This document shows, piece after piece, positions 1 to 64,000 of a stretch of 64,000 bases of DNA. A program made the translations under genes and the position numbers. Under the pieces are notes generated by a model. It was not told the DNA's origin and searched no databases. It saw only the letters and a list, made by a program, of their open reading frames with translations. The stretch comes from Actinomycetota bacterium. GTDB lineage: Bacteria > Actinomycetota > Actinomycetes > S36-B12. The stretch covers positions 506-64,505 of the forward strand of contig JAFMFD010000008.1 of assembly GCA_017856385.1 (NCBI GenBank), given 5' to 3'. The first letter of the stretch is position 1. Each line of letters starts with the position of its first letter.

Positions 1-2512
1 CCTCGTCGAGGAGTGGCGTGCCGAGAAGGCAGCCCGCGGGGTGCTGGACTTCGCCGACCAGATCCGCCTCGCGGGCACCATCGCCGAGCGGTTCCCCGAG
101 GTCGTCGCCGACCTGCGCGAGCGCTTCCGGGTCGTCCTGCTCGACGAGTACCAGGACACCTCGATCGCCCAGCGGCAGCTGCTCCAGCGGATCTTCGGCG
201 ACGGCCATCCGGTCACCGCGGTGGGCGATCCGTGCCAGGCGATCTACGGCTGGCGGGGTGCCACGGTCGACAACATCGAGAGCTTCCCCCAGCACTTCGC
301 CGCGGGCAGCGGACCGGCCGATCGGCACGCGCTGTCGCAGAACCGCCGGTCCGGTCCGGTGATCCTCGACGTCGCCAACCGCACCTCCGAGCGGCTGAGG
401 GAGCTGCATGCCGGGGTGCGTCCTCTGGCCGCCGGCGAGAACGGCAAGGGCCCGGGGGTCGTCGCGTGCGCGCTCCTGGAGACCCACGCGCAGGAGGTCG
501 ACTGGGTCGTCTCGCAGATCGCGGCCACGCACGACTCCGGTCGCGTGCCCTGGCGCGACATCGCGGTGCTCGCCGCGACATCACACGACCTGGTGACCGT
601 CGACGCGGCCCTGCGCCGCCGGGGCATCCCCAGTCGGCTGATGGGCGCTGCGGCACTGCTCGCCCAGCCCGCGGTCGCCGACCTGCGGGCCATGCTGGAG
701 GTGATCCACGACCCGTGCGCCAATCCCTCCTTCGTGCGTCTGGCGGCAGGCCCGCGCTGGCGCATCGGTGCACGTGACCTCGCGGCGCTGGGTGAGCGCG
801 CGCACCGGATCGCGGGGGGTCGTGGTCGCACGCAGCATCCCGACCTCGCCGCCGCCCTCGACGAGGCGGTTGCGGGGATGGACGTGGCGGAGGTCGTCTC
901 GCTCACCGAGGCGCTCGACGACCTCGGTGACCCGGCGCAGTACTCGGCGCAGGCCCGTGAGCGGTTCGCGCAGTTCGCCGTCGAGCTCGCCGCGCTGCGG
1001 GCCCATGGGGGTGACCCGCTGCCGGACCTCCTGCTGCGTGTCATGCGCACGAGCGGTCTGGAGATCGAGGCCGCGTTGCGCGCGGACTCCGACGCCGGCC
1101 AGCAGGCCGCTGCGCTTCACGCATTCGTCGATCTCGCATCAGGCTTCACCGACATCGACGGCCGCGTGGGCCTCGGTGCCTTCCTCGCCCGCCTGCGCGA
1201 TGCCGAGCGACTCGGCAGCGATGTCGACTGCGAGATGCCCGGTGCCGTCGATGCGGTGTCGCTGCTGACCATCCACAAGGCGAAGGGCCTGGAGTTCCCC
1301 TACGTGTTCGTGCCCTTTGTCAGCGAGGGCTCCTTCCCGGGTGGTCGCGGGCGCCCGGTCTGGACCACCAGCGCGGCCACCGTGCCGTGGCCGCTGCGCC
1401 CCGATGCCACGCCGGCACTCGCCGCATTCCCGCCGGCCGGTGCGGCGCCGCGTCGCAAGGACCACGACGCCTACGTCGATCTGCTCCGGGGGATCGCGCA
1501 GGTCGACGACGACCGGCTCGCCTACGTCGCCTTCACCCGAGCGGAGCGTGGACTCGCCGTCTCGGGCCACTGGTGGGGGCCGACCCAGAAGACCCGGCGC
1601 GGCCCGTCCCGGTTCCTCACCGCGGTGCACGAGGCCTGCCTCGACGGCCTCGGCACGGTCGCGCACTGGGCCGAGCAGCCGGCGGACGACGCGACGAATC
1701 CGCAGCGCTCGGACTCCGGGTCGCATGCGTGGCCGACAGCGCTCGACGAGGCCGGACGCACGCTGCTGCTGGCCGCCGCCGACGCGGTGCGCACGGCACC
1801 CGCCCTGGAGGTCGCGCTGCCCGGGCTCGCCCTCGGCGACGCGCAGGCCGACCGGATCGCCGAGTGGGATGAGCAGGCGGCCGCGCTGCTGGCCGAGGCC
1901 CGCGCCCGCAGTGCTGACGACCATGTCGTCCGCCTGCCCTCGTCGATCTCGGTGAGCAGGCTGATGCAGGTGCTCGCCGAACCGCAGCAGGCGGCGCGCG
2001 ACCTCGCCCGGCCGATGCCGCGCCCGCCCAGCCGTGCCGCGCAGCGCGGCACCCGCTTCCATGCGTGGGTGGAGAGCCGCTACGGGCAGCAGTCACTGCT
2101 CGATCCCGACGACCTGCCGGGGGCGGCCGATGCGCACATCACCACCGACGACCAGCTGGCCGAGCTGAAGGCCGCGTTCGAGAGCAGTGCGTACGCACGT
2201 CGCACACCGGTTGGCGTCGAGGTGCCGTTTGCCCTGCTGCTCGGCGGCCGACTGGTCAACGGCCGCATCGATGCGGTGTTCTCGATCGACGAGCCCGGTG
2301 GCGCCACGACCTACGAGGTCGTCGACTGGAAGACGGGTGCGGCCGCCGGTGTCGATCCGATGCAGCTGGCCCTCTACCGGCTGGCCTGGGCGCAGATCGC
2401 CGGGGTCGATGTTGCCAAGGTCTCGGCGGCGTTCCTCATCGTCGCCACGGGTGAGGTGCTGCACCCCGATACCGATGCGCCGCTCGAGAAGCTCGTGCAG
2501 GTGCTCCGCTAG
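1..2512 (+). CDS. adnB: UvrD/Rep-family helicase-nuclease, C-terminal part (5' end outside window), AdnB-like
   Basis: Frame is open from nt 2. Helicase motif VLLDEYQDTS, UvrD_C motifs (TIHKAKGLEF, AFTRAE) and a C-terminal RecB-type nuclease module (GTRFHAWVE, IDAVF, EVVDWKTG, QLALY). Position next to nudC/mycoredoxin/uvrD2 matches M. tuberculosis adnB; the symbol rests on synteny only. Confidence 0.8.
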   Translation, partial: LVEEWRAEKAARGVLDFADQIRLAGTIAERFPEVVADLRERFRVVLLDEYQDTSIAQRQLLQRIFGDGHPVTAVGDPCQAIYGWRGATVDNIESFPQHFAAGSGPADRHALSQNRRSGPVILDVANRTSERLRELHAGVRPLAAGENGKGPGVVACALLETHAQEVDWVVSQIAATHDSGRVPWRDIAVLAATSHDLVTVDAALRRRGIPSRLMGAAALLAQPAVADLRAMLEVIHDPCANPSFVRLAAGPRWRIGARDLAALGERAHRIAGGRGRTQHPDLAAALDEAVAGMDVAEVVSLTEALDDLGDPAQYSAQARERFAQFAVELAALRAHGGDPLPDLLLRVMRTSGLEIEAALRADSDAGQQAAALHAFVDLASGFTDIDGRVGLGAFLARLRDAERLGSDVDCEMPGAVDAVSLLTIHKAKGLEFPYVFVPFVSEGSFPGGRGRPVWTTSAATVPWPLRPDATPALAAFPPAGAAPRRKDHDAYVDLLRGIAQVDDDRLAYVAFTRAERGLAVSGHWWGPTQKTRRGPSRFLTAVHEACLDGLGTVAHWAEQPADDATNPQRSDSGSHAWPTALDEAGRTLLLAAADAVRTAPALEVALPGLALGDAQADRIAEWDEQAAALLAEARARSADDHVVRLPSSISVSRLMQVLAEPQQAARDLARPMPRPPSRAAQRGTRFHAWVESRYGQQSLLDPDDLPGAADAHITTDDQLAELKAAFESSAYARRTPVGVEVPFALLLGGRLVNGRIDAVFSIDEPGGATTYEVVDWKTGAAAGVDPMQLALYRLAWAQIAGVDVAKVSAAFLIVATGEVLHPDTDAPLEKLVQVLR

Positions 2513-3921
2513 CGCGCCGCAGGTCCGGCATCCGCCGCGCCCGGATCGGGCGGTGGGAAGGGGTCGGTCGACGCCGTGGCGACCTCGATGGGCGCGCTGG
2601 AGTCGCCGGCGTCCTCGGCGATGGCGATGTCCTCGCCGGCCTCCTCCGTCGGTCGGCGACGCACACCCACCAGCCCGCGCATCCACTCGCGCGCCGGCTC
2701 CTCGACGAAGCGCCACATCAGCCACGCGATCACGAGTGCGCCGACGATGAGGCCCACGACCGCCACGGCATACAGCGCGCCGCCCTCGATGCCCACGGCC
2801 CGCAGGCCGGCACGCCACAGCCCGAACCACACCAGGTGGGTCATGTACAGCGAGTACGAGATGAAGCCGCCGAGCACCAGGGCGCGCGTGGACAGGAAGC
2901 GCGAAATGCCGCGGCGTGACAGGGCCAGCGCGCCGATCCACGCGACGAGCAGCGGGACGAGCAGCAGGTGGTAGTACGGCGGGAGCGGCTCGACATCGCC
3001 GTCGAGGACCATGTCGCCCGCCTGCGCCGGTCCCCACTGGCCGAGGAAGATCGCCCCGGCCACGACGAGCAGCGGCAGCACCACGGCGAGCACGTTCGCG
3101 GTGCGCTCGACGCGTGGGCCCGGAGGCTCGTCCATCGCATCGCCGGGCAGCAGTCGCACGATGATCAGGTAGGTGATCGCACCGGCGGTGAACTCGGTCA
3201 GGATGCGGTACGTCGATCCCCAGTTGTCCGTGTAGTAGGGGTCGGACGTCGACAGGCCGTAGATGACGAGCGGGGTCAGGCTCGCCACCCATGCGAGCGC
3301 CAGCACGATCGTCGGCACCCGGCGATGCAGCACCCACAGCAGCAGCACCAGCAGCGGGAAAAGCAGGTACGCGAGCCACTCCATCGACAGTGACCAGGCG
3401 ACGAAGTTCCAGCCGCGCTGCGGCTCCGGCCCCCACTCCTGGATGAGCAGCAGGTTCTTGACGAAGTCGACGGGGTTCCACCATGCGCGATCGACGGACT
3501 CGCCCTCGATCCGCGCCTGCGCGTACACCGCCAGGCCCGCGATCACCAGCATGACCAGGTGCACGGGATAGATGCGTGCCAGGCGCAGCCACCAGAAGTC
3601 GACGGTCCCTCGCGTGCGGAGCGCAGGGCCCATGCGGCGCAGGTAGGTGTGCGTGAGGATGAACCCCGACAGGGCGAAGAACAGGTCGACACCGAGCCGG
3701 CCGACGCGGAGCACGTCGGCGAAGCCCGCGAACAGCAGGCCGAGCTGGTTCAGGGGGCCCTGCAGGTGGTACAGCAGCACCCAGGCGGCCGCGACGAAGC
3801 GGATGCCGGTGAGTTGCCGGATGAAGACGTTCACGCGGGTCCTGGGGGTCTGGGCTGCAGGTCCGGCCATCGTGGCACGCGCGAGGGGCGGGGTCTGGTT
3901 AGGCTCGCTGACCGTGGCCAT
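2509..3921 (-). CDS. acyltransferase family 3 integral membrane protein (OafA/YrhL-like)
   Basis: ORF 2509..4038(-). Multi-TM protein with acyltransferase_3-type N-terminus (LTGIRFVAAAWVLLYHL, DLFFALSGFILTHTY). Start placed at ATG 3921 (GAGGG 8 nt upstream); ATG 3870 is an alternative. Confidence 0.8.
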   Translation of the reverse strand: MATVSEPNQTPPLARATMAGPAAQTPRTRVNVFIRQLTGIRFVAAAWVLLYHLQGPLNQLGLLFAGFADVLRVGRLGVDLFFALSGFILTHTYLRRMGPALRTRGTVDFWWLRLARIYPVHLVMLVIAGLAVYAQARIEGESVDRAWWNPVDFVKNLLLIQEWGPEPQRGWNFVAWSLSMEWLAYLLFPLLVLLLWVLHRRVPTIVLALAWVASLTPLVIYGLSTSDPYYTDNWGSTYRILTEFTAGAITYLIIVRLLPGDAMDEPPGPRVERTANVLAVVLPLLVVAGAIFLGQWGPAQAGDMVLDGDVEPLPPYYHLLLVPLLVAWIGALALSRRGISRFLSTRALVLGGFISYSLYMTHLVWFGLWRAGLRAVGIEGGALYAVAVVGLIVGALVIAWLMWRFVEEPAREWMRGLVGVRRRPTEEAGEDIAIAEDAGDSSAPIEVATASTDPFPPPDPGAADAGPAAR

Positions 3922-4858
3922 GCTCGACACCCTCATGCTCGCTCGATCGGGCGTCGACCGGGTCGCCGAGCGCAGGTCGGACGCGGAGTGGATCTCGGCA
4001 CGACTGGCCGACCCGGCCTCGCGTCTGATGTCGGTCAACGACGGTGCTGCCCCGGTGGTGCGCGATGCGCAGCAGGTAGCGCTGGCGCTGCGGTCGGTCG
4101 CGGACTCCGAAGTGACCGCCGAGGACGTCGCGTTCCTCGGCGTCGATGACGACGACGTCGCCTACTTCGTCGAGCATGTAGCCGACCGCGAGGGCCACGG
4201 GCCGGCCGAGTGGGGGAGCCTGCGCGATGTCGGGTCAGGCCTTGACGATCGCGACGCCGGACTGCTCGTCACCGCGGTGGCACTCGACAACTGGCGTCGC
4301 GGCCACGGCCGCTGCCCCCGGTGCGGTGCGCTGACGCTCGCGCGGCAGGCCGGCTGGTCGCGCACCTGCCCGTCCTGCGAGGCCCTGCACTTCCCGCGCA
4401 CTGATCCAGCGGTCATCGTCCTGGTGCGCGATGACGATGATCGAGCGCTGCTCGGCCGCCAGGGCCGCTGGCAGGAGGGCTGGTTCTCCACCCTCGCCGG
4501 CTTCGTCGACCCGGGAGAGTCGGCGGAGGCTGCCGTCCGTCGCGAGGTGCACGAGGAGTCCGGTGTCGTCATCGGGTCGCATCCGGACGACGTCGAGTAC
4601 CTCGGCAGCCAGCCCTGGCCTTTCCCGGCCTCGCTCATGCTCGGCTACCACGCACGCGCGGCGAGCACCGACATCGTCGTCGACGGCGAGGAGATCGCGC
4701 AGGCTCGCTGGTTCTCGCGCGCTGAGCTCATCGCGGAGTGCGAGGCGGGTGCGGTGCGCCTGCCACCCGACATCTCGATCGCCCGACGCCTCATCGAGCG
4801 CTGGTACGGCGGCGAACTGCCCGGCGACTGGTCGCGCCCGCTCGGCGTGGCACGCTGA
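3920..4858 (+). CDS. nudC: NADH pyrophosphatase NudC (Nudix hydrolase with zinc ribbon)
   Basis: CPRC...CPSC zinc ribbon, Nudix box GFVDPGESAEAAVRREVHEESGV and the NudC-specific SQPWPFPASLMLGY. Internal ATG 3920 of ORF 3647..4858 chosen; the upstream part is antisense to the acyltransferase gene. Confidence 0.9.
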   Translation: MLDTLMLARSGVDRVAERRSDAEWISARLADPASRLMSVNDGAAPVVRDAQQVALALRSVADSEVTAEDVAFLGVDDDDVAYFVEHVADREGHGPAEWGSLRDVGSGLDDRDAGLLVTAVALDNWRRGHGRCPRCGALTLARQAGWSRTCPSCEALHFPRTDPAVIVLVRDDDDRALLGRQGRWQEGWFSTLAGFVDPGESAEAAVRREVHEESGVVIGSHPDDVEYLGSQPWPFPASLMLGYHARAASTDIVVDGEEIAQARWFSRAELIAECEAGAVRLPPDISIARRLIERWYGGELPGDWSRPLGVAR

Positions 4859-4882
4859 CGGGGACGGGGGCTCAGGCCCTTC

Positions 4883-5134
4883 TCAGCCGAGGCCGAGCTT
4901 CTCCTTGACCTGCTTGATCGACGGGTTCGTCGCGAAGGACCCGTCGGGGAACTGCAGCGTCGGAACGGTCTGGTTTCCGTGGTTGACGTCCTCGACGATG
5001 GCCGCCGCGGCGTCGTCCTGCTCGATGTCGACCTCCACGAACTCGATGCCCTCGCGGCCCATCTGGGCCTTCAGGCGCTGGCAGTAGCCGCACCACACCG
5101 TGGAGTACATCGTCAGGGGCAGCAGGTCGGTCAT
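4883..5134 (-). CDS. mycoredoxin / glutaredoxin-like protein
   Basis: 83 aa, CGYC active site (TVWCGYCQRLK), TVPT cis-Pro motif. Same position as mycoredoxin between nudC and uvrD2 in mycobacteria. Confidence 0.85.
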   Translation of the reverse strand: MTDLLPLTMYSTVWCGYCQRLKAQMGREGIEFVEVDIEQDDAAAAIVEDVNHGNQTVPTLQFPDGSFATNPSIKQVKEKLGLG

Positions 5135-5244
5135 GGTTCGGGAGGGTAGTCGACTCTCTCCTCCCGCACGCTCCGCACCCTGCCCACTCGGGTGCTCCGC
5201 ACGCTCCGCACCCTGGCGTCAGCCGTCCATGGCAGGCTCGGCGC

Positions 5245-7326
5245 GTGAGCCTGGACATCCTCGGCGGACTCGACGACGAGCAGCGTGCCGTCGCCGAGGC
5301 CGTCGACGGCCCTGTGGTCGTCCTCGCGGGTGCCGGCACGGGCAAGACGCGCGCCATCACCCACCGCATCGCCCACGCGGTGGGCACGGGGCAGCACGAG
5401 GCCCGACGCACCCTGGCGGTGACATTCACGACGCGGGCTGCGGGGGAGATGCGCACGCGACTGCGCACGCTGGGGGTCGATGGCGTCCAGGTGCGCACCT
5501 TCCACTCGGCCGCGCTTCGCCAGCTGCGCTACTTCTGGCCGCGGCTGAGCGGCGGAGAGTTCCCCGAGCTGCTGCCGGCGAAGGCACGGCTGGTCGCGGA
5601 GGCGGCCGCCCGCTGCGACCTGCCGACCGACACCGCGATGGTGCGCGACCTCGCCGGCGACCTCGAATGGGCCAAGGTGAACTTCCTGTCGGGCGAGGCA
5701 CTGGCCCAGCGCGCGGCGGCCGACCACCGCGCGCTTGCCGTCGACGCCGAGGTGCTTGGGCAGGTGCAGCGCGCGTACGAGGAGGCCAAGTCCCGTCGCG
5801 GGCTGCTCGACTTCGAGGACGTCCTGCTCGTCACGGCGGGTGCCCTCGAGCAGCGCCCCGACATCGCCGACGAGGTGCGCTCCACCTACCGCTGGTTCAC
5901 CGTCGACGAGTACCAGGACGTCAACCCGCTCCAGCACCGGCTGCTCGACCTGTGGCTCGGCGATCGCGACGACGTATGCGTCGTCGGCGACGCGAACCAG
6001 ACCATCTACACCTTCACCGGCGCCACCCCGGACTACCTGATCGGGTTCCGGCGCCGCTACCCGCAGGCGACCGAGGTCCGGCTGGTGCGCTGCTACCGCT
6101 GCACACCGCAGATCGTCGAGCTGGCGAATGCCGTCATCGCGCCGGCCACCGGCACCTCGCTCGTGCTGCGGTCGCAGCGCTCCCCGGGCAGTCCGCCCAC
6201 GGTCGAGGAGTGCGACGACGACGCTGACGAGGCGCAGTCGGTGGCTCGCCGCGTGCGCACTCATCTCGACGCAGGTGTGGCGGCGCGCGACATCGCGGTC
6301 CTCTTCCGGATCAACGCACAGTCGGAGGTGCTCGAGGAGGCGTTCGCCGAGGCCGGGATCCCCGTGGTCCTGCGCGGCACCGAGCGGTTCTTCGACCGAC
6401 CGGAGGTGCGCGAGGTGATCACGCGGCTGCGCGGCGCTGCGCGGGCCGGCGATGTCGGCGGCACGGTCGGGGAGGAGGTCCGTGCCGTGCTGGCGTCGGC
6501 CGGCTGGACGGCGGAGGCTCCGCGGTCGGCCGGGGCTGTGCGCGAGCGCTGGGAGTCGCTCTCGGCACTCGTCAGCCTCGCTGACGAGTGGTCCTCCCGC
6601 CCCGACGAGTCGGCGTCCTCCCTCTCGGGCTTCGTCGCCGAGCTCGACTCACGTGCCGAGGTCCAGCACGCCCCTGTCGCCGACGGCGTGACGCTCTCAT
6701 CGATCCATGCGGCGAAGGGCCTCGAATGGCGCGTCGTCCTGCTCGTCGGGTGCAGCGAGGGCCTGCTGCCGCTCCAGTACGCCGAGACCCCGGCACAGGT
6801 CGACGAGGAGCGACGGCTCGCCTACGTCGCCGTCACGCGCGCCGCCGAGCACCTGCATATCTCCTGGGCCCGTTCCCGCCAGGCCGGCGGCCGAGCGACC
6901 CGGGCTATCAGCTCGCTGCTGGCCGAGCCGCTGTCGTCGTCGGGGGTCACGCAGGGCCCGGTGCGCGGGTCCGTGTCCCCGGGATCGGGCGGACGCCGGC
7001 GGGAGCGCTCGCGCACCGGCCCGGCCCGCTGCCGGATCTGCCGCAAGGGCCTGGTCACCGCGCAGGAGCGCACGCTGGGCCGCTGCGACTCCTGCCCGGC
7101 CGACCTGAACGAGCCGCTCTTCGAGGCATTGCGCGCGTGGCGGCTGGAGACCTCGCGCGAGAAGTCCGTGCCGGCCTACGTCGTCTTCACCGACGCCACG
7201 CTGCGCGCCATCGCCGAGCAGCTGCCGGTCGACGAGCCGGGGCTGGAGCGCATCCCCGGCGTGGGGCCGATGAAGCTCGCCGCGTACGGGCCGATGGTTC
7301 TCGACCTCGTCCGCGCGCACGCATGA
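5245..7326 (+). CDS. uvrD2: ATP-dependent DNA helicase UvrD2
   Basis: Walker A AGAGTGKT, DEYQD, UvrD_C, tetra-Cys module CRIC...CDSC and a C-terminal HRDC-like domain (VVFTDATLRAIAEQLP). This architecture is diagnostic for actinobacterial UvrD2. Confidence 0.9.
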   Translation: MSLDILGGLDDEQRAVAEAVDGPVVVLAGAGTGKTRAITHRIAHAVGTGQHEARRTLAVTFTTRAAGEMRTRLRTLGVDGVQVRTFHSAALRQLRYFWPRLSGGEFPELLPAKARLVAEAAARCDLPTDTAMVRDLAGDLEWAKVNFLSGEALAQRAAADHRALAVDAEVLGQVQRAYEEAKSRRGLLDFEDVLLVTAGALEQRPDIADEVRSTYRWFTVDEYQDVNPLQHRLLDLWLGDRDDVCVVGDANQTIYTFTGATPDYLIGFRRRYPQATEVRLVRCYRCTPQIVELANAVIAPATGTSLVLRSQRSPGSPPTVEECDDDADEAQSVARRVRTHLDAGVAARDIAVLFRINAQSEVLEEAFAEAGIPVVLRGTERFFDRPEVREVITRLRGAARAGDVGGTVGEEVRAVLASAGWTAEAPRSAGAVRERWESLSALVSLADEWSSRPDESASSLSGFVAELDSRAEVQHAPVADGVTLSSIHAAKGLEWRVVLLVGCSEGLLPLQYAETPAQVDEERRLAYVAVTRAAEHLHISWARSRQAGGRATRAISSLLAEPLSSSGVTQGPVRGSVSPGSGGRRRERSRTGPARCRICRKGLVTAQERTLGRCDSCPADLNEPLFEALRAWRLETSREKSVPAYVVFTDATLRAIAEQLPVDEPGLERIPGVGPMKLAAYGPMVLDLVRAHA

Positions 7327-7330
7327 GCCG

Positions 7331-8644
7331 TCAGGGCTGCGTGAAGGAGGGCACCCACTCCTCGAGGTCGTGCCGCATCGGCACTGTGGCGTCAAGCTGG
7401 CAGAGCACCGCGATGCACCCGAGCCACACGCGGTGGATCAGCGCGTAGGACGGCGGAAGGTTCAGCTTCAGTCCCATGGTGAAGTCGGGGTTCTTGACGT
7501 CGTTGAGCCGGATGAACTGGCCGCGGATCCATGCGCGCGTGAAGTGGAAGGCATCGTGCCTGGCCGGCTCGACGAACGGGTCGAGGTAGTTCAGCACCTG
7601 CTGGGGATCGACCGTGACGCTCGGCAGGATGAAGCCCTCGTCGCGAAGTCCCTTCGCGACAGTGTCGGCGTCGCCGGCCATGGCGATGCGCAGCAGGCGT
7701 CCCATCGCGGGCGGGAGGCCCTCGGGCAGCTCCGCGACGGCACCGAAGTCCAGGACACAGAACCGTCCGTCGGGCGTGATGCGGAAGTTGCCCGGATGCG
7801 GGTCGGAGTGCAGGAGCCCGGCGCGCTCCGGTCCGGAGAGCAGGAAGCGCATGTAGAGGCGGCCGGCATGGTCGCGCTCCTCGACGGTGCCGTCGGCGAT
7901 GATCTCCGACAACGGCCGACCGTCGATCCACTCGGATACGAGCACATGCGGGGCTGCAGCCAGCACGTGCGGCACCACGATCTCGTCATCGCCCTCGTAG
8001 GCGGCGGCGAACGCGCGCTGGTTGCGCGACTCGCGCAGGTAGTCCAGTTCCTCGATGGCGCGGGCCCGCAGCTCCTCGAGCAGGGGCTTGATGTCCATGC
8101 CGGGGACCCACGAGGCGAAGAGCCGGCCCATGCGCGTCATCTGGTTCAGGTCCGAGATGAAGGCCTTGTCGGCACCGGGGTACTGGACCTTCACGGCCAC
8201 CACGCGGCCGTCGTGCCACACGGCCTTGTGGACCTGGCCGAGGGAGGCAGCGGCGGCGGGCCGGTCGTTGAACTCCGCGAAGCGGGAGCGCCAGTCCTCG
8301 CCCAGCTCCTCGGTGAGGATGGCGTGGATCGACGACGCGGGCAGCGGCGGTGCGGCCGCCTGAAGGCGGGTGAGCGCGGATCGATAGGGCGCAGCCACCT
8401 CCTCGGGCATCGCTGCCTCGAAGATGCTCATGGCCTGACCGACCTTCATGGCCCCGCCCTTGAGCTCGCCGAGCACGCTGAACATCTGCTCGGCGGTGCG
8501 GGCCTGGAGCTCGGCGGTCACCAGCTCAGCGGGCTTGCCGCCCAGTCGCTTCCCCAGGCCCCATGCTGCGCGGCCGGCATGCGCGGCGGGCAGTGCGGCG
8601 ATCTTCACGCTGCGGGTCAGGGCACTGCGGGGGATCTCCGGCAC
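7331..8644 (-). CDS. ABC1/UbiB-family atypical protein kinase
   Basis: Motifs GAMKVGQ, ASLGQVHKA, VAVKVQYPG, HSDPHPGNF, LDFG. Convergent with uvrD2 with a 4-nt gap. Confidence 0.85.
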   Translation of the reverse strand: MPEIPRSALTRSVKIAALPAAHAGRAAWGLGKRLGGKPAELVTAELQARTAEQMFSVLGELKGGAMKVGQAMSIFEAAMPEEVAAPYRSALTRLQAAAPPLPASSIHAILTEELGEDWRSRFAEFNDRPAAAASLGQVHKAVWHDGRVVAVKVQYPGADKAFISDLNQMTRMGRLFASWVPGMDIKPLLEELRARAIEELDYLRESRNQRAFAAAYEGDDEIVVPHVLAAAPHVLVSEWIDGRPLSEIIADGTVEERDHAGRLYMRFLLSGPERAGLLHSDPHPGNFRITPDGRFCVLDFGAVAELPEGLPPAMGRLLRIAMAGDADTVAKGLRDEGFILPSVTVDPQQVLNYLDPFVEPARHDAFHFTRAWIRGQFIRLNDVKNPDFTMGLKLNLPPSYALIHRVWLGCIAVLCQLDATVPMRHDLEEWVPSFTQP

Positions 8645-8686
8645 CTCAGCATTGTCTCCCGCGACCGCTCGGGTCGCACCCCAGCG

Positions 8687-9682
8687 TCAGCGCCCCTGCC
8701 ACAGGCAGCCGCACAGCGGGTGCGGGGGGCACTCGCGAAGGGTCGTCGTGCCGAGGGGCAGGTGGACATCGACCGCGAGGTTGGCCCATGCCTGGTGCGT
8801 GTCCGGCAGATCAACCCAGGCGCGCACGAGCAGGACGCAGCCGTCGGCGGCCAGGCGCGCCAGCAGGGGATCCACCGACTGGACGGGAGCCTCGCCCAGG
8901 GCCTGCGCCCACTGCACCGACAGCAGCGGCCAAGCCGGATCGGCGTCGCGCCGGTGCAGGTGCCGGCACCGAAGGCATGAGGTGGCGCCGGGTACGACCA
9001 GCGGACCGATCGTGGCGCGGTCGCCATGAATGCCGACGTGCAGGTGCGGGTGGGCCAGCTGCGGCAGTTCGAGCCCTGCGGGCACGTCCGGGTGGGGGGC
9101 GTCGGTGCGGACGACGAGGTCGGGTCGGTCCGCGACACACGCCAGGCCGCCGGCGGCGAGGGCCTGCTGCACCTCCACGGCCAGTGGCCCGGTGCCGTGC
9201 ACCCCGATCCGCGCGCTGTCGCGGCGGGCGACGACGTCGTGCGCGCGGTCGAGGAGTCGGTACGTGCTGAGGGCGGCCGAGAAGCGCCGGTGCTCGAGGT
9301 CCCGCACCTCGGGTGCGGCCCAACGCACGCTGACGGGCACGCGGGCCGCGTCCTCGAGGGCAGCGGCCGCGAGGAGTCCGCGCAGCAGGCGGCGCGCATC
9401 GGCCTCGGGGATCGTGAGCGACTCCTCGAGCACCGCGCGGCTGCTCAGGCCGTCGAGCGAGGTCATCCACGCCACGTGCGAGCGCGTGACGTCCGAGACG
9501 ATGACGTCGTCGCCGATCTGGATGCTCGTCGCCGTGCGCCACAGGATCGGCACCTCGGGGCGCAGACGCGGCCGCTGGCATCCGGCGAGCTCGACCAGGC
9601 CGTCGTCGCGATCGTGCGGCGCGGGCGCACCGCGTGCCTGTGCCACAGATGGCGTTGCCGCGGATCCGGATCGCGTGACCAT
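8687..9682 (-). CDS. E1/ThiF-like fold protein of unknown function
   Basis: Rossmann-like IGVHGTGPLAVEV, CxxC (SCLRCRHL) and a C-terminal Cys cluster (CPPHPLCGC). Very high GC3. Start uncertain (ATG 9682 chosen within ORF 8687..9730). Confidence 0.6.
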   Translation of the reverse strand: MVTRSGSAATPSVAQARGAPAPHDRDDGLVELAGCQRPRLRPEVPILWRTATSIQIGDDVIVSDVTRSHVAWMTSLDGLSSRAVLEESLTIPEADARRLLRGLLAAAALEDAARVPVSVRWAAPEVRDLEHRRFSAALSTYRLLDRAHDVVARRDSARIGVHGTGPLAVEVQQALAAGGLACVADRPDLVVRTDAPHPDVPAGLELPQLAHPHLHVGIHGDRATIGPLVVPGATSCLRCRHLHRRDADPAWPLLSVQWAQALGEAPVQSVDPLLARLAADGCVLLVRAWVDLPDTHQAWANLAVDVHLPLGTTTLRECPPHPLCGCLWQGR

Positions 9683-9766
9683 GCGCGGACTGTGCTGGTG
9701 CGCCCCTGTGGATCGACAGTGGCGATCCACAGGCCGGTTGCGGTAGAGGCCGAATGCGCTAGGCGG

Positions 9767-11026
9767 TCAGCCGCAGATTCGCACGATCATCCGGGCGATC
9801 GCCCGCGCGGCGTCGGTCACCTGCGCCACCGGCACGTACTCGTCGGGTGCATGCGCCGCCTGCGGGATCCCCGGGCCGTAGTGGACGGTCGGAATGCCGC
9901 CGAGGCCGGTGAGCAGCCGCAGGTCGGAGCCGTACGGGCCGCCGTAGACCTCAGGCTCGGTGCCAAAGATCGCCGCGTGCTCGTCGCTGACCGCGCGGAG
10001 GATCGGGTGGTCCGGATCCGTGCGGGCCGATGCGAACTGCCCGCCCCACCATGTGACCTCGACCGGGTGCTCCGCGAGCCATGGGTCCGCCGCGCAGGCC
10101 CGCGCGATGGTCGCCTCGAGGTCGGCGCGCGCCTGCTCGACGGTCTCGCCGATGGCAACGCCGAGACGGCCCTCCGCGATCAGCAGGTCGGGCACGGTCG
10201 ATGCCCAGTCACCTGCCTGGATCGTGCCGATCGACAGCGGGTACGCAATCGGCCAGCGCGACATGATCGGGTCGACCACGGCGTTGCGTCGCTCCTCGAG
10301 CTCCTGAAGGGCGCGCAGGATGACGGGGAACTTCTCGATGGTGCTGACGCCGGATGTCCGCATGGAGGCGTGGGCGGCGAGGCCGCGCAGGGTGAGGCGG
10401 AAGGTCAGCGCACCTCCGTTGCCGGGCACCAGGCCCAGGGCGGTGGGCTCGGTGATGATGCACATGTCCGCCCGCACCCCGTGGCGCAGCAGCGCGAACG
10501 TGCCCAGGCCGCCGTCCTCCTCGCCGCTGACCGGCGCCAGGATGACGTCGCCGCGCAGCGTGATGCCGGACTGCGCCACGGCGCGCACTGCGGCCCACAT
10601 GGCGGCGACGCCGGCCTTCATGTCGCAGGCGCCGCGCGCGACGAGGCAGTCCTCGCCGTCGACGCGCATGCGACGGGCGGTGAACGGGTCGGCGCTCCAG
10701 GCGTCGAGGTCGCCGGGCGGCACCACGTCGGTGTGCCCGTTGAGCAGCAGGGTCGGGCCGGTGCCGGAGCCCCGCAGTGTCGCCGTGACCCCCAGCGCAT
10801 GGCGCCGGTCGACCTCCATGCCGGGAAACTCGGGATCAGCCGCGAGGGCTGCCACGTCGATGTCCCAGCGGTCGATCTCCAGGCCCTCTTCCTGCCAGCG
10901 CTCGGCGAGCCATGCCTGCACCTCGACCTCCTCCGGCGTGCCTCCGGTGGAGGCGATGCCGAGCATGGCGACCAGGTCGTCGAGCAGGCGACCGTCGTCG
11001 AGGGCGTCGGGCACTGCGGGGGTCAT
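9767..11026 (-). CDS. M20-family metallopeptidase (ArgE/DapE/ACY1-like)
   Basis: Motifs LLLNGHTDVVPPGD, GACDMKAG, SGEEDGGLG. Real start is ATG 11026 (MTPAVPDALDD) inside the 655-aa ORF 9767..11734. Confidence 0.85.
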   Translation of the reverse strand: MTPAVPDALDDGRLLDDLVAMLGIASTGGTPEEVEVQAWLAERWQEEGLEIDRWDIDVAALAADPEFPGMEVDRRHALGVTATLRGSGTGPTLLLNGHTDVVPPGDLDAWSADPFTARRMRVDGEDCLVARGACDMKAGVAAMWAAVRAVAQSGITLRGDVILAPVSGEEDGGLGTFALLRHGVRADMCIITEPTALGLVPGNGGALTFRLTLRGLAAHASMRTSGVSTIEKFPVILRALQELEERRNAVVDPIMSRWPIAYPLSIGTIQAGDWASTVPDLLIAEGRLGVAIGETVEQARADLEATIARACAADPWLAEHPVEVTWWGGQFASARTDPDHPILRAVSDEHAAIFGTEPEVYGGPYGSDLRLLTGLGGIPTVHYGPGIPQAAHAPDEYVPVAQVTDAARAIARMIVRICG

Positions 11027-11134
11027 GGCCCAATCCTGTCGCGGATTCGGTTGTGCCGGGGCAGGTGGGGGGCCATGATCGGGTGCGTTCCGCGCCCGCA
11101 GGGCGACGGAACGCTGGCCCCGGGAGGTGCGGGC

Positions 11135-11872
11135 ATGCGGCAGGGTCCCTCGGTCGCCGGATCCGCGGTGGCGGGTGCGGCAGTGCTGGCCGGTCTGCTC
11201 ATGATCGGTGTCCCGGCGTCCGCTCAGGAGTCCGGTCCTCGTGTGGGGGAGTGCTACGACCTCGTCGACGCGGAGCTCACCGGGACGTGGGTCGAGGCCG
11301 CGCCCGTGGCGTGCGACGGCCGCCACACCCTCCAGGTGACGTCCGTGGTGGCGATCTCGCCCGATGCCGATCCGGTGGCGACGGCGCGACAGGTGTGCGG
11401 GGCCCTCGGGGTATGGAACGAGGTGGGCGTGAACCGTCCCGTGGCGGGCCTGGTCCGCGAGCCGCTGCGCATCGAGCCCCGGGCGTTCGCCGTGCGCGGT
11501 GACGAGCCGGTGCTCGCCTGCGGTGCGTCGGTGGTGGCCTGGGATCCCCGCGGGCGGCCCGGAGTGGTCGACCAGCCGACCTCGCTGGATGCGCTCGGTC
11601 CGCGGGCCCTGGCGGCGCTGCGGCACTGCATCGAGCCGACCGCCTCGCCGCAGTCCCTGCCCGCGCCGACCGTCCCGTGTGATCGTCGGCCGCGCTGGCA
11701 GGTGGACTCGTGGATCCTCTGGACGGCTTTCCACGATGGCTACCCCGGCCGTGCGGTGCTCAAGGCGCAGGCCCGGCGCCTGTGCGGCGAGCAGGCGCGG
11801 TTCTCCGTGCCCACGCGCACGGCGTGGGCCGAGGGGCTGCCCCGTACGTGGTGCCTCACCCGCGTCACGTGA
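11135..11872 (+). CDS. secreted Cys-rich protein, possibly septum-formation-family domain
   Basis: Only the 3' end of the 948-aa ORF 9026..11872 is non-antisense. ATG 11135 gives a signal peptide (AVLAGLLMIGVPASAQE) and repeated Cys/His pattern (GECYDL...VACDGRHTLQV). Family call is from memory and tentative. Confidence 0.6.
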   Translation: MRQGPSVAGSAVAGAAVLAGLLMIGVPASAQESGPRVGECYDLVDAELTGTWVEAAPVACDGRHTLQVTSVVAISPDADPVATARQVCGALGVWNEVGVNRPVAGLVREPLRIEPRAFAVRGDEPVLACGASVVAWDPRGRPGVVDQPTSLDALGPRALAALRHCIEPTASPQSLPAPTVPCDRRPRWQVDSWILWTAFHDGYPGRAVLKAQARRLCGEQARFSVPTRTAWAEGLPRTWCLTRVT

Positions 11873-12060
11873 CGCAGTCGGTGGCCGATTCGTGTCCGAT
11901 TAATACAGATTTGTCACTATATTTTCACGGAAGTCTCTCGTGCTGCGCCTCGTGGCGCGGCGGCAGCGGGGGTGTGCTGCCCTAGTGTGGCGATGTCCGA
12001 AGGCGGCAGCGGCCGCCGACCGCGGCCACGCGGTTCCACGAGAACGACAGGAGGGCCCCG

Positions 12061-12216
12061 ATGGCCGAGAGCTACACCGGTGAGGCGTACTGCGTGAAGT
12101 GCAAGGAGAAGCGTGAGTTCACGGGCAACGTCGAGGAGACGAATGGCCGCCGCTTCGCCAAGGGCATCTGCCCCGTCTGCGGCACCAAGGTGACCCGCAT
12201 CCTGGGCAAGGCCTGA
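12061..12216 (+). CDS. small zinc-ribbon protein (DUF5679-like), 51 aa, absent from ORF track
   Basis: ATG 12061 preceded by ACAGGAGGG. MAESYTGEAYCVKCKEKREFTGNVEETNGRRFAKGICPVCGTKVTRILGKA with CxxC...CxxC. Followed by a strong hairpin. Confidence 0.7.
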   Translation: MAESYTGEAYCVKCKEKREFTGNVEETNGRRFAKGICPVCGTKVTRILGKA

Positions 12217-12242
12217 TCCACGGCTCGCCCCGCGCGAGCTGA

Positions 12243-12283
12243 AGGAGGAGGTGACCCCCGCGGTCACCTCCTCCTGTCATTTC
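12243..12283 (+). terminator. intrinsic-terminator-like hairpin after the zinc-ribbon gene
   Basis: Perfect 14-bp stem AGGAGGAGGTGACC / GGTCACCTCCTCCT (12243-12256 / 12262-12275), 5-nt loop, then GTCATTTCGG. Confidence 0.6.
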
Positions 12284-12299
12284 GGATTACCGTTCGTCC

Positions 12300-13637
12300 A
12301 TGAGTCAGCCCTTCGGCTTCGGCATCGGCGACGACGACGCCAGCTCGCGACCCGGTGGCTTCGATGCCGGCTCCTTCGACGCGAACTCGCTCGGGGCCAT
12401 GCTCCAGCGCCTCGGGGCGATGCTCCAGGCCGGCCAGTCGGGCCCGGATGCCGGCGGCCCGGTGAACTGGACGATGGTCACCGACGTGGCGCGATCAGCG
12501 ATCGTGCAGGCCAAGGACCCCTCGGTCTCCGACGCCGAGCGCCGTGCCGTCGTCGACGCGGTGCAGCTCGCCGACGTCTGGCTCGACCCCCAGGTGACCT
12601 TCCCGGCCGTGCCCGCGGCGCCCGCCGCGTGGAGCCGGTCGGAGTGGCTGGAGGCCACGCTGCCGGCCTGGCGGTCGGTCGTGCAGCCCATCGCCGAGCA
12701 CATGCAGCAGGTGGTGGCCCAGTCGATGCCCGGCACGACCGGCGGTGCACTCGACATCGAGCAGCTCTCGCAGAACCTGCCTGAGCAGATGCGCGACATG
12801 TTCCCCGGCGGCCTGCCGGCCGAGTTCTCCCAGATGCTCGCGCCGATGCTGGGCATGATGCAGCAGCTGGGGGCCGCGGCCTTCAGCATGCAGCTCGGCA
12901 ACGCGCTCGCCGCGCTGGCCTGCGACGTCGTCAGCTCGTCCGACATCGGCATACCGCTCACTGCGGTGTCGCAGTCGGCACTTCTCCCGCGAAACGTCGC
13001 AGCGTTCGGCGACGGGCTCGGGCTGCCCGGCGACGACGTGCGCCTGTACCTCGCGCTGCGCGAGGGTGCACACCAGCGCCTCTTCGCGCATGTCCCGTGG
13101 CTGCGCCACCGCATCACGGGTGCGGTCGAGGAGTACGCGCGCGGTGTGCGGGTCGACCCGGACCGACTGCAGGAGGCGATGGGCGAGGTCGACCTCACGC
13201 GCCCGGAGGGCCTCTCCGAGCTCATGGGCAGCGGCCTGCTCCAGCCCCAGCAGACCCCGGAGCAGGACGCTGCGGTCGCGCGCCTCGAGACGCTGCTCGC
13301 GCTCGTCGAGGGCTGGGTCGACGACGTCGTCGAGGAGGCTGTGGCGGGCCGGCTCCCCTCGGCCGTGGCACTGCGCGAGGCCGTGCGCCGTCGTCGAGCG
13401 GCCGGTGGGCCCGCCGAGCGCACGTTCGCCACCCTCGTCGGCATGGAGCTGCGCCCTCGGATGGCGCGGGAGGCGGCGACCCTGTTCGCGGTCGTGCGCG
13501 CCGGGCGAGGGATCGAGGGACGCGACGCCCTCTGGGGCCACCCGGACCTCCTGCCCGGGCCCGACGACCTCGCCGACCCCCTCGGCTTCATCGAGGCGAG
13601 CGCCACCGAGCTCGACTTCGGGCCCGACGCGCAGTGA
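12300..13637 (+). CDS. zinc-dependent metalloprotease, DUF2342 family
   Basis: 445-aa ORF with high GC3. Conserved actinobacterial family located here in mycobacterial synteny. Assignment from overall sequence resemblance and context. Confidence 0.7.
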   Translation: MSQPFGFGIGDDDASSRPGGFDAGSFDANSLGAMLQRLGAMLQAGQSGPDAGGPVNWTMVTDVARSAIVQAKDPSVSDAERRAVVDAVQLADVWLDPQVTFPAVPAAPAAWSRSEWLEATLPAWRSVVQPIAEHMQQVVAQSMPGTTGGALDIEQLSQNLPEQMRDMFPGGLPAEFSQMLAPMLGMMQQLGAAAFSMQLGNALAALACDVVSSSDIGIPLTAVSQSALLPRNVAAFGDGLGLPGDDVRLYLALREGAHQRLFAHVPWLRHRITGAVEEYARGVRVDPDRLQEAMGEVDLTRPEGLSELMGSGLLQPQQTPEQDAAVARLETLLALVEGWVDDVVEEAVAGRLPSAVALREAVRRRRAAGGPAERTFATLVGMELRPRMAREAATLFAVVRAGRGIEGRDALWGHPDLLPGPDDLADPLGFIEASATELDFGPDAQ

Positions 13638-14185
13638 CGCATCCCCTCGCCGACCTGCACGCCGACGCACGGCAGTTGCTTGCGCGCTGGGACCACCCCG
13701 ACGCGAGTCAGCGCCGGCTGCGCGACGAGTACCTGGCTTTCCTCGCCGAGCACCCGGACGCCATGCATCGTGACTGCCGCATCGGGCACCTGACGTCGAG
13801 CGCACTCGTCATGGACACCTCACGCGAGCGCGTCCTGCTCACGCTGCACCCCCGCGTGGGCCGCTGGCTGCAGCTCGGCGGCCACAACGAGCCGGGCGAT
13901 GCCTCGGTCCGGGCGGCCGCGCAGCGCGAGGCGGTCGAGGAGAGCGGGATCGCGCACGTGTCGATCGGTGCCGAGCCGCTACGCCTGGACCGCCACCCGG
14001 TGCCGTGCGGCGGCAGTCCCAGCGTCCACCTCGACGTGCAGTACCTGGCTGAGGTCGACGACGACGCGGTCCCCGTCATCAGCGACGAGTCCGACGACCT
14101 GCGGTGGTTCACGCTGGACCAGGTGCCGGCCGATCTCGATCCCTCGGTGCGTGCGCTCATCGCCGATGCGCTGCGTACCGGTTGA
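13634..14185 (+). CDS. NUDIX hydrolase
   Basis: GTG 13634 overlaps the upstream stop (GTGA). Nudix box GGHNEPGDASVRAAAQREAVEESG. Confidence 0.8.
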   Translation: MTHPLADLHADARQLLARWDHPDASQRRLRDEYLAFLAEHPDAMHRDCRIGHLTSSALVMDTSRERVLLTLHPRVGRWLQLGGHNEPGDASVRAAAQREAVEESGIAHVSIGAEPLRLDRHPVPCGGSPSVHLDVQYLAEVDDDAVPVISDESDDLRWFTLDQVPADLDPSVRALIADALRTG

Positions 14186-14186
14186 C

Positions 14187-14212
14187 GCAACGGTGGCCCG
14201 CTCCACCGTTGC
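14187..14212 (+). terminator. hairpin immediately after NUDIX stop
   Basis: 10-bp perfect stem GCAACGGTGG / CCACCGTTGC with 6-nt loop. No U-tract. Confidence 0.4.
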
Positions 14213-14425
14213 ATGACGTCCACGTGAACAGCAGGACACGCATCCCGACGAATTTTGCTCCACAGGCTGGGTACGGCGTTCTGCCTGCTCAGCGGCATGA
14301 TCCGCGGGGGGTCCCCAGCCCCATCCCCAGCGCTATGCACGCCTCCTCCACAGTGCGCGGCCCGCTCATCCCAAAGGCATGCACAGGACTTCCACAGCAC
14401 GGGTGAACGAATTCGGGGGACACCG

Positions 14426-14454
14426 TTGACGACCCCTGTGCTGGTCCCTAGTTT
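14426..14454 (+). promoter_or_regulatory. sigma-A-like promoter candidate
   Basis: TTGACG (14426-14431), 17-nt spacer, TAGTTT (14449-14454). About 150 nt upstream of the next start codon. Confidence 0.4.
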
Positions 14455-14606
14455 CTCCCCGTCGGACCCCCCGGATAACACACCGACGCGCAAGGGGAAG
14501 GCGCGTGGGTGGAGAGCCCGGGGGGTCCAGCTGCTCTCCGGCCCGACGTAGGCTGAACCAGCGCCGGGGACCACCCGGTGCCGAAGTCCCCGGCGAAGGA
14601 GCAGCC

Positions 14607-14810
14607 ATGTCCGCCCTGATGTGGTGGCTCATCCCCATCGGGGCCACGGTGCTCGCGCTCGGATTCGTGCTCCTCCGCAGCCGCCCGGCCCGGCCTACCA
14701 CGGCGGAGGACTCCATGCAGAGCCTGCGCAGGATGCAGCAGGCCATGGAGCGCCCGCTGCCGAGCGCGCCGCCACCGGACGATCCGGCCGATCGACCGGG
14801 GTCGCCATGA
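14607..14810 (+). CDS. small membrane protein (67 aa)
   Basis: ATG 14607 preceded by GAAGGAG. One TM helix (LMWWLIPIGATVLALGFVLL). Stop overlaps the next ATG (ATGA). Confidence 0.6.
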   Translation: MSALMWWLIPIGATVLALGFVLLRSRPARPTTAEDSMQSLRRMQQAMERPLPSAPPPDDPADRPGSP

Positions 14811-15937
14811 GCGGGCTCGCGGACGACCTGGTGTCGGTCGATGCTCCCGCCCGCCGACGCTGGCTGCCGGGGCGCCGCGCCGTGGTCCTGATCGTCAGTG
14901 CGGCGACCACCCTCGGCCTGCTCGCCGTCGCCTGGCTGCTGCCCGTCCCCTTCGTCAAGCTCGCGCCCGGGCCCACGTTCAACGTCATCGGCGAGCAGGA
15001 CGGCCGGCCCGTCATCGAGATCGAGGGCACGACCACGTACCCCGTCACCGGGATCCTCGACATGACGACGGTGCTGGAGTCCGGCGGCCCGCGTGGCGGG
15101 CTGACGTTCGTCGAGGCGATCGAGTCGTGGCTGGATCCGTCGGACGCAGTGCTGCCGCGGGAGATGTTGTTCCCCGACGACCTCTCCGGCGAGGAGCTCC
15201 GCTCGCGCCAGGCCGCGCTGTTCAGCACGTCGGGCTCGTTCGCGGTAGCGGCCGCGATGGACTTCCTCGGTCGGCCCGTGACGTCGACCGTCGTCATCAA
15301 CGCGGTGTACCCCGACTCGCCTGCGGAGGACGTCTTCCGCACGCAGGATCAGATCATCTCCGTCGACGGGGTTGACGTCGCCGAGCCGAACGACGTGGTC
15401 GACGCGGTGCGGTCCCAGCCGATCGGCTCCGCACTGGAGATCACCATCCTGCGCGAGGACGACGAGTCCGGTGCGAGCGAGCAGACCGTGACGGTGACCA
15501 CGGCCGACAACCCTGACAACCCCGGGACCCCGTACCTGGGCATCGGTGTCGCGGACCTCTACGCAGCGGAGTTCCCGATCGAGTTCACCCTCGAGGACGT
15601 CGGCGGCCCCAGCGCCGGGCTGATGTTCGCCCTCGGGATCATCGACAAGCTGACGCCCGAGGACCTCACCGCAGCGGACCACATCGCCGGCACGGGGACG
15701 ATCACCCCCGACGGCAAGGTCGGCCCGATCGGCGGCATCCGACAGAAGGTCGCGGGGGCGCGCGAGGCAGGCGCGAACCTGTTCCTCATGCCCGTCGACC
15801 ATTGCGAGGAGATCGTCGGCCATGTCCCCGACGGCCTGACGGTCGCTGCGGTCAGCACTCTCGACGAGGCCGTGGCGGCGCTGCGGGCGCACGCCGAGGG
15901 GGCGCCCGTGGCCGCCTGCCCGACGGAGACGGCGTGA
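14807..15937 (+). CDS. PDZ domain-containing Lon-like (S16) serine protease, membrane anchored
   Basis: N-terminal TM, PDZ segment, Lon catalytic motif GGPSAGLMFALGI and downstream Lys (GGIRQKVAGA). Rv3194c-type position. Confidence 0.85.
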   Translation: MSGLADDLVSVDAPARRRWLPGRRAVVLIVSAATTLGLLAVAWLLPVPFVKLAPGPTFNVIGEQDGRPVIEIEGTTTYPVTGILDMTTVLESGGPRGGLTFVEAIESWLDPSDAVLPREMLFPDDLSGEELRSRQAALFSTSGSFAVAAAMDFLGRPVTSTVVINAVYPDSPAEDVFRTQDQIISVDGVDVAEPNDVVDAVRSQPIGSALEITILREDDESGASEQTVTVTTADNPDNPGTPYLGIGVADLYAAEFPIEFTLEDVGGPSAGLMFALGIIDKLTPEDLTAADHIAGTGTITPDGKVGPIGGIRQKVAGAREAGANLFLMPVDHCEEIVGHVPDGLTVAAVSTLDEAVAALRAHAEGAPVAACPTETA

Positions 15938-16008
15938 GCGTCGGCGCCTGGCGTGGGGGCGGCCATGCTCGTTCGGCTTGATCGTCGAGGCTGTCGTAGG
16001 TTGGTCAC

Positions 16009-19000
16009 GTGAGTTTCCAGATGCCCGGCATGGGCGGCGACGCTCCCGGATCGGTCGATGCCGCGCCCCGCCGTCGCAGCGTCCTGATCCCCACGATCAT
16101 CGTCCTTGCGGTCCTCGTCGGCGCCTTCGTGCTGTTCTCCGGCTACTACACCGACTGGCTCTGGTTCGTCTCGGTCGACAAGACGGAAGTCTTCACCACC
16201 TCGATCCTCACGCGGCTGGCCATGTTCGCGATCTTCGGGCTCGTCATGGCCCTCGTGGTCGGCCTGGCCATGTGGCTGGCCTGGCGGACGCGACCGCCCT
16301 TCACCGGCACGACGCCGGAGCAGGCGAGCCTCGAGCGCTACCGGATCGCCATCGACCCCTACCGACGTCGCATCACGATCGTCCTGGCCCTGCTCATCGG
16401 CTCGGTGGCAGGCCTGACGGCCTCGGGCGAGTGGGGCACCTACCTGCTCTGGCGCAACGCCACCGAGTTCGGCATCGAGGACCCGCAGTTCGGCCTGGAC
16501 CTGTCGTTCTTCACGTTCACGCTTCCGTTCGTGCAGTTCCTGCTCGCCTACGGGTTCTCCGTCGTGGTCGTCACGACGATCCTCGTGGTGATCGTGCAGT
16601 ACCTGTACGGCGGCCTACGCCTGCAGCCACGGGGCGACCGGGCCACCGTCGCGGCCCAGGCTCAGCTCAGCGTCCTGATCGGGCTGTTCCTGCTGCTCAA
16701 GGCAGCGGCCTACTGGTTCGACCGCTTCGCGCTCGACACCAAGAGCCAGCAGCTCGTGGCCGGTTTCACGGGCCTGAAGTACACGGACGTCCACGCGGTG
16801 CTCCCGTCGCTGAACATCCTCGCCGCCATCGCCGTGCTCGTCGCAGCTCTCTTCTTCGTCAACGCGTTCCGCCGTCACTGGGCGGTGCCGGTGATCGGCG
16901 CCCTGCTGCTCGTCGCCACCAGCATCGTGGCGGGCCTGATCTACCCGATGATCGTGCAGCAGTTCCAGGTTCGACCCAGCGAGCTGGTGCGCGAGCAGCC
17001 CTACCTCGAGCGCAACATCAATGCCACGCGAGCGGCCTACGACATCGCGGATGCGGAGATCACCGACTACCCGGGCACCGTGGAGCCGCCCACGGCCGAG
17101 GTCCTGCAGGCGTCGTCAGGAACGCTCAATGCCATCCGGCTCATCGATCCTGCGATCGTCTCGCCGACGTTCAACCAGCTGCAGCAGATCCGCGGCTACT
17201 ACTCGTTCAACAGCACGCTTGACGTCGACCGCTACTCCCTCGACGACAGCAAGCGCGGTGCCGTCGTCGCCGTCCGCGAGATCAACCTGGCGGGAATCCC
17301 CGACGGCCAGCGCAACTGGACCAACGACCGTGCCGTCTACACGCACGGCTACGGAGTCGTCGCGGCCTACGACAACACCTCGCTGACGAACGGCCAGCCG
17401 GACTTCTTCGAGAGCGACATCCCCTCGCAGGGCGAGCTGGAGCTCGAGCAGCCGCGGGTGTACTTCGGTGAACTCTCACCCGCCTACAGCATCGTCGGCG
17501 CGCCCGACGGGTCGCCGCCGATCGAACTGGACTACCCGGACGACACCAGCCCGACCGGCCAGAAGACCAACACCTACGAGGGCTCCGGTGGCGTGCCCAT
17601 GGGCAGCCTGCTCGGGCGCCTGTTGTTCGCGACCAAGTTCCAGGACGCGAACATCCTGCTCTCGGACCTCGTCAACACCGACTCGCGCATCCTGTGGGAC
17701 CGCGGGCCCCTGACGCGGGTCGAGAAGGTCGCGCCGTGGCTGACGCTCGACCAGGACCCCTACCCGGTCGTGGTCGAGGGCCGCATCAAGTGGATCGTCG
17801 ACGGCTACACGGTCTCGAACGAGTACCCGTACGCCAGCCGCGTGAGCCTGAGCGACGCCACGAGCGATTCCGTGAGCGCGCGGACCCTGCCCAGCGGGCT
17901 GCTTCCGCGCGACCAGGTCAACTACATCCGCAACTCCGTCAAGGCGGTCGTCGACGCGTACGACGGCACCGTCACCCTGTACGCGTGGGACGGTCAGGAT
18001 CCGGTCCTGCAGACCTGGATGAAGGCGTTTCCCGGGATCGTCGAGCCCGTGAGCTCGATGCCCGAGTCGATCATGGCCCACGTGCGCTACCCGCAGGACC
18101 TGTTCAAGGTGCAGCGGGCGATCCTCAGCCGCTACCACGTGACCGATCCGACGACCTTCTACAACGCCTCGGACGTCTGGATCGTGCCCAATGACCCGAC
18201 GGTGACGCCGGCGGAGGTCTTCCAGCCGCCGTACTACCTGACGGTGCAGATGCCCGGGCAGGCCGAGCCGACGTTCTCGCTGACGACGACGTTCGCCCCG
18301 CAGCGCCGGCAGACGCTTGCGGCGTTCATGGCTGTGGACTCGGCTCCGGGGGAGGGCTACGGCCGGATGCGCGTGCTCCAGTTGCCCAGCAACACCACGA
18401 TCCCCGGCCCTCAGCAGGTGCAGAACAACTTCGAGTCCGATCCGACGGTGTCCAGCCAGCTCAGCCTGCTTCGCCGGGGTGGCTCGGAGGTCGAGCTCGG
18501 CAACCTGTTGAGCCTGCCGTTCAACGGTGGGCTGCTCTACGTCGAACCGGTCTACATTCGCGCGGCCCAGGACGGCTACCCGCTCCTTCGCAAGGTGCTC
18601 GTCGGGTATGGCGAGAACGTCGCGCTGGAGAACACGCTCGACGTCGCCCTCGCGAAGGTGTTCGGCACGAGTCCGGACGCCACGCCGGAGCCAACGGTCG
18701 ACGACGAGCTCGGCCAACTCGAGGGCGAGGTCACTGAGGAGACCCCACCGATCGAGCCGGAGCCGCCGGCGACGACCGGAGATCCGGCGACCGATCTCGC
18801 CATCGCCGTCGCGGAGGCGCAGCGCGCCTACCAGGACGGCCAGGTCGCGCTGGCCAAGGGCGACTTCGCGGCCTACGGCGAGGCGCAGGACAGGCTCAAG
18901 GCCGCGCTCGACGCGATCGCGCAAGCCGAGGCTGCGCTGACGGGCGGGCAGCTGCTCCCCGAGGAGCCTCCGGTCGAGGAGGCTCCAGCCGATGAGGGTG

Positions 19001-19026
19001 TGCAGTCGGAGGGCACGGCTGCGTGA
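16009..19026 (+). CDS. UPF0182 family large membrane protein
   Basis: 1005 aa, several N-terminal TM helices and a large extracytoplasmic domain. Rv3193c-type position. Confidence 0.85.
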   Translation: MSFQMPGMGGDAPGSVDAAPRRRSVLIPTIIVLAVLVGAFVLFSGYYTDWLWFVSVDKTEVFTTSILTRLAMFAIFGLVMALVVGLAMWLAWRTRPPFTGTTPEQASLERYRIAIDPYRRRITIVLALLIGSVAGLTASGEWGTYLLWRNATEFGIEDPQFGLDLSFFTFTLPFVQFLLAYGFSVVVVTTILVVIVQYLYGGLRLQPRGDRATVAAQAQLSVLIGLFLLLKAAAYWFDRFALDTKSQQLVAGFTGLKYTDVHAVLPSLNILAAIAVLVAALFFVNAFRRHWAVPVIGALLLVATSIVAGLIYPMIVQQFQVRPSELVREQPYLERNINATRAAYDIADAEITDYPGTVEPPTAEVLQASSGTLNAIRLIDPAIVSPTFNQLQQIRGYYSFNSTLDVDRYSLDDSKRGAVVAVREINLAGIPDGQRNWTNDRAVYTHGYGVVAAYDNTSLTNGQPDFFESDIPSQGELELEQPRVYFGELSPAYSIVGAPDGSPPIELDYPDDTSPTGQKTNTYEGSGGVPMGSLLGRLLFATKFQDANILLSDLVNTDSRILWDRGPLTRVEKVAPWLTLDQDPYPVVVEGRIKWIVDGYTVSNEYPYASRVSLSDATSDSVSARTLPSGLLPRDQVNYIRNSVKAVVDAYDGTVTLYAWDGQDPVLQTWMKAFPGIVEPVSSMPESIMAHVRYPQDLFKVQRAILSRYHVTDPTTFYNASDVWIVPNDPTVTPAEVFQPPYYLTVQMPGQAEPTFSLTTTFAPQRRQTLAAFMAVDSAPGEGYGRMRVLQLPSNTTIPGPQQVQNNFESDPTVSSQLSLLRRGGSEVELGNLLSLPFNGGLLYVEPVYIRAAQDGYPLLRKVLVGYGENVALENTLDVALAKVFGTSPDATPEPTVDDELGQLEGEVTEETPPIEPEPPATTGDPATDLAIAVAEAQRAYQDGQVALAKGDFAAYGEAQDRLKAALDAIAQAEAALTGGQLLPEEPPVEEAPADEGVQSEGTAA

Positions 19027-19622
19027 CCGCGGAGTACTGGGACGGGCGCTACGCCGACATCGGTGCGACGCAGGTCTCCTGGTTTCAGGCAAGCCCGGAT
19101 ACCAGCCTGATGCTGATCCGCAGCATCGCGGGCGCGTCGGCGAGCGTCGTCGATGTCGGCGGGGGTGCGAGCACGCTGGTCGACCACCTGCTCGAGTTCG
19201 GCCATCACGACCTCACCGTCGTCGACCACAGCCAGCAGGCGCTGGGCGAGGCCCGCGCCCGGGTCGGGGAGGCCCCGGTGCACTGGGTCGTCAGCGACAT
19301 CCGGGACTGGCAGCCCGACCGCACCTTCGACGTGTGGCATGACCGTGCGGCCTACCACTTCCTCACCGACGCCGAGGACCAGAAGCGCTACTGGGAGCTC
19401 GTGCGCGCCAGCGTCCCCGTGGGCGGCCATGTCGTGATGGCGACATTCGCCGAGGACGGCCCGCAGATGTGCTCCGGCCTCCCCGTGCAGCGCTACAGCG
19501 CTGAGGGGCTCGCGGCAGCCATGGGGGAGGGCTTCGAGGTGCTCGAGACCCTTCGCGAGCAGCACGCCACCCCCAGCGGTGGTACGCAGTCGTTCCAGTG
19601 GGTGCTCGCCAAACGGATCTGA
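19023..19622 (+). CDS. class I SAM-dependent methyltransferase
   Basis: GTGA overlap with the upstream stop. Motif I VVDVGGGASTL. Confidence 0.8.
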   Translation: MTAEYWDGRYADIGATQVSWFQASPDTSLMLIRSIAGASASVVDVGGGASTLVDHLLEFGHHDLTVVDHSQQALGEARARVGEAPVHWVVSDIRDWQPDRTFDVWHDRAAYHFLTDAEDQKRYWELVRASVPVGGHVVMATFAEDGPQMCSGLPVQRYSAEGLAAAMGEGFEVLETLREQHATPSGGTQSFQWVLAKRI

Positions 19623-19704
19623 GCCCTGCGACATCTGGGCGAAACATTCGCCGGGCAGGATGCGGCAGCCCGCGTTCCCTGCTCCGTGATGCCGGAGGAC
19701 TCCC

Positions 19705-21006
19705 ATGGACTCGATCAACGCTGCCGACACTGCATGGCTGATGGTGTGCTCGGCGCTCGTGCTGCTCATGACGCCCGGCCTCGCGATGCTCTACGGCGGG
19801 ATGGTCCGGGCGAAGAGTGCGCTCAACATGATCCTGATGAGCTTCTCGGCGCTGGCGGTCGTGACGCTCACCTGGATCATGCTGGGCTACTCGCTGGCGT
19901 TCGGTGCGAGCACCTGGGGGATCGTCGGAGACCTCCGCCAGATCGGTCTGGTCGACATGCTCGACCAGACCTATGGCGCAGAGGGTCACAAGGTGCCGAT
20001 GGTCGTCTTCGTCATGTTCCAGCTCACGTTTGCCGTGCTGACGACGTCGCTGCTGTCCGGTGCTATCGCCGATCGGGCGAAGTTCGGCGCGTGGATCGTC
20101 TTCACGATCGTGTGGAGCCTGATCGTGTACGCCCCCATCGCCCACTGGGCGTGGGGCTTCCAGGACGGGCAGGGCGGGTGGATCGGCGATCGGCTGGGGG
20201 CGCTCGACTTCGCCGGGGGGACGGTCGTCGAGATCAACTCGGGGGCCTCGGCCCTGGCCCTCGCCCTCGTGCTGGGCCGGCGGATCGGCTTCCGTCGCGA
20301 TCCCATGCGTCCGCACAGCCTGCCGCTCGTCCTCCTCGGCGCGGGGCTGCTGTGGTTCGGCTGGCTGGGCTTCAATGCCGGCTCCGCCCTCGCGGCCGAT
20401 GGCACGGCCGCGCTTGCGCTGATCAACACCCAGGTCGCCGGTGCCGGTGCGGTGCTCGCGTGGCTGGTGTTCGAGAGGATCCGCGACGGCAAGGCGACGA
20501 CCTTCGGTGCGGCCACCGGTGCCATCGCCGGACTCGTCGCCATCACGCCGGCGTGCGGCTTCGTGACCCCGCTGGGCGCCCTGGCGATCGGAGTTCTTGC
20601 CGGTGTCGTGTGTGCGTGGGCGGTCGGCCTGAAGTACCGGATGGGCTTCGATGACTCGCTCGACGTCGTGGGCGTCCATGGCTTCGGCGGAGTGGTGGGC
20701 ATGCTGGGCATCGGGCTCTTCGCGGCGACGGTCGCGAATGCTGCGGGTGCGGACGGCCTGCTGTTCGGCGGTGGCTTCGAACTGCTGGGCAAGCAGGTGA
20801 TCGCGATCCTCGGGACGGCGGCATTCGCCTTCGCGATGACGTGGGTGATCGCGACGATCATCGATCGCACGATGGGCTTCCGCGTCTCGGCCGATGACGA
20901 GGTTGCGGGCGTGGACACGACCCAGCACGCGGAGAGCGCCTACGACCTCGCAGGTGTCTCCGGAGGCAGCGTCCTCGGTGCCCATCCCGTGACCGGGCAG
21001 CGCTGA
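19705..21006 (+). CDS. amt: ammonium transporter
   Basis: Amt signature DTAWLMVCSALVLLMTPGLAMLYGGMVR and about 11 TM segments. No glnK follows. Confidence 0.9.
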   Translation: MDSINAADTAWLMVCSALVLLMTPGLAMLYGGMVRAKSALNMILMSFSALAVVTLTWIMLGYSLAFGASTWGIVGDLRQIGLVDMLDQTYGAEGHKVPMVVFVMFQLTFAVLTTSLLSGAIADRAKFGAWIVFTIVWSLIVYAPIAHWAWGFQDGQGGWIGDRLGALDFAGGTVVEINSGASALALALVLGRRIGFRRDPMRPHSLPLVLLGAGLLWFGWLGFNAGSALAADGTAALALINTQVAGAGAVLAWLVFERIRDGKATTFGAATGAIAGLVAITPACGFVTPLGALAIGVLAGVVCAWAVGLKYRMGFDDSLDVVGVHGFGGVVGMLGIGLFAATVANAAGADGLLFGGGFELLGKQVIAILGTAAFAFAMTWVIATIIDRTMGFRVSADDEVAGVDTTQHAESAYDLAGVSGGSVLGAHPVTGQR

Positions 21007-21038
21007 GCGAGCCGCTGGCCCTGCGTCATGCTGGGTGC

Positions 21039-21467
21039 ATGGACGATGACCTCGAGGTGCGACCGGGCATCGTCATTCCCGCCCACGAGCTGCAGTGGCG
21101 GTTCAGCCGGGCCGGTGGTCCCGGCGGACAGGGCGTCAACACCACCGATTCCCGGGTGCAGTTGACCTTCGACGTGGCGAGGACCGCGAGCCTGGCCGAG
21201 CCGGTCCGGCAGCGTGCCCTCCGCCGCCTGGAGTGGCGTCTGGTGGACGGCTGCCTGACCGTGACGTCCTCGGAGAGCCGCTCCCAGTGGCAGAACCGGC
21301 GGATGGCACTGCGGCGCATGGCCGAGATCCTGGCGGCGGCCACGGCCCCGGCCCCCCGTCCGCGGCAGGCCACCCGGCCGACGCGGGCATCCCAGGAGCG
21401 GCGCCTGCGCGAGAAGCGCAGCCGCGGCCAGACCAAGCGCCTGCGTGGCTCCACCGCTGACGAGTGA
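21039..21467 (+). CDS. arfB: alternative ribosome-rescue factor ArfB (peptidyl-tRNA hydrolase, RF-1 domain)
   Basis: GGQ motif (SRAGGPGGQGVNTTDSRV) and a basic C-terminal tail (RRLREKRSRGQTKRLR). Confidence 0.85.
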   Translation: MDDDLEVRPGIVIPAHELQWRFSRAGGPGGQGVNTTDSRVQLTFDVARTASLAEPVRQRALRRLEWRLVDGCLTVTSSESRSQWQNRRMALRRMAEILAAATAPAPRPRQATRPTRASQERRLREKRSRGQTKRLRGSTADE

Positions 21468-21523
21468 AGCGACGTGGATTTGGCCGAGCCAGTGGCCCTG
21501 CGTATAGTGAGGGAGCACGTCGA

Positions 21524-21600
21524 CGCGGGGTGGAGCAGCTCGGTAGCTCGCTGGGCTCATAACCCAGAGGTCCCAGGTTCAAATCCTGGCCCCGCTACCA
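21524..21600 (+). tRNA. initiator tRNA-fMet (anticodon CAT), CCA encoded
   Basis: CGCGGGGTGGAGCAGCTCGGTAGCTCGCTGGGCTCATAACCCAGAGGTCCCAGGTTCAAATCCTGGCCCCGCTACCA. Near-identical to the bacterial initiator consensus, with a C1:U72 mismatch and three G-C pairs in the anticodon stem. Anticodon at 21558-21560. Confidence 0.95.
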
Positions 21601-21677
21601 AATTCGGCCATGCCGATGAATTCAGGGCCCCTCTCGTAGGGGCCCTGAATTGTTTCTCCTGTCATATGGATCAACGA
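21584..21677 (+). repeat. direct repeat copy 1: last 17 nt of tRNA-fMet plus about 77 nt of downstream flank
   Basis: Matches 22728-22820. TCCTGGCCCCGCTACCA is identical, and the flank (including the terminator hairpin and ATG(G)ATCAACG) is roughly 85% identical by eye. Confidence 0.8.
21619..21657 (+). terminator. intrinsic terminator downstream of tRNA-fMet
   Basis: Perfect 14-bp stem AATTCAGGGCCCCT / AGGGGCCCTGAATT, 5-nt loop, then GTTTCT. Confidence 0.7.
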
Positions 21678-21855
21678 CTCGCGTTGGGCCGGTACCTCCA
21701 AACTTGCGGCTGCCCTGGGACTCCCTGGGATGCGCAGCCAACCGGTATCGATGAACAAGGTGGGGGTACTGCCGGGCCGTCACCGGCGGTGGGATGGGAC
21801 GCGGTTCTGGCCACCGGCAATGCAGCGGTTGCCGCCGGAGCAACAGGCGTGACAG

Positions 21856-21878
21856 ATAGTAACGCGATGCGTTACTAT
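21856..21878 (+). promoter_or_regulatory. putative HigA operator (perfect inverted repeat)
   Basis: ATAGTAACGC-gat-GCGTTACTAT, 4-7 nt upstream of the candidate higB GTG starts. Confidence 0.5.
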
Positions 21879-21884
21879 TCGGTG

Positions 21885-22163
21885 GTGATCGTCTCCTTCT
21901 TCGACAAGGAAACCGAGCGCTTGGCCGCGGGGTATCGGGTCCGGAGATTCGTGGCAATCGAGATGGTCGCCCGGCGCAAGTTGCGGCAGCTGGAGATCGC
22001 TGGTCGCCTCGAGGATCTGCGGGTTCCTCCTGGTAATCGTCTGGAGGCTTTGAAGGGGAATCGGAAGGGTCAGATGAGCATCCGTGTCAATGATCAGTGG
22101 CGAGTGTGCTTTCGATGGACGGATGCGGGGCCGGCCGATGTCGAGATCGTGGATTACCACTAG
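21885..22163 (+). CDS. higB: HigB-type toxin (RelE/ParE superfamily, plasmid-maintenance killer family)
   Basis: (M)IVSFFDKETERLAAG...LRVPPGNRLEALKGNRKGQMSIRVNDQWRVCFRW...VEIVDYH matches the HigB family pattern. Start GTG 21885 (GTG 21882 and ATG 21867 are possible). Confidence 0.85.
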   Translation: MIVSFFDKETERLAAGYRVRRFVAIEMVARRKLRQLEIAGRLEDLRVPPGNRLEALKGNRKGQMSIRVNDQWRVCFRWTDAGPADVEIVDYH

Positions 22164-22180
22164 GAGAAGGGAGGCTGGTC

Positions 22181-22489
22181 ATGGCGAAGAGTGCGGTGCT
22201 TGATCCGGTGAGTCCGGGGGAGTTGCTCTGGGAGGAGTTCATGTCACCCATGGGCCTGTCCCGATACCGCCTAGCGAAGGAGATCGGCGTACCTGCTCAG
22301 AGGATCGGTGACGTCGTGAACGGAAAGCGGTCGATCACCGCTGACACTGACCTGCGCTTGTGCCGCTTCTTCGGCCTCTCCGACGGCTACTGGCTGCGTG
22401 CTCAGGCAGCCTTCGACATCGAAGTCGCTCAGCGCGAGCTTGCCGCTGAGCTCAAGAAGATCAAGCCATGGTCAGGTCACGCCGCCTGA
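22181..22489 (+). CDS. higA: HigA-type antitoxin (XRE HTH)
   Basis: ATG 22181 after GGAGAAGGGAGG. HTH LSRYRLAKEIGVPAQRIGDVVNGKRSITADTDLRLCRFFG. Confidence 0.85.
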   Translation: MAKSAVLDPVSPGELLWEEFMSPMGLSRYRLAKEIGVPAQRIGDVVNGKRSITADTDLRLCRFFGLSDGYWLRAQAAFDIEVAQRELAAELKKIKPWSGHAA

Positions 22490-22618
22490 ACGTGGGTTTG
22501 TGGACAGGGTGGGTGCAAGCGATGCACCCCCAGGGTGTGCACGAGGGGGTGCAGAAGTGGCGTTTCGTGAGGGGATCTCGTGGGGCATGCAACCCGTTGG
22601 TCGCGCCCTGCCAGTTTC

Positions 22619-22630
22619 GCCCCGCTACCA
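22619..22630 (+). repeat. third copy of the tRNA acceptor 3' end (GCCCCGCTACCA)
   Basis: Exact 12-nt match to 21589-21600, directly followed by its own terminator. Confidence 0.6.
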
Positions 22631-22638
22631 AAGGAAGA

Positions 22639-22671
22639 AACCCAGGGTTCATCCCCTGGGTTGTTTCTTTT
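22639..22671 (+). terminator. intrinsic terminator after the orphan tRNA-3' fragment
   Basis: Stem AACCCAGGG / CCCTGGGTT, 6-nt loop, then GTTTCTTTT. Confidence 0.65.
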
Positions 22672-22727
22672 GGTTTCGAGTGCGCGTCGGGATTTGGGAG
22701 GAAGGTCACCGGAGGTGACCTGACGGT

Positions 22728-22820
22728 TCCTGGCCCCGCTACCAATGTCGGCCATGCCGATGAACTCAGGGTCCCTCTTGTAGGGGCATTGAGTTCTTTC
22801 TTCTTCCTCGATGATCAACG
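22728..22820 (+). repeat. direct repeat copy 2 (decayed tRNA 3' end plus flank)
   Basis: See copy 1. The hairpin here carries 3 stem mismatches (CTCAGGGTCCCT / AGGGGCATTGAG). Confidence 0.8.
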
Positions 22821-23035
22821 GTACGACGTGGCCCTATACCTCGCATTCACGCCTCTCGCGCGGACGTGTCCCGGTCTTCGCCATCCGGCCGGCGGCGATT
22901 ACCCCTATCCCGGCCGACGTTCTTGCTCGCCTCAGCGTCCAGCAGTTGCGTGCCCTCACCCCTGCGCAGGTCCGGGCGATGACTTCGGAACAGCTCGCGG
23001 CACTGAGCCCTCGGCAGCGCAATGCACTGAACTGA
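22811..23035 (+). CDS. hypothetical 74-aa protein (weak call)
   Basis: ATG lies inside the repeated flank. GC3 is only about 75% against over 90% in neighbouring genes. Repetitive LxxxQ-type C-terminus. May be non-coding. Confidence 0.3.
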   Translation: MINGTTWPYTSHSRLSRGRVPVFAIRPAAITPIPADVLARLSVQQLRALTPAQVRAMTSEQLAALSPRQRNALN

Positions 23036-23077
23036 GTGCACGAAGGAGCCTGATCCACCGGCGGGTAGTCTGCTGAG

Positions 23078-23980
23078 GTGACTCCGCCTGTGCTGCGCGT
23101 GCGAGGTGCGGATCGCTCGATCGACACCACGCTCATCATGGGCGTGGTGAACGCGAGCCCCGAGTCCTTCTCGGACGCTGGTCGCTACACGACCCTGCAG
23201 TCCCGCCTCGACCTCGCTGCCTCGCTGGTGCAGGAGGGTGCCGACATCATCGACGTCGGCGGGGAGTCCGCCATCACGGGAGTGCCCGAGCTCGATGCGG
23301 CAGAGGAGATCGAGCGCGTCGTCCCCATCGTCGAGTGGATCCGTGCGAAGCATCCGGACGTGCTGGTGAGCGTCGATACCTACAAGCCCCCGGTCGTCGA
23401 GGCTGTGCTGCGCGCAGGCGCCGACATCATCAACGACGTCAGCGGCCTTCGTCACCCCGAGATCGCCGGGATGTGCTCGCAGGCCGGCGCGGCCCTGGTC
23501 CTGATGCACACGGCCGCACCGCCGAAGGTGAGGATGCAGGACCCGGATCTCTACGTCGACGTCGCGGCGCAGGTCCGGGACTTCCTCGTGGCGAAGACGG
23601 AGGAGGCGATCGGCCTCGGGCTCGTACCGGAGTCGCTCATCCTCGACCCGGGCCCGGACTTCGCGAAGACCCCGCACCAGACCCTGGCGCTCCTGCGCGA
23701 GTTCGACCTGGTGCGCGCACTCGGACGACCTGTACTGCTGGCCCTGTCGCGCAAGGACTTCCTGGGAGCCATCACCCACCGCTCACCCCGCGCCCGGGGC
23801 GCGGCCACCGACGCGGCCATCGCGCACTTCGCCGCGACACCCGGGAGCATCGTCCGAGTGCACGACGTCGCAGCCGCCGTCGACGTCATCGCCACGGTGG
23901 AGGCCCTGGTCGGCCGGCGCGAGATCCCGGTGGACTACGTGCTGCCGGACGAGATCCGACATGAGCCCCGGACAACCTGA
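23078..23980 (+). CDS. folP: dihydropteroate synthase
   Basis: Pterin-binding motifs IMGVVNASPESFSDAG, DIIDVGGES, VSVDTYKP, IINDVSG. Pairing with gpgS as in mycobacterial folP2-gpgS. Confidence 0.85.
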   Translation: MTPPVLRVRGADRSIDTTLIMGVVNASPESFSDAGRYTTLQSRLDLAASLVQEGADIIDVGGESAITGVPELDAAEEIERVVPIVEWIRAKHPDVLVSVDTYKPPVVEAVLRAGADIINDVSGLRHPEIAGMCSQAGAALVLMHTAAPPKVRMQDPDLYVDVAAQVRDFLVAKTEEAIGLGLVPESLILDPGPDFAKTPHQTLALLREFDLVRALGRPVLLALSRKDFLGAITHRSPRARGAATDAAIAHFAATPGSIVRVHDVAAAVDVIATVEALVGRREIPVDYVLPDEIRHEPRTT

Positions 23981-24902
23981 GGTCTCGGGCCTGCGGACGA
24001 GTTCAGCCGCGGACTGGCCGCTGGACCTGCTGCTCGACCTGAAGGGCGCGCACCGGATCGCCGTCGTCATCCCCGCCCGGAACGAGGAGGCGACCATCGG
24101 CGGTGTCGCCCGCGCCATCGTCAGCGACCTCGACCGCCTGGTCGACGAGGTCGTCGTCATCGACTCCCTCTCCACGGACGGCACCGCACAGGCGGCATCG
24201 GACGCCGGGGCGCGCGTGCACTCCGTGGCGGACATCCGCCCGGACCTCGGCATCCGCGGGGGCAAGGGCGAGGCCCTGTGGAAGTCGCAGTTCGTCACCG
24301 ACTCCGACCTCATCGCCTTCATCGACGCCGACCTGACCGAGTGGGGCACGCACTTTGTCCGGGGCGTCCTCGGCCCGCTCCTGGCCGATCCTCAGGTGCA
24401 GCTGTGCCGCGGGTTCTACGACCGGATCCTCGACGCCGGCGGCGTGGTCACGCTCGAAGGCGGTCGGGTGACCGAGCTCGTCGCCCGACCTTGGCTGGCC
24501 CTGCACCGCCCCGAGCTCGTCGGGATGATCCAGCCCCTCGCCGGGGAGTGGGCGATCCGCCGGTCCATGCTCGCGGCGCTGTCGATCCCGACCGGATACG
24601 GCGTGGAGATGTCGACGCTCCTGGACGTCCACGAGCGGCACGGCGTGCGCGGCATCGCCCAGGTAGATCTCGGCCGGCGCGCGCACCTGCACCAGAACAT
24701 CCTCGACCTCGCCGCCATGGCCGTCGAGATCCTGGCCGTCGCCGACCGCCGTCGCGGCCTGCCCGGCACCCCGGATGCGCAGACCGCGGACGGGGATGTG
24801 GCCGCCGGGGTGACCATCCGGCACGTCGACGCGAGCCGGGCGTGGACCGATCGCTATGTCAGCACCGACGAGCGACCGCCGTTCGCTCTCGTGGCGTCCT
24901 AG
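23961..24902 (+). CDS. gpgS: glucosyl-3-phosphoglycerate synthase (GT81)
   Basis: IAVVIPARNEEATIGGV, DSLSTDGT, GKGEALW, FIDADL. 20-nt overlap with folP. Confidence 0.8.
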   Translation: MSPGQPEVSGLRTSSAADWPLDLLLDLKGAHRIAVVIPARNEEATIGGVARAIVSDLDRLVDEVVVIDSLSTDGTAQAASDAGARVHSVADIRPDLGIRGGKGEALWKSQFVTDSDLIAFIDADLTEWGTHFVRGVLGPLLADPQVQLCRGFYDRILDAGGVVTLEGGRVTELVARPWLALHRPELVGMIQPLAGEWAIRRSMLAALSIPTGYGVEMSTLLDVHERHGVRGIAQVDLGRRAHLHQNILDLAAMAVEILAVADRRRGLPGTPDAQTADGDVAAGVTIRHVDASRAWTDRYVSTDERPPFALVAS

Positions 24903-25094
24903 CCCCACCTTCGTCTGCACGATGCGCCCATGTCTACGAGTCGTCGCTGAGGCTGCAGGGAAGTTTCGCGGTTCGCGAGCGCGGTCCTGCGCATGCCCAG
25001 TACCGTCAAAGGGAACCTTGTTCACCGGTTCGAGCCGTGGCAGACGTGGCCACGGTGCCCAGATCGCCCGTCGCCCTCGCCCCTTGGGAGAACC

Positions 25095-25592
25095 ATGAAG
25101 ATGGTTGTGAAGCACGCACTGGCCGCCGCGGGAGTGATCGTCATGTTGATGGCTGCGGCACCCGTGTCCAGTGCGGCCCCCCAGTCCGGGCGCGGGCATC
25201 TGGGAACGTGGGAGCTCGCCGCATGGACCGTCGATGGCACGACCATCGACTGCCCCGGCAAGCTCACCCTGCCGGCGCCCGCACCGGCCATCGAGTGCAA
25301 GGGCGGGGAGTTCCTGAAGCTCTCGAAGCGTTCGCGCTACTCGTCGAACCTCTCGGTCTTCGAGACCATGAGGCACCCGACGGGCGACTACCAGGTGGTG
25401 CGGCTGGCCAACAGCCCGACCAGGACGATCGTGTTCTACTCGGACTCCGCCCGTCGAGACCCCCGCGCCTACAACCTGCAGTTCAGCAAGGGCGAGGACG
25501 GTCGCGACCGCATGATCATCTCGCTGGAGTTCAGCGCAGGGGCCGGCAGGGACTCCTTCATCGAGATGGTCTTCGACCGGAGCGCCAACTGA
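25095..25592 (+). CDS. secreted hypothetical protein
   Basis: ATG 25095 after GGGAG. Signal peptide MKMVVKHALAAAGVIVMLMAAAPVSSAAP. Confidence 0.6.
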   Translation: MKMVVKHALAAAGVIVMLMAAAPVSSAAPQSGRGHLGTWELAAWTVDGTTIDCPGKLTLPAPAPAIECKGGEFLKLSKRSRYSSNLSVFETMRHPTGDYQVVRLANSPTRTIVFYSDSARRDPRAYNLQFSKGEDGRDRMIISLEFSAGAGRDSFIEMVFDRSAN

Positions 25593-25651
25593 GTCGGTGA
25601 CCTCGGCCGTCGCTGGCGCACGACGACGGCTGCTGCCCCTACGCTCTGACC

Positions 25652-26176
25652 GTGGCTGGCGAGTCCGCGCGGTGGCACCGCGCCCTGCGCGTGCTCATCG
25701 GGACCGCGATCACCGCGGCGGTGCTCGGCGTCATCGCCTACTTCGCGCAGCAGCCGTTCATGTTCCCCTCCGTGGGGCCGACCATCTTCATCCTGTTCTT
25801 CGCGACGATGAGCGCCCAGGCTGCACCGCGCAACGTGATCTTCGGGCAGGGCATCGGCATCGTGTGCGGCTACCTGAGCCTGATCCTGCTCGGCCTGACG
25901 GACGTGGCGCCCGACGTGGTCAACCCCAGCTCCCGGAGCATGATCTCCGCCCTGCTGGCACTCGCCCTCACCAGCTTCCTCATGGTCGGCCTCGGCGCGG
26001 TCCACAGCCCCGCTGCCGCGACGACCCTGATCATCGGTCTGGGCTTCATCCGCCTGCCGATCCACCTGGTCGTGCTCATGAGCGCCATCGTCACGGTGAT
26101 CGTGATCGCGTACCTGGTCAACCGTGCCTACGGCCTTCGACCACCGCTCTGGCGGCCGGTGACGCCTGCCGCGTGA
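25652..26176 (+). CDS. HPP-family membrane protein
   Basis: 4-5 TM helices. HPP-like motif AVHSPAAATTLIIGLG. Confidence 0.7.
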   Translation: MAGESARWHRALRVLIGTAITAAVLGVIAYFAQQPFMFPSVGPTIFILFFATMSAQAAPRNVIFGQGIGIVCGYLSLILLGLTDVAPDVVNPSSRSMISALLALALTSFLMVGLGAVHSPAAATTLIIGLGFIRLPIHLVVLMSAIVTVIVIAYLVNRAYGLRPPLWRPVTPAA

Positions 26177-26180
26177 CGGA

Positions 26181-26816
26181 TCACTCCGCCTGCGGCTCCG
26201 CCAGGCGCTCGCACGGCGACCAGTCCGCATCCGGGTAGGCGTCCTGCAGGCGTAGCTCGATGGCTGCGAGCTCGTTGGGCCGCAGGTCGACGAACATGCC
26301 GGAGAACGGCTCGGAGAAGAACTGCAGGGCGGCCATCATGGTCGCCGTCACCAGCAGAGTGCCGCCGACGGCCGCGATGAGGAGCACCCGGTTCCGGGCG
26401 AGGGCGAGGGTCTGGAGGAACACCAGGGCGAACACCCCGAGGAGGAGGATGATCCAGACCACCTGGGGAACGTCGTTGTTGGCGATGCGCAGGCGCTCCT
26501 GGCCGGACTTCATGGCCGACTCGAACTCCGCTCGCGCGGTCGACAGGGCGTTGTCCTCGCCCGCGTTGGCGGGGGTGAAGGAGTCCAAGAGCGCCCGAGT
26601 CCGTGCTGCCCAGGCATTGGCATTGTCATCGCCGGTGAGATCCACCGATGCCGTGGCGAGCCACGAGCCCTCGGCGTTCGCGCGCATGAGACAGATCAGG
26701 TTGCGTCGCGCGAGGTCGGCCTTGTCGGTCTGGAAGGCGGACGACGCATCGATCGCTGCCGCGAAGGCGATGGCCTCGGCCGTCGTGGTCTCGCGGGCCG
26801 CCTGGTAGTTATCCAC
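26181..26816 (-). CDS. membrane protein (DUF4239-like), N-terminus apparently disrupted
   Basis: 211-aa ORF with two C-terminal TM helices. An in-frame hydrophobic extension upstream lacks a start codon (see finding at 26814-26902). Confidence 0.65.
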   Translation of the reverse strand: MDNYQAARETTTAEAIAFAAAIDASSAFQTDKADLARRNLICLMRANAEGSWLATASVDLTGDDNANAWAARTRALLDSFTPANAGEDNALSTARAEFESAMKSGQERLRIANNDVPQVVWIILLLGVFALVFLQTLALARNRVLLIAAVGGTLLVTATMMAALQFFSEPFSGMFVDLRPNELAAIELRLQDAYPDADWSPCERLAEPQAE

Positions 26817-26952
26817 GGAGAACGCGACGAGTAGGCCGAGGATGATGGCGACGACGCCGACGACGAGGAGCGCGCCGACGATGGCGAGGATCTCGGGCCC
26901 ATCTCCTCCTCCGGTCAGGGCTCGAATCCTAGGGTCGGGCCGATCCGGCGCG

Positions 26953-27288
26953 TCAGGAGTCGATCGGCACCTGTATCGCGCTGATGTAGGCCATCGACGG
27001 CAGGTGCGCCTCCAGGAACTCCTTGTGCAGGGGGCTGGCGAGGTAGGACTCGAAGTCCGTCATCGACGCGAAGTCCATGACGACCATCCAGGTGGCCGAG
27101 ACCGGCGCCTGCGGCCGTCGGTTGAGGTCGCGGTGCAGGCTCGCCGCGAGGGAGTGCGGGTGCTCGTCGACGAGCTGCCGCAGCTGCTCCTCGAGGCCGG
27201 ACCTCGCAGTGTCACTCACGTCGGGATCGATGCGGATGTGGACGACGTGGCGCAGGGTCGCGGTCGTGGACGGTTCGGGGGAGGTCAT
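26953..27288 (-). CDS. Dabb-family stress-responsive A/B-barrel protein
   Basis: ATG 27288 inside ORF 26953..27708. LRHVVHIRIDPDVS...VVMDFASMTDFESYLASPLHKEF. Confidence 0.75.
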   Translation of the reverse strand: MTSPEPSTTATLRHVVHIRIDPDVSDTARSGLEEQLRQLVDEHPHSLAASLHRDLNRRPQAPVSATWMVVMDFASMTDFESYLASPLHKEFLEAHLPSMAYISAIQVPIDS

Positions 27289-27326
27289 GCCGGCATTGTG
27301 CCGTGCTGACGCCACACGTGCGGACG

Positions 27327-27854
27327 TCACAGGTACGGGCTGGCCTCCCGGCGCGGGGGCGGGACGTCCTCGGGCAGCGGAGGCATATCGCGGGCGCCGA
27401 GCGGCCCGAGCGGTAGCTCGGTCTGCTGGTACGCGTCCGTCTTCGACTCCTCGAACAGGGCACGGCCCCCGAGCGCCTCGACGATGCGGGGAGCGAAGGC
27501 GTCCGTCGCCGCCGCGACGTTCTGGCAGGCATAGACGAAGTTGGCCGGCGTGACGTCCTCGGCCCAGATCTCCGACTCGATGATCACCTGGCTGCCCACG
27601 TGGAAAGCGCGGGCGAAGTGGATGTGGGTGTTGATCTCGTTGAGCATGGTCAGCAGCTGCGGGCTCACCTGCAGGTCGGCGACGGCGACGCTGAACACCT
27701 GCACCCACGGGTTGACCGGGCCGACGACCCGGACGAAGAACTGCGCGCCGTGCAGGTGGACGGGCAGGTCGCCGTCCTGGTCCGGCTCGGGGCGCGTGCC
27801 CGTCATCCGCTCGATGAGCTCGCGCACGTACACGAAGGCGACGTCCTGGCGCAT
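27327..27854 (-). CDS. YbjN-like (type III secretion chaperone-like fold) protein
   Basis: ATG 27854 after GGGAGGGGGAGG. Family call from overall pattern, moderate confidence. Confidence 0.65.
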   Translation of the reverse strand: MRQDVAFVYVRELIERMTGTRPEPDQDGDLPVHLHGAQFFVRVVGPVNPWVQVFSVAVADLQVSPQLLTMLNEINTHIHFARAFHVGSQVIIESEIWAEDVTPANFVYACQNVAAATDAFAPRIVEALGGRALFEESKTDAYQQTELPLGPLGARDMPPLPEDVPPPRREASPYL

Positions 27855-28010
27855 GCCTCCCCCTCCCGGACTCCGGTCCTCCGACGGCACGCCCAGCCTA
27901 GAGCGCGGATCCGGACCCTCCGCGTCGTAGGTTTGATCCGGTGCCCCATGGGGTATCACCTCGGTGGTCGATCCCCGACCCATCCGCTCACGCGGCCTGA
28001 AGGAGCAGTC

Positions 28011-28436
28011 ATGAAGCGCACCACGGCATTCGTCCTCGCCGGCACCCTCGCCCTCGGCGGCCTCGTGCTCGCCGCCTGCAGTTCCAGCGACTCCGCGTCG
28101 GAGCCCGCCGCATCGGAGGGCATGGTGGGCGACAACCCCGGCACGTGGGCTCCGCTGGAGATCACGCAGTCGGCCAACGGCACCACCGTCGACATGGTGG
28201 TCGACCAGGCTGCGATCTTCCCGGACTTCCCGATGGACGGAGCCGTCCTGGAGTCCAGCGACCCGGCCGTGGTCGAGGTCTCGCAGCCGACCACCGAGGG
28301 CGACGCCCAGATGGGGGCGGGCATGCGTGCCGTGGCCCCGGGCACGGCGACCATCACGGTGCTCTACCCCGACCAGCCGGCGGATCAGGGCGGCGCGTCG
28401 AACGTCGTGATGCAGTTCGAGGTCAACGTCTCCTGA
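28011..28436 (+). CDS. lipoprotein
   Basis: ATG 28011 after GAAGGAG. Lipobox LVLAAC. Confidence 0.7.
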   Translation: MKRTTAFVLAGTLALGGLVLAACSSSDSASEPAASEGMVGDNPGTWAPLEITQSANGTTVDMVVDQAAIFPDFPMDGAVLESSDPAVVEVSQPTTEGDAQMGAGMRAVAPGTATITVLYPDQPADQGGASNVVMQFEVNVS

Positions 28437-28469
28437 CGGCTGGTCCCCGACCCGGCGCGCTCGCGCCGG

Positions 28470-29471
28470 TCAGTCGGGGATGAGCGGGCAGGGCAGCGAG
28501 CCGTACATCGCGGCCAGGCCCTCGAGATCGCCGGCACTGAGCTGGCCGGCGCCGTTGCCGATGCTCTGCGGGTACATGATCGAGGTGAAGTCCTCGACGT
28601 GGCCGAAGCCGAGCGCGTGCATGGTCTCGTGGGTCACCAGCGTCTGGCGGCCGTTGATCGTGAGCGTGTAGACGTACTGGTCGTCCTGCCAGCGCTTGGT
28701 CTTGGGCTGGTCACCGGCCCAGTAGTCGTTGGTCCACTCGTTGGTCGGGCTGAACGCCACCCACCCCTGGCTCGGGCCGGTGAACCCGCCCACGGCGGCC
28801 GCCTCGTCCGCGTACCCGAGGGTGGACAGGTCGCGCCACGAGTACTTCAGGTCGGCGGTCGCGGGATTGTCCGTCTCGACGAACCGGAGGTTGGTCAGCG
28901 CGGACAGCTCCGCGAGCGAGGCGATGATGTCGGTGCGGATCGTCGAACGGTCGGCCGGCTGGCCGGTGGAGTCGAGGTGCCACTCGACGGTCTGGCACGG
29001 GGTGTAGGTGGCCTGGCGGCCCAGTGGGCGCCATGACGTGAACTGCTGGCCCGCCGCAGGGCGCCACGGCTCGGGCTTCGGCGCGATGGTGACCTGCTGG
29101 ACCACGCGGTCGCGGCCGGCGATCGCGGTGATCGTGTAGGTGCCGGGTGAGCGGTACGTGTGCGTGAACGTGCGTGAGCACGATGCGGGCGTCCGCGCCG
29201 CCCTGGCGACGCTGCAGGAGCCCGCCTGCCGCACGACCGCCGTGCCGTCGCCGAAGCTGACGCGGGCGCGTGTGCGGGAGTCCAGGCCGGTGACGGTGAC
29301 CGCGTACGTCGGGTCGCGGTCGACACGCACCAGGGGCTCGCCGGTCAGTGCGATCTCGACGGCAGCCCCCGGCCGCGCGGGCGCCGCGCCTGCCGGCCCA
29401 GCGCTCACGACCACACTGCCGCCCAGCAGGGCGGAGCCCACCAGCAGGCACAACAGGCGGGAGCGCGTCAC
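28470..29471 (-). CDS. secreted matrixin-like (metzincin) zinc protease with N-terminal beta-rich domain
   Basis: GTG 29471 gives a signal peptide (LLCLLVGSALLGGSVVVSAGPAGA). HETMHALGFGH plus Met-turn SIMYP. Confidence 0.8.
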   Translation of the reverse strand: MTRSRLLCLLVGSALLGGSVVVSAGPAGAAPARPGAAVEIALTGEPLVRVDRDPTYAVTVTGLDSRTRARVSFGDGTAVVRQAGSCSVARAARTPASCSRTFTHTYRSPGTYTITAIAGRDRVVQQVTIAPKPEPWRPAAGQQFTSWRPLGRQATYTPCQTVEWHLDSTGQPADRSTIRTDIIASLAELSALTNLRFVETDNPATADLKYSWRDLSTLGYADEAAAVGGFTGPSQGWVAFSPTNEWTNDYWAGDQPKTKRWQDDQYVYTLTINGRQTLVTHETMHALGFGHVEDFTSIMYPQSIGNGAGQLSAGDLEGLAAMYGSLPCPLIPD

Positions 29472-29533
29472 CCTGCCACTATGACACGGACGAGCGACAC
29501 TCCGAGGGCCCCGAGGTGCGCGATGGGGCCACG

Positions 29534-31543
29534 TCAGGGGATCGGGACCGCCGAGCTGAACCCGAACTGCACCGCTGATCCGTCCGCCCACGGCTGGTTG
29601 GTCGGCTTGCGGCGCTTGAGGTTCCGCTGGACGTTGAGCTCCTTCAGCAGGATCTCGAACTGCGGGCCCACGGCCGGGTTGCCGTAGAGGTTGGTGAGCT
29701 CCATCGGATCGCGGCTCGTGCAGTACAGCTCCCACTCGTCCGGCGGCGGGGCGATCTCGCCGTCGGACGGGTCCTGGGTCTTGACCGTGGTCACCGCGAC
29801 CTTCGTGCCCGGCTGGTTGACGATGCCGGCGATGATCGTCTGCACGTCCTCGACGTTCGGGGTCGTCCAGAAGTCCGGATTGTCGAAGTAGTGGACGAGC
29901 TTCCACATCTCCTGCTGGCCACCGGGGCCCGAGCCAAGCGCCATGAACACGGCCTCGAGGCTCGACGGCGCCTGCACGGGCGTGTACTCCAGGCCGGCCC
30001 AGGAAACCGCGTTGGCGCCCTTGAAGATCAGGTCGTCGGACATGTAGTAGACCGACTCGCCCCGGAACGTGGACGCATCGTCCTCGCCGAGGATGTAGCC
30101 CGACAGGTCACGGCCGTCGAGCGGCTGGACCTCCGTGTGCGTCTTGCGCAGCTCCTGCCGCAGGATCGCCTCGTCAAGCCCGGCGAGGCCCAGCATCGTC
30201 GGCAGCAGGTCGGCGTGGCTGGTCACCACGTCGGACTGCTCTGCCCGGTTGAACAGCACTGGACTGTGCACGATGAAGGGCACGCGCACGGTCTCGTCGT
30301 ACGCCTGGTTCCACTTCTGGAACAGGCCGCCGTGCGAACCGAGCTGCTCGCCATGGTCGGACAGGAAGATCACGATGGTGTCGCGGTACTGCGTCTTGTT
30401 GCCGGTTAGCGTCCTGATCACCTTGGAGAGCTGGTCGTCGACGTTCTTCTGGAGCTGGTAGTAGAACCGCTCGTAGCGATCGGTGTCGCGCAGCGGCTGG
30501 AAGCCCTTGGGGTACTGCTCCCGGAAACTCGCCTGACACGTCGGCTTGGTGGAGAGGTCCTCGTTCTTGGACATGGCGTACTCGGGCGAGAAGAGGTTCT
30601 GCGGCACGTCCGAGCCGAGCAGTTGCTGCGCGAGGTAGAAGTCGCCGCCGGCCAGGGTCAGGTCGCCCCAGAGCGTGATGTCATGCGGATTGACGAAAGA
30701 GTTCACGAGCAGCCACGGCTTGCTGGAGCTGCGCAGCTGCGTGAGCGTCTCGATGCCCCACTGGGCGAAGACCTCATCGCGACCGCGCCCGCCCGCAGCC
30801 GAGGAGCCGGAGTTCAGCGGGTTGCTGCCGTGCGGCTCCGGGCCGATCCAGCCCGTGAAGCCGTACTGCTCGAGCATCCCCGCCTCGACGTACAGCGACT
30901 CCAGGTAGGGATCGCGCACGCCGTTGGCGTTGTAGCTCGGCACCGGGTTGTAGCTGCCGGGCTGGTAGATGTCTCCGTCGGAGATGTGCCACTTGCCCTT
31001 CCAGTAGGTGTCGTACCCGGCGGCGCGGAAGTAGTTGCCGAGAGTCGGCACCGTGCCCGGCTGCAGCCAGTAGAGGTCCTCCTCGATCGCGCTCTTGGCG
31101 GACCCGGAGGTCTGCGACACCCCGTGCAGGGTCGGGTACTGGCCGGTGTAGATCGAGGCGCGGCTGGGCTGGCAGGCCGCCGACATGATGTGGTGGTTGG
31201 TGAACTCGAGGGCATTGCTGCGCAGCCAGTTCTGCGCGTTGAGGTTGCGCGAGCGCCACATTTGCGTCTCGGCGCTCTCGTACGCCGGCGCATGGCGCAT
31301 CTCGTCGACCATGAGGATCAGGAAGTTGGGACGCCGACGCAGGCGACCACGCGGCCGGAACGGCTGCATGGGCGTGGCCTCGGCCGTGCCGGACGTGGCA
31401 CCCAGGGTGGCGGCGGCGACACCGGCCGCACCCATCGCCTGCAGGAGCCGGCGACGACTGAGCTGGGAGGCCCGATGACCGCTCAGGGCCGGGTCGATGC
31501 CGGCGTAGTCGTTCGTGGCGTCATCCATGGCGCTTCCTTTCAC
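29534..31543 (-). CDS. Tat-exported sulfatase (Cys-type, formylglycine dependent)
   Basis: Twin-arginine signal SRRRLLQAMGAAGVAAATLG. Sulfatase signature SAACQPSRASIYTG. GNHDxx-type metal motifs. Confidence 0.85.
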   Translation of the reverse strand: MKGSAMDDATNDYAGIDPALSGHRASQLSRRRLLQAMGAAGVAAATLGATSGTAEATPMQPFRPRGRLRRRPNFLILMVDEMRHAPAYESAETQMWRSRNLNAQNWLRSNALEFTNHHIMSAACQPSRASIYTGQYPTLHGVSQTSGSAKSAIEEDLYWLQPGTVPTLGNYFRAAGYDTYWKGKWHISDGDIYQPGSYNPVPSYNANGVRDPYLESLYVEAGMLEQYGFTGWIGPEPHGSNPLNSGSSAAGGRGRDEVFAQWGIETLTQLRSSSKPWLLVNSFVNPHDITLWGDLTLAGGDFYLAQQLLGSDVPQNLFSPEYAMSKNEDLSTKPTCQASFREQYPKGFQPLRDTDRYERFYYQLQKNVDDQLSKVIRTLTGNKTQYRDTIVIFLSDHGEQLGSHGGLFQKWNQAYDETVRVPFIVHSPVLFNRAEQSDVVTSHADLLPTMLGLAGLDEAILRQELRKTHTEVQPLDGRDLSGYILGEDDASTFRGESVYYMSDDLIFKGANAVSWAGLEYTPVQAPSSLEAVFMALGSGPGGQQEMWKLVHYFDNPDFWTTPNVEDVQTIIAGIVNQPGTKVAVTTVKTQDPSDGEIAPPPDEWELYCTSRDPMELTNLYGNPAVGPQFEILLKELNVQRNLKRRKPTNQPWADGSAVQFGFSSAVPIP

Positions 31544-31571
31544 TGGTGGAGATGGTCCGGGTGAGCGCTCC

Positions 31572-32612
31572 TCAGCGCGAGAGGCTGATCGTGCCGATCG
31601 TGGTGTCGTAGGTGACCGTGAAGTCGTAGTAGATGCGGTTGCCGGTGTTCACGAGTGGTGCGGTCTTCGGCGTAGCCACGGTCAGGTTCCATGACGGCGT
31701 CGTGCCCGTGACCACGGTCCACACGCTGAATGCGCTGCCGCCTGCGCTCATGTGGATGGGGATGCCGGACTTCACGACGCCGTCCGAGTCGGCGGGCAGG
31801 CCCGCGAACGCCGGCCCGTTGAGCGTGAGCTGGTCGGCTACCGAGTCGAACCAGGTGGGGATGCACGTCGTGCGCCCCTCCGCGATGGTCCAGCAGGCAT
31901 TCGCCTGGGTGTCGTTCCACAGCAGGCTGCCGTAGCCGTCCGGACCCTGCGGGGGTGCCTGGATCGTGGTCACGGCGTTCGCGGGCGGCTGGGCGCCGAG
32001 CACCAGCGACCCTCCACCGGGGATGCCCTTGGCGGGCTGGCCGCCGAAGTGGATGCTCCAGCGCTGGCCCGTGTTCGCGGGCAGGGCCAGCAGGGGGTTG
32101 GGCAGCGGCTTGCTGGCCATGCCGACGCCGAGAATGCCCCAGACCCCCTTGTCCTTCCATCCCTCCACCCAGGCGCTGCTGTTGGACGTCACCTGGAACG
32201 GCAGGCTGCGGGTCGTGGTGACGCCGCCGATGGTGATCGGCGCCTTGCCGATGAAGCCCTTGAGGGTGCCGCCGTCGTTGGGCGTGCTGATCGGCGTCTT
32301 CGTGACGACCGCGCCCGTACGGAACCGGTCGAGGGCCCCAGAGAACAGGCGCAGGCCGACGGAGCCGGTGTCGAGGATCACCCGCATGGGTGCCGAGCGG
32401 CCCACCTGGATCAGCACGATTCCGCTCTGGCCGAAGTCCTGCGGCGAGGGCGTCGTGTAGAGGGGCACGCGGACGGACACGGCCTCGACGGTGCCCGTCG
32501 TGGTGTCCTCGGCCCAGGCCGGTGAGGCGGCGGCCCCCAGGCACAGGCCAGCCAGGGCGAGGGCTGCGACGGCGAGCCGTGGGCTCGTCGGGCGTCGATG
32601 GAACCGCGTCAC
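31572..32612 (-). CDS. secreted pepsin-like (A1-fold) protein
   Basis: Signal peptide. VILDTGSVGLRLF, GILGVG, WFDSVADQLTL and a C-terminal NRIYYDFTVTYDTTIGTISL. Start overlaps the kinase stop. Confidence 0.7.
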   Translation of the reverse strand: MTRFHRRPTSPRLAVAALALAGLCLGAAASPAWAEDTTTGTVEAVSVRVPLYTTPSPQDFGQSGIVLIQVGRSAPMRVILDTGSVGLRLFSGALDRFRTGAVVTKTPISTPNDGGTLKGFIGKAPITIGGVTTTRSLPFQVTSNSSAWVEGWKDKGVWGILGVGMASKPLPNPLLALPANTGQRWSIHFGGQPAKGIPGGGSLVLGAQPPANAVTTIQAPPQGPDGYGSLLWNDTQANACWTIAEGRTTCIPTWFDSVADQLTLNGPAFAGLPADSDGVVKSGIPIHMSAGGSAFSVWTVVTGTTPSWNLTVATPKTAPLVNTGNRIYYDFTVTYDTTIGTISLSR

Positions 32613-33817
32613 GGGATCCTCCTGGGGGCATCGGCCGGTGCTGGCACGCTAGGAGCGCCGTGGACGCTGCAGCCGGCAACGTCACATCTGTGACCTGGCA
32701 GTGCTGCGCTGACGCGGGCTCCGCCCTCGGGGCGGTCGCCCCACGACCACGATCCGCCGAGCGCCTGGGTCCAGGCGCTGACGAGCGCTGCCCCCGAGCC
32801 ATCGGAGCGCGGCCCCTCGCGGAATCCCCGGCCGTTGTCGTCGACCTCCACGACGACGTCCGCGTCGGCCGTCGGTGCGCCCGGGGCCTGCCCGGGCGCG
32901 GTGGATCCGACCCTGACCTCGCACATGCGTGCACGACCATGGATGGCCGCGTTCAGCAGGGCCTGCTCGACGATGCGGTAGATCCCCAGTCGCGTGCGCT
33001 CGTCGACGAACCCGGGTGCATCGATCAGCGGCTCGACGGTCACGAGGGTCACCATCCCCGGCTCGAACTGGCTGGCCAGCTCCGAGAGCGAGCTGGCCAG
33101 GCCGACCTCGGAGAGGGTCGGGCTCAGGGCTCGCGCCGCCCGGCGGACGTCGACCTTGCGCAGCTCCTCGAGACGGGCGATGACCGTGTCGATGGCGGCC
33201 CGGTCGGCCGGGTCGATGTCCTGCAGCTGCAGGCATGCGGCGATGAGGCCGGCCTGCACGCGGTCGTGCAGGGCGTCCGCGACCTGACGGCGGGCGTGCT
33301 CGTCGGCCTCGAGCATGCGGTCCTGCTGCTCGCGCGCGAGGGAGAGCGCCGCCTCCGTCTTCGCCACCTGGTCCTGCAGTCGCGCGGTGGCCACCCCGAT
33401 GATCGAGTTGATGGCGACCAGCGGCAGCCACAGGCGCACGACGGACAGCAGGGTGGACAGGGGGGAGGCGAAGTTCACGTCCGCAAGATCGGCGGTGTAC
33501 GTGCGGACGACCACGCCCGCGGTCGCAGCGACGAGGAAGGCGATCAGGTAGGCGGGCAGGCCCATCGCCCAGCGGTCCTGGATGCGGCGCATCACCAGCA
33601 GGAACGCCCACACGGTGATCGCCGAGGTCACCACCGAGGCCATCTGCGGCACGAATCCGACCGTCGCGACGGTGGAGCGTTCGAGGATGGCGGTGGCCAG
33701 CGCGGTGAACGTGAAGAACGTCGCCGCAAGGATCGCGACCAGCGCCGGCCGGGCGGGCCAGGGGCCCAGGTAGCGCCACCACGGGTGCAGCGTGAACGAG
33801 TCCGCGCGCGTCGTCAC
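32609..33817 (-). CDS. sensor histidine kinase (HisKA_3 / NarL-partner type), membrane-embedded sensor
   Basis: About 5 TM helices. H-box RRQVADALHDRVQAGL. HATPase N and G boxes (IVEQALLNAAIHG, DDNGRGF). Confidence 0.85.
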   Translation of the reverse strand: MTTRADSFTLHPWWRYLGPWPARPALVAILAATFFTFTALATAILERSTVATVGFVPQMASVVTSAITVWAFLLVMRRIQDRWAMGLPAYLIAFLVAATAGVVVRTYTADLADVNFASPLSTLLSVVRLWLPLVAINSIIGVATARLQDQVAKTEAALSLAREQQDRMLEADEHARRQVADALHDRVQAGLIAACLQLQDIDPADRAAIDTVIARLEELRKVDVRRAARALSPTLSEVGLASSLSELASQFEPGMVTLVTVEPLIDAPGFVDERTRLGIYRIVEQALLNAAIHGRARMCEVRVGSTAPGQAPGAPTADADVVVEVDDNGRGFREGPRSDGSGAALVSAWTQALGGSWSWGDRPEGGARVSAALPGHRCDVAGCSVHGAPSVPAPADAPRRIP

Positions 33818-34497
33818 GACTCGGTCCAGGTCTCCTGGCGCACGAGGCGAAGGTAGGCCACGACGGCCCGTGTCCGCCGGTCCTCCCCCTCGCCCACCTC
33901 GGGGATGAGCACGCGATAGGCGCGGGACAGTTCCTGGCGGACCCCCTCGTGGGTCGTGCCGAGGCGTCGGGCGATCTCCGGTGCGGCGAGGCCGTCCGCG
34001 GCGAGCGCCATCACGGCCCGCTGGCGGTCGGTGAGGTCGCCCAGCGACGGGACGGGCCGCGCGCTGGTGATGTCTCGGCCGGTGCTCATCCCCGCGGCGG
34101 TCGAGCGCAGCACGGCGACGACGTCGGCGATCCGCATGTCACCGGTCTTGGGCAGGTAGGACCACCCCATGTCGTCGCCTGTGGGCAGGAGAGGGAGCAC
34201 GTGGCCGACCTCGTGCTGGGAGTGGATGACGATGCCGATGTTTGGGTTGCGCTCGCGCAGGGCGATGCCGAGGTCGATGCCGTTGATGCTGTCGGGACCG
34301 AGGCCGAGGTCGAGCAGTGCGACATCCGCATCGTCGATGCCCTCGCACCTCAGCGCATCGGCCGCGGTGGTGCACGCGCACACCACCTCAACGCCCTCCT
34401 GCCGATCGAGCATGCCGCGCAGGATCCCGAGGAGCGCGGGGTCGTTCTCGACGTAGATGACCCGGGTCGCCCGCACGATGCCAGCCTGCACCATGGG
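33814..34497 (-). CDS. LuxR/NarL-family response regulator
   Basis: REC domain (VENDP, ALLDLGLG) plus LuxR HTH (LTDRQRAVMALAADGLAAPEIARRLG). Stop overlaps the kinase start. Confidence 0.85.
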   Translation of the reverse strand, partial: PMVQAGIVRATRVIYVENDPALLGILRGMLDRQEGVEVVCACTTAADALRCEGIDDADVALLDLGLGPDSINGIDLGIALRERNPNIGIVIHSQHEVGHVLPLLPTGDDMGWSYLPKTGDMRIADVVAVLRSTAAGMSTGRDITSARPVPSLGDLTDRQRAVMALAADGLAAPEIARRLGTTHEGVRQELSRAYRVLIPEVGEGEDRRTRAVVAYLRLVRQETWTES

Positions 34498-34542
34498 GTG
34501 CGGGCCGTGCGGGGCCCTCACGATTGTGACGGCGCCGGAACC

Positions 34543-35103
34543 TCAGCCGCGGGCGGTGAGGTCCAGGGTGTCGATGTCCTCGCCGAGGTCCTCGAACTGG
34601 CCCATCAGTGTCGTGTAGTCCGAGAGTGCACTGAAGCGGTCGGCGAGGCTCATGTGCGGCTCGAGCAGGGTGCGCGCCTGCGCGAACGACCGGTCGGCGG
34701 CCATCTGGGCGCGCGCCCATGCCGCCTGGGCGCGGCTGTGCGCAGCGGAGACCCGGGTCGACGAGGCCCCGCGGTTCAGGGCCGCGGCCAGCCGGTCGAC
34801 CTCGGTGGCCACGGCAGCGAGCGACCGATCGGCCTCCGCGGCCATCGCCGTCAGCGTGCGCCGGTCGCCGGCGGGCAGGCTCGGCCCGAACGTGCGCTCG
34901 TAGGCGTCGAGGGTGCGCGTGACGGAGGCCTGCAGGGCTCGGGCATCACGGGCGAGGTCGTCGGCCTCGGAGCGGGCGTTCTGGGCCGCTGGCACGCTCA
35001 TCGAGGTGCCGGGAGCCGCCTGCGCGGCCCCGGTGGCGAGAGAGGCGACGAGGGCCGTCGCCAGCCCTGCGACGACCATGCCCCACCGGAACCTGCGCTT
35101 CAT
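34543..35103 (-). CDS. secreted alpha-helical hypothetical protein
   Basis: Signal peptide MKRRFRWGMVVAGLATALVASLATGAAQA. Ala/Arg-rich helical sequence. Confidence 0.65.
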   Translation of the reverse strand: MKRRFRWGMVVAGLATALVASLATGAAQAAPGTSMSVPAAQNARSEADDLARDARALQASVTRTLDAYERTFGPSLPAGDRRTLTAMAAEADRSLAAVATEVDRLAAALNRGASSTRVSAAHSRAQAAWARAQMAADRSFAQARTLLEPHMSLADRFSALSDYTTLMGQFEDLGEDIDTLDLTARG

Positions 35104-35213
35104 CAGCTCCCCGACCCGTCGTCCGCCCCCGACTGCCCCGCCAGTGTATGTCGACGGCCCGGCGACCTCGGTTTCCGACGTCCGGTGTCAGGGGCCGTCG
35201 ATACATTCGCCCA

Positions 35214-35249
35214 ATGCTGGTGCAGGTCGACATGCTGGTGCAGGTGGAC
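35214..35249 (+). repeat. 18-bp tandem duplication at the nuclease gene start
   Basis: ATGCTGGTGCAGGTCGAC / ATGCTGGTGCAGGTGGAC (MLVQVD twice). Confidence 0.9.
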
Positions 35250-36140
35250 GACGCCGCCTCCGGCGTGCTGCCCGAGGTCTGGTCCCCCTCCTCGCTGAAC
35301 TCCTTCCTCGGCTGCCCCCTGGCCTACTGGTGGCGCTATGCGCAGGGCTGGCGTGGCGTCCCCACGGCGGCGATGGAGGCCGGCACCCTCGTGCACGACG
35401 TCCTCGAGCGCCTGCTCGAACTGGAGCCCGACGAGCGGACGCGTGAGCGGGCACGCGACCTGTACGCCGAGGAGGCGGCCGCCCTGGCCGACCGGCTCGA
35501 TCCGCGCATCGACCGCGATGACCTGCGCGCCCGCGCCGGAGCGGCACTCGCCAACTACTTCGATCAGGAGCAGCCCGAGCTCGTCGACGTCGTGCCCGAG
35601 GGCCTCGAGCGGAAGGTCTCGGCGACCCTGGACGGCGTGCCCATCGCCGGGCTCGTCGACCGCCTGGAGTTCGCGACCGCCGGTGCCCGGGTGCTCGACT
35701 ACAAGACCGGCGGGGCCAAGCCGCGGTACGCCGGCGACTACTGGCGGCAGGTGCTGCTGTATGCGCGGATGCTCGGCGAGCAGGGCACCGACGTCGCCGA
35801 GGTAGCCCTGATGTACCTCGGCTCGCCCGCGCGCACCCTCGTCCGGCCCACGCCGCCCCAGGCGCTCGACCGGGTGCAGGGCGACCTCGTGCGGGCGCAG
35901 GGAGAGCGCCTGCAGGCTCATGACGCGTCCGTGTGGCCGGCCCGACCGGGTCCGCTGTGCCAGTACTGCCCGTACCGCTCCGCCTGCCCGGCCGTCGACG
36001 AGCGGGCGCGGCCGACCCCGGGCACCGAGCCCAGCCACCGCCTTCTCGAGGCCAGCCCGGACGTCATGCGGAGGGTCGCGTCGACGCCGGTCGACGACGA
36101 GGACGTGCCGCTTGCCGACCTCGACGAGGGTGCGCCATGA
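35214..36140 (+). CDS. PD-(D/E)XK nuclease with Cas4/AddB-type 4-Cys cluster
   Basis: GCPLAYW plus CQYCPYRSAC. GTLVHDVLE, VDRLEF, VLDYKTG, QVLLYARM. Start ATG 35214 or 35232 within ORF 35148..36140. Confidence 0.8.
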   Translation: MLVQVDMLVQVDDAASGVLPEVWSPSSLNSFLGCPLAYWWRYAQGWRGVPTAAMEAGTLVHDVLERLLELEPDERTRERARDLYAEEAAALADRLDPRIDRDDLRARAGAALANYFDQEQPELVDVVPEGLERKVSATLDGVPIAGLVDRLEFATAGARVLDYKTGGAKPRYAGDYWRQVLLYARMLGEQGTDVAEVALMYLGSPARTLVRPTPPQALDRVQGDLVRAQGERLQAHDASVWPARPGPLCQYCPYRSACPAVDERARPTPGTEPSHRLLEASPDVMRRVASTPVDDEDVPLADLDEGAP

Positions 36141-37936
36141 CCGTGCCCGTCCCCGCGTGGGATCCGCCGTGGGAGGCCAAGGGCGCACCCGGCTTCGTGC
36201 GCGTCACCAGCGTCATGACCCGAGACCAGGGCTGTCCCGAGCAGGTCGCGCGCAAGGCCCGTCCCGACCTGTATCCCGTCGCCCGCGCCCCGCGCGAGCC
36301 CTCCGGGCTCGGCTCCTTCCCGCTCGGCCTGGTCCGCGACGCCGCGCTGCTGCTGCTCACCACCCCGGCGGAGGCCGGCCCGGCCGCGGTCCGCATCCAC
36401 GATGCGGTGGCGAAGGCCGCCGCGCAGTCGCGCGACGACTGGCCCGACGAGTCGGTGGCGGCGGCCGAGGCTGGGGTGCTGGGCTACCTGGAGGTCCTGG
36501 AGTCCCTGCGCGCGGCCGGCGAGCTGCCGGAGAGTGTGGTGGTCGCGGACGTCGTCGCGGTGCAGGACCCTGAGGGTGAGCGCACGGAGTTCTGGGGATG
36601 GGCGGTCCACCACGTCAGTCGCGACGGCTCGGTGCGCGAGGTGCATCTCCTGCGCTGGCGGCGTGCGGGCGACGTGCCGCTTGGTCCGGCCGAGCCTGCC
36701 TTCCTCGCCCACGTCGCGGGCAGCGGCTTCGTCGCCGACACGTCGAGCGGGTGGTGGAAGCCGTTCCGGCCGACTCGGTCGATGGCCCAGCCGCCTGCGG
36801 CGGACACCGTGCGCGTGCGCGTCATCGGCGTGCTCGACGGGTCCAGCGACGTGCGGTTCACCGGCTCACCGCAGGAGGCCGAGCAGGCCTTCCTCGCGCA
36901 GGTGCCCGGGACGCTCGGCCGGCTCGCCGGCGGGGCGACGCGTGCCGGTCGCGGCTGCGGCACCTGCAACGTGCGCCACGTCTGCGAAGGCGTGCCGCAG
37001 TATCCGGGACTGCTCGGCATCGCGGGGTTCTCGACGAGACTGCGTGCGCTCTCACCGTCGGACCTGTGGACCCATGCCGCATGCCCCCGCCAGCTGCACC
37101 TGCTGCGCGACCTCGGCCTGCCGCGCGAGCGGCAGGAGCCGTCCGACGCGCTGCGTCGCGGCACCGCCGTCCATGACTGGCTCCGACTCGCGCACGAGCG
37201 GGGAGAGCCCTGCCGCGAGGCCGATCTCGACGCGAACGGGGGCGCGGCACTGCATGAGGTGCTCGGCTGGAGCTCGGACGACCTCGCGGCCCGCGCCCCG
37301 TACCTGCGCCAGCACCTGGCGCTGTGCCCGTGGTCCGACGCGGACGTCACCCGCATGGTGTCCGAGGTCGACATCACCGCGTGGGACACCGACGCCAACG
37401 TGCTGTTCAGCACGCGACCCGATGCCGCGTACCTCGCGGCCGACGGCCGGTGGGTGCTGCGCGAGATCAAGACCCTCAGTCCACGCAACCTGCCCGACGA
37501 CCCCAACGACCTGCTGGTCCGCTACCCGCAGGTGGCGGCGGCCGTCTGCCTCCTCGCCGACGGCTACCGACCCGATGCCCAGCCCACCCCGGGCCCGGGC
37601 CGCGTCGAGCTCGAGCTGCTGGGGCCCGAGGCCGGTCGCGTGCTCGTCTTCGATGCCGCTGATCCGGTGACGGTGCTCGTGGCCCGCACGGCGCTGGCCG
37701 GTCGGGTCGACGCCTGGCTGTTCGACGACGAGCACCCGATCGGGGTGCGGCCGCCGTGCGCGACGTGCGAGGTCGCCCGCTGGTGCGACCGTCGGCCCGC
37801 CGACGTGCTCGACGTGGCGGCCGAGGGCCTGACCGTGCCGCAGGCCACCGGCCCGGACTGGGATGTGCAGGCGCCCGATGTGGTGCTGCGCGACCTGATG
37901 GGCGTGGCCTCGGACGAAGAGGAGTTCCCCTTCTGA
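36137..37936 (+). CDS. tandem double PD-(D/E)XK / Cas4-like nuclease-fold protein (599 aa)
   Basis: ATGA overlap with the upstream gene. N-module GCPEQV plus CGTCNVRHVC (no ExK). C-module ACPRQL, GTAVHDWL, PDAAYL, LREIKT, CATCEVARWC. Confidence 0.8.
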   Translation: MTVPVPAWDPPWEAKGAPGFVRVTSVMTRDQGCPEQVARKARPDLYPVARAPREPSGLGSFPLGLVRDAALLLLTTPAEAGPAAVRIHDAVAKAAAQSRDDWPDESVAAAEAGVLGYLEVLESLRAAGELPESVVVADVVAVQDPEGERTEFWGWAVHHVSRDGSVREVHLLRWRRAGDVPLGPAEPAFLAHVAGSGFVADTSSGWWKPFRPTRSMAQPPAADTVRVRVIGVLDGSSDVRFTGSPQEAEQAFLAQVPGTLGRLAGGATRAGRGCGTCNVRHVCEGVPQYPGLLGIAGFSTRLRALSPSDLWTHAACPRQLHLLRDLGLPRERQEPSDALRRGTAVHDWLRLAHERGEPCREADLDANGGAALHEVLGWSSDDLAARAPYLRQHLALCPWSDADVTRMVSEVDITAWDTDANVLFSTRPDAAYLAADGRWVLREIKTLSPRNLPDDPNDLLVRYPQVAAAVCLLADGYRPDAQPTPGPGRVELELLGPEAGRVLVFDAADPVTVLVARTALAGRVDAWLFDDEHPIGVRPPCATCEVARWCDRRPADVLDVAAEGLTVPQATGPDWDVQAPDVVLRDLMGVASDEEEFPF

Positions 37937-37959
37937 TCGCCCGCGCCGACCACGGACGA

Positions 37960-40926
37960 TCAGGGCAGGGCGAGGTCCGGATGGGCCGCGTCAAAGGCCT
38001 GCTCCACCTCGATCGGGATACGGCCCCGTGCGGAGATCTCGAACCCGGCTGACGGAGCCCACTGCCGGATGCGGGAGATCTTCTCCGCGCGCGTGGCGCG
38101 ACCCGCGGGCGGCGTGACACCCGCATCGAAGCGCGCTGAGCTGCGGATCTCCGCGGGGGCACCGAGCTCCTGGATCACGGCCGGCTCCGGCAGGTCGACG
38201 ACCTCGATGCCCTGCTCGACGGCTGCCGCGCGCACATGCGCGTGGTGAGTGGTGAGGATGACCTGGCGGTCGCCGGCCCACGCCGCGAGGGCGTGCAGGG
38301 CGATGCCGGTGCGGTCGTCGTCGAAGGCGAGCAGGACGTCGTCGAGGACGACCGGCAGGGCGGTGACGCCCTGGGCGTGCTGCTGGGCCAGGCGATGCTC
38401 GAGGCCTGCGAGGCGCAGGGCGAGGAACACCTGGTCGGCGGTGCCCTCGGACAGCGCGTCGACGGTGACCGGCTCGCGGTCGCGTCGGTGGATGCGCAGC
38501 GTGCGCCGGCCGTCACCGGCCTCGCGCGACGACAGCGCGACGTAGCGACCCTCGGTCAGGGACTCCAGCAGCTCTCCGGCCCGATCGAGCGTGCTCGAGC
38601 CGTGGGCGAGGACCTGCGCCTCGAGCCGGTCATCGAGCAGGCGCAGTGCGATGACCGTCCGCGCGTACTCCTCGACCAGCTCTGCCAGGTGGTCGCGTGC
38701 GCTGCGGGCCTCCTGCGCGGCGGCCGCCGCATCGTCGGCCTCCTCGGCTTCGCGAAGTGCGTGATCGGCGGCCACCCGAACGTCGCGCGCCTCCTCGTAC
38801 TCGGCGATTCGCTCGTTGCGCTCGGCACGTCGCTCGTCGACCTCGTCCGCCAGGTCGGACGGCACCGCTGCGGCCAGGCGCTCGATCGCGGCGTCGACCT
38901 GCGCATCGGTCTCGAACACGGCCCGCAGCGGGATCCGCGCGTTCACGAGCTCGGTGGTGCGCTCGTCATGCTCGATCGTGCGTTCGGCCAGCTCCGCAAG
39001 GCCGTCCAGGCTGGACGGGTGCGTGGACTCGACGAGCGCGTCGAGCTGGTGCGCGATCACGCCCTCCTCATCGGCCGCCTCGGCGATGCGGGCCGCGATT
39101 CGCTCGTGCTCGCCGCGCAGGCGGGCGAGCTCCTGCCGCGCTTCACGCGCCCGCTGCAGCTGGTCGTGGAGCTGGGCCACCTGACCGGGAACGTCTGCGA
39201 CGACATCATGACGACGCGCCACCGTGGCCACGGACTCGGCGAAGGCGGACCACTGCGCCGCTTGCGCGGCGACCTGCTCCTGCGCCGCGGTCCAGGAGCG
39301 CAGGCCCTCGGCCAGCTGCTCCAGCAGCGAGGCCCTGGTCGACCAGCCCTCATCGGTGAGTCCGGCGGGCAGGCCGGCCGCCGCTGCGACGTCGGACCAG
39401 CGCCGCTCGGCGGCCTCGAGGTCGTCGCGGCGGGTGCTCTCCTCGCGAGCGGTGCGCTGGGCGCGACGCGCCAGCTCGTCGGCGCGGGCATCGAGGCGTG
39501 ACCACGCGGAAAGGTCCGAGGCGAATCGGTCGGCCGCCTCGTCGGCCCGCTGCTGGGCCTGCTCGAGCCGGGTCGCGAGGGCGTTGCGCGCAGCGTCGTC
39601 GAGCACTCGGCCGAGGGCGGCCGCCACGTCGTGCCATGCCGCATCCCGCGAGTCGCGCGCTGCGGTGACCTCGGCCGGGTCGACCTCGGCGGCCTCGCCG
39701 AGCTCCTCTCGGCGCTGCGCGAGTTCTGCCTCGGCCTCGCGTCGGGCCTCCCGCGCCTGCTGCCACACGAGCCTCGCCTGCCCGGCCTCATCCGCTCGGG
39801 CCTGCAGACCCGCCGCGACGTCGTCGCCGACGAGCAGCGCGGCAGCGGACGCGTGCAGGGACTCCGGTTCGGGGACCGGTGCCTGCAGGCGCTCGAGCAG
39901 CGCGACGACGTCGGCGCGCGCCTCGTGCTCAGCCGTGCGCGAGGTCTCCGCGGCCGCGCGGTGCGCCTGCGCCTGCGCCAGCCCGCGGTTGGCCTCGTCG
40001 ATGGGCTCGGCGTCGTCGAGGATCGGATCGGCGGCGGGGGATGCGGCGATCTGGCGCGCGATGGCGTCGAGGTCGCGCGGCAGGTGCTCGCGCTCCTGCT
40101 GCACGGTTGCGAGGTCGGCGATCAGGTCGACCGTGCGTCGGGCATCGGCAATGGGCATGAGACCGGCTGCCGCGAGGTCCGCCGCGGCCCCCTGGAGGCG
40201 GACTACTGCTGCGACGTAGTCCAGGGCGCTGATGTCGCGCTCGAGCCGATGGAGCGTCGTGGAGACCTCGTCACGCCGCTCGCGGGCCACCGCCTCGTCG
40301 CGCAGGGCCTCCTGCACCTGGTTCGCGAGGACCCGGATGCGGGCGGGGTCGACGGTGGCGCGCGACTCGCGCTCGCGGGCGGCCTCGAGAGCCGTGACGG
40401 CGTCAGCGATGAGGGAGTGCGCACTCCTGCGGGGGCGGAACAGGGCCTCGGCGCGTCGGGCGAGCCGATTCCGCAGGCGCCGTGCGCTGAAGCCCTCGTG
40501 GGAGAGGAAGATGACATCGGCCAGGTCGCCCGTGCCGGTGACCAGCTGGCGCCCGCCCTCGCGCATCGCGGCATGGTCCAGGCCGTGCGTGTCGAGCCAG
40601 GGCCCCCACCCCCGGACGGCGGGCAGCCAAGGGTCATCGATCCGGGTGAGGTCGTCGGCGCGCAGCACCTCCGACGGCGTGCGCCGGTACTCCACCGAGC
40701 CCACCGCGTAGGTCGCGATCGTGAACCGGACGCCGAGGTCGGTGGGTCGCACGCCATGGACGGAGGTGCGGGGCAGTCCGGACACCACAGCATCGAGTCC
40801 GGCGAGAAGCGTGCTCTTGCCGGCCTCATTGCGGCCGAACACCACGGTCAGCCCGGGCGCGAAGCTCAGCGTCGTCGGGCCCAGTACGCCGAACGGCGCG
40901 AAGGTGACGTCCGCGAGGTGGCTCAC
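37960..40926 (-). CDS. SbcC/Rad50/YhaN-like AAA ATPase with C-terminal Lsr2-type DNA-binding domain
   Basis: Walker A GRNEAGKST, long coiled-coil, signature LSEGTADQ, Walker B VVLDDVLLAFDD. C-terminus RIRQWAPSAGFEISARGRIPIEVEQAFDAA. Confidence 0.85.
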   Translation of the reverse strand: MSHLADVTFAPFGVLGPTTLSFAPGLTVVFGRNEAGKSTLLAGLDAVVSGLPRTSVHGVRPTDLGVRFTIATYAVGSVEYRRTPSEVLRADDLTRIDDPWLPAVRGWGPWLDTHGLDHAAMREGGRQLVTGTGDLADVIFLSHEGFSARRLRNRLARRAEALFRPRRSAHSLIADAVTALEAARERESRATVDPARIRVLANQVQEALRDEAVARERRDEVSTTLHRLERDISALDYVAAVVRLQGAAADLAAAGLMPIADARRTVDLIADLATVQQEREHLPRDLDAIARQIAASPAADPILDDAEPIDEANRGLAQAQAHRAAAETSRTAEHEARADVVALLERLQAPVPEPESLHASAAALLVGDDVAAGLQARADEAGQARLVWQQAREARREAEAELAQRREELGEAAEVDPAEVTAARDSRDAAWHDVAAALGRVLDDAARNALATRLEQAQQRADEAADRFASDLSAWSRLDARADELARRAQRTAREESTRRDDLEAAERRWSDVAAAAGLPAGLTDEGWSTRASLLEQLAEGLRSWTAAQEQVAAQAAQWSAFAESVATVARRHDVVADVPGQVAQLHDQLQRAREARQELARLRGEHERIAARIAEAADEEGVIAHQLDALVESTHPSSLDGLAELAERTIEHDERTTELVNARIPLRAVFETDAQVDAAIERLAAAVPSDLADEVDERRAERNERIAEYEEARDVRVAADHALREAEEADDAAAAAQEARSARDHLAELVEEYARTVIALRLLDDRLEAQVLAHGSSTLDRAGELLESLTEGRYVALSSREAGDGRRTLRIHRRDREPVTVDALSEGTADQVFLALRLAGLEHRLAQQHAQGVTALPVVLDDVLLAFDDDRTGIALHALAAWAGDRQVILTTHHAHVRAAAVEQGIEVVDLPEPAVIQELGAPAEIRSSARFDAGVTPPAGRATRAEKISRIRQWAPSAGFEISARGRIPIEVEQAFDAAHPDLALP

Positions 40927-42167
40927 GGTGTGTCTCCTGCAGAGAGCTCGTCGAGCAGCTCCTGCCCGGCCTCGGCGATCAGCGCGGACAGTGCCGTGGA
41001 TGAGCTGAGGTCCACACCGGAGTCGCGCAGCAGCGCCTGCGTGCGCGTGCGCACCTCCGTCAGCAGCGCACTTGCCTCGCCCGGCGCGAGGTCGTCGATG
41101 GCGCGCTCGAGCTCCGCGCGCAGCGCGGCATCCACGACGGGCGCGTCGGACTCCTCGTGCGGCGCTCGGTGCAGCGTCACCTTCTCCAGCGTGGAGCCGG
41201 CCACCACATCGCGGACCAGCTCGGTGAGCTCCTCAGAGGCGCGCAGTGCACCCAGAAGGCGGGGATCGGCGGTGATGCGCGTGCGGACGATGAGCGGCAG
41301 CGAACCGCTGTGGGCGCGCAGTTGCTGGTGGTCCGCGGCGATCGCGGCCAGCACGTCGTCGGCGGACGACATCGGGCGCGCGGGATCGGTCGCGTCGACC
41401 TCGATGACCTCCCAGCGCAGCACGTCCAGCGGTTGGAACTGCACGTGCGGGGCCCGTGGGTCGGCGAGGTCGACCAGCAGGGCGCCCTTGGGGCCGGTCT
41501 CGCGCACCGATCGGCCCTGGAGGTTGCCGGGGTAGGCGGCGAAGGTGCGCTGGCCGTCGAGGAAGCTGCGACGTGCGTGGACGTGGCCGAGGGCGACGTA
41601 GCTGTAGTCGAGGCTGCGGAGGTCGTCAGCGGTGCAGGGCGAGTAGTTGTCGTGCCCGGACGACCCGCCCACATTCGCGTGCAGGACGCCGATGTTCACC
41701 AGGCCGGGATCCGGCAGCGGGTAGTGCGCGGCCAGCGAGTGCTCGATGGCCGGCGTCGCGTAGCCCTGACCATGGAACGACAGTCCCGCGTCGTCGAGAC
41801 GGAGCGTCTCGGCTGACTCGACCGACAGCACGTGCATGGATGGGGGGTAGATGACCTCCGCCATCAGCACGCTCGCCGCATCGTGGTTGCCGCTCGCCAT
41901 GACGACGGGGATCCCGGCATCGGCGAGGTCGCGCATGCCCTCCACGAACACGCGTCGCGTGCCCGTGTGCTTCCACGACCCGTCGAAGATGTCGCCCGCG
42001 AGCACGAGTGCGTCCGGCTGCTCGGTGATCGCCCAGTCGATCAGGCCGCGGAAGGCGGAGCGGGTCGCACCGGAGATGAGGTCGGCGTCGGCGTGGTCGG
42101 CCAGCGCCGACGACAGCCCGGAGAGCTGGCTGTCGATGTGCAGGTCGGCGGCGTGGATGATGCGCAT
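40923..42167 (-). CDS. SbcD/Mre11/YhaO-like metallophosphoesterase (DNA repair exonuclease)
   Basis: IIHAADLHID, LAGDIFD, SGNHD, GHVH motifs. Stop overlaps the ATPase start. Confidence 0.85.
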   Translation of the reverse strand: MRIIHAADLHIDSQLSGLSSALADHADADLISGATRSAFRGLIDWAITEQPDALVLAGDIFDGSWKHTGTRRVFVEGMRDLADAGIPVVMASGNHDAASVLMAEVIYPPSMHVLSVESAETLRLDDAGLSFHGQGYATPAIEHSLAAHYPLPDPGLVNIGVLHANVGGSSGHDNYSPCTADDLRSLDYSYVALGHVHARRSFLDGQRTFAAYPGNLQGRSVRETGPKGALLVDLADPRAPHVQFQPLDVLRWEVIEVDATDPARPMSSADDVLAAIAADHQQLRAHSGSLPLIVRTRITADPRLLGALRASEELTELVRDVVAGSTLEKVTLHRAPHEESDAPVVDAALRAELERAIDDLAPGEASALLTEVRTRTQALLRDSGVDLSSSTALSALIAEAGQELLDELSAGDTP

Positions 42168-42263
42168 GCCGGACCCTCCCTGCGACCGCGGTGACCGATC
42201 TTCACCCTACGGGGCGCGGCCGACATCGAGCAGGCGCCGCGGCAGGTCCCGCGGGACCGGCGG

Positions 42264-43082
42264 TCAGGCCGTCGGGACCACCTGCACGTCGACCTCGATC
42301 GGCGACGCACCGCCGCGGCACGTCACCGACACCTCGGCCTCGACCCCGGGATGGCAGGGGTCGACGACTCGCTCGCGCACGATGCTGCTGCTCGATGTCC
42401 GCGCCGCCCCCGCGACGCCGTCCTGCACGATCCGCAGCAGGTCGCGCTGCGCGCAGGGCCCGAGCTGCGCCACCTCCGGCCCAACCCCGCTGATCCGCAC
42501 CTCGCGCAGCGGAGCCCACTGCTCGCGTACCGTCGTGATGGCCTCGTCGAGGGGCCGAGCCGGGGTCGCGGCGGGTCCGGTCATGTCGCGCACGATGCTT
42601 CGCAGCTGCCGGCATCGGCTTGCAGCGTCGGTCGCGCGCAACGCCCGGTCGAGTGCGTCGGCGGGCGGGGCACCACGCAGCTCGGCGACGAGGGCAGCCA
42701 GCTCGGCGCGCTGACGCTCGTCCAGGACCGCGACGCGCTGCCGCGCCCCGTCAGGTCCGTCATCGCCGAGCCGGCGCGTCACGGCCTCGCGGACGAGGGA
42801 GTCGAAGGTCGCGCTGACCGTGGGGGAGCCGAGTTGCGACGAGATCGCCCACCAGTCGTCCAGGGTCAGCAGGCTGGCGTCCTCGGCATCCGTCGGGATC
42901 AATCCGCCCGGCGCGGGGGCGGCCGTTGCCAGGCGCTGCCGCAGGGCCGACGCGATGACGGCGAGCTCGACGCGGGCGAGCTCGAGCTGCACGCCCTCCT
43001 CGGCCACGGGGTCGTGGGCAACGATGCACGCGCTCCCGCTGCCCCTGGCCGCGGTGCACGCGCTCCCTCTGCCCCTACCCAC
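42264..43082 (-). CDS. hypothetical protein (start uncertain)
   Basis: GC3 is near 100% at the 3' end. Lies between the response regulator and the sbcD-like gene on the same strand. No confident family. Confidence 0.55.
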   Translation of the reverse strand: MGRGRGSACTAARGSGSACIVAHDPVAEEGVQLELARVELAVIASALRQRLATAAPAPGGLIPTDAEDASLLTLDDWWAISSQLGSPTVSATFDSLVREAVTRRLGDDGPDGARQRVAVLDERQRAELAALVAELRGAPPADALDRALRATDAASRCRQLRSIVRDMTGPAATPARPLDEAITTVREQWAPLREVRISGVGPEVAQLGPCAQRDLLRIVQDGVAGAARTSSSSIVRERVVDPCHPGVEAEVSVTCRGGASPIEVDVQVVPTA

Positions 43083-43084
43083 GG
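43025..43084. repeat. 30-bp tandem duplication (2 copies, 26/30 identical)
   Basis: TGCACGCGCTCCCGCTGCCCCTGGCCGCGG / TGCACGCGCTCCCTCTGCCCCTACCCACGG. The second unit contains the response-regulator stop codon. Confidence 0.85.
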
Positions 43085-43722
43085 GGCACCGTCGACTGCC
43101 CGACGAGCTCGAAGTACGCCTGCGTGATCAGCACCCGCAGGTTCCCGCTCGGGCCCGGGTCCAGGCCCAACTGCTTGGCCAGGCGCGCCACGGCCTTGGC
43201 GACCGCGGGCTCGGTGAGGCTCCTGCGCCGGGCGATCTCGGCGTTCGAGCAGCCCTCGGCCACCAGTCGCATGACCTCGATCTGGTTGTCGCTCAGCGCG
43301 CGTCCTGCCGTGCTGGCCTTCAGGCCCTGCGGGGCCTTGCGCTCCTTGCACGGCGCCGCCAGCGCAGTCTCGATCGCCCCCGTCAGGAGCTCGGCATTCG
43401 CGATCGACCGCTTCGACAGGTAGATCAGGCCGACGGGCAGGTCCCGTGGGGATCCGATCAGCCGAGGATCCTGGTAGGTCGACAGCATGACCAGGGCGAT
43501 GGCCGGCAGGCGCTTGCGCAGCGCGTGGGCGACGTCGATGCCGTTCGGGCCGCCGCCGAGGTCGAGGTCGAGCAGGGCCAGGTCCGGACGGTGCTGCTCA
43601 GCGAGGGGCATCGCGGCCGCCGCGGACGGGGCATCGACGACGACCTCGGCGCCCAGCGAGCTCACCGTGCGCACCAGCAGGAAGCGCGTGAAGTCGTCGT
43701 CCTCCACGATGAGTGCCCGCAT
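43075..43722 (-). CDS. orphan LuxR/NarL-family response regulator
   Basis: MRALIVEDDDFTR, LALLDLDLG, LuxR HTH LSDNQIEVMRLVAEGCSNAEIARRR. No adjacent intact kinase. Confidence 0.85.
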   Translation of the reverse strand: MRALIVEDDDFTRFLLVRTVSSLGAEVVVDAPSAAAAMPLAEQHRPDLALLDLDLGGGPNGIDVAHALRKRLPAIALVMLSTYQDPRLIGSPRDLPVGLIYLSKRSIANAELLTGAIETALAAPCKERKAPQGLKASTAGRALSDNQIEVMRLVAEGCSNAEIARRRSLTEPAVAKAVARLAKQLGLDPGPSGNLRVLITQAYFELVGQSTVPRG

Positions 43723-43847
43723 GGCTCCTCCTGGCGTCTGGGCCCCGGGGTCGCCGGGGCGATGGGGACATCGTGGCCGAGTGTGCCCGGGACGCCCCGG
43801 GCCGCGCGACCTTTCGGGGTGCTGGCACCCCGTCTAGGATCGCGGGC

Positions 43848-44084
43848 ATGTCCAACCTACGCGTGGAGCCGGCCAACCCGTCCTGGACCGCCACCAAGGT
43901 GGTCGCCGTCATCGTCGCGGTCCTCACCGTCGGCTACATGGCGCCGTGGGCCATCGCAGCGGTACGCGACGTGCCCCACTGGAGTGTGTTCTGGGTGAAC
44001 CTGCTGCTGGGCTGGACCATCATCGGATGGGTCATCGCGCTGGTGATGTCGCTGCGCCGCCAGCGACTGGTCATCGAGGGCTAG
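43848..44084 (+). CDS. superinfection-immunity-family small membrane protein (78 aa)
   Basis: YMAPWAIAAVR...NLLLGWTIIGWVIALVMSL matches the Imm_superinfect pattern. TAGGAT sits 7 nt upstream of the ATG, suggesting a possible leaderless mRNA. Confidence 0.7.
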   Translation: MSNLRVEPANPSWTATKVVAVIVAVLTVGYMAPWAIAAVRDVPHWSVFWVNLLLGWTIIGWVIALVMSLRRQRLVIEG

Positions 44085-44125
44085 CGGGTGCGGCAGGGCC
44101 GCGGTCCGGCAGGCAGGCACAGCCT

Positions 44126-45409
44126 GTGAGCGGCCGCATCGTCATCATGGGATCGGGTGAGACGGCCCCGACCATGGTCAAGCTCCACCGCTCGCTCATC
44201 GCCCATGCCGGGGACGGGCCCCGAGCCATGCTCGACACCCCGTTCGGCTTCCAGGCCAATGTCGACGACCTGACCGGCAAGGTGCAGGAGTACTTCGCCG
44301 ATGCGGTGGGGCAGCCGATCGAGGTCGCCCGCTGGCGGCGGCACGACGACTCGGCGGCCTCGCGCGAGCGGTCGGTCGACCTCATCGGCCGCTCCCGCTT
44401 CGTCTTCGCCGGGCCTGGGAGTCCGACGTACGCCCTCGGCCAGTGGCGCGGCACGCCAGTCCCTGATGCGCTGGTCGACGTCATCGGCCGCTCGGGCACC
44501 GTCGTGCTGGGCAGCGCCGCGGCCGTGACGGCGGGGTCGTGGTCGGTACCGGTCTATGAGATCTACAAGGTGGGCGAGGAGCCGCACTGGGTCCCGGGCC
44601 TGGACCTGCTCGGCGAGGTCCTCGGGCTCGATGTCGCCGTGATCCCGCACTTCGACAACCGCGAGGGTGGTCGGCACGACACCCGCTACTGCTACCTCGG
44701 CGAACAGCGGCTGGCCGTGATGGAGGGGCTGCTCCCCGACGCGGTCGGCGTGCTCGGCGTCGATGAGCACACGGCGGTCATCCTCGATGCCGTGACCCGT
44801 GAGGTGGCCGTCCACGGTGCCGGTGGGCTGACGGTGCGTGCGGCGGGCCGCTCGCACGTGATCCCGGCGGGTCGGACCGTGCCGGTCGACGAACTGGAGC
44901 GTCTGCTGGCGGGGGAGACGGGCGAGTCCGGTGGTCGCGCCGCTCCAGCCGCCTCGGCGGCACCGGATCCCTCGTCCACGACGACGTCCGCGTCGCCGGA
45001 CTCGGCCCCGCCCTCGCTGCGCGATGCGGCGCTCGGGCACCGCGAGCGGTTCGATGCGCGACTGGCCGCGGGTGACGCCGAGGGTGCTGTCGAGGAGGCG
45101 CTCGCCCTGGAGGAGGCCATCCACGCGTGGTCCGCTGACACGCTGCAGGGCAGTGACGCCGATGCTGCCCGGCGCATCCTGCGCGCGATGCTCGTCGCCC
45201 TGGCCGGGGCGGCCCGGGAGGGCCTGCGGGATCCGCACTCGGTGCTCGACCCGGTGGTGCAGGTGGCCCTGCGCGCCCGCGCGCGCGCCCGTGCGGCGAA
45301 GGACTTCGCGGCGAGCGACCTGCTGCGCGATGACCTGCTCGCGGCCGGCATCGAGGTGCGCGACACCCCGGACGGCCAGGTGTGGGAGGTCGGGACGGTG
45401 CCGGGATGA
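44126..45409 (+). CDS. fusion protein: peptidase-S51/GATase-1-like N-domain plus cysteinyl-tRNA-synthetase-like C-terminal domain
   Basis: GTG 44126 (VSGRIVIMGSGE). C-terminal RARARAAKDFAASDLLRDDLLAAGIEVRDTPDGQVWEV resembles the CysRS C-terminus. Confidence 0.75.
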   Translation: MSGRIVIMGSGETAPTMVKLHRSLIAHAGDGPRAMLDTPFGFQANVDDLTGKVQEYFADAVGQPIEVARWRRHDDSAASRERSVDLIGRSRFVFAGPGSPTYALGQWRGTPVPDALVDVIGRSGTVVLGSAAAVTAGSWSVPVYEIYKVGEEPHWVPGLDLLGEVLGLDVAVIPHFDNREGGRHDTRYCYLGEQRLAVMEGLLPDAVGVLGVDEHTAVILDAVTREVAVHGAGGLTVRAAGRSHVIPAGRTVPVDELERLLAGETGESGGRAAPAASAAPDPSSTTTSASPDSAPPSLRDAALGHRERFDARLAAGDAEGAVEEALALEEAIHAWSADTLQGSDADAARRILRAMLVALAGAAREGLRDPHSVLDPVVQVALRARARARAAKDFAASDLLRDDLLAAGIEVRDTPDGQVWEVGTVPG

Positions 45410-48066
45410 GCCGCTGGGCGGTGCGCCACCCGGTATGGGCACTGCTGGCATGGCTGCTCGTCCTTGTCGGCATCGGCGCCGGCGCCGCGGCGTTCCCGGG
45501 GACCTACAACGACAGCTTCGCCCTGCCGGGTGCGTCGTCGACCACGGCGCAGAACCTGCTGCAGTCCCTGGAGAAGGGGCCCGCGACCACCTCGTCTGTC
45601 ACGGTCGTGTGGCAGGAGCGCAACGAGGAGGTCACGTCCAAGAGGACCCGGGCGGCGATCGACCCGATGCTGGAGAGGCTCTCGAAGCTGCCGTTCACGA
45701 AGTGCGTCGAGGGCCCCTACGGCAGGAACTACGGACGTGACTGCAGCAAGGCGTTGCCCATGGATCTTCGTGCCGCGGCCCGCACGGCGATCGCGCAGGC
45801 GCTGTCGAGGGCGACCGGGCTCGATTCCGCACAGCTGACCGAGGCGGCTAATCTCATCGACCGGCTCGAGCCGCTGGAGAAGGCCGACCCCCAGCGCCTG
45901 GCGGCCCTGGCCAAAGCGCTCCCCGGGCTGGCGAAGGTCGCCGCCGCTCCGCCCGAGCTGCTCTCGGGGCTGGCGTCGCTCACCCCGAAGGAGCTCGGCC
46001 GGATCCCGGGCGTGACGTCCTCCGACGCGACGGCCATAACAGCGGCCTTCACCGCGGTCGATGACCTGGCGCGGATCCCGGACGACACCCGCAGCGCACT
46101 GGCTTCCGCGAATCCCGAGCACCTTGCGGCCCTCGCCGGTGCCCTGCCCGCCGACGTCACCAAGGCCCGTCAGGCGCTCGCCCAGGTCGAGGACGGCATC
46201 GATGCCGTCGTGAAGGCGGCCGGTGCGACCCAGAGGGCGATCTCGCCGATCTCACCCGACCGGAAGGTGGCGTACGCCACGGTGACGTTCTCGCACCCGA
46301 CGCTGTCGGTCGCAGAGTCCGACCGAGTTGTCGCAATCGTCGAGGAGGCGCGCAGCGCCGACCTGCGCATCGGTGCGTCAGGAGCGGCGATCGACGCGGC
46401 AGGCGGCGGCCCGGACAACTCCGAGGCCATCGGGCTGCTCGTCGCGATCATCATCCTCGCGATCGCGTTCGGATCGCTGATCGCCGCCGGGCTGCCGATC
46501 GTCGTCGCCCTCACCGGGCTCGTCGCGGGGCAGATGCTCGTGCTCGTCGTCGCACGGTTCGCCGACGTCGCGTCCTTCGCCCCCACCCTTGCGGCGATGA
46601 TCGGGCTCGGCGTCGGCATCGACTACGGCCTGTTCATCCTCAACCGGTTCACGCAGGGGCTGCGGTCCGGGAGCACTCCGCGCGACGCCGCCCTGACAGC
46701 CGTCGGCACAGCGGGCAAGGCGGTCGCCTTCGCGGGCAGCACCGTCATCGTGGCCCTGCTGGGCATGTTCGTACTGCGGATCGAGTTCTTCAACGGGCTC
46801 GCGCTCGCCGCGGCACTGACGGTGCTGATGGTGATGCTCTCGGCACTGTGGATGCTGCCGGCACTCCTGTCACTGCTCGGTGCACGATCGCTGGGCCTGC
46901 GCCTTCCCTGGGCGCGTCACCCGCGTGCTTTCGACCCGACGAGGTCCCGCTGGAACGCCTACGGCCGGGTGCTGCAGAAGGCCCCCGTCGTGTGGGCGCT
47001 TCTCGCGCTCATCGTGATCGCCGTGCTGGCTTGGCCCGCCCGTTCGATGACGCTCGGCTTCCCCGATGACGGGTCGAATGCCCCCGGCAGCGTGTCCCGC
47101 GAGGGGTTCGACTTGATGGCCGCAGGATTCGGCGAGGGGGTCAACGGGCCGTTCTTCATCGCACTGGAGACCGACAAGCCGCGTGACATGGCCGCGCTCG
47201 CGGCCGCCGTGAAGGACCTTGAGCGCACCCCCGGCGTCGCCGAGACCATCCCGTCGTCGGGAATGCTGCCGCTCGTCAAGCACGACAAGGCGATCTTCGG
47301 GGGCAAGGACGACCGTGTCACCAGCATCATCGTCCACCCGAAGACCTCACCCACCGACGAGCGCACGACCGACCTGCTCACGACGATCCGCGACACCACG
47401 GCACCCAGGGTCGAGAAGGCGACCAAGGCACGCATCTACGTGGGCGGGACGCAGGCGGTCTCCGAGGACTTCACCACGGTGCTGCAGGCCGCGCTCCCGG
47501 TGTTCCTGCTGCTCGTGATCGGCCTGGGCTTCCTGGCGCTGATGCTGCTGTTCCACTCGCTGGTCATCCCGTTGACGGCGGCTATCACCAGCCTGCTGAG
47601 CTTCGCCGGTGCGCTCGGCGTCACTGTGGCGATCTTCCAGCTCGGCATCGCCGACTCGCTGCTGGGCGTGACGGGAACCGGGCCGATCCTGCCCTTCCTG
47701 CCGATCATGGTGTTCGCCATCCTGTTCGGCCTGTCGATGGACTACCAGGTGTTCCTCGTCTCGCGCATGCGCGAGGCCTGGCAGGCCAGTCCGGACAATC
47801 GCGAGGCGGTCCGCCTCGGACTCGCCGGATCCGGACGCGTCGTCGTCGTGGCTGCGACGATCATGACCAGCGTGTTCCTGTCCTTCGTGCCCACGCCGAA
47901 CGACACCATCAAACTCTTCGGCGTGGCACTGGCGTCGGCCGTGCTCATCGACGCCTTCATCGTGCGGCTGGTGCTCGTGCCCTCGCTGATGAGCCTGCTC
48001 GGCCGGTCCAACTGGTGGATGCCCCGCTGGCTGTCACGGGTGCTGCCGACGATCCGCCTGGAGTAG
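45406..48066 (+). CDS. MMPL-family (RND superfamily) transporter
   Basis: ATGA overlap with the upstream gene. Two 6-TM bundles (GIDYGLFIL, SMDYQVFLVSRM) and a large periplasmic domain. Confidence 0.85.
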   Translation: MSRWAVRHPVWALLAWLLVLVGIGAGAAAFPGTYNDSFALPGASSTTAQNLLQSLEKGPATTSSVTVVWQERNEEVTSKRTRAAIDPMLERLSKLPFTKCVEGPYGRNYGRDCSKALPMDLRAAARTAIAQALSRATGLDSAQLTEAANLIDRLEPLEKADPQRLAALAKALPGLAKVAAAPPELLSGLASLTPKELGRIPGVTSSDATAITAAFTAVDDLARIPDDTRSALASANPEHLAALAGALPADVTKARQALAQVEDGIDAVVKAAGATQRAISPISPDRKVAYATVTFSHPTLSVAESDRVVAIVEEARSADLRIGASGAAIDAAGGGPDNSEAIGLLVAIIILAIAFGSLIAAGLPIVVALTGLVAGQMLVLVVARFADVASFAPTLAAMIGLGVGIDYGLFILNRFTQGLRSGSTPRDAALTAVGTAGKAVAFAGSTVIVALLGMFVLRIEFFNGLALAAALTVLMVMLSALWMLPALLSLLGARSLGLRLPWARHPRAFDPTRSRWNAYGRVLQKAPVVWALLALIVIAVLAWPARSMTLGFPDDGSNAPGSVSREGFDLMAAGFGEGVNGPFFIALETDKPRDMAALAAAVKDLERTPGVAETIPSSGMLPLVKHDKAIFGGKDDRVTSIIVHPKTSPTDERTTDLLTTIRDTTAPRVEKATKARIYVGGTQAVSEDFTTVLQAALPVFLLLVIGLGFLALMLLFHSLVIPLTAAITSLLSFAGALGVTVAIFQLGIADSLLGVTGTGPILPFLPIMVFAILFGLSMDYQVFLVSRMREAWQASPDNREAVRLGLAGSGRVVVVAATIMTSVFLSFVPTPNDTIKLFGVALASAVLIDAFIVRLVLVPSLMSLLGRSNWWMPRWLSRVLPTIRLE

Positions 48067-48109
48067 CGGGCGGCGCAGGATCCCCGGCCTCGATCCGGGC
48101 TGCCCGCTA

Positions 48110-48162
48110 CTCCTGCAGTTGGCGTCACAAGTGACTGTGCGGTGTGACGCGAACTGCAGGAG
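48110..48162. repeat. palindromic REP-like element, copy A
   Basis: CTCCTGCAGTTGGCGTCACA - 13 nt - TGTGACGCGAACTGCAGGAG (19/20 complementary). Lies in the convergent gap between the MMPL and dsbB-like genes. Confidence 0.85.
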
Positions 48163-48180
48163 TCGCGGTGGCAGGCGGGA

Positions 48181-48849
48181 TCAGCGGCGCGAGCGACGAC
48201 TGCGGCGACTGTCGATGACGAGGGCCGTGATGAGGGCCACGACCCCCGTGGCGAGGACGAAGATCCATCCGCCGATGTCGCCGAAGCCGGTGATGTTCGG
48301 GGGATCGTCCGGGCACATCCCGAGCCCGCACTCGGGGATGACCGTCACCATGATGACGACGAGGTCGAGGGTGACCCAGGCGATGCAGGTGAGCGCCAGC
48401 ACCCGCATCGCCCTTGTGTCGGACAGGACCCCGCGGTCCTCGACGGTGAAGGGCCGGTTCCAGATCAGGAGCACCGCGATGCCGACGATGGCGATCACGA
48501 AGGTGATGAAGGCCCAGGTGTAGAGGTGCCAGCCGAGAATGGCGGGTCCGTATCCCGTCCCCATCGGGTCGTTGATGTGCAGCAGGATCTGCCGGATGGA
48601 CCCCGCGGAGCCTGCGACTGCGGCCAGGATGCTCACGGCGTAGTGCGCCGGTTTCATGCCCCACAGCAGGTTCATGATCGGCCCGACCGCAAGTCCGATC
48701 ATGGCGGAGCGCTGGACGAGGCACAGGGGGCAGGGCTGCTCGCCGACGCCGACCTGCAGGTGGATGGATCCCGCGAGCACCCCGATGAGGGCGAACAGCG
48801 CGATGATGTTGATGAGTCGGGCGATCCGCGTCGCCTGCGCGTCGGTCAT
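48181..48849 (-). CDS. DsbB/BdbC-family disulfide bond formation protein
   Basis: CPLCLVQR first Cys pair, second pair in PECGLGMC, 4+ TM helices. Confidence 0.75.
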   Translation of the reverse strand: MTDAQATRIARLINIIALFALIGVLAGSIHLQVGVGEQPCPLCLVQRSAMIGLAVGPIMNLLWGMKPAHYAVSILAAVAGSAGSIRQILLHINDPMGTGYGPAILGWHLYTWAFITFVIAIVGIAVLLIWNRPFTVEDRGVLSDTRAMRVLALTCIAWVTLDLVVIMVTVIPECGLGMCPDDPPNITGFGDIGGWIFVLATGVVALITALVIDSRRSRRSRR

Positions 48850-48864
48850 GTCGTCAGCCTCGCG

Positions 48865-49017
48865 CTAGAAGTTGAGCGGGATCGGGTCGGTCATGTGGGG
48901 CCGCAGCAGCACGACGGTCCAGATGATGGTGACGAGGGAGACGGGGATGACCCAGCGGCGGCGGACGAAGATCCCCACGAAGACGATGGTCCACAGGACG
49001 AACATCGACAGCATCAT
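48865..49017 (-). CDS. small membrane protein (about 50 aa, weak call)
   Basis: MMLSMFVLWTIVFVGIFVRRRWVIPVSLVTIIWTVVLL, two TM helices, directly upstream of the dsbB-like gene. Confidence 0.35.
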   Translation of the reverse strand: MMLSMFVLWTIVFVGIFVRRRWVIPVSLVTIIWTVVLLRPHMTDPIPLNF

Positions 49018-49085
49018 GCGAGCACAGTAGCCACGCTCGAGCCCGTGCGGGTGCGGCGCCGCGAAACGTTCGCCACGATGGGGGA

Positions 49086-49913
49086 GTGGGATCCCCAGCC
49101 GTGTCGCCACTCGCCGAGCTGATCGCCGCCGGAGGCGTGCTCGTCCTCAGCGGCGCCGGCATGTCCACCGACTCCGGCATCCCGGACTACCGCGGCCCCT
49201 CGGGTGCGTCACTGCGTCGTCACGCCCCGATGACCTACCGGGAGTTCACTTCCGAGCCGTCCGCCCGCCACCGCTACTGGGCGCGCAGTCACGCTGGCTG
49301 GCCGCTGATGCGACGGGCCGAGCCCAATGCGGGGCATCGCGCAGTGGCCCGCCTGCAGGACCGCGGCCTCGTCGACGCCGTCATCACCCAGAACGTCGAC
49401 GGGCTGCACCAGCTGGCCGGGTCGGCCGGTGTCATCGACCTGCACGGGCGCCTCGATCGCGTTGCGTGCCTGGATTGCGCGACGGTGGTCCCGCGGGCCG
49501 CCGTCGAGGAGCGGCTGCTGGCGGCGAATACCGGCTGGTCCGCCACCGCAGGCGCCCACAACCCCGACGGCGACGTGGAGCTCACCGACGAGCAGGTCCA
49601 GCAGTTCCGGATGGTCGACTGCGAGCGCTGCGGAGGCCCGCTGAAGCCCGACGTCGTGTACTTCGGGGAGTCCGTCCCCCGTGATCGCGTGGCCGAGTCC
49701 TATGCACTCGTGCAGCGGGCACGGAGCGTGGTCGTGCTGGGCTCGTCGCTGCACGTCTACTCGGGGCGTCGCTTCGTGCAGGCGGCCGCGGACCGCGGCA
49801 TCCCGATCGCGATCGTCAACCGCGGTGCGACCCGCGCGGAGCACCTCGCCAGTATCCGGCTCGACATGGGCATCGCCCAGGCGCTGGCAGCGTGCGACGG
49901 TGTGCCAGCATGA
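49086..49913 (+). CDS. NAD-dependent protein deacylase (Sir2 family)
   Basis: GAGMSTDSGIPDYRG, QNVDGLH, zinc site CLDC...CERCGG, KPDVVYFGE. Confidence 0.85.
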   Translation: MGSPAVSPLAELIAAGGVLVLSGAGMSTDSGIPDYRGPSGASLRRHAPMTYREFTSEPSARHRYWARSHAGWPLMRRAEPNAGHRAVARLQDRGLVDAVITQNVDGLHQLAGSAGVIDLHGRLDRVACLDCATVVPRAAVEERLLAANTGWSATAGAHNPDGDVELTDEQVQQFRMVDCERCGGPLKPDVVYFGESVPRDRVAESYALVQRARSVVVLGSSLHVYSGRRFVQAAADRGIPIAIVNRGATRAEHLASIRLDMGIAQALAACDGVPA

Positions 49914-50710
49914 CGGCCATGAGCATCCTGGACCTCTTCCGCGTCGACGACCGCGTCGCCGTCGTCACCGGCTCCGGCCGCGGCATCGGCCGGGGGATCG
50001 CGATCGCGCTTGCGGAGGCGGGCGCCGATGTCGTCGTCACGAGCCGACGCGCCGACGACGTGGCCGAGGTCGCCGAGCAGGTCCGCGCCCGCGGGCGTCG
50101 CGCCGTCGAGCTCCCCGGCGACCTGCGCGACCCGCAGGTACGCGTCGGGCTCGCCGAGGCGGCGGTCGCCGAGTTCGGGCATCTGGACATCTGGGTGAAC
50201 AACGCCGGGGGCACCGACGACGCGCACGTCAAGCCGATGACGGAGGTCACCGACGACGAGCTGCGCGACATGCTCGAGCTGAACCTGATCGCTGCAGGTG
50301 CCTGCTCGCGCGAGGCGGCGCTGCGCATGCACTCCGGCGGTGCGATCGTGAACGTCTCGTCGGGTGCAGGCATGCGGGCGGCCCCGAACACGGCCGCGTA
50401 CGCGGCGTCGAAGGCGGCGCTGCTCAACCTCACGCAGACGATGGCGGCCGAGCTGGCCCCGCGCAGCATCCGCGTGAACGCGATCTCCCCGGGCATGGTC
50501 CCGACCGATTCGTTCCACCGGGTGCTGCAGTTCACCGAGGCCGATCACGCAGCCCTGATCCGCACCGTCCCGCTCGGCCGCCTCGGGACGCCTGAGGACA
50601 TGGCCGCTGCGGTGCTGTACTTCGCCTCGCCGGCGTCCGGCTGGGTGACCGGCCAGAACCTGCTCATCGGCGGTGGCCGTGACGGCGGCAAGTCCGTCGA
50701 GCATCGCTGA
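49910..50710 (+). CDS. SDR-family oxidoreductase
   Basis: ATGA overlap with the sir2-like gene. TGSGRGIGRGIA, NNAG, YAASKAA. Confidence 0.85.
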   Translation: MTAMSILDLFRVDDRVAVVTGSGRGIGRGIAIALAEAGADVVVTSRRADDVAEVAEQVRARGRRAVELPGDLRDPQVRVGLAEAAVAEFGHLDIWVNNAGGTDDAHVKPMTEVTDDELRDMLELNLIAAGACSREAALRMHSGGAIVNVSSGAGMRAAPNTAAYAASKAALLNLTQTMAAELAPRSIRVNAISPGMVPTDSFHRVLQFTEADHAALIRTVPLGRLGTPEDMAAAVLYFASPASGWVTGQNLLIGGGRDGGKSVEHR

Positions 50711-50736
50711 CGCAGCCCGCCGGGATGCGATCCAAT

Positions 50737-50788
50737 TCCTGCAGTTGGCGTCACAATCCACGCGCTGGTGTGACGCGAAGTGCAGGAG
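50737..50788. repeat. palindromic REP-like element, copy B
   Basis: TCCTGCAGTTGGCGTCACAA - about 12 nt - GGTGTGACGCGAAGTGCAGGAG. Lies in the convergent gap between the SDR and HAD genes. Confidence 0.85.
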
Positions 50789-50817
50789 TAGCGCCGGATC
50801 GTCCGTCGGCGCGGGCG

Positions 50818-51624
50818 TCAGCGGTAGAGCTGGTCCAGCACCTGGACGACGCCCTCGCCGGGCTCCGCGCCGGTCACGTGGTCCGCGAGGTCGCGGATCG
50901 CCGGGCGCGCCGATCCCATCGCTACGGCGTACCCGGCCCACTGGAGCATCTCCGCGTCGTTCATCGAGTCGCCGATCGCGAGCACGTCGGAGCTGTCGAT
51001 CCCCAGTCGTGCGCACAGCTCGGCAAGGCCGGTCGCCTTGTTGACGCCGAGGATGCCGAGGTCCAGCCAGGCGACGTCCGTCACGCCGAAGCTCAACGAG
51101 TAGTCGGCATAGTGCCGCGCGACTGATCCGAGGCCCTCGGCGACGTGGCCTTCGCTTCGCACGATGACCCGGACCACAGGGTCGGCGCCGAGCTCCTGCC
51201 AGCTGACCTCGCGGATGTCAAAGGAGACGCCCCGGTCGACGAAGTGCCGGGAGGTCAGGAAGACGCCGTCTGTCCTCTCGACGGCGATCGTTGCATCCGG
51301 CAGGCGGGCCGCGAGGTCGTCGAGCAGCGTCGAGGCCTCGAAGGTGAGTGCATGAACGACCTCCTCCGGGTCGATCCGCACGAGCATTGCCCCGTTGCTG
51401 ACGATCGCGTACTCGTGCATGCCAGCCTCGCGGGCCACGAAGCCCGTCGTCGACAGCGAGCGGCCCGTCGCCGCGACGACGTGCGCGCCTGCGTCAGTCA
51501 CGCGCTGCACGGCCTCGGCGACTCCCGCCGCAATCCCCGCACTCTGGTGCACGAGGGTGCCGTCGAGATCGACCGCGACCAGTCGAGGGGTTCGCCCCCA
51601 CAGGCCGTCGACGCGTGAGGTCAT
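50818..51624 (-). CDS. Cof-type HAD-IIB hydrolase
   Basis: VAVDLDGTLV, GDSMNDAEML. Confidence 0.85.
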   Translation of the reverse strand: MTSRVDGLWGRTPRLVAVDLDGTLVHQSAGIAAGVAEAVQRVTDAGAHVVAATGRSLSTTGFVAREAGMHEYAIVSNGAMLVRIDPEEVVHALTFEASTLLDDLAARLPDATIAVERTDGVFLTSRHFVDRGVSFDIREVSWQELGADPVVRVIVRSEGHVAEGLGSVARHYADYSLSFGVTDVAWLDLGILGVNKATGLAELCARLGIDSSDVLAIGDSMNDAEMLQWAGYAVAMGSARPAIRDLADHVTGAEPGEGVVQVLDQLYR

Positions 51625-53126
51625 ACGCGGGCCATGGCGGCAGCGTGCGCACCCGCGCGCCGGCCGAACAGCGACCCGCCGGCCAGGCTCATGCCGCTGG
51701 CATACTCGTCGCCGTCCTGGGCCAGGTGGCTGGTGCAGGCGCCGGCCGCGTACAGGCCGGGCACGGCTGTGCCGTCCTCGCGAAGGGCCCGCCCGTCGGC
51801 GTCGGTGGCCAGGCCGCCCAGCGACATCCAGTGGTAGTCCGATCTGGGGATGGAGATCTCGAACACCGCGTACGGGGGCTGCAACTGCTTGAGCCAGTCG
51901 GCGTGCTTGTGGAACTCGGCGTCGGCGCCATCGGCGATGTTCCCGTTGTACTCCGCGAGGGTCTGCGCGAGCGCCCCGTCGGGCATCCCGAGCGCAGCTT
52001 CCATCTCCGACACGGTCTCGAACGCGTCGATGAACGTGTGGGAGCCGTGCTTGGGGTAGCCGAAGATCTCCTCGTCCAGGATGAGGAAGGCCTTCGCGTC
52101 AGGCTGTCGAGCGATGTGGTGGGCCATGCGCCCGTGGTAGACGTCCTCGGCCACGAACCTGCGGCCCTGCGCGTTCACGACGATGCCCTTGATCAGGTCC
52201 TCGGGCGGGTAGATCGATGCCGTGGCCACCAGGCCGTGCATACCGCGCTCGGCGACGCCGACCGTGCGGCCAAGCATGAGCCCGGCACCGTCATTCGTCG
52301 GCTCACCCAGTGGCTTGCCGTAGGCCGAGAACAGCGGCATGTTCACGGAGGTCACGTCATCGTTGAGGTTGAAGCTGCCGGCAGCGAGGACCACGCCGCT
52401 GCGCGCCTGAACGTACGAGTCGACTCCGTCCTTGCGCACCTTGACGCCGACTACGCGACCACCGTTGTCCTGCACGAGGGCGATCACATTGGCCTCGCAG
52501 ACGACGGGAATCTGCTCCTGCGCCACCCGCCCGAGGATGGCGGTCATCGCGACATGGCCGCCACTGATGTCGCCGTCGCCCGACACCTGATGCCCGCGCG
52601 CGGCGGGACGCGCCTGCTCGCGGAACGGCCACACCTTCTCGTTGCCGGTCGAGAGCAGCCCCTCTCCGGTGCGCGTGTACACGGCCTTCTGGCGGTACGC
52701 CTCGCGCGCGAACGGCACCCCGAGCTCCTCGAGCCAGTCGAACTGCTCGACGCTGCCCTCGCAGAAGACGCGGAGCTTGTCGTCCTCGTCGGTCGTCGTG
52801 ACGGCGCGCAGGAACCGGTACATCTCTTCGGGCGAGTCCTCGTACCCGCACGCCTGCTGCACTGCGGTGCCGCCGCCGAGGTAGAACTGCCCCTGCGACA
52901 GCGCGCTGGCGCCGCCGCCCGCACTGGCCCGCTCCAGCACGAGGACCTCGGCCCCGGCGCGCTGGGCCTCGAGGGCGGCACTGGCCCCGGCGATGCCGAG
53001 GCCGATGATCACGACGTCCGCGGTGCGGCTCCACTCGGCGACGTCGTCGGCCGACACGGGCCCCTCGATGATCGGCACGACCGCCCCCTCGTTGGATGTG
53101 TGGACGTCATAGTAGAGGGCGTCCAA
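51621..53126 (-). CDS. FAD-dependent oxidoreductase (KstD / fumarate-reductase flavoprotein-like)
   Basis: DVVIIGLGIAGASAALEA dinucleotide fold. C-terminal GLYAAGACT. Confidence 0.8.
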   Translation of the reverse strand: MDALYYDVHTSNEGAVVPIIEGPVSADDVAEWSRTADVVIIGLGIAGASAALEAQRAGAEVLVLERASAGGGASALSQGQFYLGGGTAVQQACGYEDSPEEMYRFLRAVTTTDEDDKLRVFCEGSVEQFDWLEELGVPFAREAYRQKAVYTRTGEGLLSTGNEKVWPFREQARPAARGHQVSGDGDISGGHVAMTAILGRVAQEQIPVVCEANVIALVQDNGGRVVGVKVRKDGVDSYVQARSGVVLAAGSFNLNDDVTSVNMPLFSAYGKPLGEPTNDGAGLMLGRTVGVAERGMHGLVATASIYPPEDLIKGIVVNAQGRRFVAEDVYHGRMAHHIARQPDAKAFLILDEEIFGYPKHGSHTFIDAFETVSEMEAALGMPDGALAQTLAEYNGNIADGADAEFHKHADWLKQLQPPYAVFEISIPRSDYHWMSLGGLATDADGRALREDGTAVPGLYAAGACTSHLAQDGDEYASGMSLAGGSLFGRRAGAHAAAMARV

Positions 53127-53150
53127 GCACCGGTGGGGCGGGTGCCGCGA

Positions 53151-54038
53151 TCAGGTGATCGACGCGTCGTAGATGCTCTGGATCGTGGCGTCGAGGGTGG
53201 CGTTGAACTGCTCTTCGGACTGCTGGGCCGAGAGCCCCTCGGTCAGTGCCCGCGAGAACGACGCGATCACACCGTGGTTGGCGCGCAGCAGCGCGTCCGC
53301 CTCCTGCCGGGAGTAACCCCCCGACAGCGCGACGACGCGGAGCACCCGGGGATGGGCGACGAGATCGGCGTAGAAGTCCGCAGTGCTCGGCAGCGTGAGT
53401 TTGAGCATCACCTGCCGGCCCTCCGGGATCGACTCGAGGTGCTGCAGCAGTGACGCCTTGAGGAGGTCCTCGGCCTGCTGCTTCTGCGGGCTGTGGATGT
53501 CGACCTCGGGCTCGATGATCGGGACGAGGCCTGCCTGCAGGATGCGACGGCCGACCTCGAACTGCTGGTCGAGGACAGCCTCCACGCCGGCGGCGTCGGC
53601 CAGGGCGATCACCGAGCGCATCTTGGTGCCGAAGACCCCGTGCTCGAGGGCCCGCTCGAGCAGTGCATCGAGGTCCGGCATCGGCTTCATCACCTGCGCA
53701 CCGTCGACCGGCTCCGCAAGCCCCTTGTCGACCTTGAGGAACGGGACGATCTGCTTGCGGGTCCACAGGTACTCGGCGGACCCCATGCCCTCGACCTGGC
53801 GCTCCATCGTCATCTCGAACAGGATCGCGCCCAAGATGCGATCACCCGTGAAGGCCGGGCTCGTCATGATCCGGGTGCGCATCTGGTGGATGAGGTCGAA
53901 CATCTCCGACTCCGAGGAGTACGCGGACTCCTCGATGCCGTACAGCCGCAGGGCCTTGGGCGTGCTGCCGCCGCTCTGGTCGAGGGCCGCGACGAAGCCG
54001 AGGCCGTCACGCATGCGCTGGTTCATCTGGGTGTTCAT
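53151..54038 (-). CDS. fda: class I fructose-bisphosphate aldolase
   Basis: Near-colinear with Gram-positive Fda: GFVAALDQSGGSTPKAL, ILGAILFE, PFLKVDKGL, FGTKMRS, PIIEPEV, VLSGGYSR. Confidence 0.9.
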   Translation of the reverse strand: MNTQMNQRMRDGLGFVAALDQSGGSTPKALRLYGIEESAYSSESEMFDLIHQMRTRIMTSPAFTGDRILGAILFEMTMERQVEGMGSAEYLWTRKQIVPFLKVDKGLAEPVDGAQVMKPMPDLDALLERALEHGVFGTKMRSVIALADAAGVEAVLDQQFEVGRRILQAGLVPIIEPEVDIHSPQKQQAEDLLKASLLQHLESIPEGRQVMLKLTLPSTADFYADLVAHPRVLRVVALSGGYSRQEADALLRANHGVIASFSRALTEGLSAQQSEEQFNATLDATIQSIYDASIT

Positions 54039-54142
54039 GGTGATCCCTCCGCTGGCACCCGCTCCGACGGGTGCGGGCGTTGCATCACGCTAGCGCGCGT
54101 GGCCGCGCTGAGGCATCCCCACAGGCGCACTACTGTGACGGC

Positions 54143-55099
54143 ATGACCGAGCAGCCGCCGCAGCCGCAGCCGACCCCCGACCTGACCACGGTCGTGGGCT
54201 ACGCGGAAGCGGCCCCACCCCCGCCGGCCGCGCCGGCAGGGCTGGCATCGCTGCGCAGCTCGGTCTCCGTCGTGCGGGCCCTCGTCATCGCGTCGCTGGC
54301 CCTGCTGCTGGTCCTCGCGCTCGGCTTCGTCCTCGGCATCGCGTCGGTCCGTACGCAGGTCGCCGACCTCTCGGCCCAGGTCTCCGCGCTGGCCGCGGCC
54401 CAGGAGCAGGCCGTTGCCGCGGCAGTCCAGCAGCAGGCCGCGGCTGGCCAGCAGCCCGCCGAACAGCCCGCGGCCGAGCCAGAGCGACCCACGATCCAGA
54501 GCACGGCGCCGACCCTGCCGGAGGGGACGGTCCTGCCGGGCGGGGCGGACCAGGCCGGGGCGATCCTCATCGGGAGCCCGAACGCCGCCAACGTCGTCGA
54601 GGTCTACGTCGACTACCAGTGCCCCTACTGCCAGCGGTGGGAGGCCGATATCGGGGCCGCCCTGGCGGCCCGGGCACTCGACCCGGCCGCGGACCTGCTC
54701 GTCAAGCAGTACAACCTCGCCTTCCTGGGCGAGACGAGCCCGACGCTGGACCCGCCCGGCGCCTCGGCGCGCGCGGCGAGCGCGGCCGCGTGCGTCCTGG
54801 AGGGGGAGGGTGCCGAGGTCTTCGTCGCCTTCAACACCCGTGTGTTCGCGAGCGCGGACCCTGCCGAGCCGGCGTCCCAGTTCGCGACCCCGGTGATGGC
54901 TGAGCTCGCCCGCGCCGTCGGCGCGGCCGATGCCACCGTCGCGTGCATCGAGGAGGAGCGCCACGTGCCCTTCGTGGCGATCTCGACGCAGGCGGGCTTC
55001 AGTCGCGGGGTCGGCGGCACCCCGACCGTCCTGCTGAACGGTGAGGCCGTCGACAACGCCTTCGAGGACCCGCGGCTGCTGGACCTGCTGCGCGGATGA
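54143..55099 (+). CDS. membrane-anchored DsbA-family thiol:disulfide oxidoreductase
   Basis: ATG 54143. TM helix. VDYQCPYCQRWE CxxC motif. Confidence 0.8.
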   Translation: MTEQPPQPQPTPDLTTVVGYAEAAPPPPAAPAGLASLRSSVSVVRALVIASLALLLVLALGFVLGIASVRTQVADLSAQVSALAAAQEQAVAAAVQQQAAAGQQPAEQPAAEPERPTIQSTAPTLPEGTVLPGGADQAGAILIGSPNAANVVEVYVDYQCPYCQRWEADIGAALAARALDPAADLLVKQYNLAFLGETSPTLDPPGASARAASAAACVLEGEGAEVFVAFNTRVFASADPAEPASQFATPVMAELARAVGAADATVACIEEERHVPFVAISTQAGFSRGVGGTPTVLLNGEAVDNAFEDPRLLDLLRG

Positions 55100-55455
55100 C
55101 CGGCCCCTACGCGACGGTCGTCATCGTCGCCTCGCTCCTCCTGGCCCTGTGGTGCGGAGTGCTCCTCATCGCCAACCGGCCACCGAACCGACCACTGTGG
55201 GTCGGGCTGGGCCTGCTCGAGGCGCTCCTCATCGGGTTCCTCGGCTGGGGCCTGGCATCGATGCTCGCGCGGACCACCGACTTCGCGCGCCTGGAGTTCG
55301 CGCTCTACCTGCTCGGCGTCGCGGCGATCGTCCCGCTGGCCGGGTGGTGGATCCGGGCGGAGAAGTCGCGGGCCGCAGCGGCCGTGCTGCTCGTCGTGCT
55401 GCTCGTCGTGCCCGTGATGGTCGTCCGGGTCCAGCAGGTGTGGGCCAGTGTCTGA
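55096..55455 (+). CDS. integral membrane protein (119 aa)
   Basis: ATGA overlap with the upstream gene. 4 predicted TM helices. Confidence 0.6.
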   Translation: MTGPYATVVIVASLLLALWCGVLLIANRPPNRPLWVGLGLLEALLIGFLGWGLASMLARTTDFARLEFALYLLGVAAIVPLAGWWIRAEKSRAAAAVLLVVLLVVPVMVVRVQQVWASV

Positions 55456-55852
55456 GCGGAAGGTCAACGCCGGCTTCGGCCGCGTCCTCATCGTCATCTA
55501 CGCCGTCTTCGCGCTCGCCGCGTCCGCCCGGTCGTTCAGCCAAATCGTGACGCGCTTCGACGAGGCGCCGGTCGCGTATCTGCTCTCCGCGCTGGCGGCC
55601 CTCATCTACATCGTCGCGACGATCGCGCTCGCACGCGGCGACCGGACGTCGCGGACCGTCGCCACGGTGGCGATCGGCATCGAGCTCGGAGGGGTCCTGA
55701 CGGTCGGGGTGGCCAGCCTCCTCGCGCCGGAGGCCTTCCCGTCGGCGTCGGTGTGGTCGGGCTTCGGCAGCGGCTACCTGTTCATCCCGCTCGTCCTGCC
55801 CATCGTCGGCCTGTGGTGGCTGCATCGAACGAGGCCGATGCCCGGTTCCTGA
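55448..55852 (+). CDS. integral membrane protein (134 aa)
   Basis: 8-nt overlap with the upstream gene. 4 TM helices. Confidence 0.6.
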   Translation: MSERKVNAGFGRVLIVIYAVFALAASARSFSQIVTRFDEAPVAYLLSALAALIYIVATIALARGDRTSRTVATVAIGIELGGVLTVGVASLLAPEAFPSASVWSGFGSGYLFIPLVLPIVGLWWLHRTRPMPGS

Positions 55853-55930
55853 CCGGACAACGACCGCCGCGTCCCGGCGGCACCCCCCTCAGGCGGCGGA
55901 TACTTGAAGCAGCCCAGAGGGGGTGGGGAC

Positions 55931-56809
55931 ATGAGTTGGTACTGGTGGGTACTGATCACCCTTGTGGCCTTCGGCCTCGGGATGGCGAGCATCCGCTACT
56001 TCCAGCGGACGCATCCGCCCGACCGACGTGTCGGAGAGCGTCGCAGGTCCGACCGGCGCGGGGGAGCGCACGCCCTGCCGCCCGGAGTCGTGGACCGTCG
56101 GCGTGGCGACCGCCGGAGCGGGATCGAGCGGCGCAAGGGCAAGCCGCTGTGGCAGTTGACCACGGTCGTGGTGTCCGTCGCGTTCCTGTCGATCATCGGG
56201 GTCGTGGCGTACGCCGAGTCGCAGGTGGCCTCGATCTTCGCGGAGAGCTATCCGGAGCTGATCAACAGCGGGTGGGCCGACTGCGAGACGCCCATCACGT
56301 GGAGCATGGACACCAGCCGGATCAGCGCTGCCGACGCGCGCATCGCGCAGGCGCAGTTGACCAAGGACTTCGCGAAGTGGGGAAGCGTCTCTGGCCTTGA
56401 CTTCCGGAACGTCGGCGAGGTCCCCGTGGTGTACGACGACACGAACTACGTCGTGACGAGCAATGTCCATCCCAGCGAGCGTCACGTCTACATCGCATTC
56501 CTGCGCGATGCCGAGTCCACGCTGCTGGACAAGCGGACCGTCGGCTTCGCGTCGCCGACGAAGGTCTGGAAGGACTCCAAGCAGATCACCGAGGGCAGCA
56601 TCGTGATGAGCATCGAGTACGTGAAGAAGGCGTCGGCCGAGGAGCGCAGCGCGGTCTACCTGCACGAGCTCGGCCACGTCCTCGGCCTCGGCCACGGGAC
56701 CAGCGAGGAGAACGTCATGTACTACCTCGTCGACGAGAACAACACCCTCAGCCCAGGGGACATCGAGGGGATCCGCGCCCTGATCAAGGCGTGCAAGACG
56801 GCGCAGTAG
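55931..56809 (+). CDS. membrane-anchored matrixin-like zinc protease
   Basis: ATG 55931 after GAGGGGGTGGGG. Two TM helices flank an Arg-rich loop. HELGHVLGLGH plus Met-turn NVMYY. Confidence 0.75.
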   Translation: MSWYWWVLITLVAFGLGMASIRYFQRTHPPDRRVGERRRSDRRGGAHALPPGVVDRRRGDRRSGIERRKGKPLWQLTTVVVSVAFLSIIGVVAYAESQVASIFAESYPELINSGWADCETPITWSMDTSRISAADARIAQAQLTKDFAKWGSVSGLDFRNVGEVPVVYDDTNYVVTSNVHPSERHVYIAFLRDAESTLLDKRTVGFASPTKVWKDSKQITEGSIVMSIEYVKKASAEERSAVYLHELGHVLGLGHGTSEENVMYYLVDENNTLSPGDIEGIRALIKACKTAQ

Positions 56810-56842
56810 CGGCGGGCCGCCGGGACTTCACCTGCCCGGCGG

Positions 56843-56956
56843 TCAGTCCAGGTCGCGCTCGGAGTCCTTGACCGAGGTGTTGAAGAACTTCACGCCGAGC
56901 GCGATGGCACCGATGACGAGCAGGGCCACGATGGCGATGGTGATCAGGGTGCGCAT
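56843..56956 (-). CDS. 37-aa single-TM peptide (absent from ORF track, weak call)
   Basis: GAGGAG 5 nt upstream of the ATG. MRTLITIAIVALLVIGAIALGVKFFNTSVKDSERDLD. Confidence 0.35.
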   Translation of the reverse strand: MRTLITIAIVALLVIGAIALGVKFFNTSVKDSERDLD

Positions 56957-57032
56957 GCGGGCTCCTCGACATCCGGATGACGACGTCGGGACCCTCGGCC
57001 CCGACGCGGTGCAGGCTAGCGGATCGGCTGCC

Positions 57033-57794
57033 TCACGGGTTGGCGGCGAGGCCTCCGTCGACGACGAGCGTCTGTCCCGTCATGAAGGACGACATGTCGC
57101 TGGCGAGGAAGAGCGCGGCCTGCGCGATCTCCTCCGGTCGCCCCCATCGCGCCATCGGCACGCGGCCGATGAGGGCGTCCTGCAGCCCCTCGTCGCCGCG
57201 CGCGAACTCGGTGAGGTCGGTGGCGATCCAGCCCGGGACCAGCGCGTTCGCGCGGACCGGCTGCGTCCCCAGCTCGACGGCGAGGGTCTGCGTGGCGGAC
57301 ACGAGCGCGGCCTTGGCCGCCCCGTAGGCCCCCAGGAGCGGTGCCGCCCGCAGTGCCGTCACGGACGACACGTTGACGATCGAGCCGTGACCGCCGGCGA
57401 CCAGTGAGGGTAGGGCCGCCTGGATGAGGCGCATCCCGGACTCGAGGTTGAACAGCATGGCCTTCGACCATGCCGAGGGGCGCAGGTCGGCAACGGCGGA
57501 CATGAACGAGTTCCCGCCGGCGTTGTTGACGATGATGTCGAGGCCGGAGTACGCGCCGATGGCCGCATCGACGAGCGCACCCGCCGTGTCCTCCGCGGTG
57601 ATGTCGGACGGCACGGCGATGGCCGAGCCACCGGCGGACTTGATGGCAGCGACCACCACGTCGAGGTCGGCGGCCGTGCGGGCGGTCAGGACGACCCCGG
57701 CGCCCTCTGTGGCGAACAGCTCGGCGATCGCTCGGCCGATGCCGCGGGAGGCGCCGGTGACGATGGCCGCGCGTCCGGCGAGGAGTCCGGTCAT
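57033..57794 (-). CDS. SDR-family oxidoreductase (FabG-like)
   Basis: Internal ATG of ORF 57033..58172. TGASRGIGRAIA, NNAG, YGAAKAA. Confidence 0.85.
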   Translation of the reverse strand: MTGLLAGRAAIVTGASRGIGRAIAELFATEGAGVVLTARTAADLDVVVAAIKSAGGSAIAVPSDITAEDTAGALVDAAIGAYSGLDIIVNNAGGNSFMSAVADLRPSAWSKAMLFNLESGMRLIQAALPSLVAGGHGSIVNVSSVTALRAAPLLGAYGAAKAALVSATQTLAVELGTQPVRANALVPGWIATDLTEFARGDEGLQDALIGRVPMARWGRPEEIAQAALFLASDMSSFMTGQTLVVDGGLAANP

Positions 57795-57900
57795 GCCGAT
57801 TCCTTCCCTCGGGGCAGCGCTCCTTCGGCGCCGTCGACCCGCGCGCGACTGTAGCGAGTGACGGGCGCGACGTACGCTGGTCTCCCCGACCAGGAGGGCT

Positions 57901-58182
57901 GTGATGCCGACCGAATCCAGCGACGATCCCCTCGCCGACCTCGACAGCGTCGTCCTCGACGAGGACTTCGTGGCCGGGGGCGTGCGGGAGGCCCCCGCGG
58001 AGGACCGGATCGCGCAGGCGCGGCGCATCGCGGCGGCGAACAACCGGCTTCGGGCTGAGGGGGAGATCGCCGACGGCACCGGCAAGCCGCGGTTCCAGCG
58101 GGTGCGCCGGTCGGCACCGTGGATCGCGATCGGCGCGGTGGTCGCCGTGGGGATCGTGGTCGTCGCGCTCATCGCCCGGTAG
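57901..58182 (+). CDS. small C-terminally anchored hypothetical protein
   Basis: 93 aa. Acidic N-terminus and a C-terminal TM helix (WIAIGAVVAVGIVVVALI). Confidence 0.45.
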   Translation: MMPTESSDDPLADLDSVVLDEDFVAGGVREAPAEDRIAQARRIAAANNRLRAEGEIADGTGKPRFQRVRRSAPWIAIGAVVAVGIVVVALIAR

Positions 58183-58367
58183 TGGGGCGACTCGTCCCCC
58201 GCTGAGCGGACAACACGCCGAAATCCCCGGCTTTTTCCGTGGCCTATGTCACAGGAAGGTCACGGGGGGATGGCTTCCGGCTGTTGGCAACGTCACGCCG
58301 CATTGCGGGATGAAAACGGACAAAACCCCCTTCGGTCGCGCACCGGGCCGGGAGCGGCTGTCACCCG

Positions 58368-58460
58368 GACCGCCTAACGTCGATGCCCGGCGGAGCGAAC
58401 CGGGGGGCTCGTTCCGCGCGGCAGGGATCGGTCCGCGAGGGCCGACAGCCCTGGCGATGC
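58368..58460 (+). promoter_or_regulatory. candidate ydaO-type c-di-AMP riboswitch
   Basis: Ordered motifs CGCCUAAC, GCGGAGCGAACCG, GGGGGGCUCGUUC, CAGGGAUCGGUCC, GGGCCGACAGCCCUGGCG parallel the conserved blocks of known ydaO RNAs. Located in the 5' leader of a cell-wall hydrolase-type gene, the usual actinobacterial context. Confidence 0.55.
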
Positions 58461-58637
58461 CCCCGCGGACACCGCCGCGGGGAGCCACGTGCCCACCCGG
58501 GTCAGGGCGTGCGACTCGCGCTGGCCGGGTGCGTGGCTGGAGAGCACGGTCGGGGCGGACAGGAGTCCCCGGTCGGGCGAGGACCTGCATCGCACCACCG
58601 CACCGGCCCGTGGGCCGGTGCCGACGTACGAGGATGC

Positions 58638-59411
58638 ATGCACGCTCGCTCATGGGTCACCGGCGCGGCCGCCACCGGCGCCGCCGCCCTTGCCATCGCC
58701 ACTTTCACCACCCTGCTTGTCGCCCCACCCGCGAGTTCCGATGTCCGCGCCAGCGTCCCGCTGTCCGATGCGCCACCTATCGACCTCTCGGCCGCGGACC
58801 TCGTGCCCGCCGATCCCGGTGCGGGCCAGCCGATCCCTGATGCGACCCTCCCCGGGGCTGTGCTCCCTGACGTTCTCTCGGATGCCTTGCTGCCTCATGG
58901 GACTGCTCCCGGCACGGCGGCCCCCACGGTGATCGAGTCCCGGGTCAGCGCGGCGGCACGCGAGGTGGCCGCCAAGCGGGCCGCGCGGGCGTCGCGCCAG
59001 CAGGCCTTCGCCGTGTTCACGCTGGAGTCCGCGCCTGCCACCGACATGCGCGGCATCGAGGGGAGCCTGTACCGCGGTCGGTTCTTCAGCGAGCGCAGCG
59101 AGGACAAGCGCCTGTGCATCGTCAAGCGCGAGAGCGAGGGCTTCTACGACGTCGTCAACCCGGGCGGCTCCTACTTCGGCGCCTACCAGGTGTCCCGGGC
59201 CTTGGCCCGCGGAGTCACCTACATGATGGCCGACGAGCACAAGGACCTCATGGGCGAGGGGCGGGCCAAGCAGGTGCTCGCGTCGCTGCGCGAGTCGCCG
59301 ATGAACACGTGGAGCCGCTACTGGCAGGACGCCGCCTTCCACACCATCATGAACTGGGAGGGCGAGCTGTCGGGTGCCTCCCACTGGGCCGGGGGCCGCT
59401 GGCACTGCTGA
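58638..59411 (+). CDS. secreted transglycosylase-like (IsaA/SceD/Rpf-related) cell-wall protein
   Basis: ATG 58638 after GAGGA. Signal peptide. CIVKRESEGFYDVVNPGGSYFGAYQVS resembles the transglycosylase-like domain. Confidence 0.75.
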   Translation: MHARSWVTGAAATGAAALAIATFTTLLVAPPASSDVRASVPLSDAPPIDLSAADLVPADPGAGQPIPDATLPGAVLPDVLSDALLPHGTAPGTAAPTVIESRVSAAAREVAAKRAARASRQQAFAVFTLESAPATDMRGIEGSLYRGRFFSERSEDKRLCIVKRESEGFYDVVNPGGSYFGAYQVSRALARGVTYMMADEHKDLMGEGRAKQVLASLRESPMNTWSRYWQDAAFHTIMNWEGELSGASHWAGGRWHC

Positions 59412-59420
59412 CCGCGGCGT

Positions 59421-60134
59421 TCAGTTTTCTGGGGATTGCGACGACGCCCTCGATCGCAGCCGACTCTTGCCGGGGTTCTCGCTGAAGACCCGCCCGATCA
59501 CGATCAGGCCCAGGGCCAGCCACGGTGCCAGGTCGGGCAGGAACTCGCTGACCACGCCGATGAACGCGAGGTAGAGGGTGAAGACGGGTCCGCGCAGGCG
59601 TGCCCGACGGCGCTGCGCGAGCCAGCCGCGCGCGGCCGCACCGGGCTCCAGCAGCTCCGGGTGCCGGGAGGCGTGGAACGCGATGGCGGCGCCGAAGCCG
59701 CTGATGGCGGCGAGGTTGAGCCAGTAGATCAGGCCCACGCCGACGCTTCCGTTGTTGAACTCGCTGCCCGCCTCGCCGTACATCGCCGTGGGCCATGGCA
59801 GGAAGGCGATGGAGAGCATCCAGCCGATGTTCAGCCACAGGATCGTCGAGTCGTACGTCTGCATGACGTTGAAGATCCGGTTGTGGACCACCCACATGAT
59901 GACGACCAGCAGGAAGCTGAGCAGGAAGCTGTAGATCTGCGCGCCGTTCGCGCTGAGGAGCGTCCAGATCGTCTCGTCGCCCGTCGGTCCGGGGATCTCG
60001 ATCAGCGGAAGCAACTCGAGGGTGAGGGCGATCGCCACGACGGCGTCGGTGAAGTTGACGAGCCGGTCGAAGGCGCGCCGGGCCTCGGCCGTCACTCCTC
60101 CGGCTTCAGCCTCGCCCTCATGCTCGTGGTCCAT
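59421..60134 (-). CDS. TMEM175/DUF1211-family membrane protein (putative K+ channel)
   Basis: RLVNFTDAVVAIALTLELL signature and a repeated 3-TM unit. Confidence 0.75.
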   Translation of the reverse strand: MDHEHEGEAEAGGVTAEARRAFDRLVNFTDAVVAIALTLELLPLIEIPGPTGDETIWTLLSANGAQIYSFLLSFLLVVIMWVVHNRIFNVMQTYDSTILWLNIGWMLSIAFLPWPTAMYGEAGSEFNNGSVGVGLIYWLNLAAISGFGAAIAFHASRHPELLEPGAAARGWLAQRRRARLRGPVFTLYLAFIGVVSEFLPDLAPWLALGLIVIGRVFSENPGKSRLRSRASSQSPEN

Positions 60135-60148
60135 GGCGGGAGCCTAGG

Positions 60149-61102
60149 TCAATGACGGGCCCGGGCGAGGTGCGCTCGGCACTCCCGCTTGGCGATGCGC
60201 GTGAACAGGTCGGTCGCCGGTGAGCGGGTCGCGCCCCGACGGGTGCCGAGCATGATGGTGCGCGGCTCCAGCGCCGGGTCGAGGGACTTGATGACGATGC
60301 CGGGATCGGTGGGGTCCGTGGCGAGCAGCGGCATGATCGCGGGCCCCACGCCCGCACGCACCATGCCCTGCTGGGCGCCGTTGTCATAGGAGCGGAAGGC
60401 GTAGCGGGGGCGCAGGCCGAGCGCGCGCAGACCGGCGTTGATGGTGCCCGCCCCGTACTGCGGCTCATGCTCTCCGACCAGCGGAACGTCGGCAAGGGCG
60501 GAGGTGGGGAGGGTGCGTCCCGGATGTGCGCGCGCGAGCTCGCCGTCGGCCGGCAGGAGAAGGACGAACGGGTCGGTGCCGAGCAGGGTCAGGTCGAGGT
60601 CGTCGTGCTCGAAGGGCCCGGCGAGGAAGGTCACGTCGATCGTGCCGGCGAGGAGCTCGTCGACGAGGTCCTCGTTGCGGTCGTGCTCGATCAGCGCGAT
60701 GGACAGGTCTGGCGCCTGCTCGCGCAGCCTGCGCACCACGTCGGGGAGCAGTTGCACGGACACGCTCTGGTAGGTGCCGATGGTGACGCGTCCGGCGGTC
60801 CCGCTGGACAGGTCGTCCAGTTCGGCCGCGGCGAGGTCGAGCAGCGACATCACCTCGGTGGCCCGGGCGAGCAGGAGGCGGCCCGCGGGCGTGAGGGTGA
60901 CGGGCCTGGGTCCGCCCGGTCGGTCGAACACGCGCTGCCCGATCGCCCGCTCGAGGCCGGCGATCTGCTGGCTGATCGCGGCCTGCGACATCCGCAGGGC
61001 ATCCGCGGCGCCGCCGAAGGATCCCTCCTCCGCGACGGCGATGAGCGCGCGCAGGTGGCGCAGGTCGACTTTCTCCAGGGTGGGGCGCCGGACGTGATCC
61101 AT
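60149..61102 (-). CDS. LysR-family transcriptional regulator
   Basis: HTH LRHLRALIAVAEEGSFGGAADALRMSQAAISQQIAGLE plus a LysR substrate domain. Confidence 0.9.
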   Translation of the reverse strand: MDHVRRPTLEKVDLRHLRALIAVAEEGSFGGAADALRMSQAAISQQIAGLERAIGQRVFDRPGGPRPVTLTPAGRLLLARATEVMSLLDLAAAELDDLSSGTAGRVTIGTYQSVSVQLLPDVVRRLREQAPDLSIALIEHDRNEDLVDELLAGTIDVTFLAGPFEHDDLDLTLLGTDPFVLLLPADGELARAHPGRTLPTSALADVPLVGEHEPQYGAGTINAGLRALGLRPRYAFRSYDNGAQQGMVRAGVGPAIMPLLATDPTDPGIVIKSLDPALEPRTIMLGTRRGATRSPATDLFTRIAKRECRAHLARARH

Positions 61103-61227
61103 GGCAAAAGCATAATGAAAAACGATCGATACGATATGAAATGATCATTTGTGTTTATGCTTCGGCCCACCTACCGTGAGTCGGGCAGGGCGCAGGGCCC
61201 CGCGCAGGCGAGCCCGAGGGGGTCGAG

Positions 61228-61515
61228 ATGGACACGAAGAGCACTCAGGTCGAGCGGGTCATCCAGCTGGGCGAGGTCATCGCCCGTCACGGCATCCGCG
61301 CTGCGGGGGTCGAGCTCCTGCTGCTGGCGCACGACGCCCGGGATGCCGGGGTCAGCCCGGTGCTGATCGACGTGATGGTCGACGAGGACGCGCCGGACGT
61401 GGCCCGGGCGCGTGCCTTCGTGCTCGTGGGCCTGCGGATGTCGATGCTCGGTGCGCTCGACTCCCCGATCACGCCGCAGGTGGAGCAGTCGTCCCGCGTG
61501 CTGTCAGCTCGCTGA
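61228..61515 (+). CDS. hypothetical 95-aa protein divergent from the lysR-type gene
   Basis: Very high GC3. 47-nt convergent overlap with the lacI-type gene. No family recognised. Confidence 0.5.
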   Translation: MDTKSTQVERVIQLGEVIARHGIRAAGVELLLLAHDARDAGVSPVLIDVMVDEDAPDVARARAFVLVGLRMSMLGALDSPITPQVEQSSRVLSAR

Positions 61516-62479
61516 CGACGACATCGCGCTGCGTCCGCGACAGCGGCGACTCGATCCGCTCGAAGAGCCGCTGGGCGGCGAGCTGACCCATCCGCGTGAG
61601 CGGCTGCGCCATCGTGGTCAGCCGCAGCGAGCCGAGGGCGGCAAGGGACATCCCGTCGAAGCCCACGAGTGAGATGTCCGCCGGGGCGGACCGCCCCGTG
61701 TCATGCAGGGCCCCCAGCGCGCCGAGGGCCGACAGGTCATTGGCGGCGAAGACGGCGGTCGCCTGCGGTGCGCGCTCCAGCAGTCGCAGCATTGCGGCCC
61801 GGCCGCCGGCCTCCGTGAACGAGCCCGGCTCCACGAGCACGTCGGCACCGAGCCCGGCAGCGGTCATGGCCTCCTCGTAGCCCGCCTGCCGATCGCGGGC
61901 GATCGGGCTGTCGCCACCGCTGACATGCGCGATCCGCGAGTGGCCCAGGCCGATCAGGTGCTCGGTCGCAGCACGACCACCCGCGCGGTCGTCGGTGCAG
62001 ATGGTCGAGATGCCCGGCCCGGTGATGTCGTGCCTGAGCACGATGACGACGGGGCGCTCGCGCGCGACACGTCGTGCAACCTCCGGATCGAGCCGATGCG
62101 AGATCAGGATGAGTCCCTCGACCTGGAACTCCAGCAGGCCGGCGAGCTCGGACTCCTCACGCTCGGGATCCCCGTGGCCGGTGACGAGCATGGTGCGGTA
62201 GCCGCGCTGGCGCGTGATCTCCTGCACGCCGTCGAGCACCTCGGCGAACACCGGGTTGTGCAGGTCGTGCAGGAGCACGCCGATGGTGCGACTCCGGCGG
62301 TCGGCGAGGTTGCGTGCCGCCGCATTCGGCCGGTACCCGAGCTCGGCGGCGGCGGCCAGGATCGCCGCCCGGCTCTCCTCGCTCACCTTGTCCGACCCGC
62401 GGAGCGCCAGCGAGACCAGCGACTTCGAGACCCCGGCACGCGCGGCGACGTCGTTGATGGTCGGACGCCGGTCCGTCAC
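61469..62479 (-). CDS. LacI-family transcriptional regulator
   Basis: GTG 62479 after AGGAGGAG. HTH TINDVAARAGVSKSLVSLALRG. Only the 3' 336 codons of ORF 61469..63715 are real. Confidence 0.9.
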   Translation of the reverse strand: MTDRRPTINDVAARAGVSKSLVSLALRGSDKVSEESRAAILAAAAELGYRPNAAARNLADRRSRTIGVLLHDLHNPVFAEVLDGVQEITRQRGYRTMLVTGHGDPEREESELAGLLEFQVEGLILISHRLDPEVARRVARERPVVIVLRHDITGPGISTICTDDRAGGRAATEHLIGLGHSRIAHVSGGDSPIARDRQAGYEEAMTAAGLGADVLVEPGSFTEAGGRAAMLRLLERAPQATAVFAANDLSALGALGALHDTGRSAPADISLVGFDGMSLAALGSLRLTTMAQPLTRMGQLAAQRLFERIESPLSRTQRDVVVSELTARGTTAPPAA

Positions 62480-62538
62480 GACTCCTCCTGCCCGCCGCGC
62501 ATCCCTTGCGCCCGCCGACGGCAGTGTGCCACGATTCA

Positions 62539-62552
62539 TTGGAACGTTCCAA
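62539..62552. promoter_or_regulatory. putative LacI-family operator
   Basis: Perfect 14-bp palindrome TTGGAACGTTCCAA in the divergent intergenic region. Confidence 0.6.
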
Positions 62553-62605
62553 GACGTCTGCTGCAGTCGCCTCATCCCACCGTCAGGACCTCGGAAGGAG
62601 TGCCG

Positions 62606-63508
62606 GTGACCCCCTTCGTCGATCGCATCGCCTCGGCCCCGATCTCGTGGGGGATCTGCGAGGTGCCCGGCTGGGGCGCCATGCTGCCCACGCCCCGGGT
62701 GCTCGCGGAGATGTCCGGCCTCGGCATGACCGTCACCGAGCTCGGCGCCCCGGGCTTCCTGCCGGACGACGCGGCAGGTGTACGCGATGAGCTCGCGCAG
62801 TTCGGCATGTCGCTCGTGGGCGGGTTCACGCCGCTCGTCGTGCACGATGCCGCTCAGGAGCAGGCCACGATCGACGAGGCACGCCGCGTGGCCGCCCTCT
62901 TCCAGCAGGCGGGGGCGAGCCTGATCATCAGCAGCCCGGTCGCCACATGGGACTGGGCCCAGCCGCACCCGGCCACCGCCGAGGAGCTGGCCACGATGGC
63001 CCGCATGTTCCGCATCGTCGACGAGATCTGCGAGGAGCACGGCCTGCGGCAGGTGCTGCACTCGCACGTGCAGACGATGGTCGAGACCGACGAAGACGTG
63101 CAGCGCGTGCTCGACACGTGCGACGTGGACTGGTGCCTCGACACCGGGCACCTCGCGATCGGCGGCACCGACCCGGTGGCCTTCGCGAAGGAGGCCTTCG
63201 ACCGCGTCGGGCACGTGCACCTGAAGGACGTCGACCTGTCCAAGGTGGGTCCGCTGGTGCGTCGGGAGCGCTCGATCATGCAGTCGGTGCAGGACGGGCT
63301 GTTCACGCCGCTCGGCCAGGGCGATGTCGACATCGCCGGAGTGGTCGAGGCCCTGGAGAGCCGGGGCTACGACGGCCTGTACATCATCGAGCAGGACACC
63401 GCGCTGACCGACGGCCTCCCGGCAGAGGGCGAGGGACCCCTCGTCGAAGTGACCACGTCGCTGGACTACCTGACGCAGACCGTCGCGCCCAGGCTGGCGG
63501 GCGCGTGA
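62606..63508 (+). CDS. sugar phosphate isomerase/epimerase (xylose-isomerase-like TIM barrel, IolE-like)
   Basis: GTG 62606 after GGAAGGAG. Motifs HSH...E, LDTGH, HLKD, IIEQD. Confidence 0.8.
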   Translation: MTPFVDRIASAPISWGICEVPGWGAMLPTPRVLAEMSGLGMTVTELGAPGFLPDDAAGVRDELAQFGMSLVGGFTPLVVHDAAQEQATIDEARRVAALFQQAGASLIISSPVATWDWAQPHPATAEELATMARMFRIVDEICEEHGLRQVLHSHVQTMVETDEDVQRVLDTCDVDWCLDTGHLAIGGTDPVAFAKEAFDRVGHVHLKDVDLSKVGPLVRRERSIMQSVQDGLFTPLGQGDVDIAGVVEALESRGYDGLYIIEQDTALTDGLPAEGEGPLVEVTTSLDYLTQTVAPRLAGA

Positions 63509-64000
63509 CGGCGGTGGAGTACGGGTCCGGACGCCGCCTGGCGGGCGACGCCACCGCACGCCGTCTCGCCGAGGCCCTGGACGACCCCGTCGACCTCGTC
63601 GACTATCCCCATGCTGCCGAGGTGGTCTCCGAGGTCCTTGTCTACGACGCCCGCGACTGGGCGGGCATCGACGGGGCCGACCGCTGGGGCCTGCGTGCCG
63701 AGCTGGCGCAGGCACTGGCGGGGGGCCCCGGCGTCGTGCTGCTGCGCGGGGCGTTCCCGGACACGTTCGTGGTCGATGCCGTGACGGAGGTGTTCTGGCG
63801 CATCATCGCCGAGGAGCGTGCCGCGGGCACGGATGTGGGCGACCACTTCGGCAAGCCGGGGGCGAACTCGCGGATCTGGAATGCCCAGGAGAAGCTGGCG
63901 CGTCGGGCACCGGGTGCATTCGCCGACTACTTCGCCAATGATCCGATCGCGATCGTGAGCGAGGCGTGGCTGGGCCCGGCGTACCAGATGACGTCCCAGG
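63505..64000 (+). CDS. hypothetical protein, possibly PhyH/2OG-oxygenase-like; 3' end outside window
   Basis: GTGA overlap with the upstream stop. Open frame to the window end with GC3 near 95%. Not in the ORF track because it is unterminated. Confidence 0.55.
   Translation, partial: MTAVEYGSGRRLAGDATARRLAEALDDPVDLVDYPHAAEVVSEVLVYDARDWAGIDGADRWGLRAELAQALAGGPGVVLLRGAFPDTFVVDAVTEVFWRIIAEERAAGTDVGDHFGKPGANSRIWNAQEKLARRAPGAFADYFANDPIAIVSEAWLGPAYQMTSQ

Follow-up and report, generated by a model that had tools for sequence, protein, structure and literature searches.

Two overlapping genes in the window (the whole 64,000-nt stretch of DNA that was analyzed, from an uncultured actinobacterium) form a real, conserved and helicase-free unit. 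Alignments and structure models support its description as three Fe-S modules of the Cas4/AddB/AdnA type, with the N-terminal module (N-module) of the second gene degenerate. Our best explanation, to which we assign a probability of roughly 0.5, is that the pair encodes a co-translated, helicase-free ssDNA nuclease complex, for which DNA would be unwound in trans via the SSB interactome.

Organization and conservation of the gene pair

Gene 1 (35214..36140, + strand) encodes a predicted single-module Cas4/RecB-family PD-(D/E)XK nuclease of 308 aa, and gene 2 (36137..37936, + strand) encodes a two-module protein of 599 aa that belongs to the PADLOC PprPDDEXK family. The initial annotation described two genes with an ATGA start/stop overlap at 36137..36140 on the + strand. 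Direct reading confirmed these coordinates, and an independent public gene prediction called the same two genes. The ATG of gene 2 (36137-36139) overlaps the TGA of gene 1 (36138-36140), and an RBS-like GAGGG is found at 36126-36130, 6 nt before the ATG. The overlap implies that the two genes are translationally coupled. In homologous pairs it is 1-11 nt long (11 nt in L002, 4 nt in L015, L016, L046, and L047, and 1 nt in L017), and on the contig of the distant paired member P0067 the called genes overlap by 58 nt. Gene 1 is directly 5' of gene 2 in all of the ~20 clade loci that have upstream sequence, and the two proteins have diverged in parallel (43-68% identity for gene 1, 41-64% for gene 2). 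Coding overlap, gene order, and strict co-occurrence are kept across ~20 loci, down to ~31% identity.

Between them, Pfam (gene 1 and the C-half of gene 2) and Foldseek (gene 2) place one PD-(D/E)XK-type module in gene 1 and two in gene 2, as had been proposed. The iron-staple pattern C-x(n)-C-x2-C-x5-C had been quoted correctly for all three modules. Each has one N-terminal cysteine followed by CxxCx5C, and each is predicted to bind a [4Fe-4S] cluster. None of the 12 staple cysteines varies among the 19-20 aligned homologues of gene 1, whose mean column identity is 44-45%, or among 28 gene 2 homologues with identities down to 28%. In these alignments such invariance is far above chance expectation. 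Both catalytic sets are invariant as well, apart from the nearly invariant Q179 of gene 1, and the alignments bore out that D...(D/E)xK is present in gene 1 and in the C-terminal module (C-module) of gene 2 and absent from the N-module.

Gene 1 is a predicted Cas4-like nuclease

The only cysteines of gene 1 are the four staple residues C34, C249, C252, and C258. H61, D149 (VDRL), D162-Y-K164 (LDYK), and Y183 are invariant, and Q179 is kept in ~90% of homologues. With the motif II aspartate, (D/E)xK, and QxxxY all readable, gene 1 is predicted to be an iron-staple PD-(D/E)XK nuclease. It matches Pfam PDDEXK_1 (4.4e-35, residues 23-259), a PHROG exonuclease family (1.4e-26), and, in the PADLOC scan that had been suggested for the pair, Cas4 (2e-16).

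Since the best named matches of gene 1 are Cas4 models and ACE1 ranks high among the structural matches, we considered whether the locus encodes a Cas4 of CRISPR adaptation or an ACE-type guide processor associated with pAgo. We regard this as very improbable. Gene 1 scores 55 bits against NCBIfam cas4 (TIGR00372), below the 65-bit equivalog cutoff, and gene 2 does not match the model. The 10 kb of annotated sequence to each side of the pair contain neither cas1 nor cas2, and the locus encodes no pAgo/PIWI family protein. The window as a whole has no CRISPR-like repeat array and no unexplained ORF of PIWI size. Given this genomic context, both identities were rejected for the locus. Many ACEs have been reported from genomes without pAgo (PMC12094033).

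Another improbable alternative is that the genes encode two independent enzymes that share only their regulation. Gene 1 would then be an exonuclease of the general RecB-family kind, and gene 2 a separate nuclease. Solo gene-2-like proteins do occur without gene 1 in Streptosporangium loci, and phage single-module Cas4-like exonucleases work alone. However, the strict co-occurrence, fixed order, and conserved overlap described above argue against independence. Moreover, the gene 1 homologues recovered in our search came almost exclusively from gene 1/gene 2 pairs, and a conserved extension of ~50 aa on the C-terminal side of the cysteine cluster is absent from P0110, the nearest non-paired relative.

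Gene 2 contains one apparently active and one degenerate module

The AF2 model of the whole of gene 2 (pLDDT 88.5, pTM 0.87) accounts for all 599 aa as two modules and a disordered tail. The C-module (37025..37804, + strand, ~residues 297-556) is a Cas4-like nuclease that appears to be active. Its staple is C316 and C541/C544/C550. D417, D429 (PDAAY), E443-x-K445 (REIK), and Q465 are invariant, and H346 is also kept; D429, E443-x-K445, and Q465 would supply the catalytic motifs of iron-staple nucleases. A family-specific insertion carries the conserved residues H353, C359, H393, and C397. Pfam PDDEXK_1 was found in this half of gene 2 only (1.5e-19, residues 305-551), and hhalign related the C-module to the gene 1 family with 95.8% probability (E=7.6e-9).

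The N-module (36170..37024, + strand, ~residues 12-296) keeps its iron staple (C33 and C274/C277/C283) in a degenerate fold of the Cas4/AdnA type. It lacks D...(D/E)xK, and thus the D, (D/E)xK, and QxxxY set is incomplete; E168-V-H170 occupies the position expected for ExK. A Pfam search of the N-half gave no match, and hhalign aligned the N-module with the C-module at only 45% probability, so that the N-half is beyond recognition by sequence. Modeled alone (pLDDT 89.3), the N-module matched the AdnA nuclease domain in Foldseek (6ppr_A, E=2.1e-6) and ACE1 (9iac, TM 0.48-0.52), together with Exo5, the Cas4 SSO0001 (4ic1), and AddB (3u44_B). There was also a weak match (E=4e-3) to chain C of the RecBCD entry 7mr4, which from its length is presumably RecC. 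The full model and the N-module model returned AdnA, ACE1, Exo5, the SSO0001 Cas4, AddB, Dna2, and MGME1 in the Foldseek comparison that had been recommended, so the predicted folds resemble solved iron-staple nucleases. Since the N-module matches nuclease folds yet lacks the triad, the models identify it as a third, catalytically degenerate nuclease module. R22, R42, W155, and R167 are invariant in the 28 gene 2 homologues, which suggests a structural or ssDNA-guiding role, and E151, E168, and H170 might retain some metal binding.

The C-terminus of gene 2 resembles the SSB tip

The last part of gene 2 is a disordered linker followed by an acidic tip (37805..37933, + strand). The linker (~residues 557-591) has low pLDDT, with values <50 at residues 562-579 and 591-597, and the model gives no confident placement of the tail. 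The tip, ...SDEEEFPF (37910-37933, + strand), resembles the C-terminal tip of SSB, in which a disordered linker also leads to an end of the D-D-(D/E)-(I/P)-P-F type. Acidic residues and [FIVLP]PF are present in all 24 tail-bearing sequences of alignment A1, which take in every sequence from gene-1-paired loci, while the linker is variable. In the family, 104 out of 214 sequences end in an SSB-Ct-like tip, many of them exactly in DDEPPF or D(D/E)DIPF; relatives have DDEPPF, DDDIPF, or DEDIPF where the gene 2 of the window has DEEEFPF. The SSB-Ct is GADDEPPF in M. smegmatis and DDDIPF in E. coli (PMC3575820). Neither Pfam nor the AF2 model revealed an OB fold or an SSB family in gene 2, and the tip motif alone is common to it and SSB. 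We infer that through this tip the nuclease attaches to proteins whose usual ligand is the SSB tail. Solo and pPIWI-RE-linked relatives have the tail too, so its target should be neither gene 1 nor a protein specific to PIWI-RE. Alternatively, the acidic tail could mimic DNA and inhibit the protein by turning back into its own DNA channel. The RecO of M. smegmatis fails to bind the SSB-Ct of that species (PMC3575820), and thus the SSB-tip interactome of actinobacteria is poorly mapped.

The pair lacks a helicase

Neither gene contains a Walker A or DExx motif, and neither carries the SF1 (UvrD-like) motor that is fused to the nuclease in AddAB, AdnAB, and RecBCD. Profile searches of Pfam, NCBIfam, and PADLOC found no helicase family, P-loop, or cryptic helicase domain in them, in agreement with the initial annotation. 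With no motor and a copy of the SSB docking tail, the pair probably needs a separate helicase for unwinding. The earlier suggestion that the helicase is borrowed in trans is favored by the SSB-Ct-like tip and by a RecQ neighbor in two genomes, and we would follow it. In these two related genomes a RecQ-family helicase (TIGR00614, 229.5 bits, cutoff 219.8) is adjacent to and co-directional with the pair, on opposite sides of it; this adjacency amounts to 2 out of ~13 informative loci, and the 64,000 nt of the window contain no RecQ homolog. Other members of the gene 2 family adjoin a UvrD-like helicase or the helicase associated with pPIWI-RE (Pfam pPIWI_RE_Z), which has been described as DinG-like (PMC3702460). 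The context of the window also includes the C-terminal 823 aa of an AdnB/AddA-type protein (41..2512, + strand) with Pfam UvrD-helicase, UvrD_C, and PDDEXK_1 domains. Its ORF extends beyond the window start and has partial NCBIfam matches to PcrA, UvrD, RecB, and AddA. The genome thus also owns a canonical motor-nuclease.

Genomic context

The initial annotation placed the pair convergent on an Mre11/Rad50-like operon, and these genes are real and on the - strand. As context for the pair, 37960..40926 (- strand) encodes a Rad50/SbcC-like ATPase of the AAA_27/SMC type (988 aa, Pfam AAA_27 4.2e-22) with a C-terminal Lsr2 DNA-binding domain (Pfam Lsr2_DNA-bd 3.6e-10). It overlaps by 4 nt the gene for an Mre11/SbcD-like metallophosphoesterase (40923..42167, - strand, 414 aa), which matches Pfam Metallophos (9.6e-12) and scores 65.8 bits against NCBIfam sbcd, under the 77.65 cutoff. 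A gap of 23 nt separates the end of gene 2 from the convergent Rad50-like gene. Both gene sets could plausibly act on DNA ends, and the pair might be the dedicated nuclease partner of this complex in one end-processing machine of the addBA-sbcDC kind. We consider this improbable. The conservation of the neighborhood, a check that had been proposed, left the addBA-sbcDC echo weak: the Rad50-like gene adjoins the pair only in the window (L001), L005, L017/L018, and L050/L054/L055, or ~4 out of 13 informative loci. It is missing in ~9 out of 13, including L046 and L007, whose surroundings are otherwise syntenic. Moreover, convergent genes are not co-transcribed, and the distant paired members P0050 and P0067 have no SbcCD-like neighbors. 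The Rad50-like gene is therefore a variable neighbor and not a conserved partner of the pair.

Homologues of gene 2 fall into 69 clusters at 90% identity. At 50% identity, 532 representatives match at E<=1e-3 and 203 at the stricter E<=1e-30. The family of gene 2 is not an unknown one, as gene 2 matches PADLOC PprPDDEXK (PDLC02423) nearly over its full length (2.4e-52, 176.7 bits, residues 33-554 against 4-445 of the 449 model positions). The architecture of two Fe-S modules is thus already catalogued, though uncharacterized; we know of no paper found in our search that describes what the family does. Other members are located in pPIWI-RE defense operons, stand alone, or lie beside a UvrD-like helicase. 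An NJ tree groups the paired members in a single clade, and the gene 1-paired clade of the window thus appears to be monophyletic.

The firmest contextual link of PprPDDEXK is to defense (pPIWI-RE, methyltransferases, plasmids) and not to repair. The earlier idea of a nuclease effector of a defense-type system is therefore a live alternative, which we consider possible but less probable than the trans-unwinding complex. The pair would be a stripped-down or re-wired pPIWI-RE accessory nuclease that destroys invading phage or plasmid DNA, such as ssDNA replication or transfer intermediates, rather than serving chromosome repair. Relatives (P0066, P0068, P0069, and loci L021, L025, L030, and L035) occur with pPIWI-RE genes; some directly precede the pPIWI_RE genes for the REase, the helicase, and PIWI, close to an N6 methyltransferase. 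On plasmids, the neighbors of relatives are an EcoRI-family methyltransferase, a DUF262 protein, transposases, and ImmA/IrrE. In some paired loci the vicinity includes a GmrSD_C gene, genes of the toxin-antitoxin type (PIN/PhdYeFM), or genes for Fic and a nucleotidyltransferase, and a frameshifted copy in one MAG (L014) is consistent with a dispensable gene. However, the paired loci lack PIWI-RE, a methyltransferase, or any other self/non-self component. Within 10 kb on either side of the pair there is no pPIWI_RE REase, pPIWI_RE_Z helicase, or pPIWI-RE; none of the four window ORFs of at least 800 aa is PIWI-RE-like, and no ORF anywhere in the window has a size and family suitable for a pPIWI-RE system. 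The chromosomal setting sulfatase...pair...MMPL is kept between genomes at a protein identity of only 56-64%, which resembles vertical inheritance and not a defense island, and the informative neighbors are RecQ or SbcCD-like genes.

Proposed mode of action

We prefer the helicase-free ssDNA nuclease complex. Most likely, the products of genes 1 and 2 form one complex of three Cas4/AdnA-type [4Fe-4S] modules. The sites of gene 1 and the C-module would cut single strands threaded through channels, like the nuclease domains of AdnA, AddB, and ACE1, while the dead N-module, which keeps its staple and invariant arginines, probably acts as a scaffold or strand guide. The SSB-tip mimic on its flexible linker would recruit a protein that reads SSB tails, the best candidate being a RecQ-type helicase. 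This partner would unwind DNA in trans and so yield strands for degradation at the two active sites. The complex may resect or degrade DNA ends and ssDNA, either to repair breaks or to restrict foreign DNA, or for both purposes, like RecBCD and AddAB. In this clade the nuclease cassette may have been uncoupled from PIWI-RE and re-paired with a Cas4-like partner.

Comparison with known systems

PprPDDEXK, the accessory protein of actinobacterial pPIWI-RE systems, is like gene 2 in its two modules and two iron staples, and many members have the SSB-Ct-like tip. Elsewhere it occurs in a pPIWI-RE context, whereas the locus studied here lacks pPIWI-RE, its REase and helicase, and a methyltransferase. 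Unlike other members, the paired ones have a Cas4-like gene 1 coupled upstream by overlap and form their own clade. The system described in 2013 had three genes only (PMC3702460).

For both modules of gene 2, the structures that matched best were those of AdnAB and AddAB (6ppr_A, E ~1e-6), and they share the iron-staple PD-(D/E)XK fold threading ssDNA and two nuclease sites per complex (PMC12094033). In contrast to them, the pair has no SF1 motors, has three nuclease-type modules (one dead) instead of two, and carries the SSB-tip tail. The active/inactive pairing of AddB and AdnA, to which the modules had been likened, concerns motor domains, and a RecC-type dead nuclease fold is the closer analog, in line with the weak Foldseek match. 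As proposed for the N-module, RecC of RecBCD keeps a dead PD-(D/E)XK fold as a strand channel or scaffold beside an active nuclease. This inactivated domain is not known to have an Fe-S staple, and it is part of a motor complex.

ACE1 is an experimentally characterized, helicase-free Cas4-family Fe4S4 ssDNA endonuclease that forms a heterodimer with a partner (PMC12094033), and thus provides a precedent for the pair. It is a top structural match to gene 2 (TM ~0.5), but it has a single module and a long-A pAgo partner and lacks the tandem dead module, the SSB-like tail, and the Cas4-like partner. The initial statement that no helicase-free AddAB-like heterodimer is known therefore does not extend to partnered helicase-free Cas4-family nucleases, since ACE1 with pAgo has been described (PMC12094033). 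CRISPR Cas4 and solo-Cas4 (TIGR00372, pfam12705) have the same motifs and 1+3 cysteine pattern as gene 1. Cas4-like pfam12705 nucleases pair with helicases (UvrD, COG1205) by fusion or in operons (PMC5704561). Gene 1 differs from CRISPR Cas4 in its sub-cutoff score, in having no cas genes or array, and in having another nuclease, not a helicase, as partner.

Eukaryotic Dna2, whose nuclease structurally matches the Fe-S PD-(D/E)XK fold in Foldseek, offers a functional analogy only. Dna2 combines one nuclease module with a helicase domain of its own, and outside the nuclease fold no homology with the pair is implied. Dna2 requires a RecQ-family helicase (Sgs1/BLM) and contacts the ssDNA-binding protein RPA, and with them it carries out long-range end resection after Mre11-Rad50. 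By analogy, the RecQ-family neighbors, the SSB-tip motif, and the Mre11/Rad50-like neighbors in some genomes may be the parallels of these features at the pair.

Architecture of the gene pair

The window has a GC content of ~72%. In its flagged region, only gene 1 (35214-36140, + strand, 308 aa) and gene 2 (36137-37936, + strand, 599 aa) are plausible as coding frames. The ATGA at 36137-36140 is common to the stop of gene 1 and the start of gene 2, and GAGGG lies 6 nt before the gene 2 ATG. An independent gene call on a public metagenome contig containing this stretch gives the same two genes, and thus the overlapping layout described in the initial annotation was borne out by both the sequence and the public call. 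The start of gene 1 carries an imperfect 18-bp tandem duplication (35214-35249, ATGCTGGTGCAGGTCGAC / ATGCTGGTGCAGGTGGAC) that encodes MLVQVD-MLVQVD, and translation could begin at either 35214 or 35232. P0071, the closest homolog, starts with MLVTVDD, and most others have a few extra N-terminal residues. No promoters or terminators were found in a scan of 34900-38100, which is uninformative at 73% GC in an actinobacterium.

Gene 1 matched Pfam PDDEXK_1 (4.4e-35, residues 23-259). Its best named matches were the Cas4 models of NCBIfam and PADLOC, with an NCBIfam score of 55 bits, below the 65-bit cutoff. It is a textbook Cas4/RecB-family protein. C34, C249, C252, and C258 are its only cysteines and are invariant among 19-20 homologs, as are H61, D149, D162-Y-K164, and Y183. 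CRISPR Cas4 identity was rejected on the score below cutoff and the absence of cas genes and an array. A phage or prophage origin was also rejected, since the neighbors are housekeeping genes and BFVD returned nothing but phage exonucleases with a single module (TMq ≤0.33).

Gene 2 has eight cysteines in two 1+3 sets (C33/C274/C277/C283 and C316/C541/C544/C550), and all eight are invariant among 28 homologs with identity down to 28%. Its C-half has a Pfam match (1.5e-19), aligned to the gene 1 family with an hhalign probability of 95.8%, and keeps D417, D429, E443-x-K445, and Q465. The N-half had no match in Pfam or NCBIfam. Its hhalign probabilities were 45% against the C-module and 25% against gene 1, in weak partial alignments around CxxCx5C. 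A PDB sequence search with both proteins returned chance matches only (E≥0.03), and thus a fold comparison was required. The AlphaFold model of full-length gene 2 is confident (pLDDT 88.5, pTM 0.87), and the same order of secondary structure occurs in it twice. Residues 1-298 modeled alone were also predicted confidently (pLDDT 89.3) and matched the AdnA nuclease domain (E=2e-6) and the Argonaute-associated Cas4 enzyme ACE1 (TM about 0.5) in the PDB, with further matches to Exo5, Cas4 SSO0001, AddB, Dna2, and MGME1. The N-half is predicted to be a third Cas4/AdnA-type module, in which the staple is kept and the triad is replaced (E168-V-H170 at the ExK position). Because the sequence alignments are weak, the three-module claim rests on structure prediction and the cysteine pattern.

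Walker A motifs are absent from both proteins, and neither matched a P-loop or helicase family in any library (Pfam, NCBIfam, PADLOC). In the model, the modules and the tail account for all of the gene 2 polypeptide, with nothing unexplained left. The initial annotation had read three iron-staple modules, a catalytic set present in gene 1 and the C-module and lost from the N-module, and no helicase in the pair; the invariant cysteines, the AdnA/ACE1/Cas4-type fold predicted for the N-half, and the empty helicase searches agree with it on each count.

The C-module also has a family-specific insertion. H353, C359, H393, and C397 in this insertion (37193-37327) are invariant or nearly so in close and distant alignments, a pattern that could reflect an extra metal site, perhaps of the Zn type.

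The gene 2 family and its contexts

Gene 2 matched the PADLOC model PDLC02423 (PprPDDEXK, where "Ppr" stands for pPIWI-RE) at 2.4e-52, with nearly the whole model covered. Three distant gene 2 homologs, P0069 from Streptomyces clavuligerus, P0068, and P0066, immediately precede genes for pPIWI_RE_Y/REase, the pPIWI_RE_Z helicase, and pPIWI-RE. Each shares a 4-nt overlap with the next gene, and an N6 methyltransferase is close by. As defined in 2013, pPIWI-RE operons consisted of three genes, and a Cas4-like fourth was absent (PMC3702460). We found neither a functional study of a PprPDDEXK protein nor an account of a fourth, Cas4-like pPIWI-RE gene in the literature.

An exhaustive profile search gave 532 representatives (50% identity, E≤1e-3), 203 of them at E≤1e-30. 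The family is sizeable and essentially actinobacterial. Its members occur in pPIWI-RE operons in Streptosporangium, Spirillospora, and Actinomadura, as solo genes amid metabolic neighbors in many Streptosporangium species, and with a Cas4-like gene upstream in the window clade. In Actinomadura geliboluensis (L023, 9938-16056), downstream of a tail-bearing relative come genes for a 689-aa UvrD-like helicase and for a 590-aa protein without a Pfam match, and an N6 methyltransferase is convergent on these genes. This set may be another uncharacterised system built around the same nuclease. Two-module relatives are also found on plasmids of Rhodococcus (L044, 8551-12122) and Streptomyces (L045, 8710-12412). 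Downstream of both is a common hypothetical protein of ~265 aa, for which one of the two gave a weak PIN_4 match, and both have an ImmA/IrrE metallopeptidase in convergent orientation. Next to the Rhodococcus copy are genes for a DUF262 protein and an EcoRI-family methyltransferase.

The pair may serve defense, as the firmest associations of the family are with pPIWI-RE operons, methyltransferases, and plasmids. Moreover, a few paired loci have GmrSD_C, PIN/PhdYeFM (toxin-antitoxin-type), or Fic and nucleotidyltransferase genes as neighbors.

Conservation of the pair

A gene 1 homolog is immediately upstream of gene 2 in every window-clade locus with upstream sequence. This covers ~20 MAG and metagenome loci, with the distant P0050 and P0067 in addition, and the genes of a pair share 1-11 nt in most cases. 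Identities to the window proteins run in parallel (43-68% for gene 1, 41-64% for gene 2), and all known paired proteins clustered in one clade of a neighbor-joining tree of 142 family members. In MAG MFD09848.bin.2.19 (L014, 9074-11796), both genes are broken into several frames by frameshifts. This copy reflects either pseudogenization or a misassembly, so at least one lineage may be able to dispense with the pair.

Only the window, L005, L017/L018, and L050/L054/L055 have convergent Rad50-like and Mre11-like genes beside the pair. In L046, the surrounding order is kept, with M10 peptidase, sulfatase, and PE-PGRS_C-like genes on one side of the pair and response regulator, Imm_superinfect, CysS_C, and MMPL genes on the other, and the Rad50-like and Mre11-like genes are absent beside the pair; L007 likewise keeps the order without them. 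The initial annotation saw here an echo of B. subtilis addBA-sbcDC. The convergent genes are present in the window, but their patchy adjacency makes the parallel local to some genomes and not a property of the system, and a conserved neighborhood with sbcCD-like genes did not hold across the homologous loci. The conserved unit is the pair, and the Mre11/Rad50-like genes are not part of it.

In an unusual fusion, the C-terminal part of the SbcC/Rad50-like AAA_27 ATPase of the window carries an Lsr2 DNA-binding domain (3.6e-10; residues 951-981 of 988, 37984-38076 on the − strand); an Lsr2 match was not listed for its ortholog in L017. Between the Mre11-like gene and the response regulator is a 272-aa ORF without a Pfam match (42264-43082, − strand), and this ORF contains a 30-nt imperfect tandem duplication (43017-43076).

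An SSB-like tail and neighboring helicases

Beyond the C-module, gene 2 carries a disordered linker of ~35 poorly predicted residues and then a tip (37805-37933, + strand; tip 37910-37933), with the terminus ...SDEEEFPF. The tip consists of acidic residues followed by [FIVLP]PF in 24/24 tail-bearing sequences of the gene 2 alignment, which include every one from gene-1-paired loci, and the linker varies. Such a tip ends 104 of 214 family sequences, many of them exactly with DDEPPF, DDDPPPF, DEDIPF, or DDDIPF. SSB itself has the C-terminal tip GADDEPPF in M. smegmatis, and its E. coli tip is DDDIPF (PMC3575820). In sequence, the gene 2 tip thus mimics the SSB tip.

The tip was found in paired, solo, and pPIWI-RE-linked members, and in the tree it marks a large clade within which the paired clade falls. 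Therefore, its target should be something common to all hosts, or the protein itself, and not gene 1 or a PIWI-RE protein. Gene 1 in particular was considered an unlikely target, since solo and pPIWI-RE-linked relatives without gene 1 retain the tail. If the target is the protein itself, the acidic tail would be an autoinhibitory DNA mimic, which is a serious alternative to the recruitment of a partner common to all hosts.

RecQ counts among the classic SSB-tip readers in E. coli. In L015 (=L011), a 715-aa RecQ-family helicase (11856-14003; NCBIfam TIGR00614, 229.5 bits vs 219.8 cutoff) starts 44 nt after gene 2 on the same strand. In L009, a 77%-identical homolog (6101-8290) is upstream on the same strand, in the order RecQ, 213-aa ORF, gene 1, gene 2. 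RecQ is thus on opposite sides of the pair in two related genomes (MAGs), among ~13 informative loci. Across the gene 2 family, members adjoin helicases of three kinds, RecQ-like, UvrD-like, and the DinG-like pPIWI-RE helicase. Neither the tail nor the RecQ-family neighbors were mentioned in the initial annotation.

A homolog of this RecQ-family helicase is absent from the window. The left end of the window shows synteny to a repair region of actinobacteria. This block encodes the 3' part of an AdnB/AddA-type helicase-nuclease (41-2512), a UvrD2-like helicase with an HRDC domain (5245-7326), an ABC1 kinase (7331-8644), a Zincin_2 protein (12300-13637), a Lon_C+PDZ protease (14621-15937), and a UPF0182 protein (16009-19026). 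The block with the AdnB/AddA-type and UvrD2-like genes resembles the mycobacterial adnAB-uvrD2 region. The order of the six genes resembles M. tuberculosis Rv3193c-Rv3202c, and it places the organism in Actinomycetota. Since AdnB/AddA-type and UvrD2-like enzymes are present, the pair is an addition and not a replacement.

As an alternative to defense, the pair may have a chromosomal maintenance role in this clade. Its genomic position is stable between genomes with ~56-64% identical proteins, there is no self/non-self component, the only informative neighbors are RecQ and SbcCD-like genes, and the borrowed motif belongs to the housekeeping SSB hub. RecBCD-like enzymes act in both repair and defense.

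Proposed mechanism and comparison with known systems

We propose that the products of gene 1 and gene 2 would assemble into a heteromer that holds up to three [4Fe-4S] clusters and cleaves ssDNA in two channels. These channels are likened to those of the AdnAB/AddAB nuclease halves or of ACE1 (PMC12094033). The dead N-module would be a scaffold or strand guide, similar to the inactivated nuclease fold of RecC. The tip would tether the complex to a helicase that reads the SSB tail, and unwound strands would reach the nuclease sites. We put the probability of this joint mechanism at about one in two; complex formation and the tail partner, both of which we infer, are its weakest links.

In a bolder and rather unlikely reading, the pair would be a resection nuclease of a plug-in kind, lacking a motor of its own and recruited by SSB-tip mimicry to RecQ-type or other SSB-tail-reading helicases. 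More widely, the PprPDDEXK family, including its pPIWI-RE members, would then hook Fe-S nucleases onto host helicases in this manner. We found no description of nuclease recruitment by SSB-tip mimicry in the literature.

The building blocks, namely Fe-S nucleases of the Cas4 family, examples without a helicase like ACE1, and the PprPDDEXK model, are already known. Our literature search found no report of the tandem live/dead two-staple architecture, of its pairing with a Cas4-like protein outside a larger operon, of the SSB-tip mimic, or of the recurrent yet interchangeable helicase neighbors. If the proposed mechanism is true, the nuclease half of such machines would be able to exist as a portable cassette, joined to varied helicases by a short linear motif. 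It would also provide a handle on DNA degradation by the almost uncharacterised pPIWI-RE systems, on actinobacterial readers of the SSB tip, and on a possible extra resection route beside AdnAB in actinobacteria that abound in fresh water and soil and are known from metagenomes alone. If the pair is only a redundant exonuclease, the gain would be a modest one in annotation.

Bacterial end-resection nucleases of this fold are known as components of motor complexes (RecBCD, AddAB, AdnAB), and known helicase-free relatives are Cas4 in CRISPR adaptation and ACE1 in Argonaute guide processing. The pair would differ from all of these as a conserved motor-less heteromer with three Fe-S modules, two of them live and one dead, and a mimic of the SSB tail. 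Under the plug-in reading, it would be a bacterial counterpart of long-range resection by eukaryotic Sgs1/BLM-Dna2-RPA, with the Mre11/Rad50-like short-range step encoded alongside in some genomes.

Follow-up and report, generated by a model that had tools for sequence, protein, structure and literature searches.

An SMC-like ATPase of the YhaN/SbcE type from a freshwater actinobacterium ends in an Lsr2-type DNA-binding domain

The minus-strand gene at positions 37960..40926 of the 64,000-nucleotide stretch of DNA analysed here (hereafter, the window) encodes an SMC-like ATPase of the YhaN/SbcE type, 988 aa long, which carries an Lsr2-type domain at its C-terminus, as judged from the open reading frame, its translation and Pfam matches. 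The host is an uncultured freshwater actinobacterium with a high-GC genome (71% GC). The frame comprises 988 codons, starts with GTG and terminates with a stop codon at 37960-37962; it is coding-like (GC3 of 0.89), and orthologues conserve the gene. Its final 46 codons (37963..38100, minus strand) translate as RATRAEKISRIRQWAPSAGFEISARGRIPIEVEQAFDAAHPDLALP, and the C-terminal peptide quoted in a preceding reading made from the sequence alone (hereafter, the sequence-only reading) is an exact substring of this translation. The core observation of that reading, an ATPase ending in an Lsr2-type DNA-binding domain, is confirmed, and the resemblance of the tail to Lsr2 is, by sequence comparison, far beyond chance. 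The combination of YhaN with the Lsr2 C-domain appears to be undescribed in the literature that we searched: Lsr2 was not found there together with YhaN or with SbcC/SbcD, nothing turned up for PF23359, and the papers on Rv1278 go no further than listing the gene.

The Lsr2-type DNA-binding domain spans residues 946-981 (37984..38091, minus strand) and is built of a helix (946-960), a loop with R967-G968-R969 (38020..38028) and a second helix (972-981). It had been claimed to correspond to the DNA-binding domain at the C-terminus of Lsr2, including the RGR hook, and this was borne out by profile, PDB sequence and fold matches. The Pfam model PF23359 (Lsr2_DNA-bd) matched the whole ATPase at 39.5 bits and E 3.6e-10, clearing its gathering score of 26.9, and the isolated 67-aa tail at 41.3 bits. 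A phmmer search against PDB sequences recovered the Lsr2 C-domains 2kng, 6qkp and 6qkq at E 1.3e-4. In the AF2 model of the tail, two helices (H25-39 and H51-60 in the numbering of that model) are separated by a loop, and its top Foldseek match was again 2kng, with an rmsd of 1.2 A over 35 columns and a probability of 0.97. The full-length AF2 model, computed from an alignment of YhaN proteins only, shows the same elements, with a block-mean pLDDT of 91-94 over most of the domain.

Compared with Lsr2 of Mycobacterium tuberculosis (Rv3597c; 2KNG, 6QKP, 6QKQ), the tail shares the helix-loop-helix fold and the RGR hook. Residues R954, W956 and R967-G968-R969 are all present in the tail and stand for R84, W86, R97, G98 and R99 of Lsr2, the identity being 46% over 35 aligned positions; when the tail was aligned with 69 Lsr2-family proteins, the R, W, G and RGR positions were invariant or nearly so. 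There are also differences. The WARRNG of Lsr2 reads WAPSAG in the tail, so that the two arginines following W-A are replaced. Furthermore, the tail is attached to an ATPase head, and the Lsr2 oligomerisation domain PF11774 had no match in the ATPase, the N-terminus of which is the ATPase head itself. Because this domain is absent, Lsr2-like bridging or filament formation would be impossible for the ATPase. By its domain content, then, the ATPase carries an Lsr2 domain, yet it is not an Lsr2 protein; DNA binding by the tail is putative. Six-frame translations of the window contained no second Lsr2 domain.

Alignment columns, the AF2 model and dN/dS values delimit a linker between the ATPase and the domain (residues 916-945; 38092..38181, minus strand). 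It starts with a short conserved helix (924-935, with the motif I..LG.P..IR), followed by a disordered stretch (934-942, pLDDT <50). I918, L921, G922, P924 and R928 are invariant columns in it, whereas its overall amino acid identity (0.34-0.41) is the lowest among all segments and its dN/dS reaches 0.44-1.0. In the comparison with the closest orthologue, dN/dS was 0.13 for the tail, the lowest of any segment, the heads having 0.26 and the coiled coil 0.49; with dS close to saturation, these figures are rough. By this measure, the tail is under purifying selection. The alignment also revealed a C-terminal extension, HPDLALP (37963..37983, minus strand), of which H982, P983 and L985 are invariant within the subfamily of ~990-aa proteins; the extension is specific to this subfamily, being absent from the other tail-bearing YhaN proteins.

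The rest of the ATPase has the architecture of SMC-like proteins. Pfam, motifs and AF2 place the N-terminal head lobe at residues 1-190 (40357..40926, minus strand), with the Walker A motif GRNEAGKS at 31-38. A long antiparallel coiled-coil arm rich in Ala, Arg and Glu follows at residues 194-790 (38557..40347, minus strand), as seen from AF2 secondary structure and composition, and motifs and AF2 define the C-terminal head lobe at residues 795-911 (38194..38544, minus strand), with the signature LSEGT at 825, Walker B DDVL at 862 and the His switch THH at 893. The full-length model (pLDDT 85.8) matched SMC, Rad50, MukB and JetC chains in Foldseek. In the model, the arm consists of helices with short breaks; Bacillus SbcE is described as having a conserved, hydrophobic central domain flanked by two heptad regions. 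Pfam matches were AAA_27 (E 4e-22; 79.2 bits against a threshold of 22), AAA_23, SMC_N and the above-mentioned Lsr2_DNA-bd, while the NCBIfam Rad50 models gave 12-13 bits against cut-offs of 700-1000, so that the Rad50/SbcC equivalogs lie far below cut-off. The ATPase contains no Cys at all and, hence, no CxxC zinc hook; SbcE is likewise devoid of CxxC (PMC2811018). Relatives of the ATPase carry the name 'YhaN family protein' at NCBI and JGI. The description given in the sequence-only reading, a Rad50/SbcC-like ATPase, holds at the level of the SMC/Rad50 superfamily but not beyond it: by family profiles and the missing zinc hook, the protein is of the YhaN/SbcE class (AAA_27) and not Rad50/SbcC proper. 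With SbcCD and Mre11-Rad50 it shares an ABC-type head interrupted by a coiled coil, the ATP motifs and a nuclease partner of the Mre11 family, differing in the lack of a zinc hook and in belonging to the separate AAA_27 family.

This partner is encoded immediately upstream, at 40923..42167 (minus strand), and is a 414-aa SbcD/YhaO(SbcF)-like nuclease of the Mre11 family, recognised by Pfam (Metallophos, E 1e-11), NCBIfam (sbcd subfamily, E 5e-18) and the motifs DLH, GD, GNHD and GHVH in its translation. Its stop codon overlaps the GTG start of the ATPase gene by 4 bp. Judging by these motifs and the overlap, the nuclease is intact-looking in its catalytic residues and is translationally coupled to the ATPase. 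Nearly all of 80 related loci have a homologue of the nuclease directly upstream of the ATPase. The earlier claim of an Mre11-like nuclease partner stands. The closest known counterpart is the SbcE (YhaN)-SbcF (YhaO) pair of Bacillus subtilis, in which the ATPase gene also directly follows that of an SbcD-like metallophosphoesterase, and the ATPase also combines an AAA_27/YhaN-type N-terminal head and a long coiled coil with the lack of a CxxC zinc hook. The sequence similarity to Bacillus SbcE is remote, however, and the ATPase of the window adds the linker and the Lsr2 C-domain. Among the Mre11/Rad50-like systems of Gram-positive bacteria, YhaO/YhaN (SbcEF; Rv1277/Rv1278-type) is, to our knowledge, the one least understood, and its role in Actinomycetota is essentially unstudied.

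On the other side of the ATPase gene, and convergent with it, two genes encode PD-(D/E)XK nucleases. Nuclease A (35232..36140, plus strand; ~302 aa from the ATG at 35232) is Cas4/AddB-nuclease-like, with a Pfam PDDEXK_1 match at E 5e-35 and partial matches to the NCBIfam models cas4, addB and addA; its synteny is kept in this lineage, as seen in loci L001-L008. Nuclease B (36137..37936, plus strand; 599 aa) overlaps nuclease A in an ATGA, with 23 bp between its end and the ATPase stop; it matched Pfam PDDEXK_1 (E 2e-19) and the PADLOC model PDLC02423 'PprPDDEXK' (E 2e-52), a name that was not traceable in the literature. The window otherwise has the content of an ordinary core chromosome, including a helicase-nuclease fragment resembling AdnAB, an HRDC-bearing helicase of the UvrD family and UPF0182. 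Gene order, including the flanking housekeeping genes, is conserved down to 41% identity; neither mobile-element nor defence-island features were found at the locus, and no copies of it on actinobacterial plasmids or phages. The locus is part of the vertically inherited core chromosome. The window contains no AT-rich islands, its minimum being 56% GC per 200 bp.

Several anti-phage systems employ SMC-like ATPases, and we compared them with the pair. Lamassu LmuB, Wadjet JetC, Gabija GajA, PARIS AriA, Septu PtuA and MADS mad3 have the generic ABC/SMC fold and the P-loop region in common with the ATPase; however, matches to them are weak and partial, the genes of their partners are absent at the locus, and the window locus differs from them in lying in the core genome with a DNA-damage promoter motif. 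With PADLOC-DB 2.0, the best match of the ATPase was mad3 at 33.9 bits, most others scoring <=17 bits over the P-loop only, and the SbcD-like nuclease had no match. In Saccharothrix, Lentzea and Actinosynnema, the operon adjoins genes for a TerB_N/TerB_C protein and a BrxC/D-family ATPase, a neighbourhood with the flavour of conflict systems; being lineage-specific, it was rejected as general evidence for defence.

The promoter motif just mentioned is TGTCGG-N10-TAGGGT (42204..42225, minus strand), which a motif scan located upstream of the operon and which is of the PafBC/RecA-NDp type, the PafBC consensus being tGTCgg(N10)tA(N3)T (PMC8635444). Between the end of its -10 element and the ATG of the nuclease gene lie 36 nt, which include a Shine-Dalgarno-like site, GGGAGGG. 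The same scan found a second PafBC-type motif, TGTCAG-N10-TACATT (35186..35207, plus strand), before the PD-(D/E)XK pair, where it is kept in L001 and L005. The window thus holds just two perfect matches where 0.10 would be expected, each lying in front of an operon for DNA processing. A stricter RecA-NDp pattern with mismatches allowed, scanned for earlier than the core motif, had yielded a chance-level result only; no convincing LexA box was present near the operon. Among other loci, L004, L026 and L028 have the motif in front of the operon; overall, this holds for only 4 of the ~32 actinobacterial loci that were inspected. Before the operon of L001, the closest orthologue, no such motif was seen; the promoter there may be situated further upstream. 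By its promoter motif, the operon is predicted to be a member of the PafBC DNA-damage regulon; the main text of the PafBC regulon papers that we searched does not name any Rv1277/Rv1278 orthologue.

The tail is not a peculiarity of a single genome. A survey of YhaN-type ATPases, which the sequence-only reading had proposed for Rv1278-type orthologues, showed it to be common among actinobacterial members: it occurs in Saccharothrix, Lentzea, Actinosynnema, Frankia, Parafrankia, Kineococcus and many MAGs, in about 24 genomes from several actinobacterial orders; of the 150 nearest cluster representatives, at least 37 carry it. Searches with a tail profile and with a profile of head lobe plus tail returned mainly short fragments. 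Outside Actinomycetota, the tail was absent from all of the relatives found, and no mycobacterial relatives were detected by protein searches or a genome scan. All tail-bearing loci belong to genomes of 65-76% GC. Tail-less relatives of ~915 aa also exist among metagenome proteins. A crude tree suggests a single old gain of the tail followed by losses, which would make the tail ancient in an actinobacterial YhaN clade. In some sister lineages, the tail persists without the RGR, and AKRIP, SKRIP or TRRIP is seen instead. Pfam misses the domain in three sister proteins, P0003 (RGR lost) and P0004 and P0241 (RGR kept), and sister proteins retain W956, R969-I970-P971, F978 and H982-P983-L985. The loss of the RGR and the failure of Pfam detection in these sisters mean that the role of the tail in the subfamily may drift or may not need the hook. 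In Nocardiopsis, YhaN carries at the same position a different C-terminal tail, composed of a zinc ribbon and GRGRPP.

Taken together, the data lead us to consider it probable that the tail is a flexible minor-groove anchor on a damage-inducible YhaO-YhaN break-processing complex belonging to the chromosomal repair equipment. The ATPase would be a subunit of an Mre11/Rad50-like complex of the YhaO-YhaN (SbcF-SbcE) type that processes DNA ends, and its dimer would carry two tethered minor-groove hooks. Such hooks might lengthen the residence of the complex on duplex DNA, probably with the mild preference of Lsr2 for AT or narrow grooves, and help to load or hold it beside breaks or hairpins, where the nuclease would process the ends. 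The tail would then act as a DNA anchor and not as a discriminator between self and non-self. Anchoring of a repair complex on DNA had been offered in the sequence-only reading as a fallback, and it turned out to be better supported than the restriction of AT-rich foreign DNA that was put forward in the first place, given the PafBC motif, the core synteny and the lack of a defence match.

In the restriction scenario, the tail would steer the complex to AT-rich acquired DNA, which the nuclease would then degrade or process as a defence. The Lsr2 C-domain prefers AT-rich DNA, and its fold and RGR are confirmed in the tail. The restriction of tail-bearing loci to high-GC genomes fits this scenario too, but that correlation is confounded by phylogeny. 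One could also invoke the service of SMC-like ATPases in Lamassu, Wadjet and other defence systems, structures of which were among the fold matches, the strong PADLOC match of the adjoining 599-aa PD-(D/E)XK protein, and the TerB and BrxC/D-like neighbours in one clade. Against this, the operon resides in core-genome synteny with a damage-type promoter motif before it, plasmid and phage copies were not found, and the ATPase and nuclease match defence families no further than the P-loop. Moreover, no safeguard between self and non-self is evident, yet AT-rich regions of the host would be targets as well, and sister lineages have retained the other parts of the system while losing the RGR. The claim of the sequence-only reading thus found no support here, and we regard this scenario as very unlikely. 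We regard as equally unlikely the idea that in the ~990-aa subfamily the tail has been decaying or has been repurposed, for example, as a protein-interaction peptide including the conserved HPDL end, and now contributes little to DNA binding. This idea would account for sisters that lost the RGR or fall below Pfam detection while keeping other tail residues; however, the window protein and its closest relative score well above the Pfam threshold with R954, W956 and RGR in place, and the tail has the lowest dN/dS of any segment.

A role in genome maintenance in which the hook is a substrate selector rather than a generic anchor seems to us doubtful. Candidate sites would be AT-rich palindromes, hairpins, cruciforms and narrow-groove A-tracts, the natural substrates of SbcCD-type nucleases; cleavage of hairpins and cruciforms by SbcCD-type complexes is described in two reports (PMC4787754, PMC6265447). 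At the same position of YhaN, RGR-type hooks of two unrelated kinds have been recruited (the Lsr2 C-domain, and the zinc ribbon with GRGRPP), which suggests that minor-groove reading itself has been selected. On the other hand, the window offers no AT-rich islands as sites, and sequence data hardly tell such a selector from a generic anchor. The broader proposition, that actinobacterial YhaO-YhaN hooks (the Lsr2 C-domain in most lineages, the zinc ribbon with GRGRPP in Nocardiopsis) read DNA composition or shape and thereby direct the nuclease to AT-rich DNA, be it foreign DNA or sites forming secondary structures, strikes us as improbable. If true, such reading would give SMC-like nucleases a new principle of targeting, and its foreign-DNA version would amount to a restriction by composition, tied to Lsr2's silencing logic.

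The finding of YhaN-Lsr2 alone alters no established view. It does join nucleoid-protein biology to double-strand-break repair, and the Lsr2-hook clade, the unrelated RGRP-hook clade and the PafBC promoter motif together provide an experimental handle. A parallel exists in phages: Ku-Lsr2 fusions of cluster J mycobacteriophages (Omega, Corndog) carry an Lsr2 C-domain of ~30 aa with RGR at the C-terminus of Ku (PMC8612146). In both cases, an Lsr2 C-domain ends a protein that binds DNA ends in double-strand-break repair, although the phage partner is Ku (NHEJ) and not an SMC-like ATPase, and the fusion is phage-encoded and not chromosomal. By analogy with these fusions, the Lsr2 C-domain looks like a module for DNA binding that is portable among break-repair proteins. 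A tblastn search with the 46-aa tail also pointed to phages, giving 310 actinophage records; the 40 matches listed were annotated as Lsr2 or Lsr2-like, save one 'hypothetical protein' and one unannotated record.

The interval 37963..38100 on the minus strand holds the final 46 codons of a 988-codon ORF (37960..40926, -) that has a GTG start and a GC3 of 0.89. Its translation ends in RATRAEKISRIRQWAPSAGFEISARGRIPIEVEQAFDAAHPDLALP*, and the peptide that the sequence-only reading had assigned to an Lsr2-type C-terminal DNA-binding domain with an RGR hook is an exact substring of this end. Profile searches bore the assignment out. Pfam PF23359 (Lsr2_DNA-bd) matched residues 951-981 of the whole ATPase with 39.5 bits (gathering score 26.9, E 3.6e-10) and the isolated 67-aa tail with 41.3 bits. 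In phmmer searches of PDB sequences, three Lsr2 C-domain entries (2kng, 6qkp and 6qkq) were matched at E 1.3e-4, and R84, W86 and R97-G98-R99 of Mtb Lsr2 were aligned with R954, W956 and R967-G968-R969 of the ATPase, the last encoded at 38020..38028. A profile of 15 tails recovered PF23359 proteins down to E 3e-23, its source-named matches being mostly "Lsr2 family" or "histone-like nucleoid-structuring protein Lsr2". The 46-aa tail found 310 actinophage records in a tblastn search of phage genomes; among the 40 matches listed, the annotated features were Lsr2 or Lsr2-like, save for one "hypothetical protein" and one unannotated record.

Structural models gave the same picture. The AF2 model of the tail is a helix-loop-helix with 2kng as its top PDB fold match (rmsd 1.2 A over 35 columns, 46% identity, probability 0.97). 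The full-length model, built from an alignment of YhaN relatives alone, independently places helices at 946-960 and 972-981 around a loop (block-mean pLDDT 91-94), preceded by a short conserved linker helix (924-935) and a disordered stretch (934-942, pLDDT <50). The tail is thus an Lsr2 domain by all tests applied. Since Pfam finds no Lsr2 N-terminal oligomerisation domain, the ATPase carries an Lsr2 domain but is not an Lsr2 protein. The linker (38092..38181, -) of the window protein contains a conserved short helix motif, I..LG.P..IR, in the place of which other actinobacterial YhaN proteins have [ST]R.P.E[IV]R, and the subfamily of ~990 aa shares a conserved terminal extension, HPDL.L[SP] (37963..37983, -, in the window). 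Both might be interaction motifs.

The protein bearing this tail is an SMC-like ATPase of the YhaN/SbcE family. Pfam assigns AAA_27 (the YhaN domain; 79 bits), AAA_23 and SMC_N to its N-terminus; the sequence contains the Walker A, signature, Walker B and His-switch motifs, residues 194-790 are predicted to form long helices, and the Foldseek neighbours of its model are condensin, Smc5/6, Rad50, MukB and JetC. Because the protein has no cysteine, it has no CxxC zinc hook, a motif missing from SbcE as well (PMC2811018), and the NCBIfam Rad50 and SbcC equivalogs score far under their cut-offs. The initial label "Rad50/SbcC-like" therefore holds at the superfamily level alone, the family being YhaN/SbcE. 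The proposed Mre11-like partner was recovered directly upstream: the gene at 40923..42167 (-) encodes a metallophosphoesterase of 414 aa that matches SbcD and Mre11 and has the full set of phosphoesterase motifs, and its stop shares 4 bp with the start of the ATPase gene. Of 80 related genome loci, nearly all have a homologue of this nuclease gene immediately before the ATPase gene.

A survey of relatives showed that the fusion is not peculiar to this genome. When one genome per species was scanned, matches covering the tail were obtained in Saccharothrix, Lentzea, Actinosynnema, Parafrankia, Frankia and Kineococcus and in MAGs of Dermatophilaceae, Nanopelagicales and other Actinomycetota, with 55-77 bits to a local tail HMM; in the same scan, all proteobacterial, planctomycete and myxobacterial relatives had no tail, their proteins stopping right behind the ATPase head. 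Searched exhaustively with HMMER, 1.84 billion cluster representatives yielded 3032 family members (E<=1e-10); of the 150 nearest ones, at least 37 have the tail, with diverged versions on a few others. In a crude neighbour-joining tree of the heads, the proteins with a tail group in a single actinobacterial clade, in which proteins without one (some Pseudonocardia and two MAGs) are scattered. Such a topology suggests a single old gain followed by losses. Among loci L008-L087, a small sample confounded by phylogeny, the DNA has 65-76% GC at every locus with a tail and 57-66% GC at two Actinomycetota MAG loci without one.

When the window protein is compared with its closest orthologue, dN/dS is lowest in the tail, at 0.13; the heads have 0.26, the linker 0.44 and the coiled coil 0.49, values that are rough because dS is close to saturation. 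Within the window protein's own ~990-aa subfamily, the tail is drifting: P0002 (62% identical) keeps a tail that passes Pfam, and P0004 and P0241 keep RGR, yet fall under Pfam detection. In a sister lineage (locus L008; e.g., Actinomycetota bacterium UBA10649), RGRIP is replaced by AKRIP, SKRIP and TRRIP in P0003, P0005 and P0243, respectively, with W, R-I-P, F and the HPDL end kept despite the loss of RGR; P0003, the one scanned of the three, gave no Pfam detection. As sister lineages lost RGR, the function of the tail may be relaxing or changing, at least in this subfamily.

The window is otherwise ordinary actinobacterial core chromosome, with genes for UPF0182, a Zincin_2 peptidase, a PDZ-Lon protease, an ammonium transporter, FolP, MMPL and DsbB, among others, and its sequence is present in aquatic, freshwater, lake and drinking-water metagenomes. 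The nuclease-ATPase order, convergent with a pair of PD-(D/E)XK nuclease genes, is conserved together with flanking genes in relatives down to 41% identity, which indicates vertical inheritance. This pair, which adjoins the operon in this lineage only, consists of a Cas4/AddB-nuclease-like protein of ~302 aa (35232..36140, +) translationally coupled to a 599-aa protein (36137..37936, +) that matches PADLOC PDLC02423 "PprPDDEXK" at E 2e-52 and has no NCBIfam match. About 30 kb from the operon, in a region rich in DNA-repair genes, there are an AdnA/AdnB-like helicase-nuclease with UvrD and PD-(D/E)XK domains, cut by the window start (41..2512, +), and a UvrD2-like UvrD-family helicase with an HRDC domain (5245..7326, +). 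At 43713..44084 (+), a small gene encodes a superinfection-immunity domain (Imm_superinfect); its place beside the CysS_C-domain gene is the same in all relatives within this lineage. In one clade only, that of Saccharothrix, Lentzea and Actinosynnema, two genes are divergent from the operon, at about 800..4450 in the coordinates of loci L010, L012-L015, L017, L030 and L033: one encodes a TerB_N/TerB/TerB_C protein of ~770 aa and the other a BrxC/D-family ATPase of 440 aa that is about 96% identical from genus to genus.

In mycobacteria, most DNA-damage-induced genes are activated by PafBC (PMC6789036), and PafBC-dependent promoters have the consensus tGTCgg(N10)tA(N3)T (PMC8635444). The window contains exactly two perfect matches to this PafBC/RecA-NDp type of motif (0.10 expected; two were reached in one of 100 shuffles). 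In one, TGTCGGCCGCGCCCCGTAGGGT (42225..42204, -), the -10 element stops 36 nt short of the nuclease ATG, and a GGGAGGG ribosome-binding site falls within this gap; the other, TGTCAGGGGCCGTCGATACATT (35186..35207, +), stands shortly ahead of the PD-(D/E)XK pair, whose in-frame ATG is at 35232. In the related loci L001 and L005, the motif recurs in front of this pair. The motif also precedes the nuclease gene in UBA10649 (aGTCGG..TAGGGT) and, as TGTCGGTG, in one Dermatophilaceae MAG and one Pseudonocardia, against a background in related loci of 14 matches in 965 kb of strand; upstream of the operon, most other loci, L001 included, gave no match. No LexA box was found near the operon. Since the only two perfect matches precede the operon and the PD-(D/E)XK pair, the motifs suggest that both belong to a DNA-damage regulon.

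The sequence-only reading had also speculated that the tail directs the complex to AT-rich foreign DNA as a kind of xenogeneic restriction. Nothing in the context supports this idea: PADLOC gave only weak generic matches for the ATPase and none for its nuclease, leaving both without a defence-system match; the locus has neither mobility nor a self-protection component; the operon promoter is of repair type; and no close relatives were found on actinobacterial plasmids or on any phage in the collections searched. The locus fits better a chromosomal, damage-inducible break-processing complex of the SbcEF type. In such a complex, a small minor-groove hook would trail on a flexible linker from each ATPase head and would most likely raise the DNA residence or loading of the complex, probably with a mild preference for AT or narrow grooves like that of Lsr2.

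Neither part of the fusion is a new family, and precomputed Pfam annotations of public proteins already show the architecture; we found no description of an AAA_27/YhaN plus Lsr2 domain architecture in the searchable literature. A different C-terminal appendage, C..C-x-GRGRPP-x-C..C (more fully, C..C-(F.H)-GRGRPP-.RCP.CR), occurs in a second actinobacterial group, on YhaN-type ATPases of Nocardiopsis (L034, L035, L036 and L039) and of metagenomic relatives (P0018 and P0270). Its Pfam zinc-ribbon matches are mostly sub-threshold, with one exactly at threshold. The appendage is a zinc ribbon enclosing an AT-hook-like RGRP core, a second type of minor-groove hook at the tail position. Similarly to the window ATPase, Ku of cluster J mycobacteriophages is a break-repair protein carrying an Lsr2 C-domain (PMC8612146). 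Together with the age of the fusion, these parallels suggest that a minor-groove anchor is a recurrent solution for break-repair proteins in Actinomycetota. There are hints of further Lsr2_DNA-bd architectures in P0426, P0190 and P0237; one 339-aa protein combines a histone H1-like HC2 domain (PF07382) with PF23359, and short metagenomic fragments that carry PF23359 are labelled by JGI as DNA polymerase III epsilon or as PIF1 helicase.
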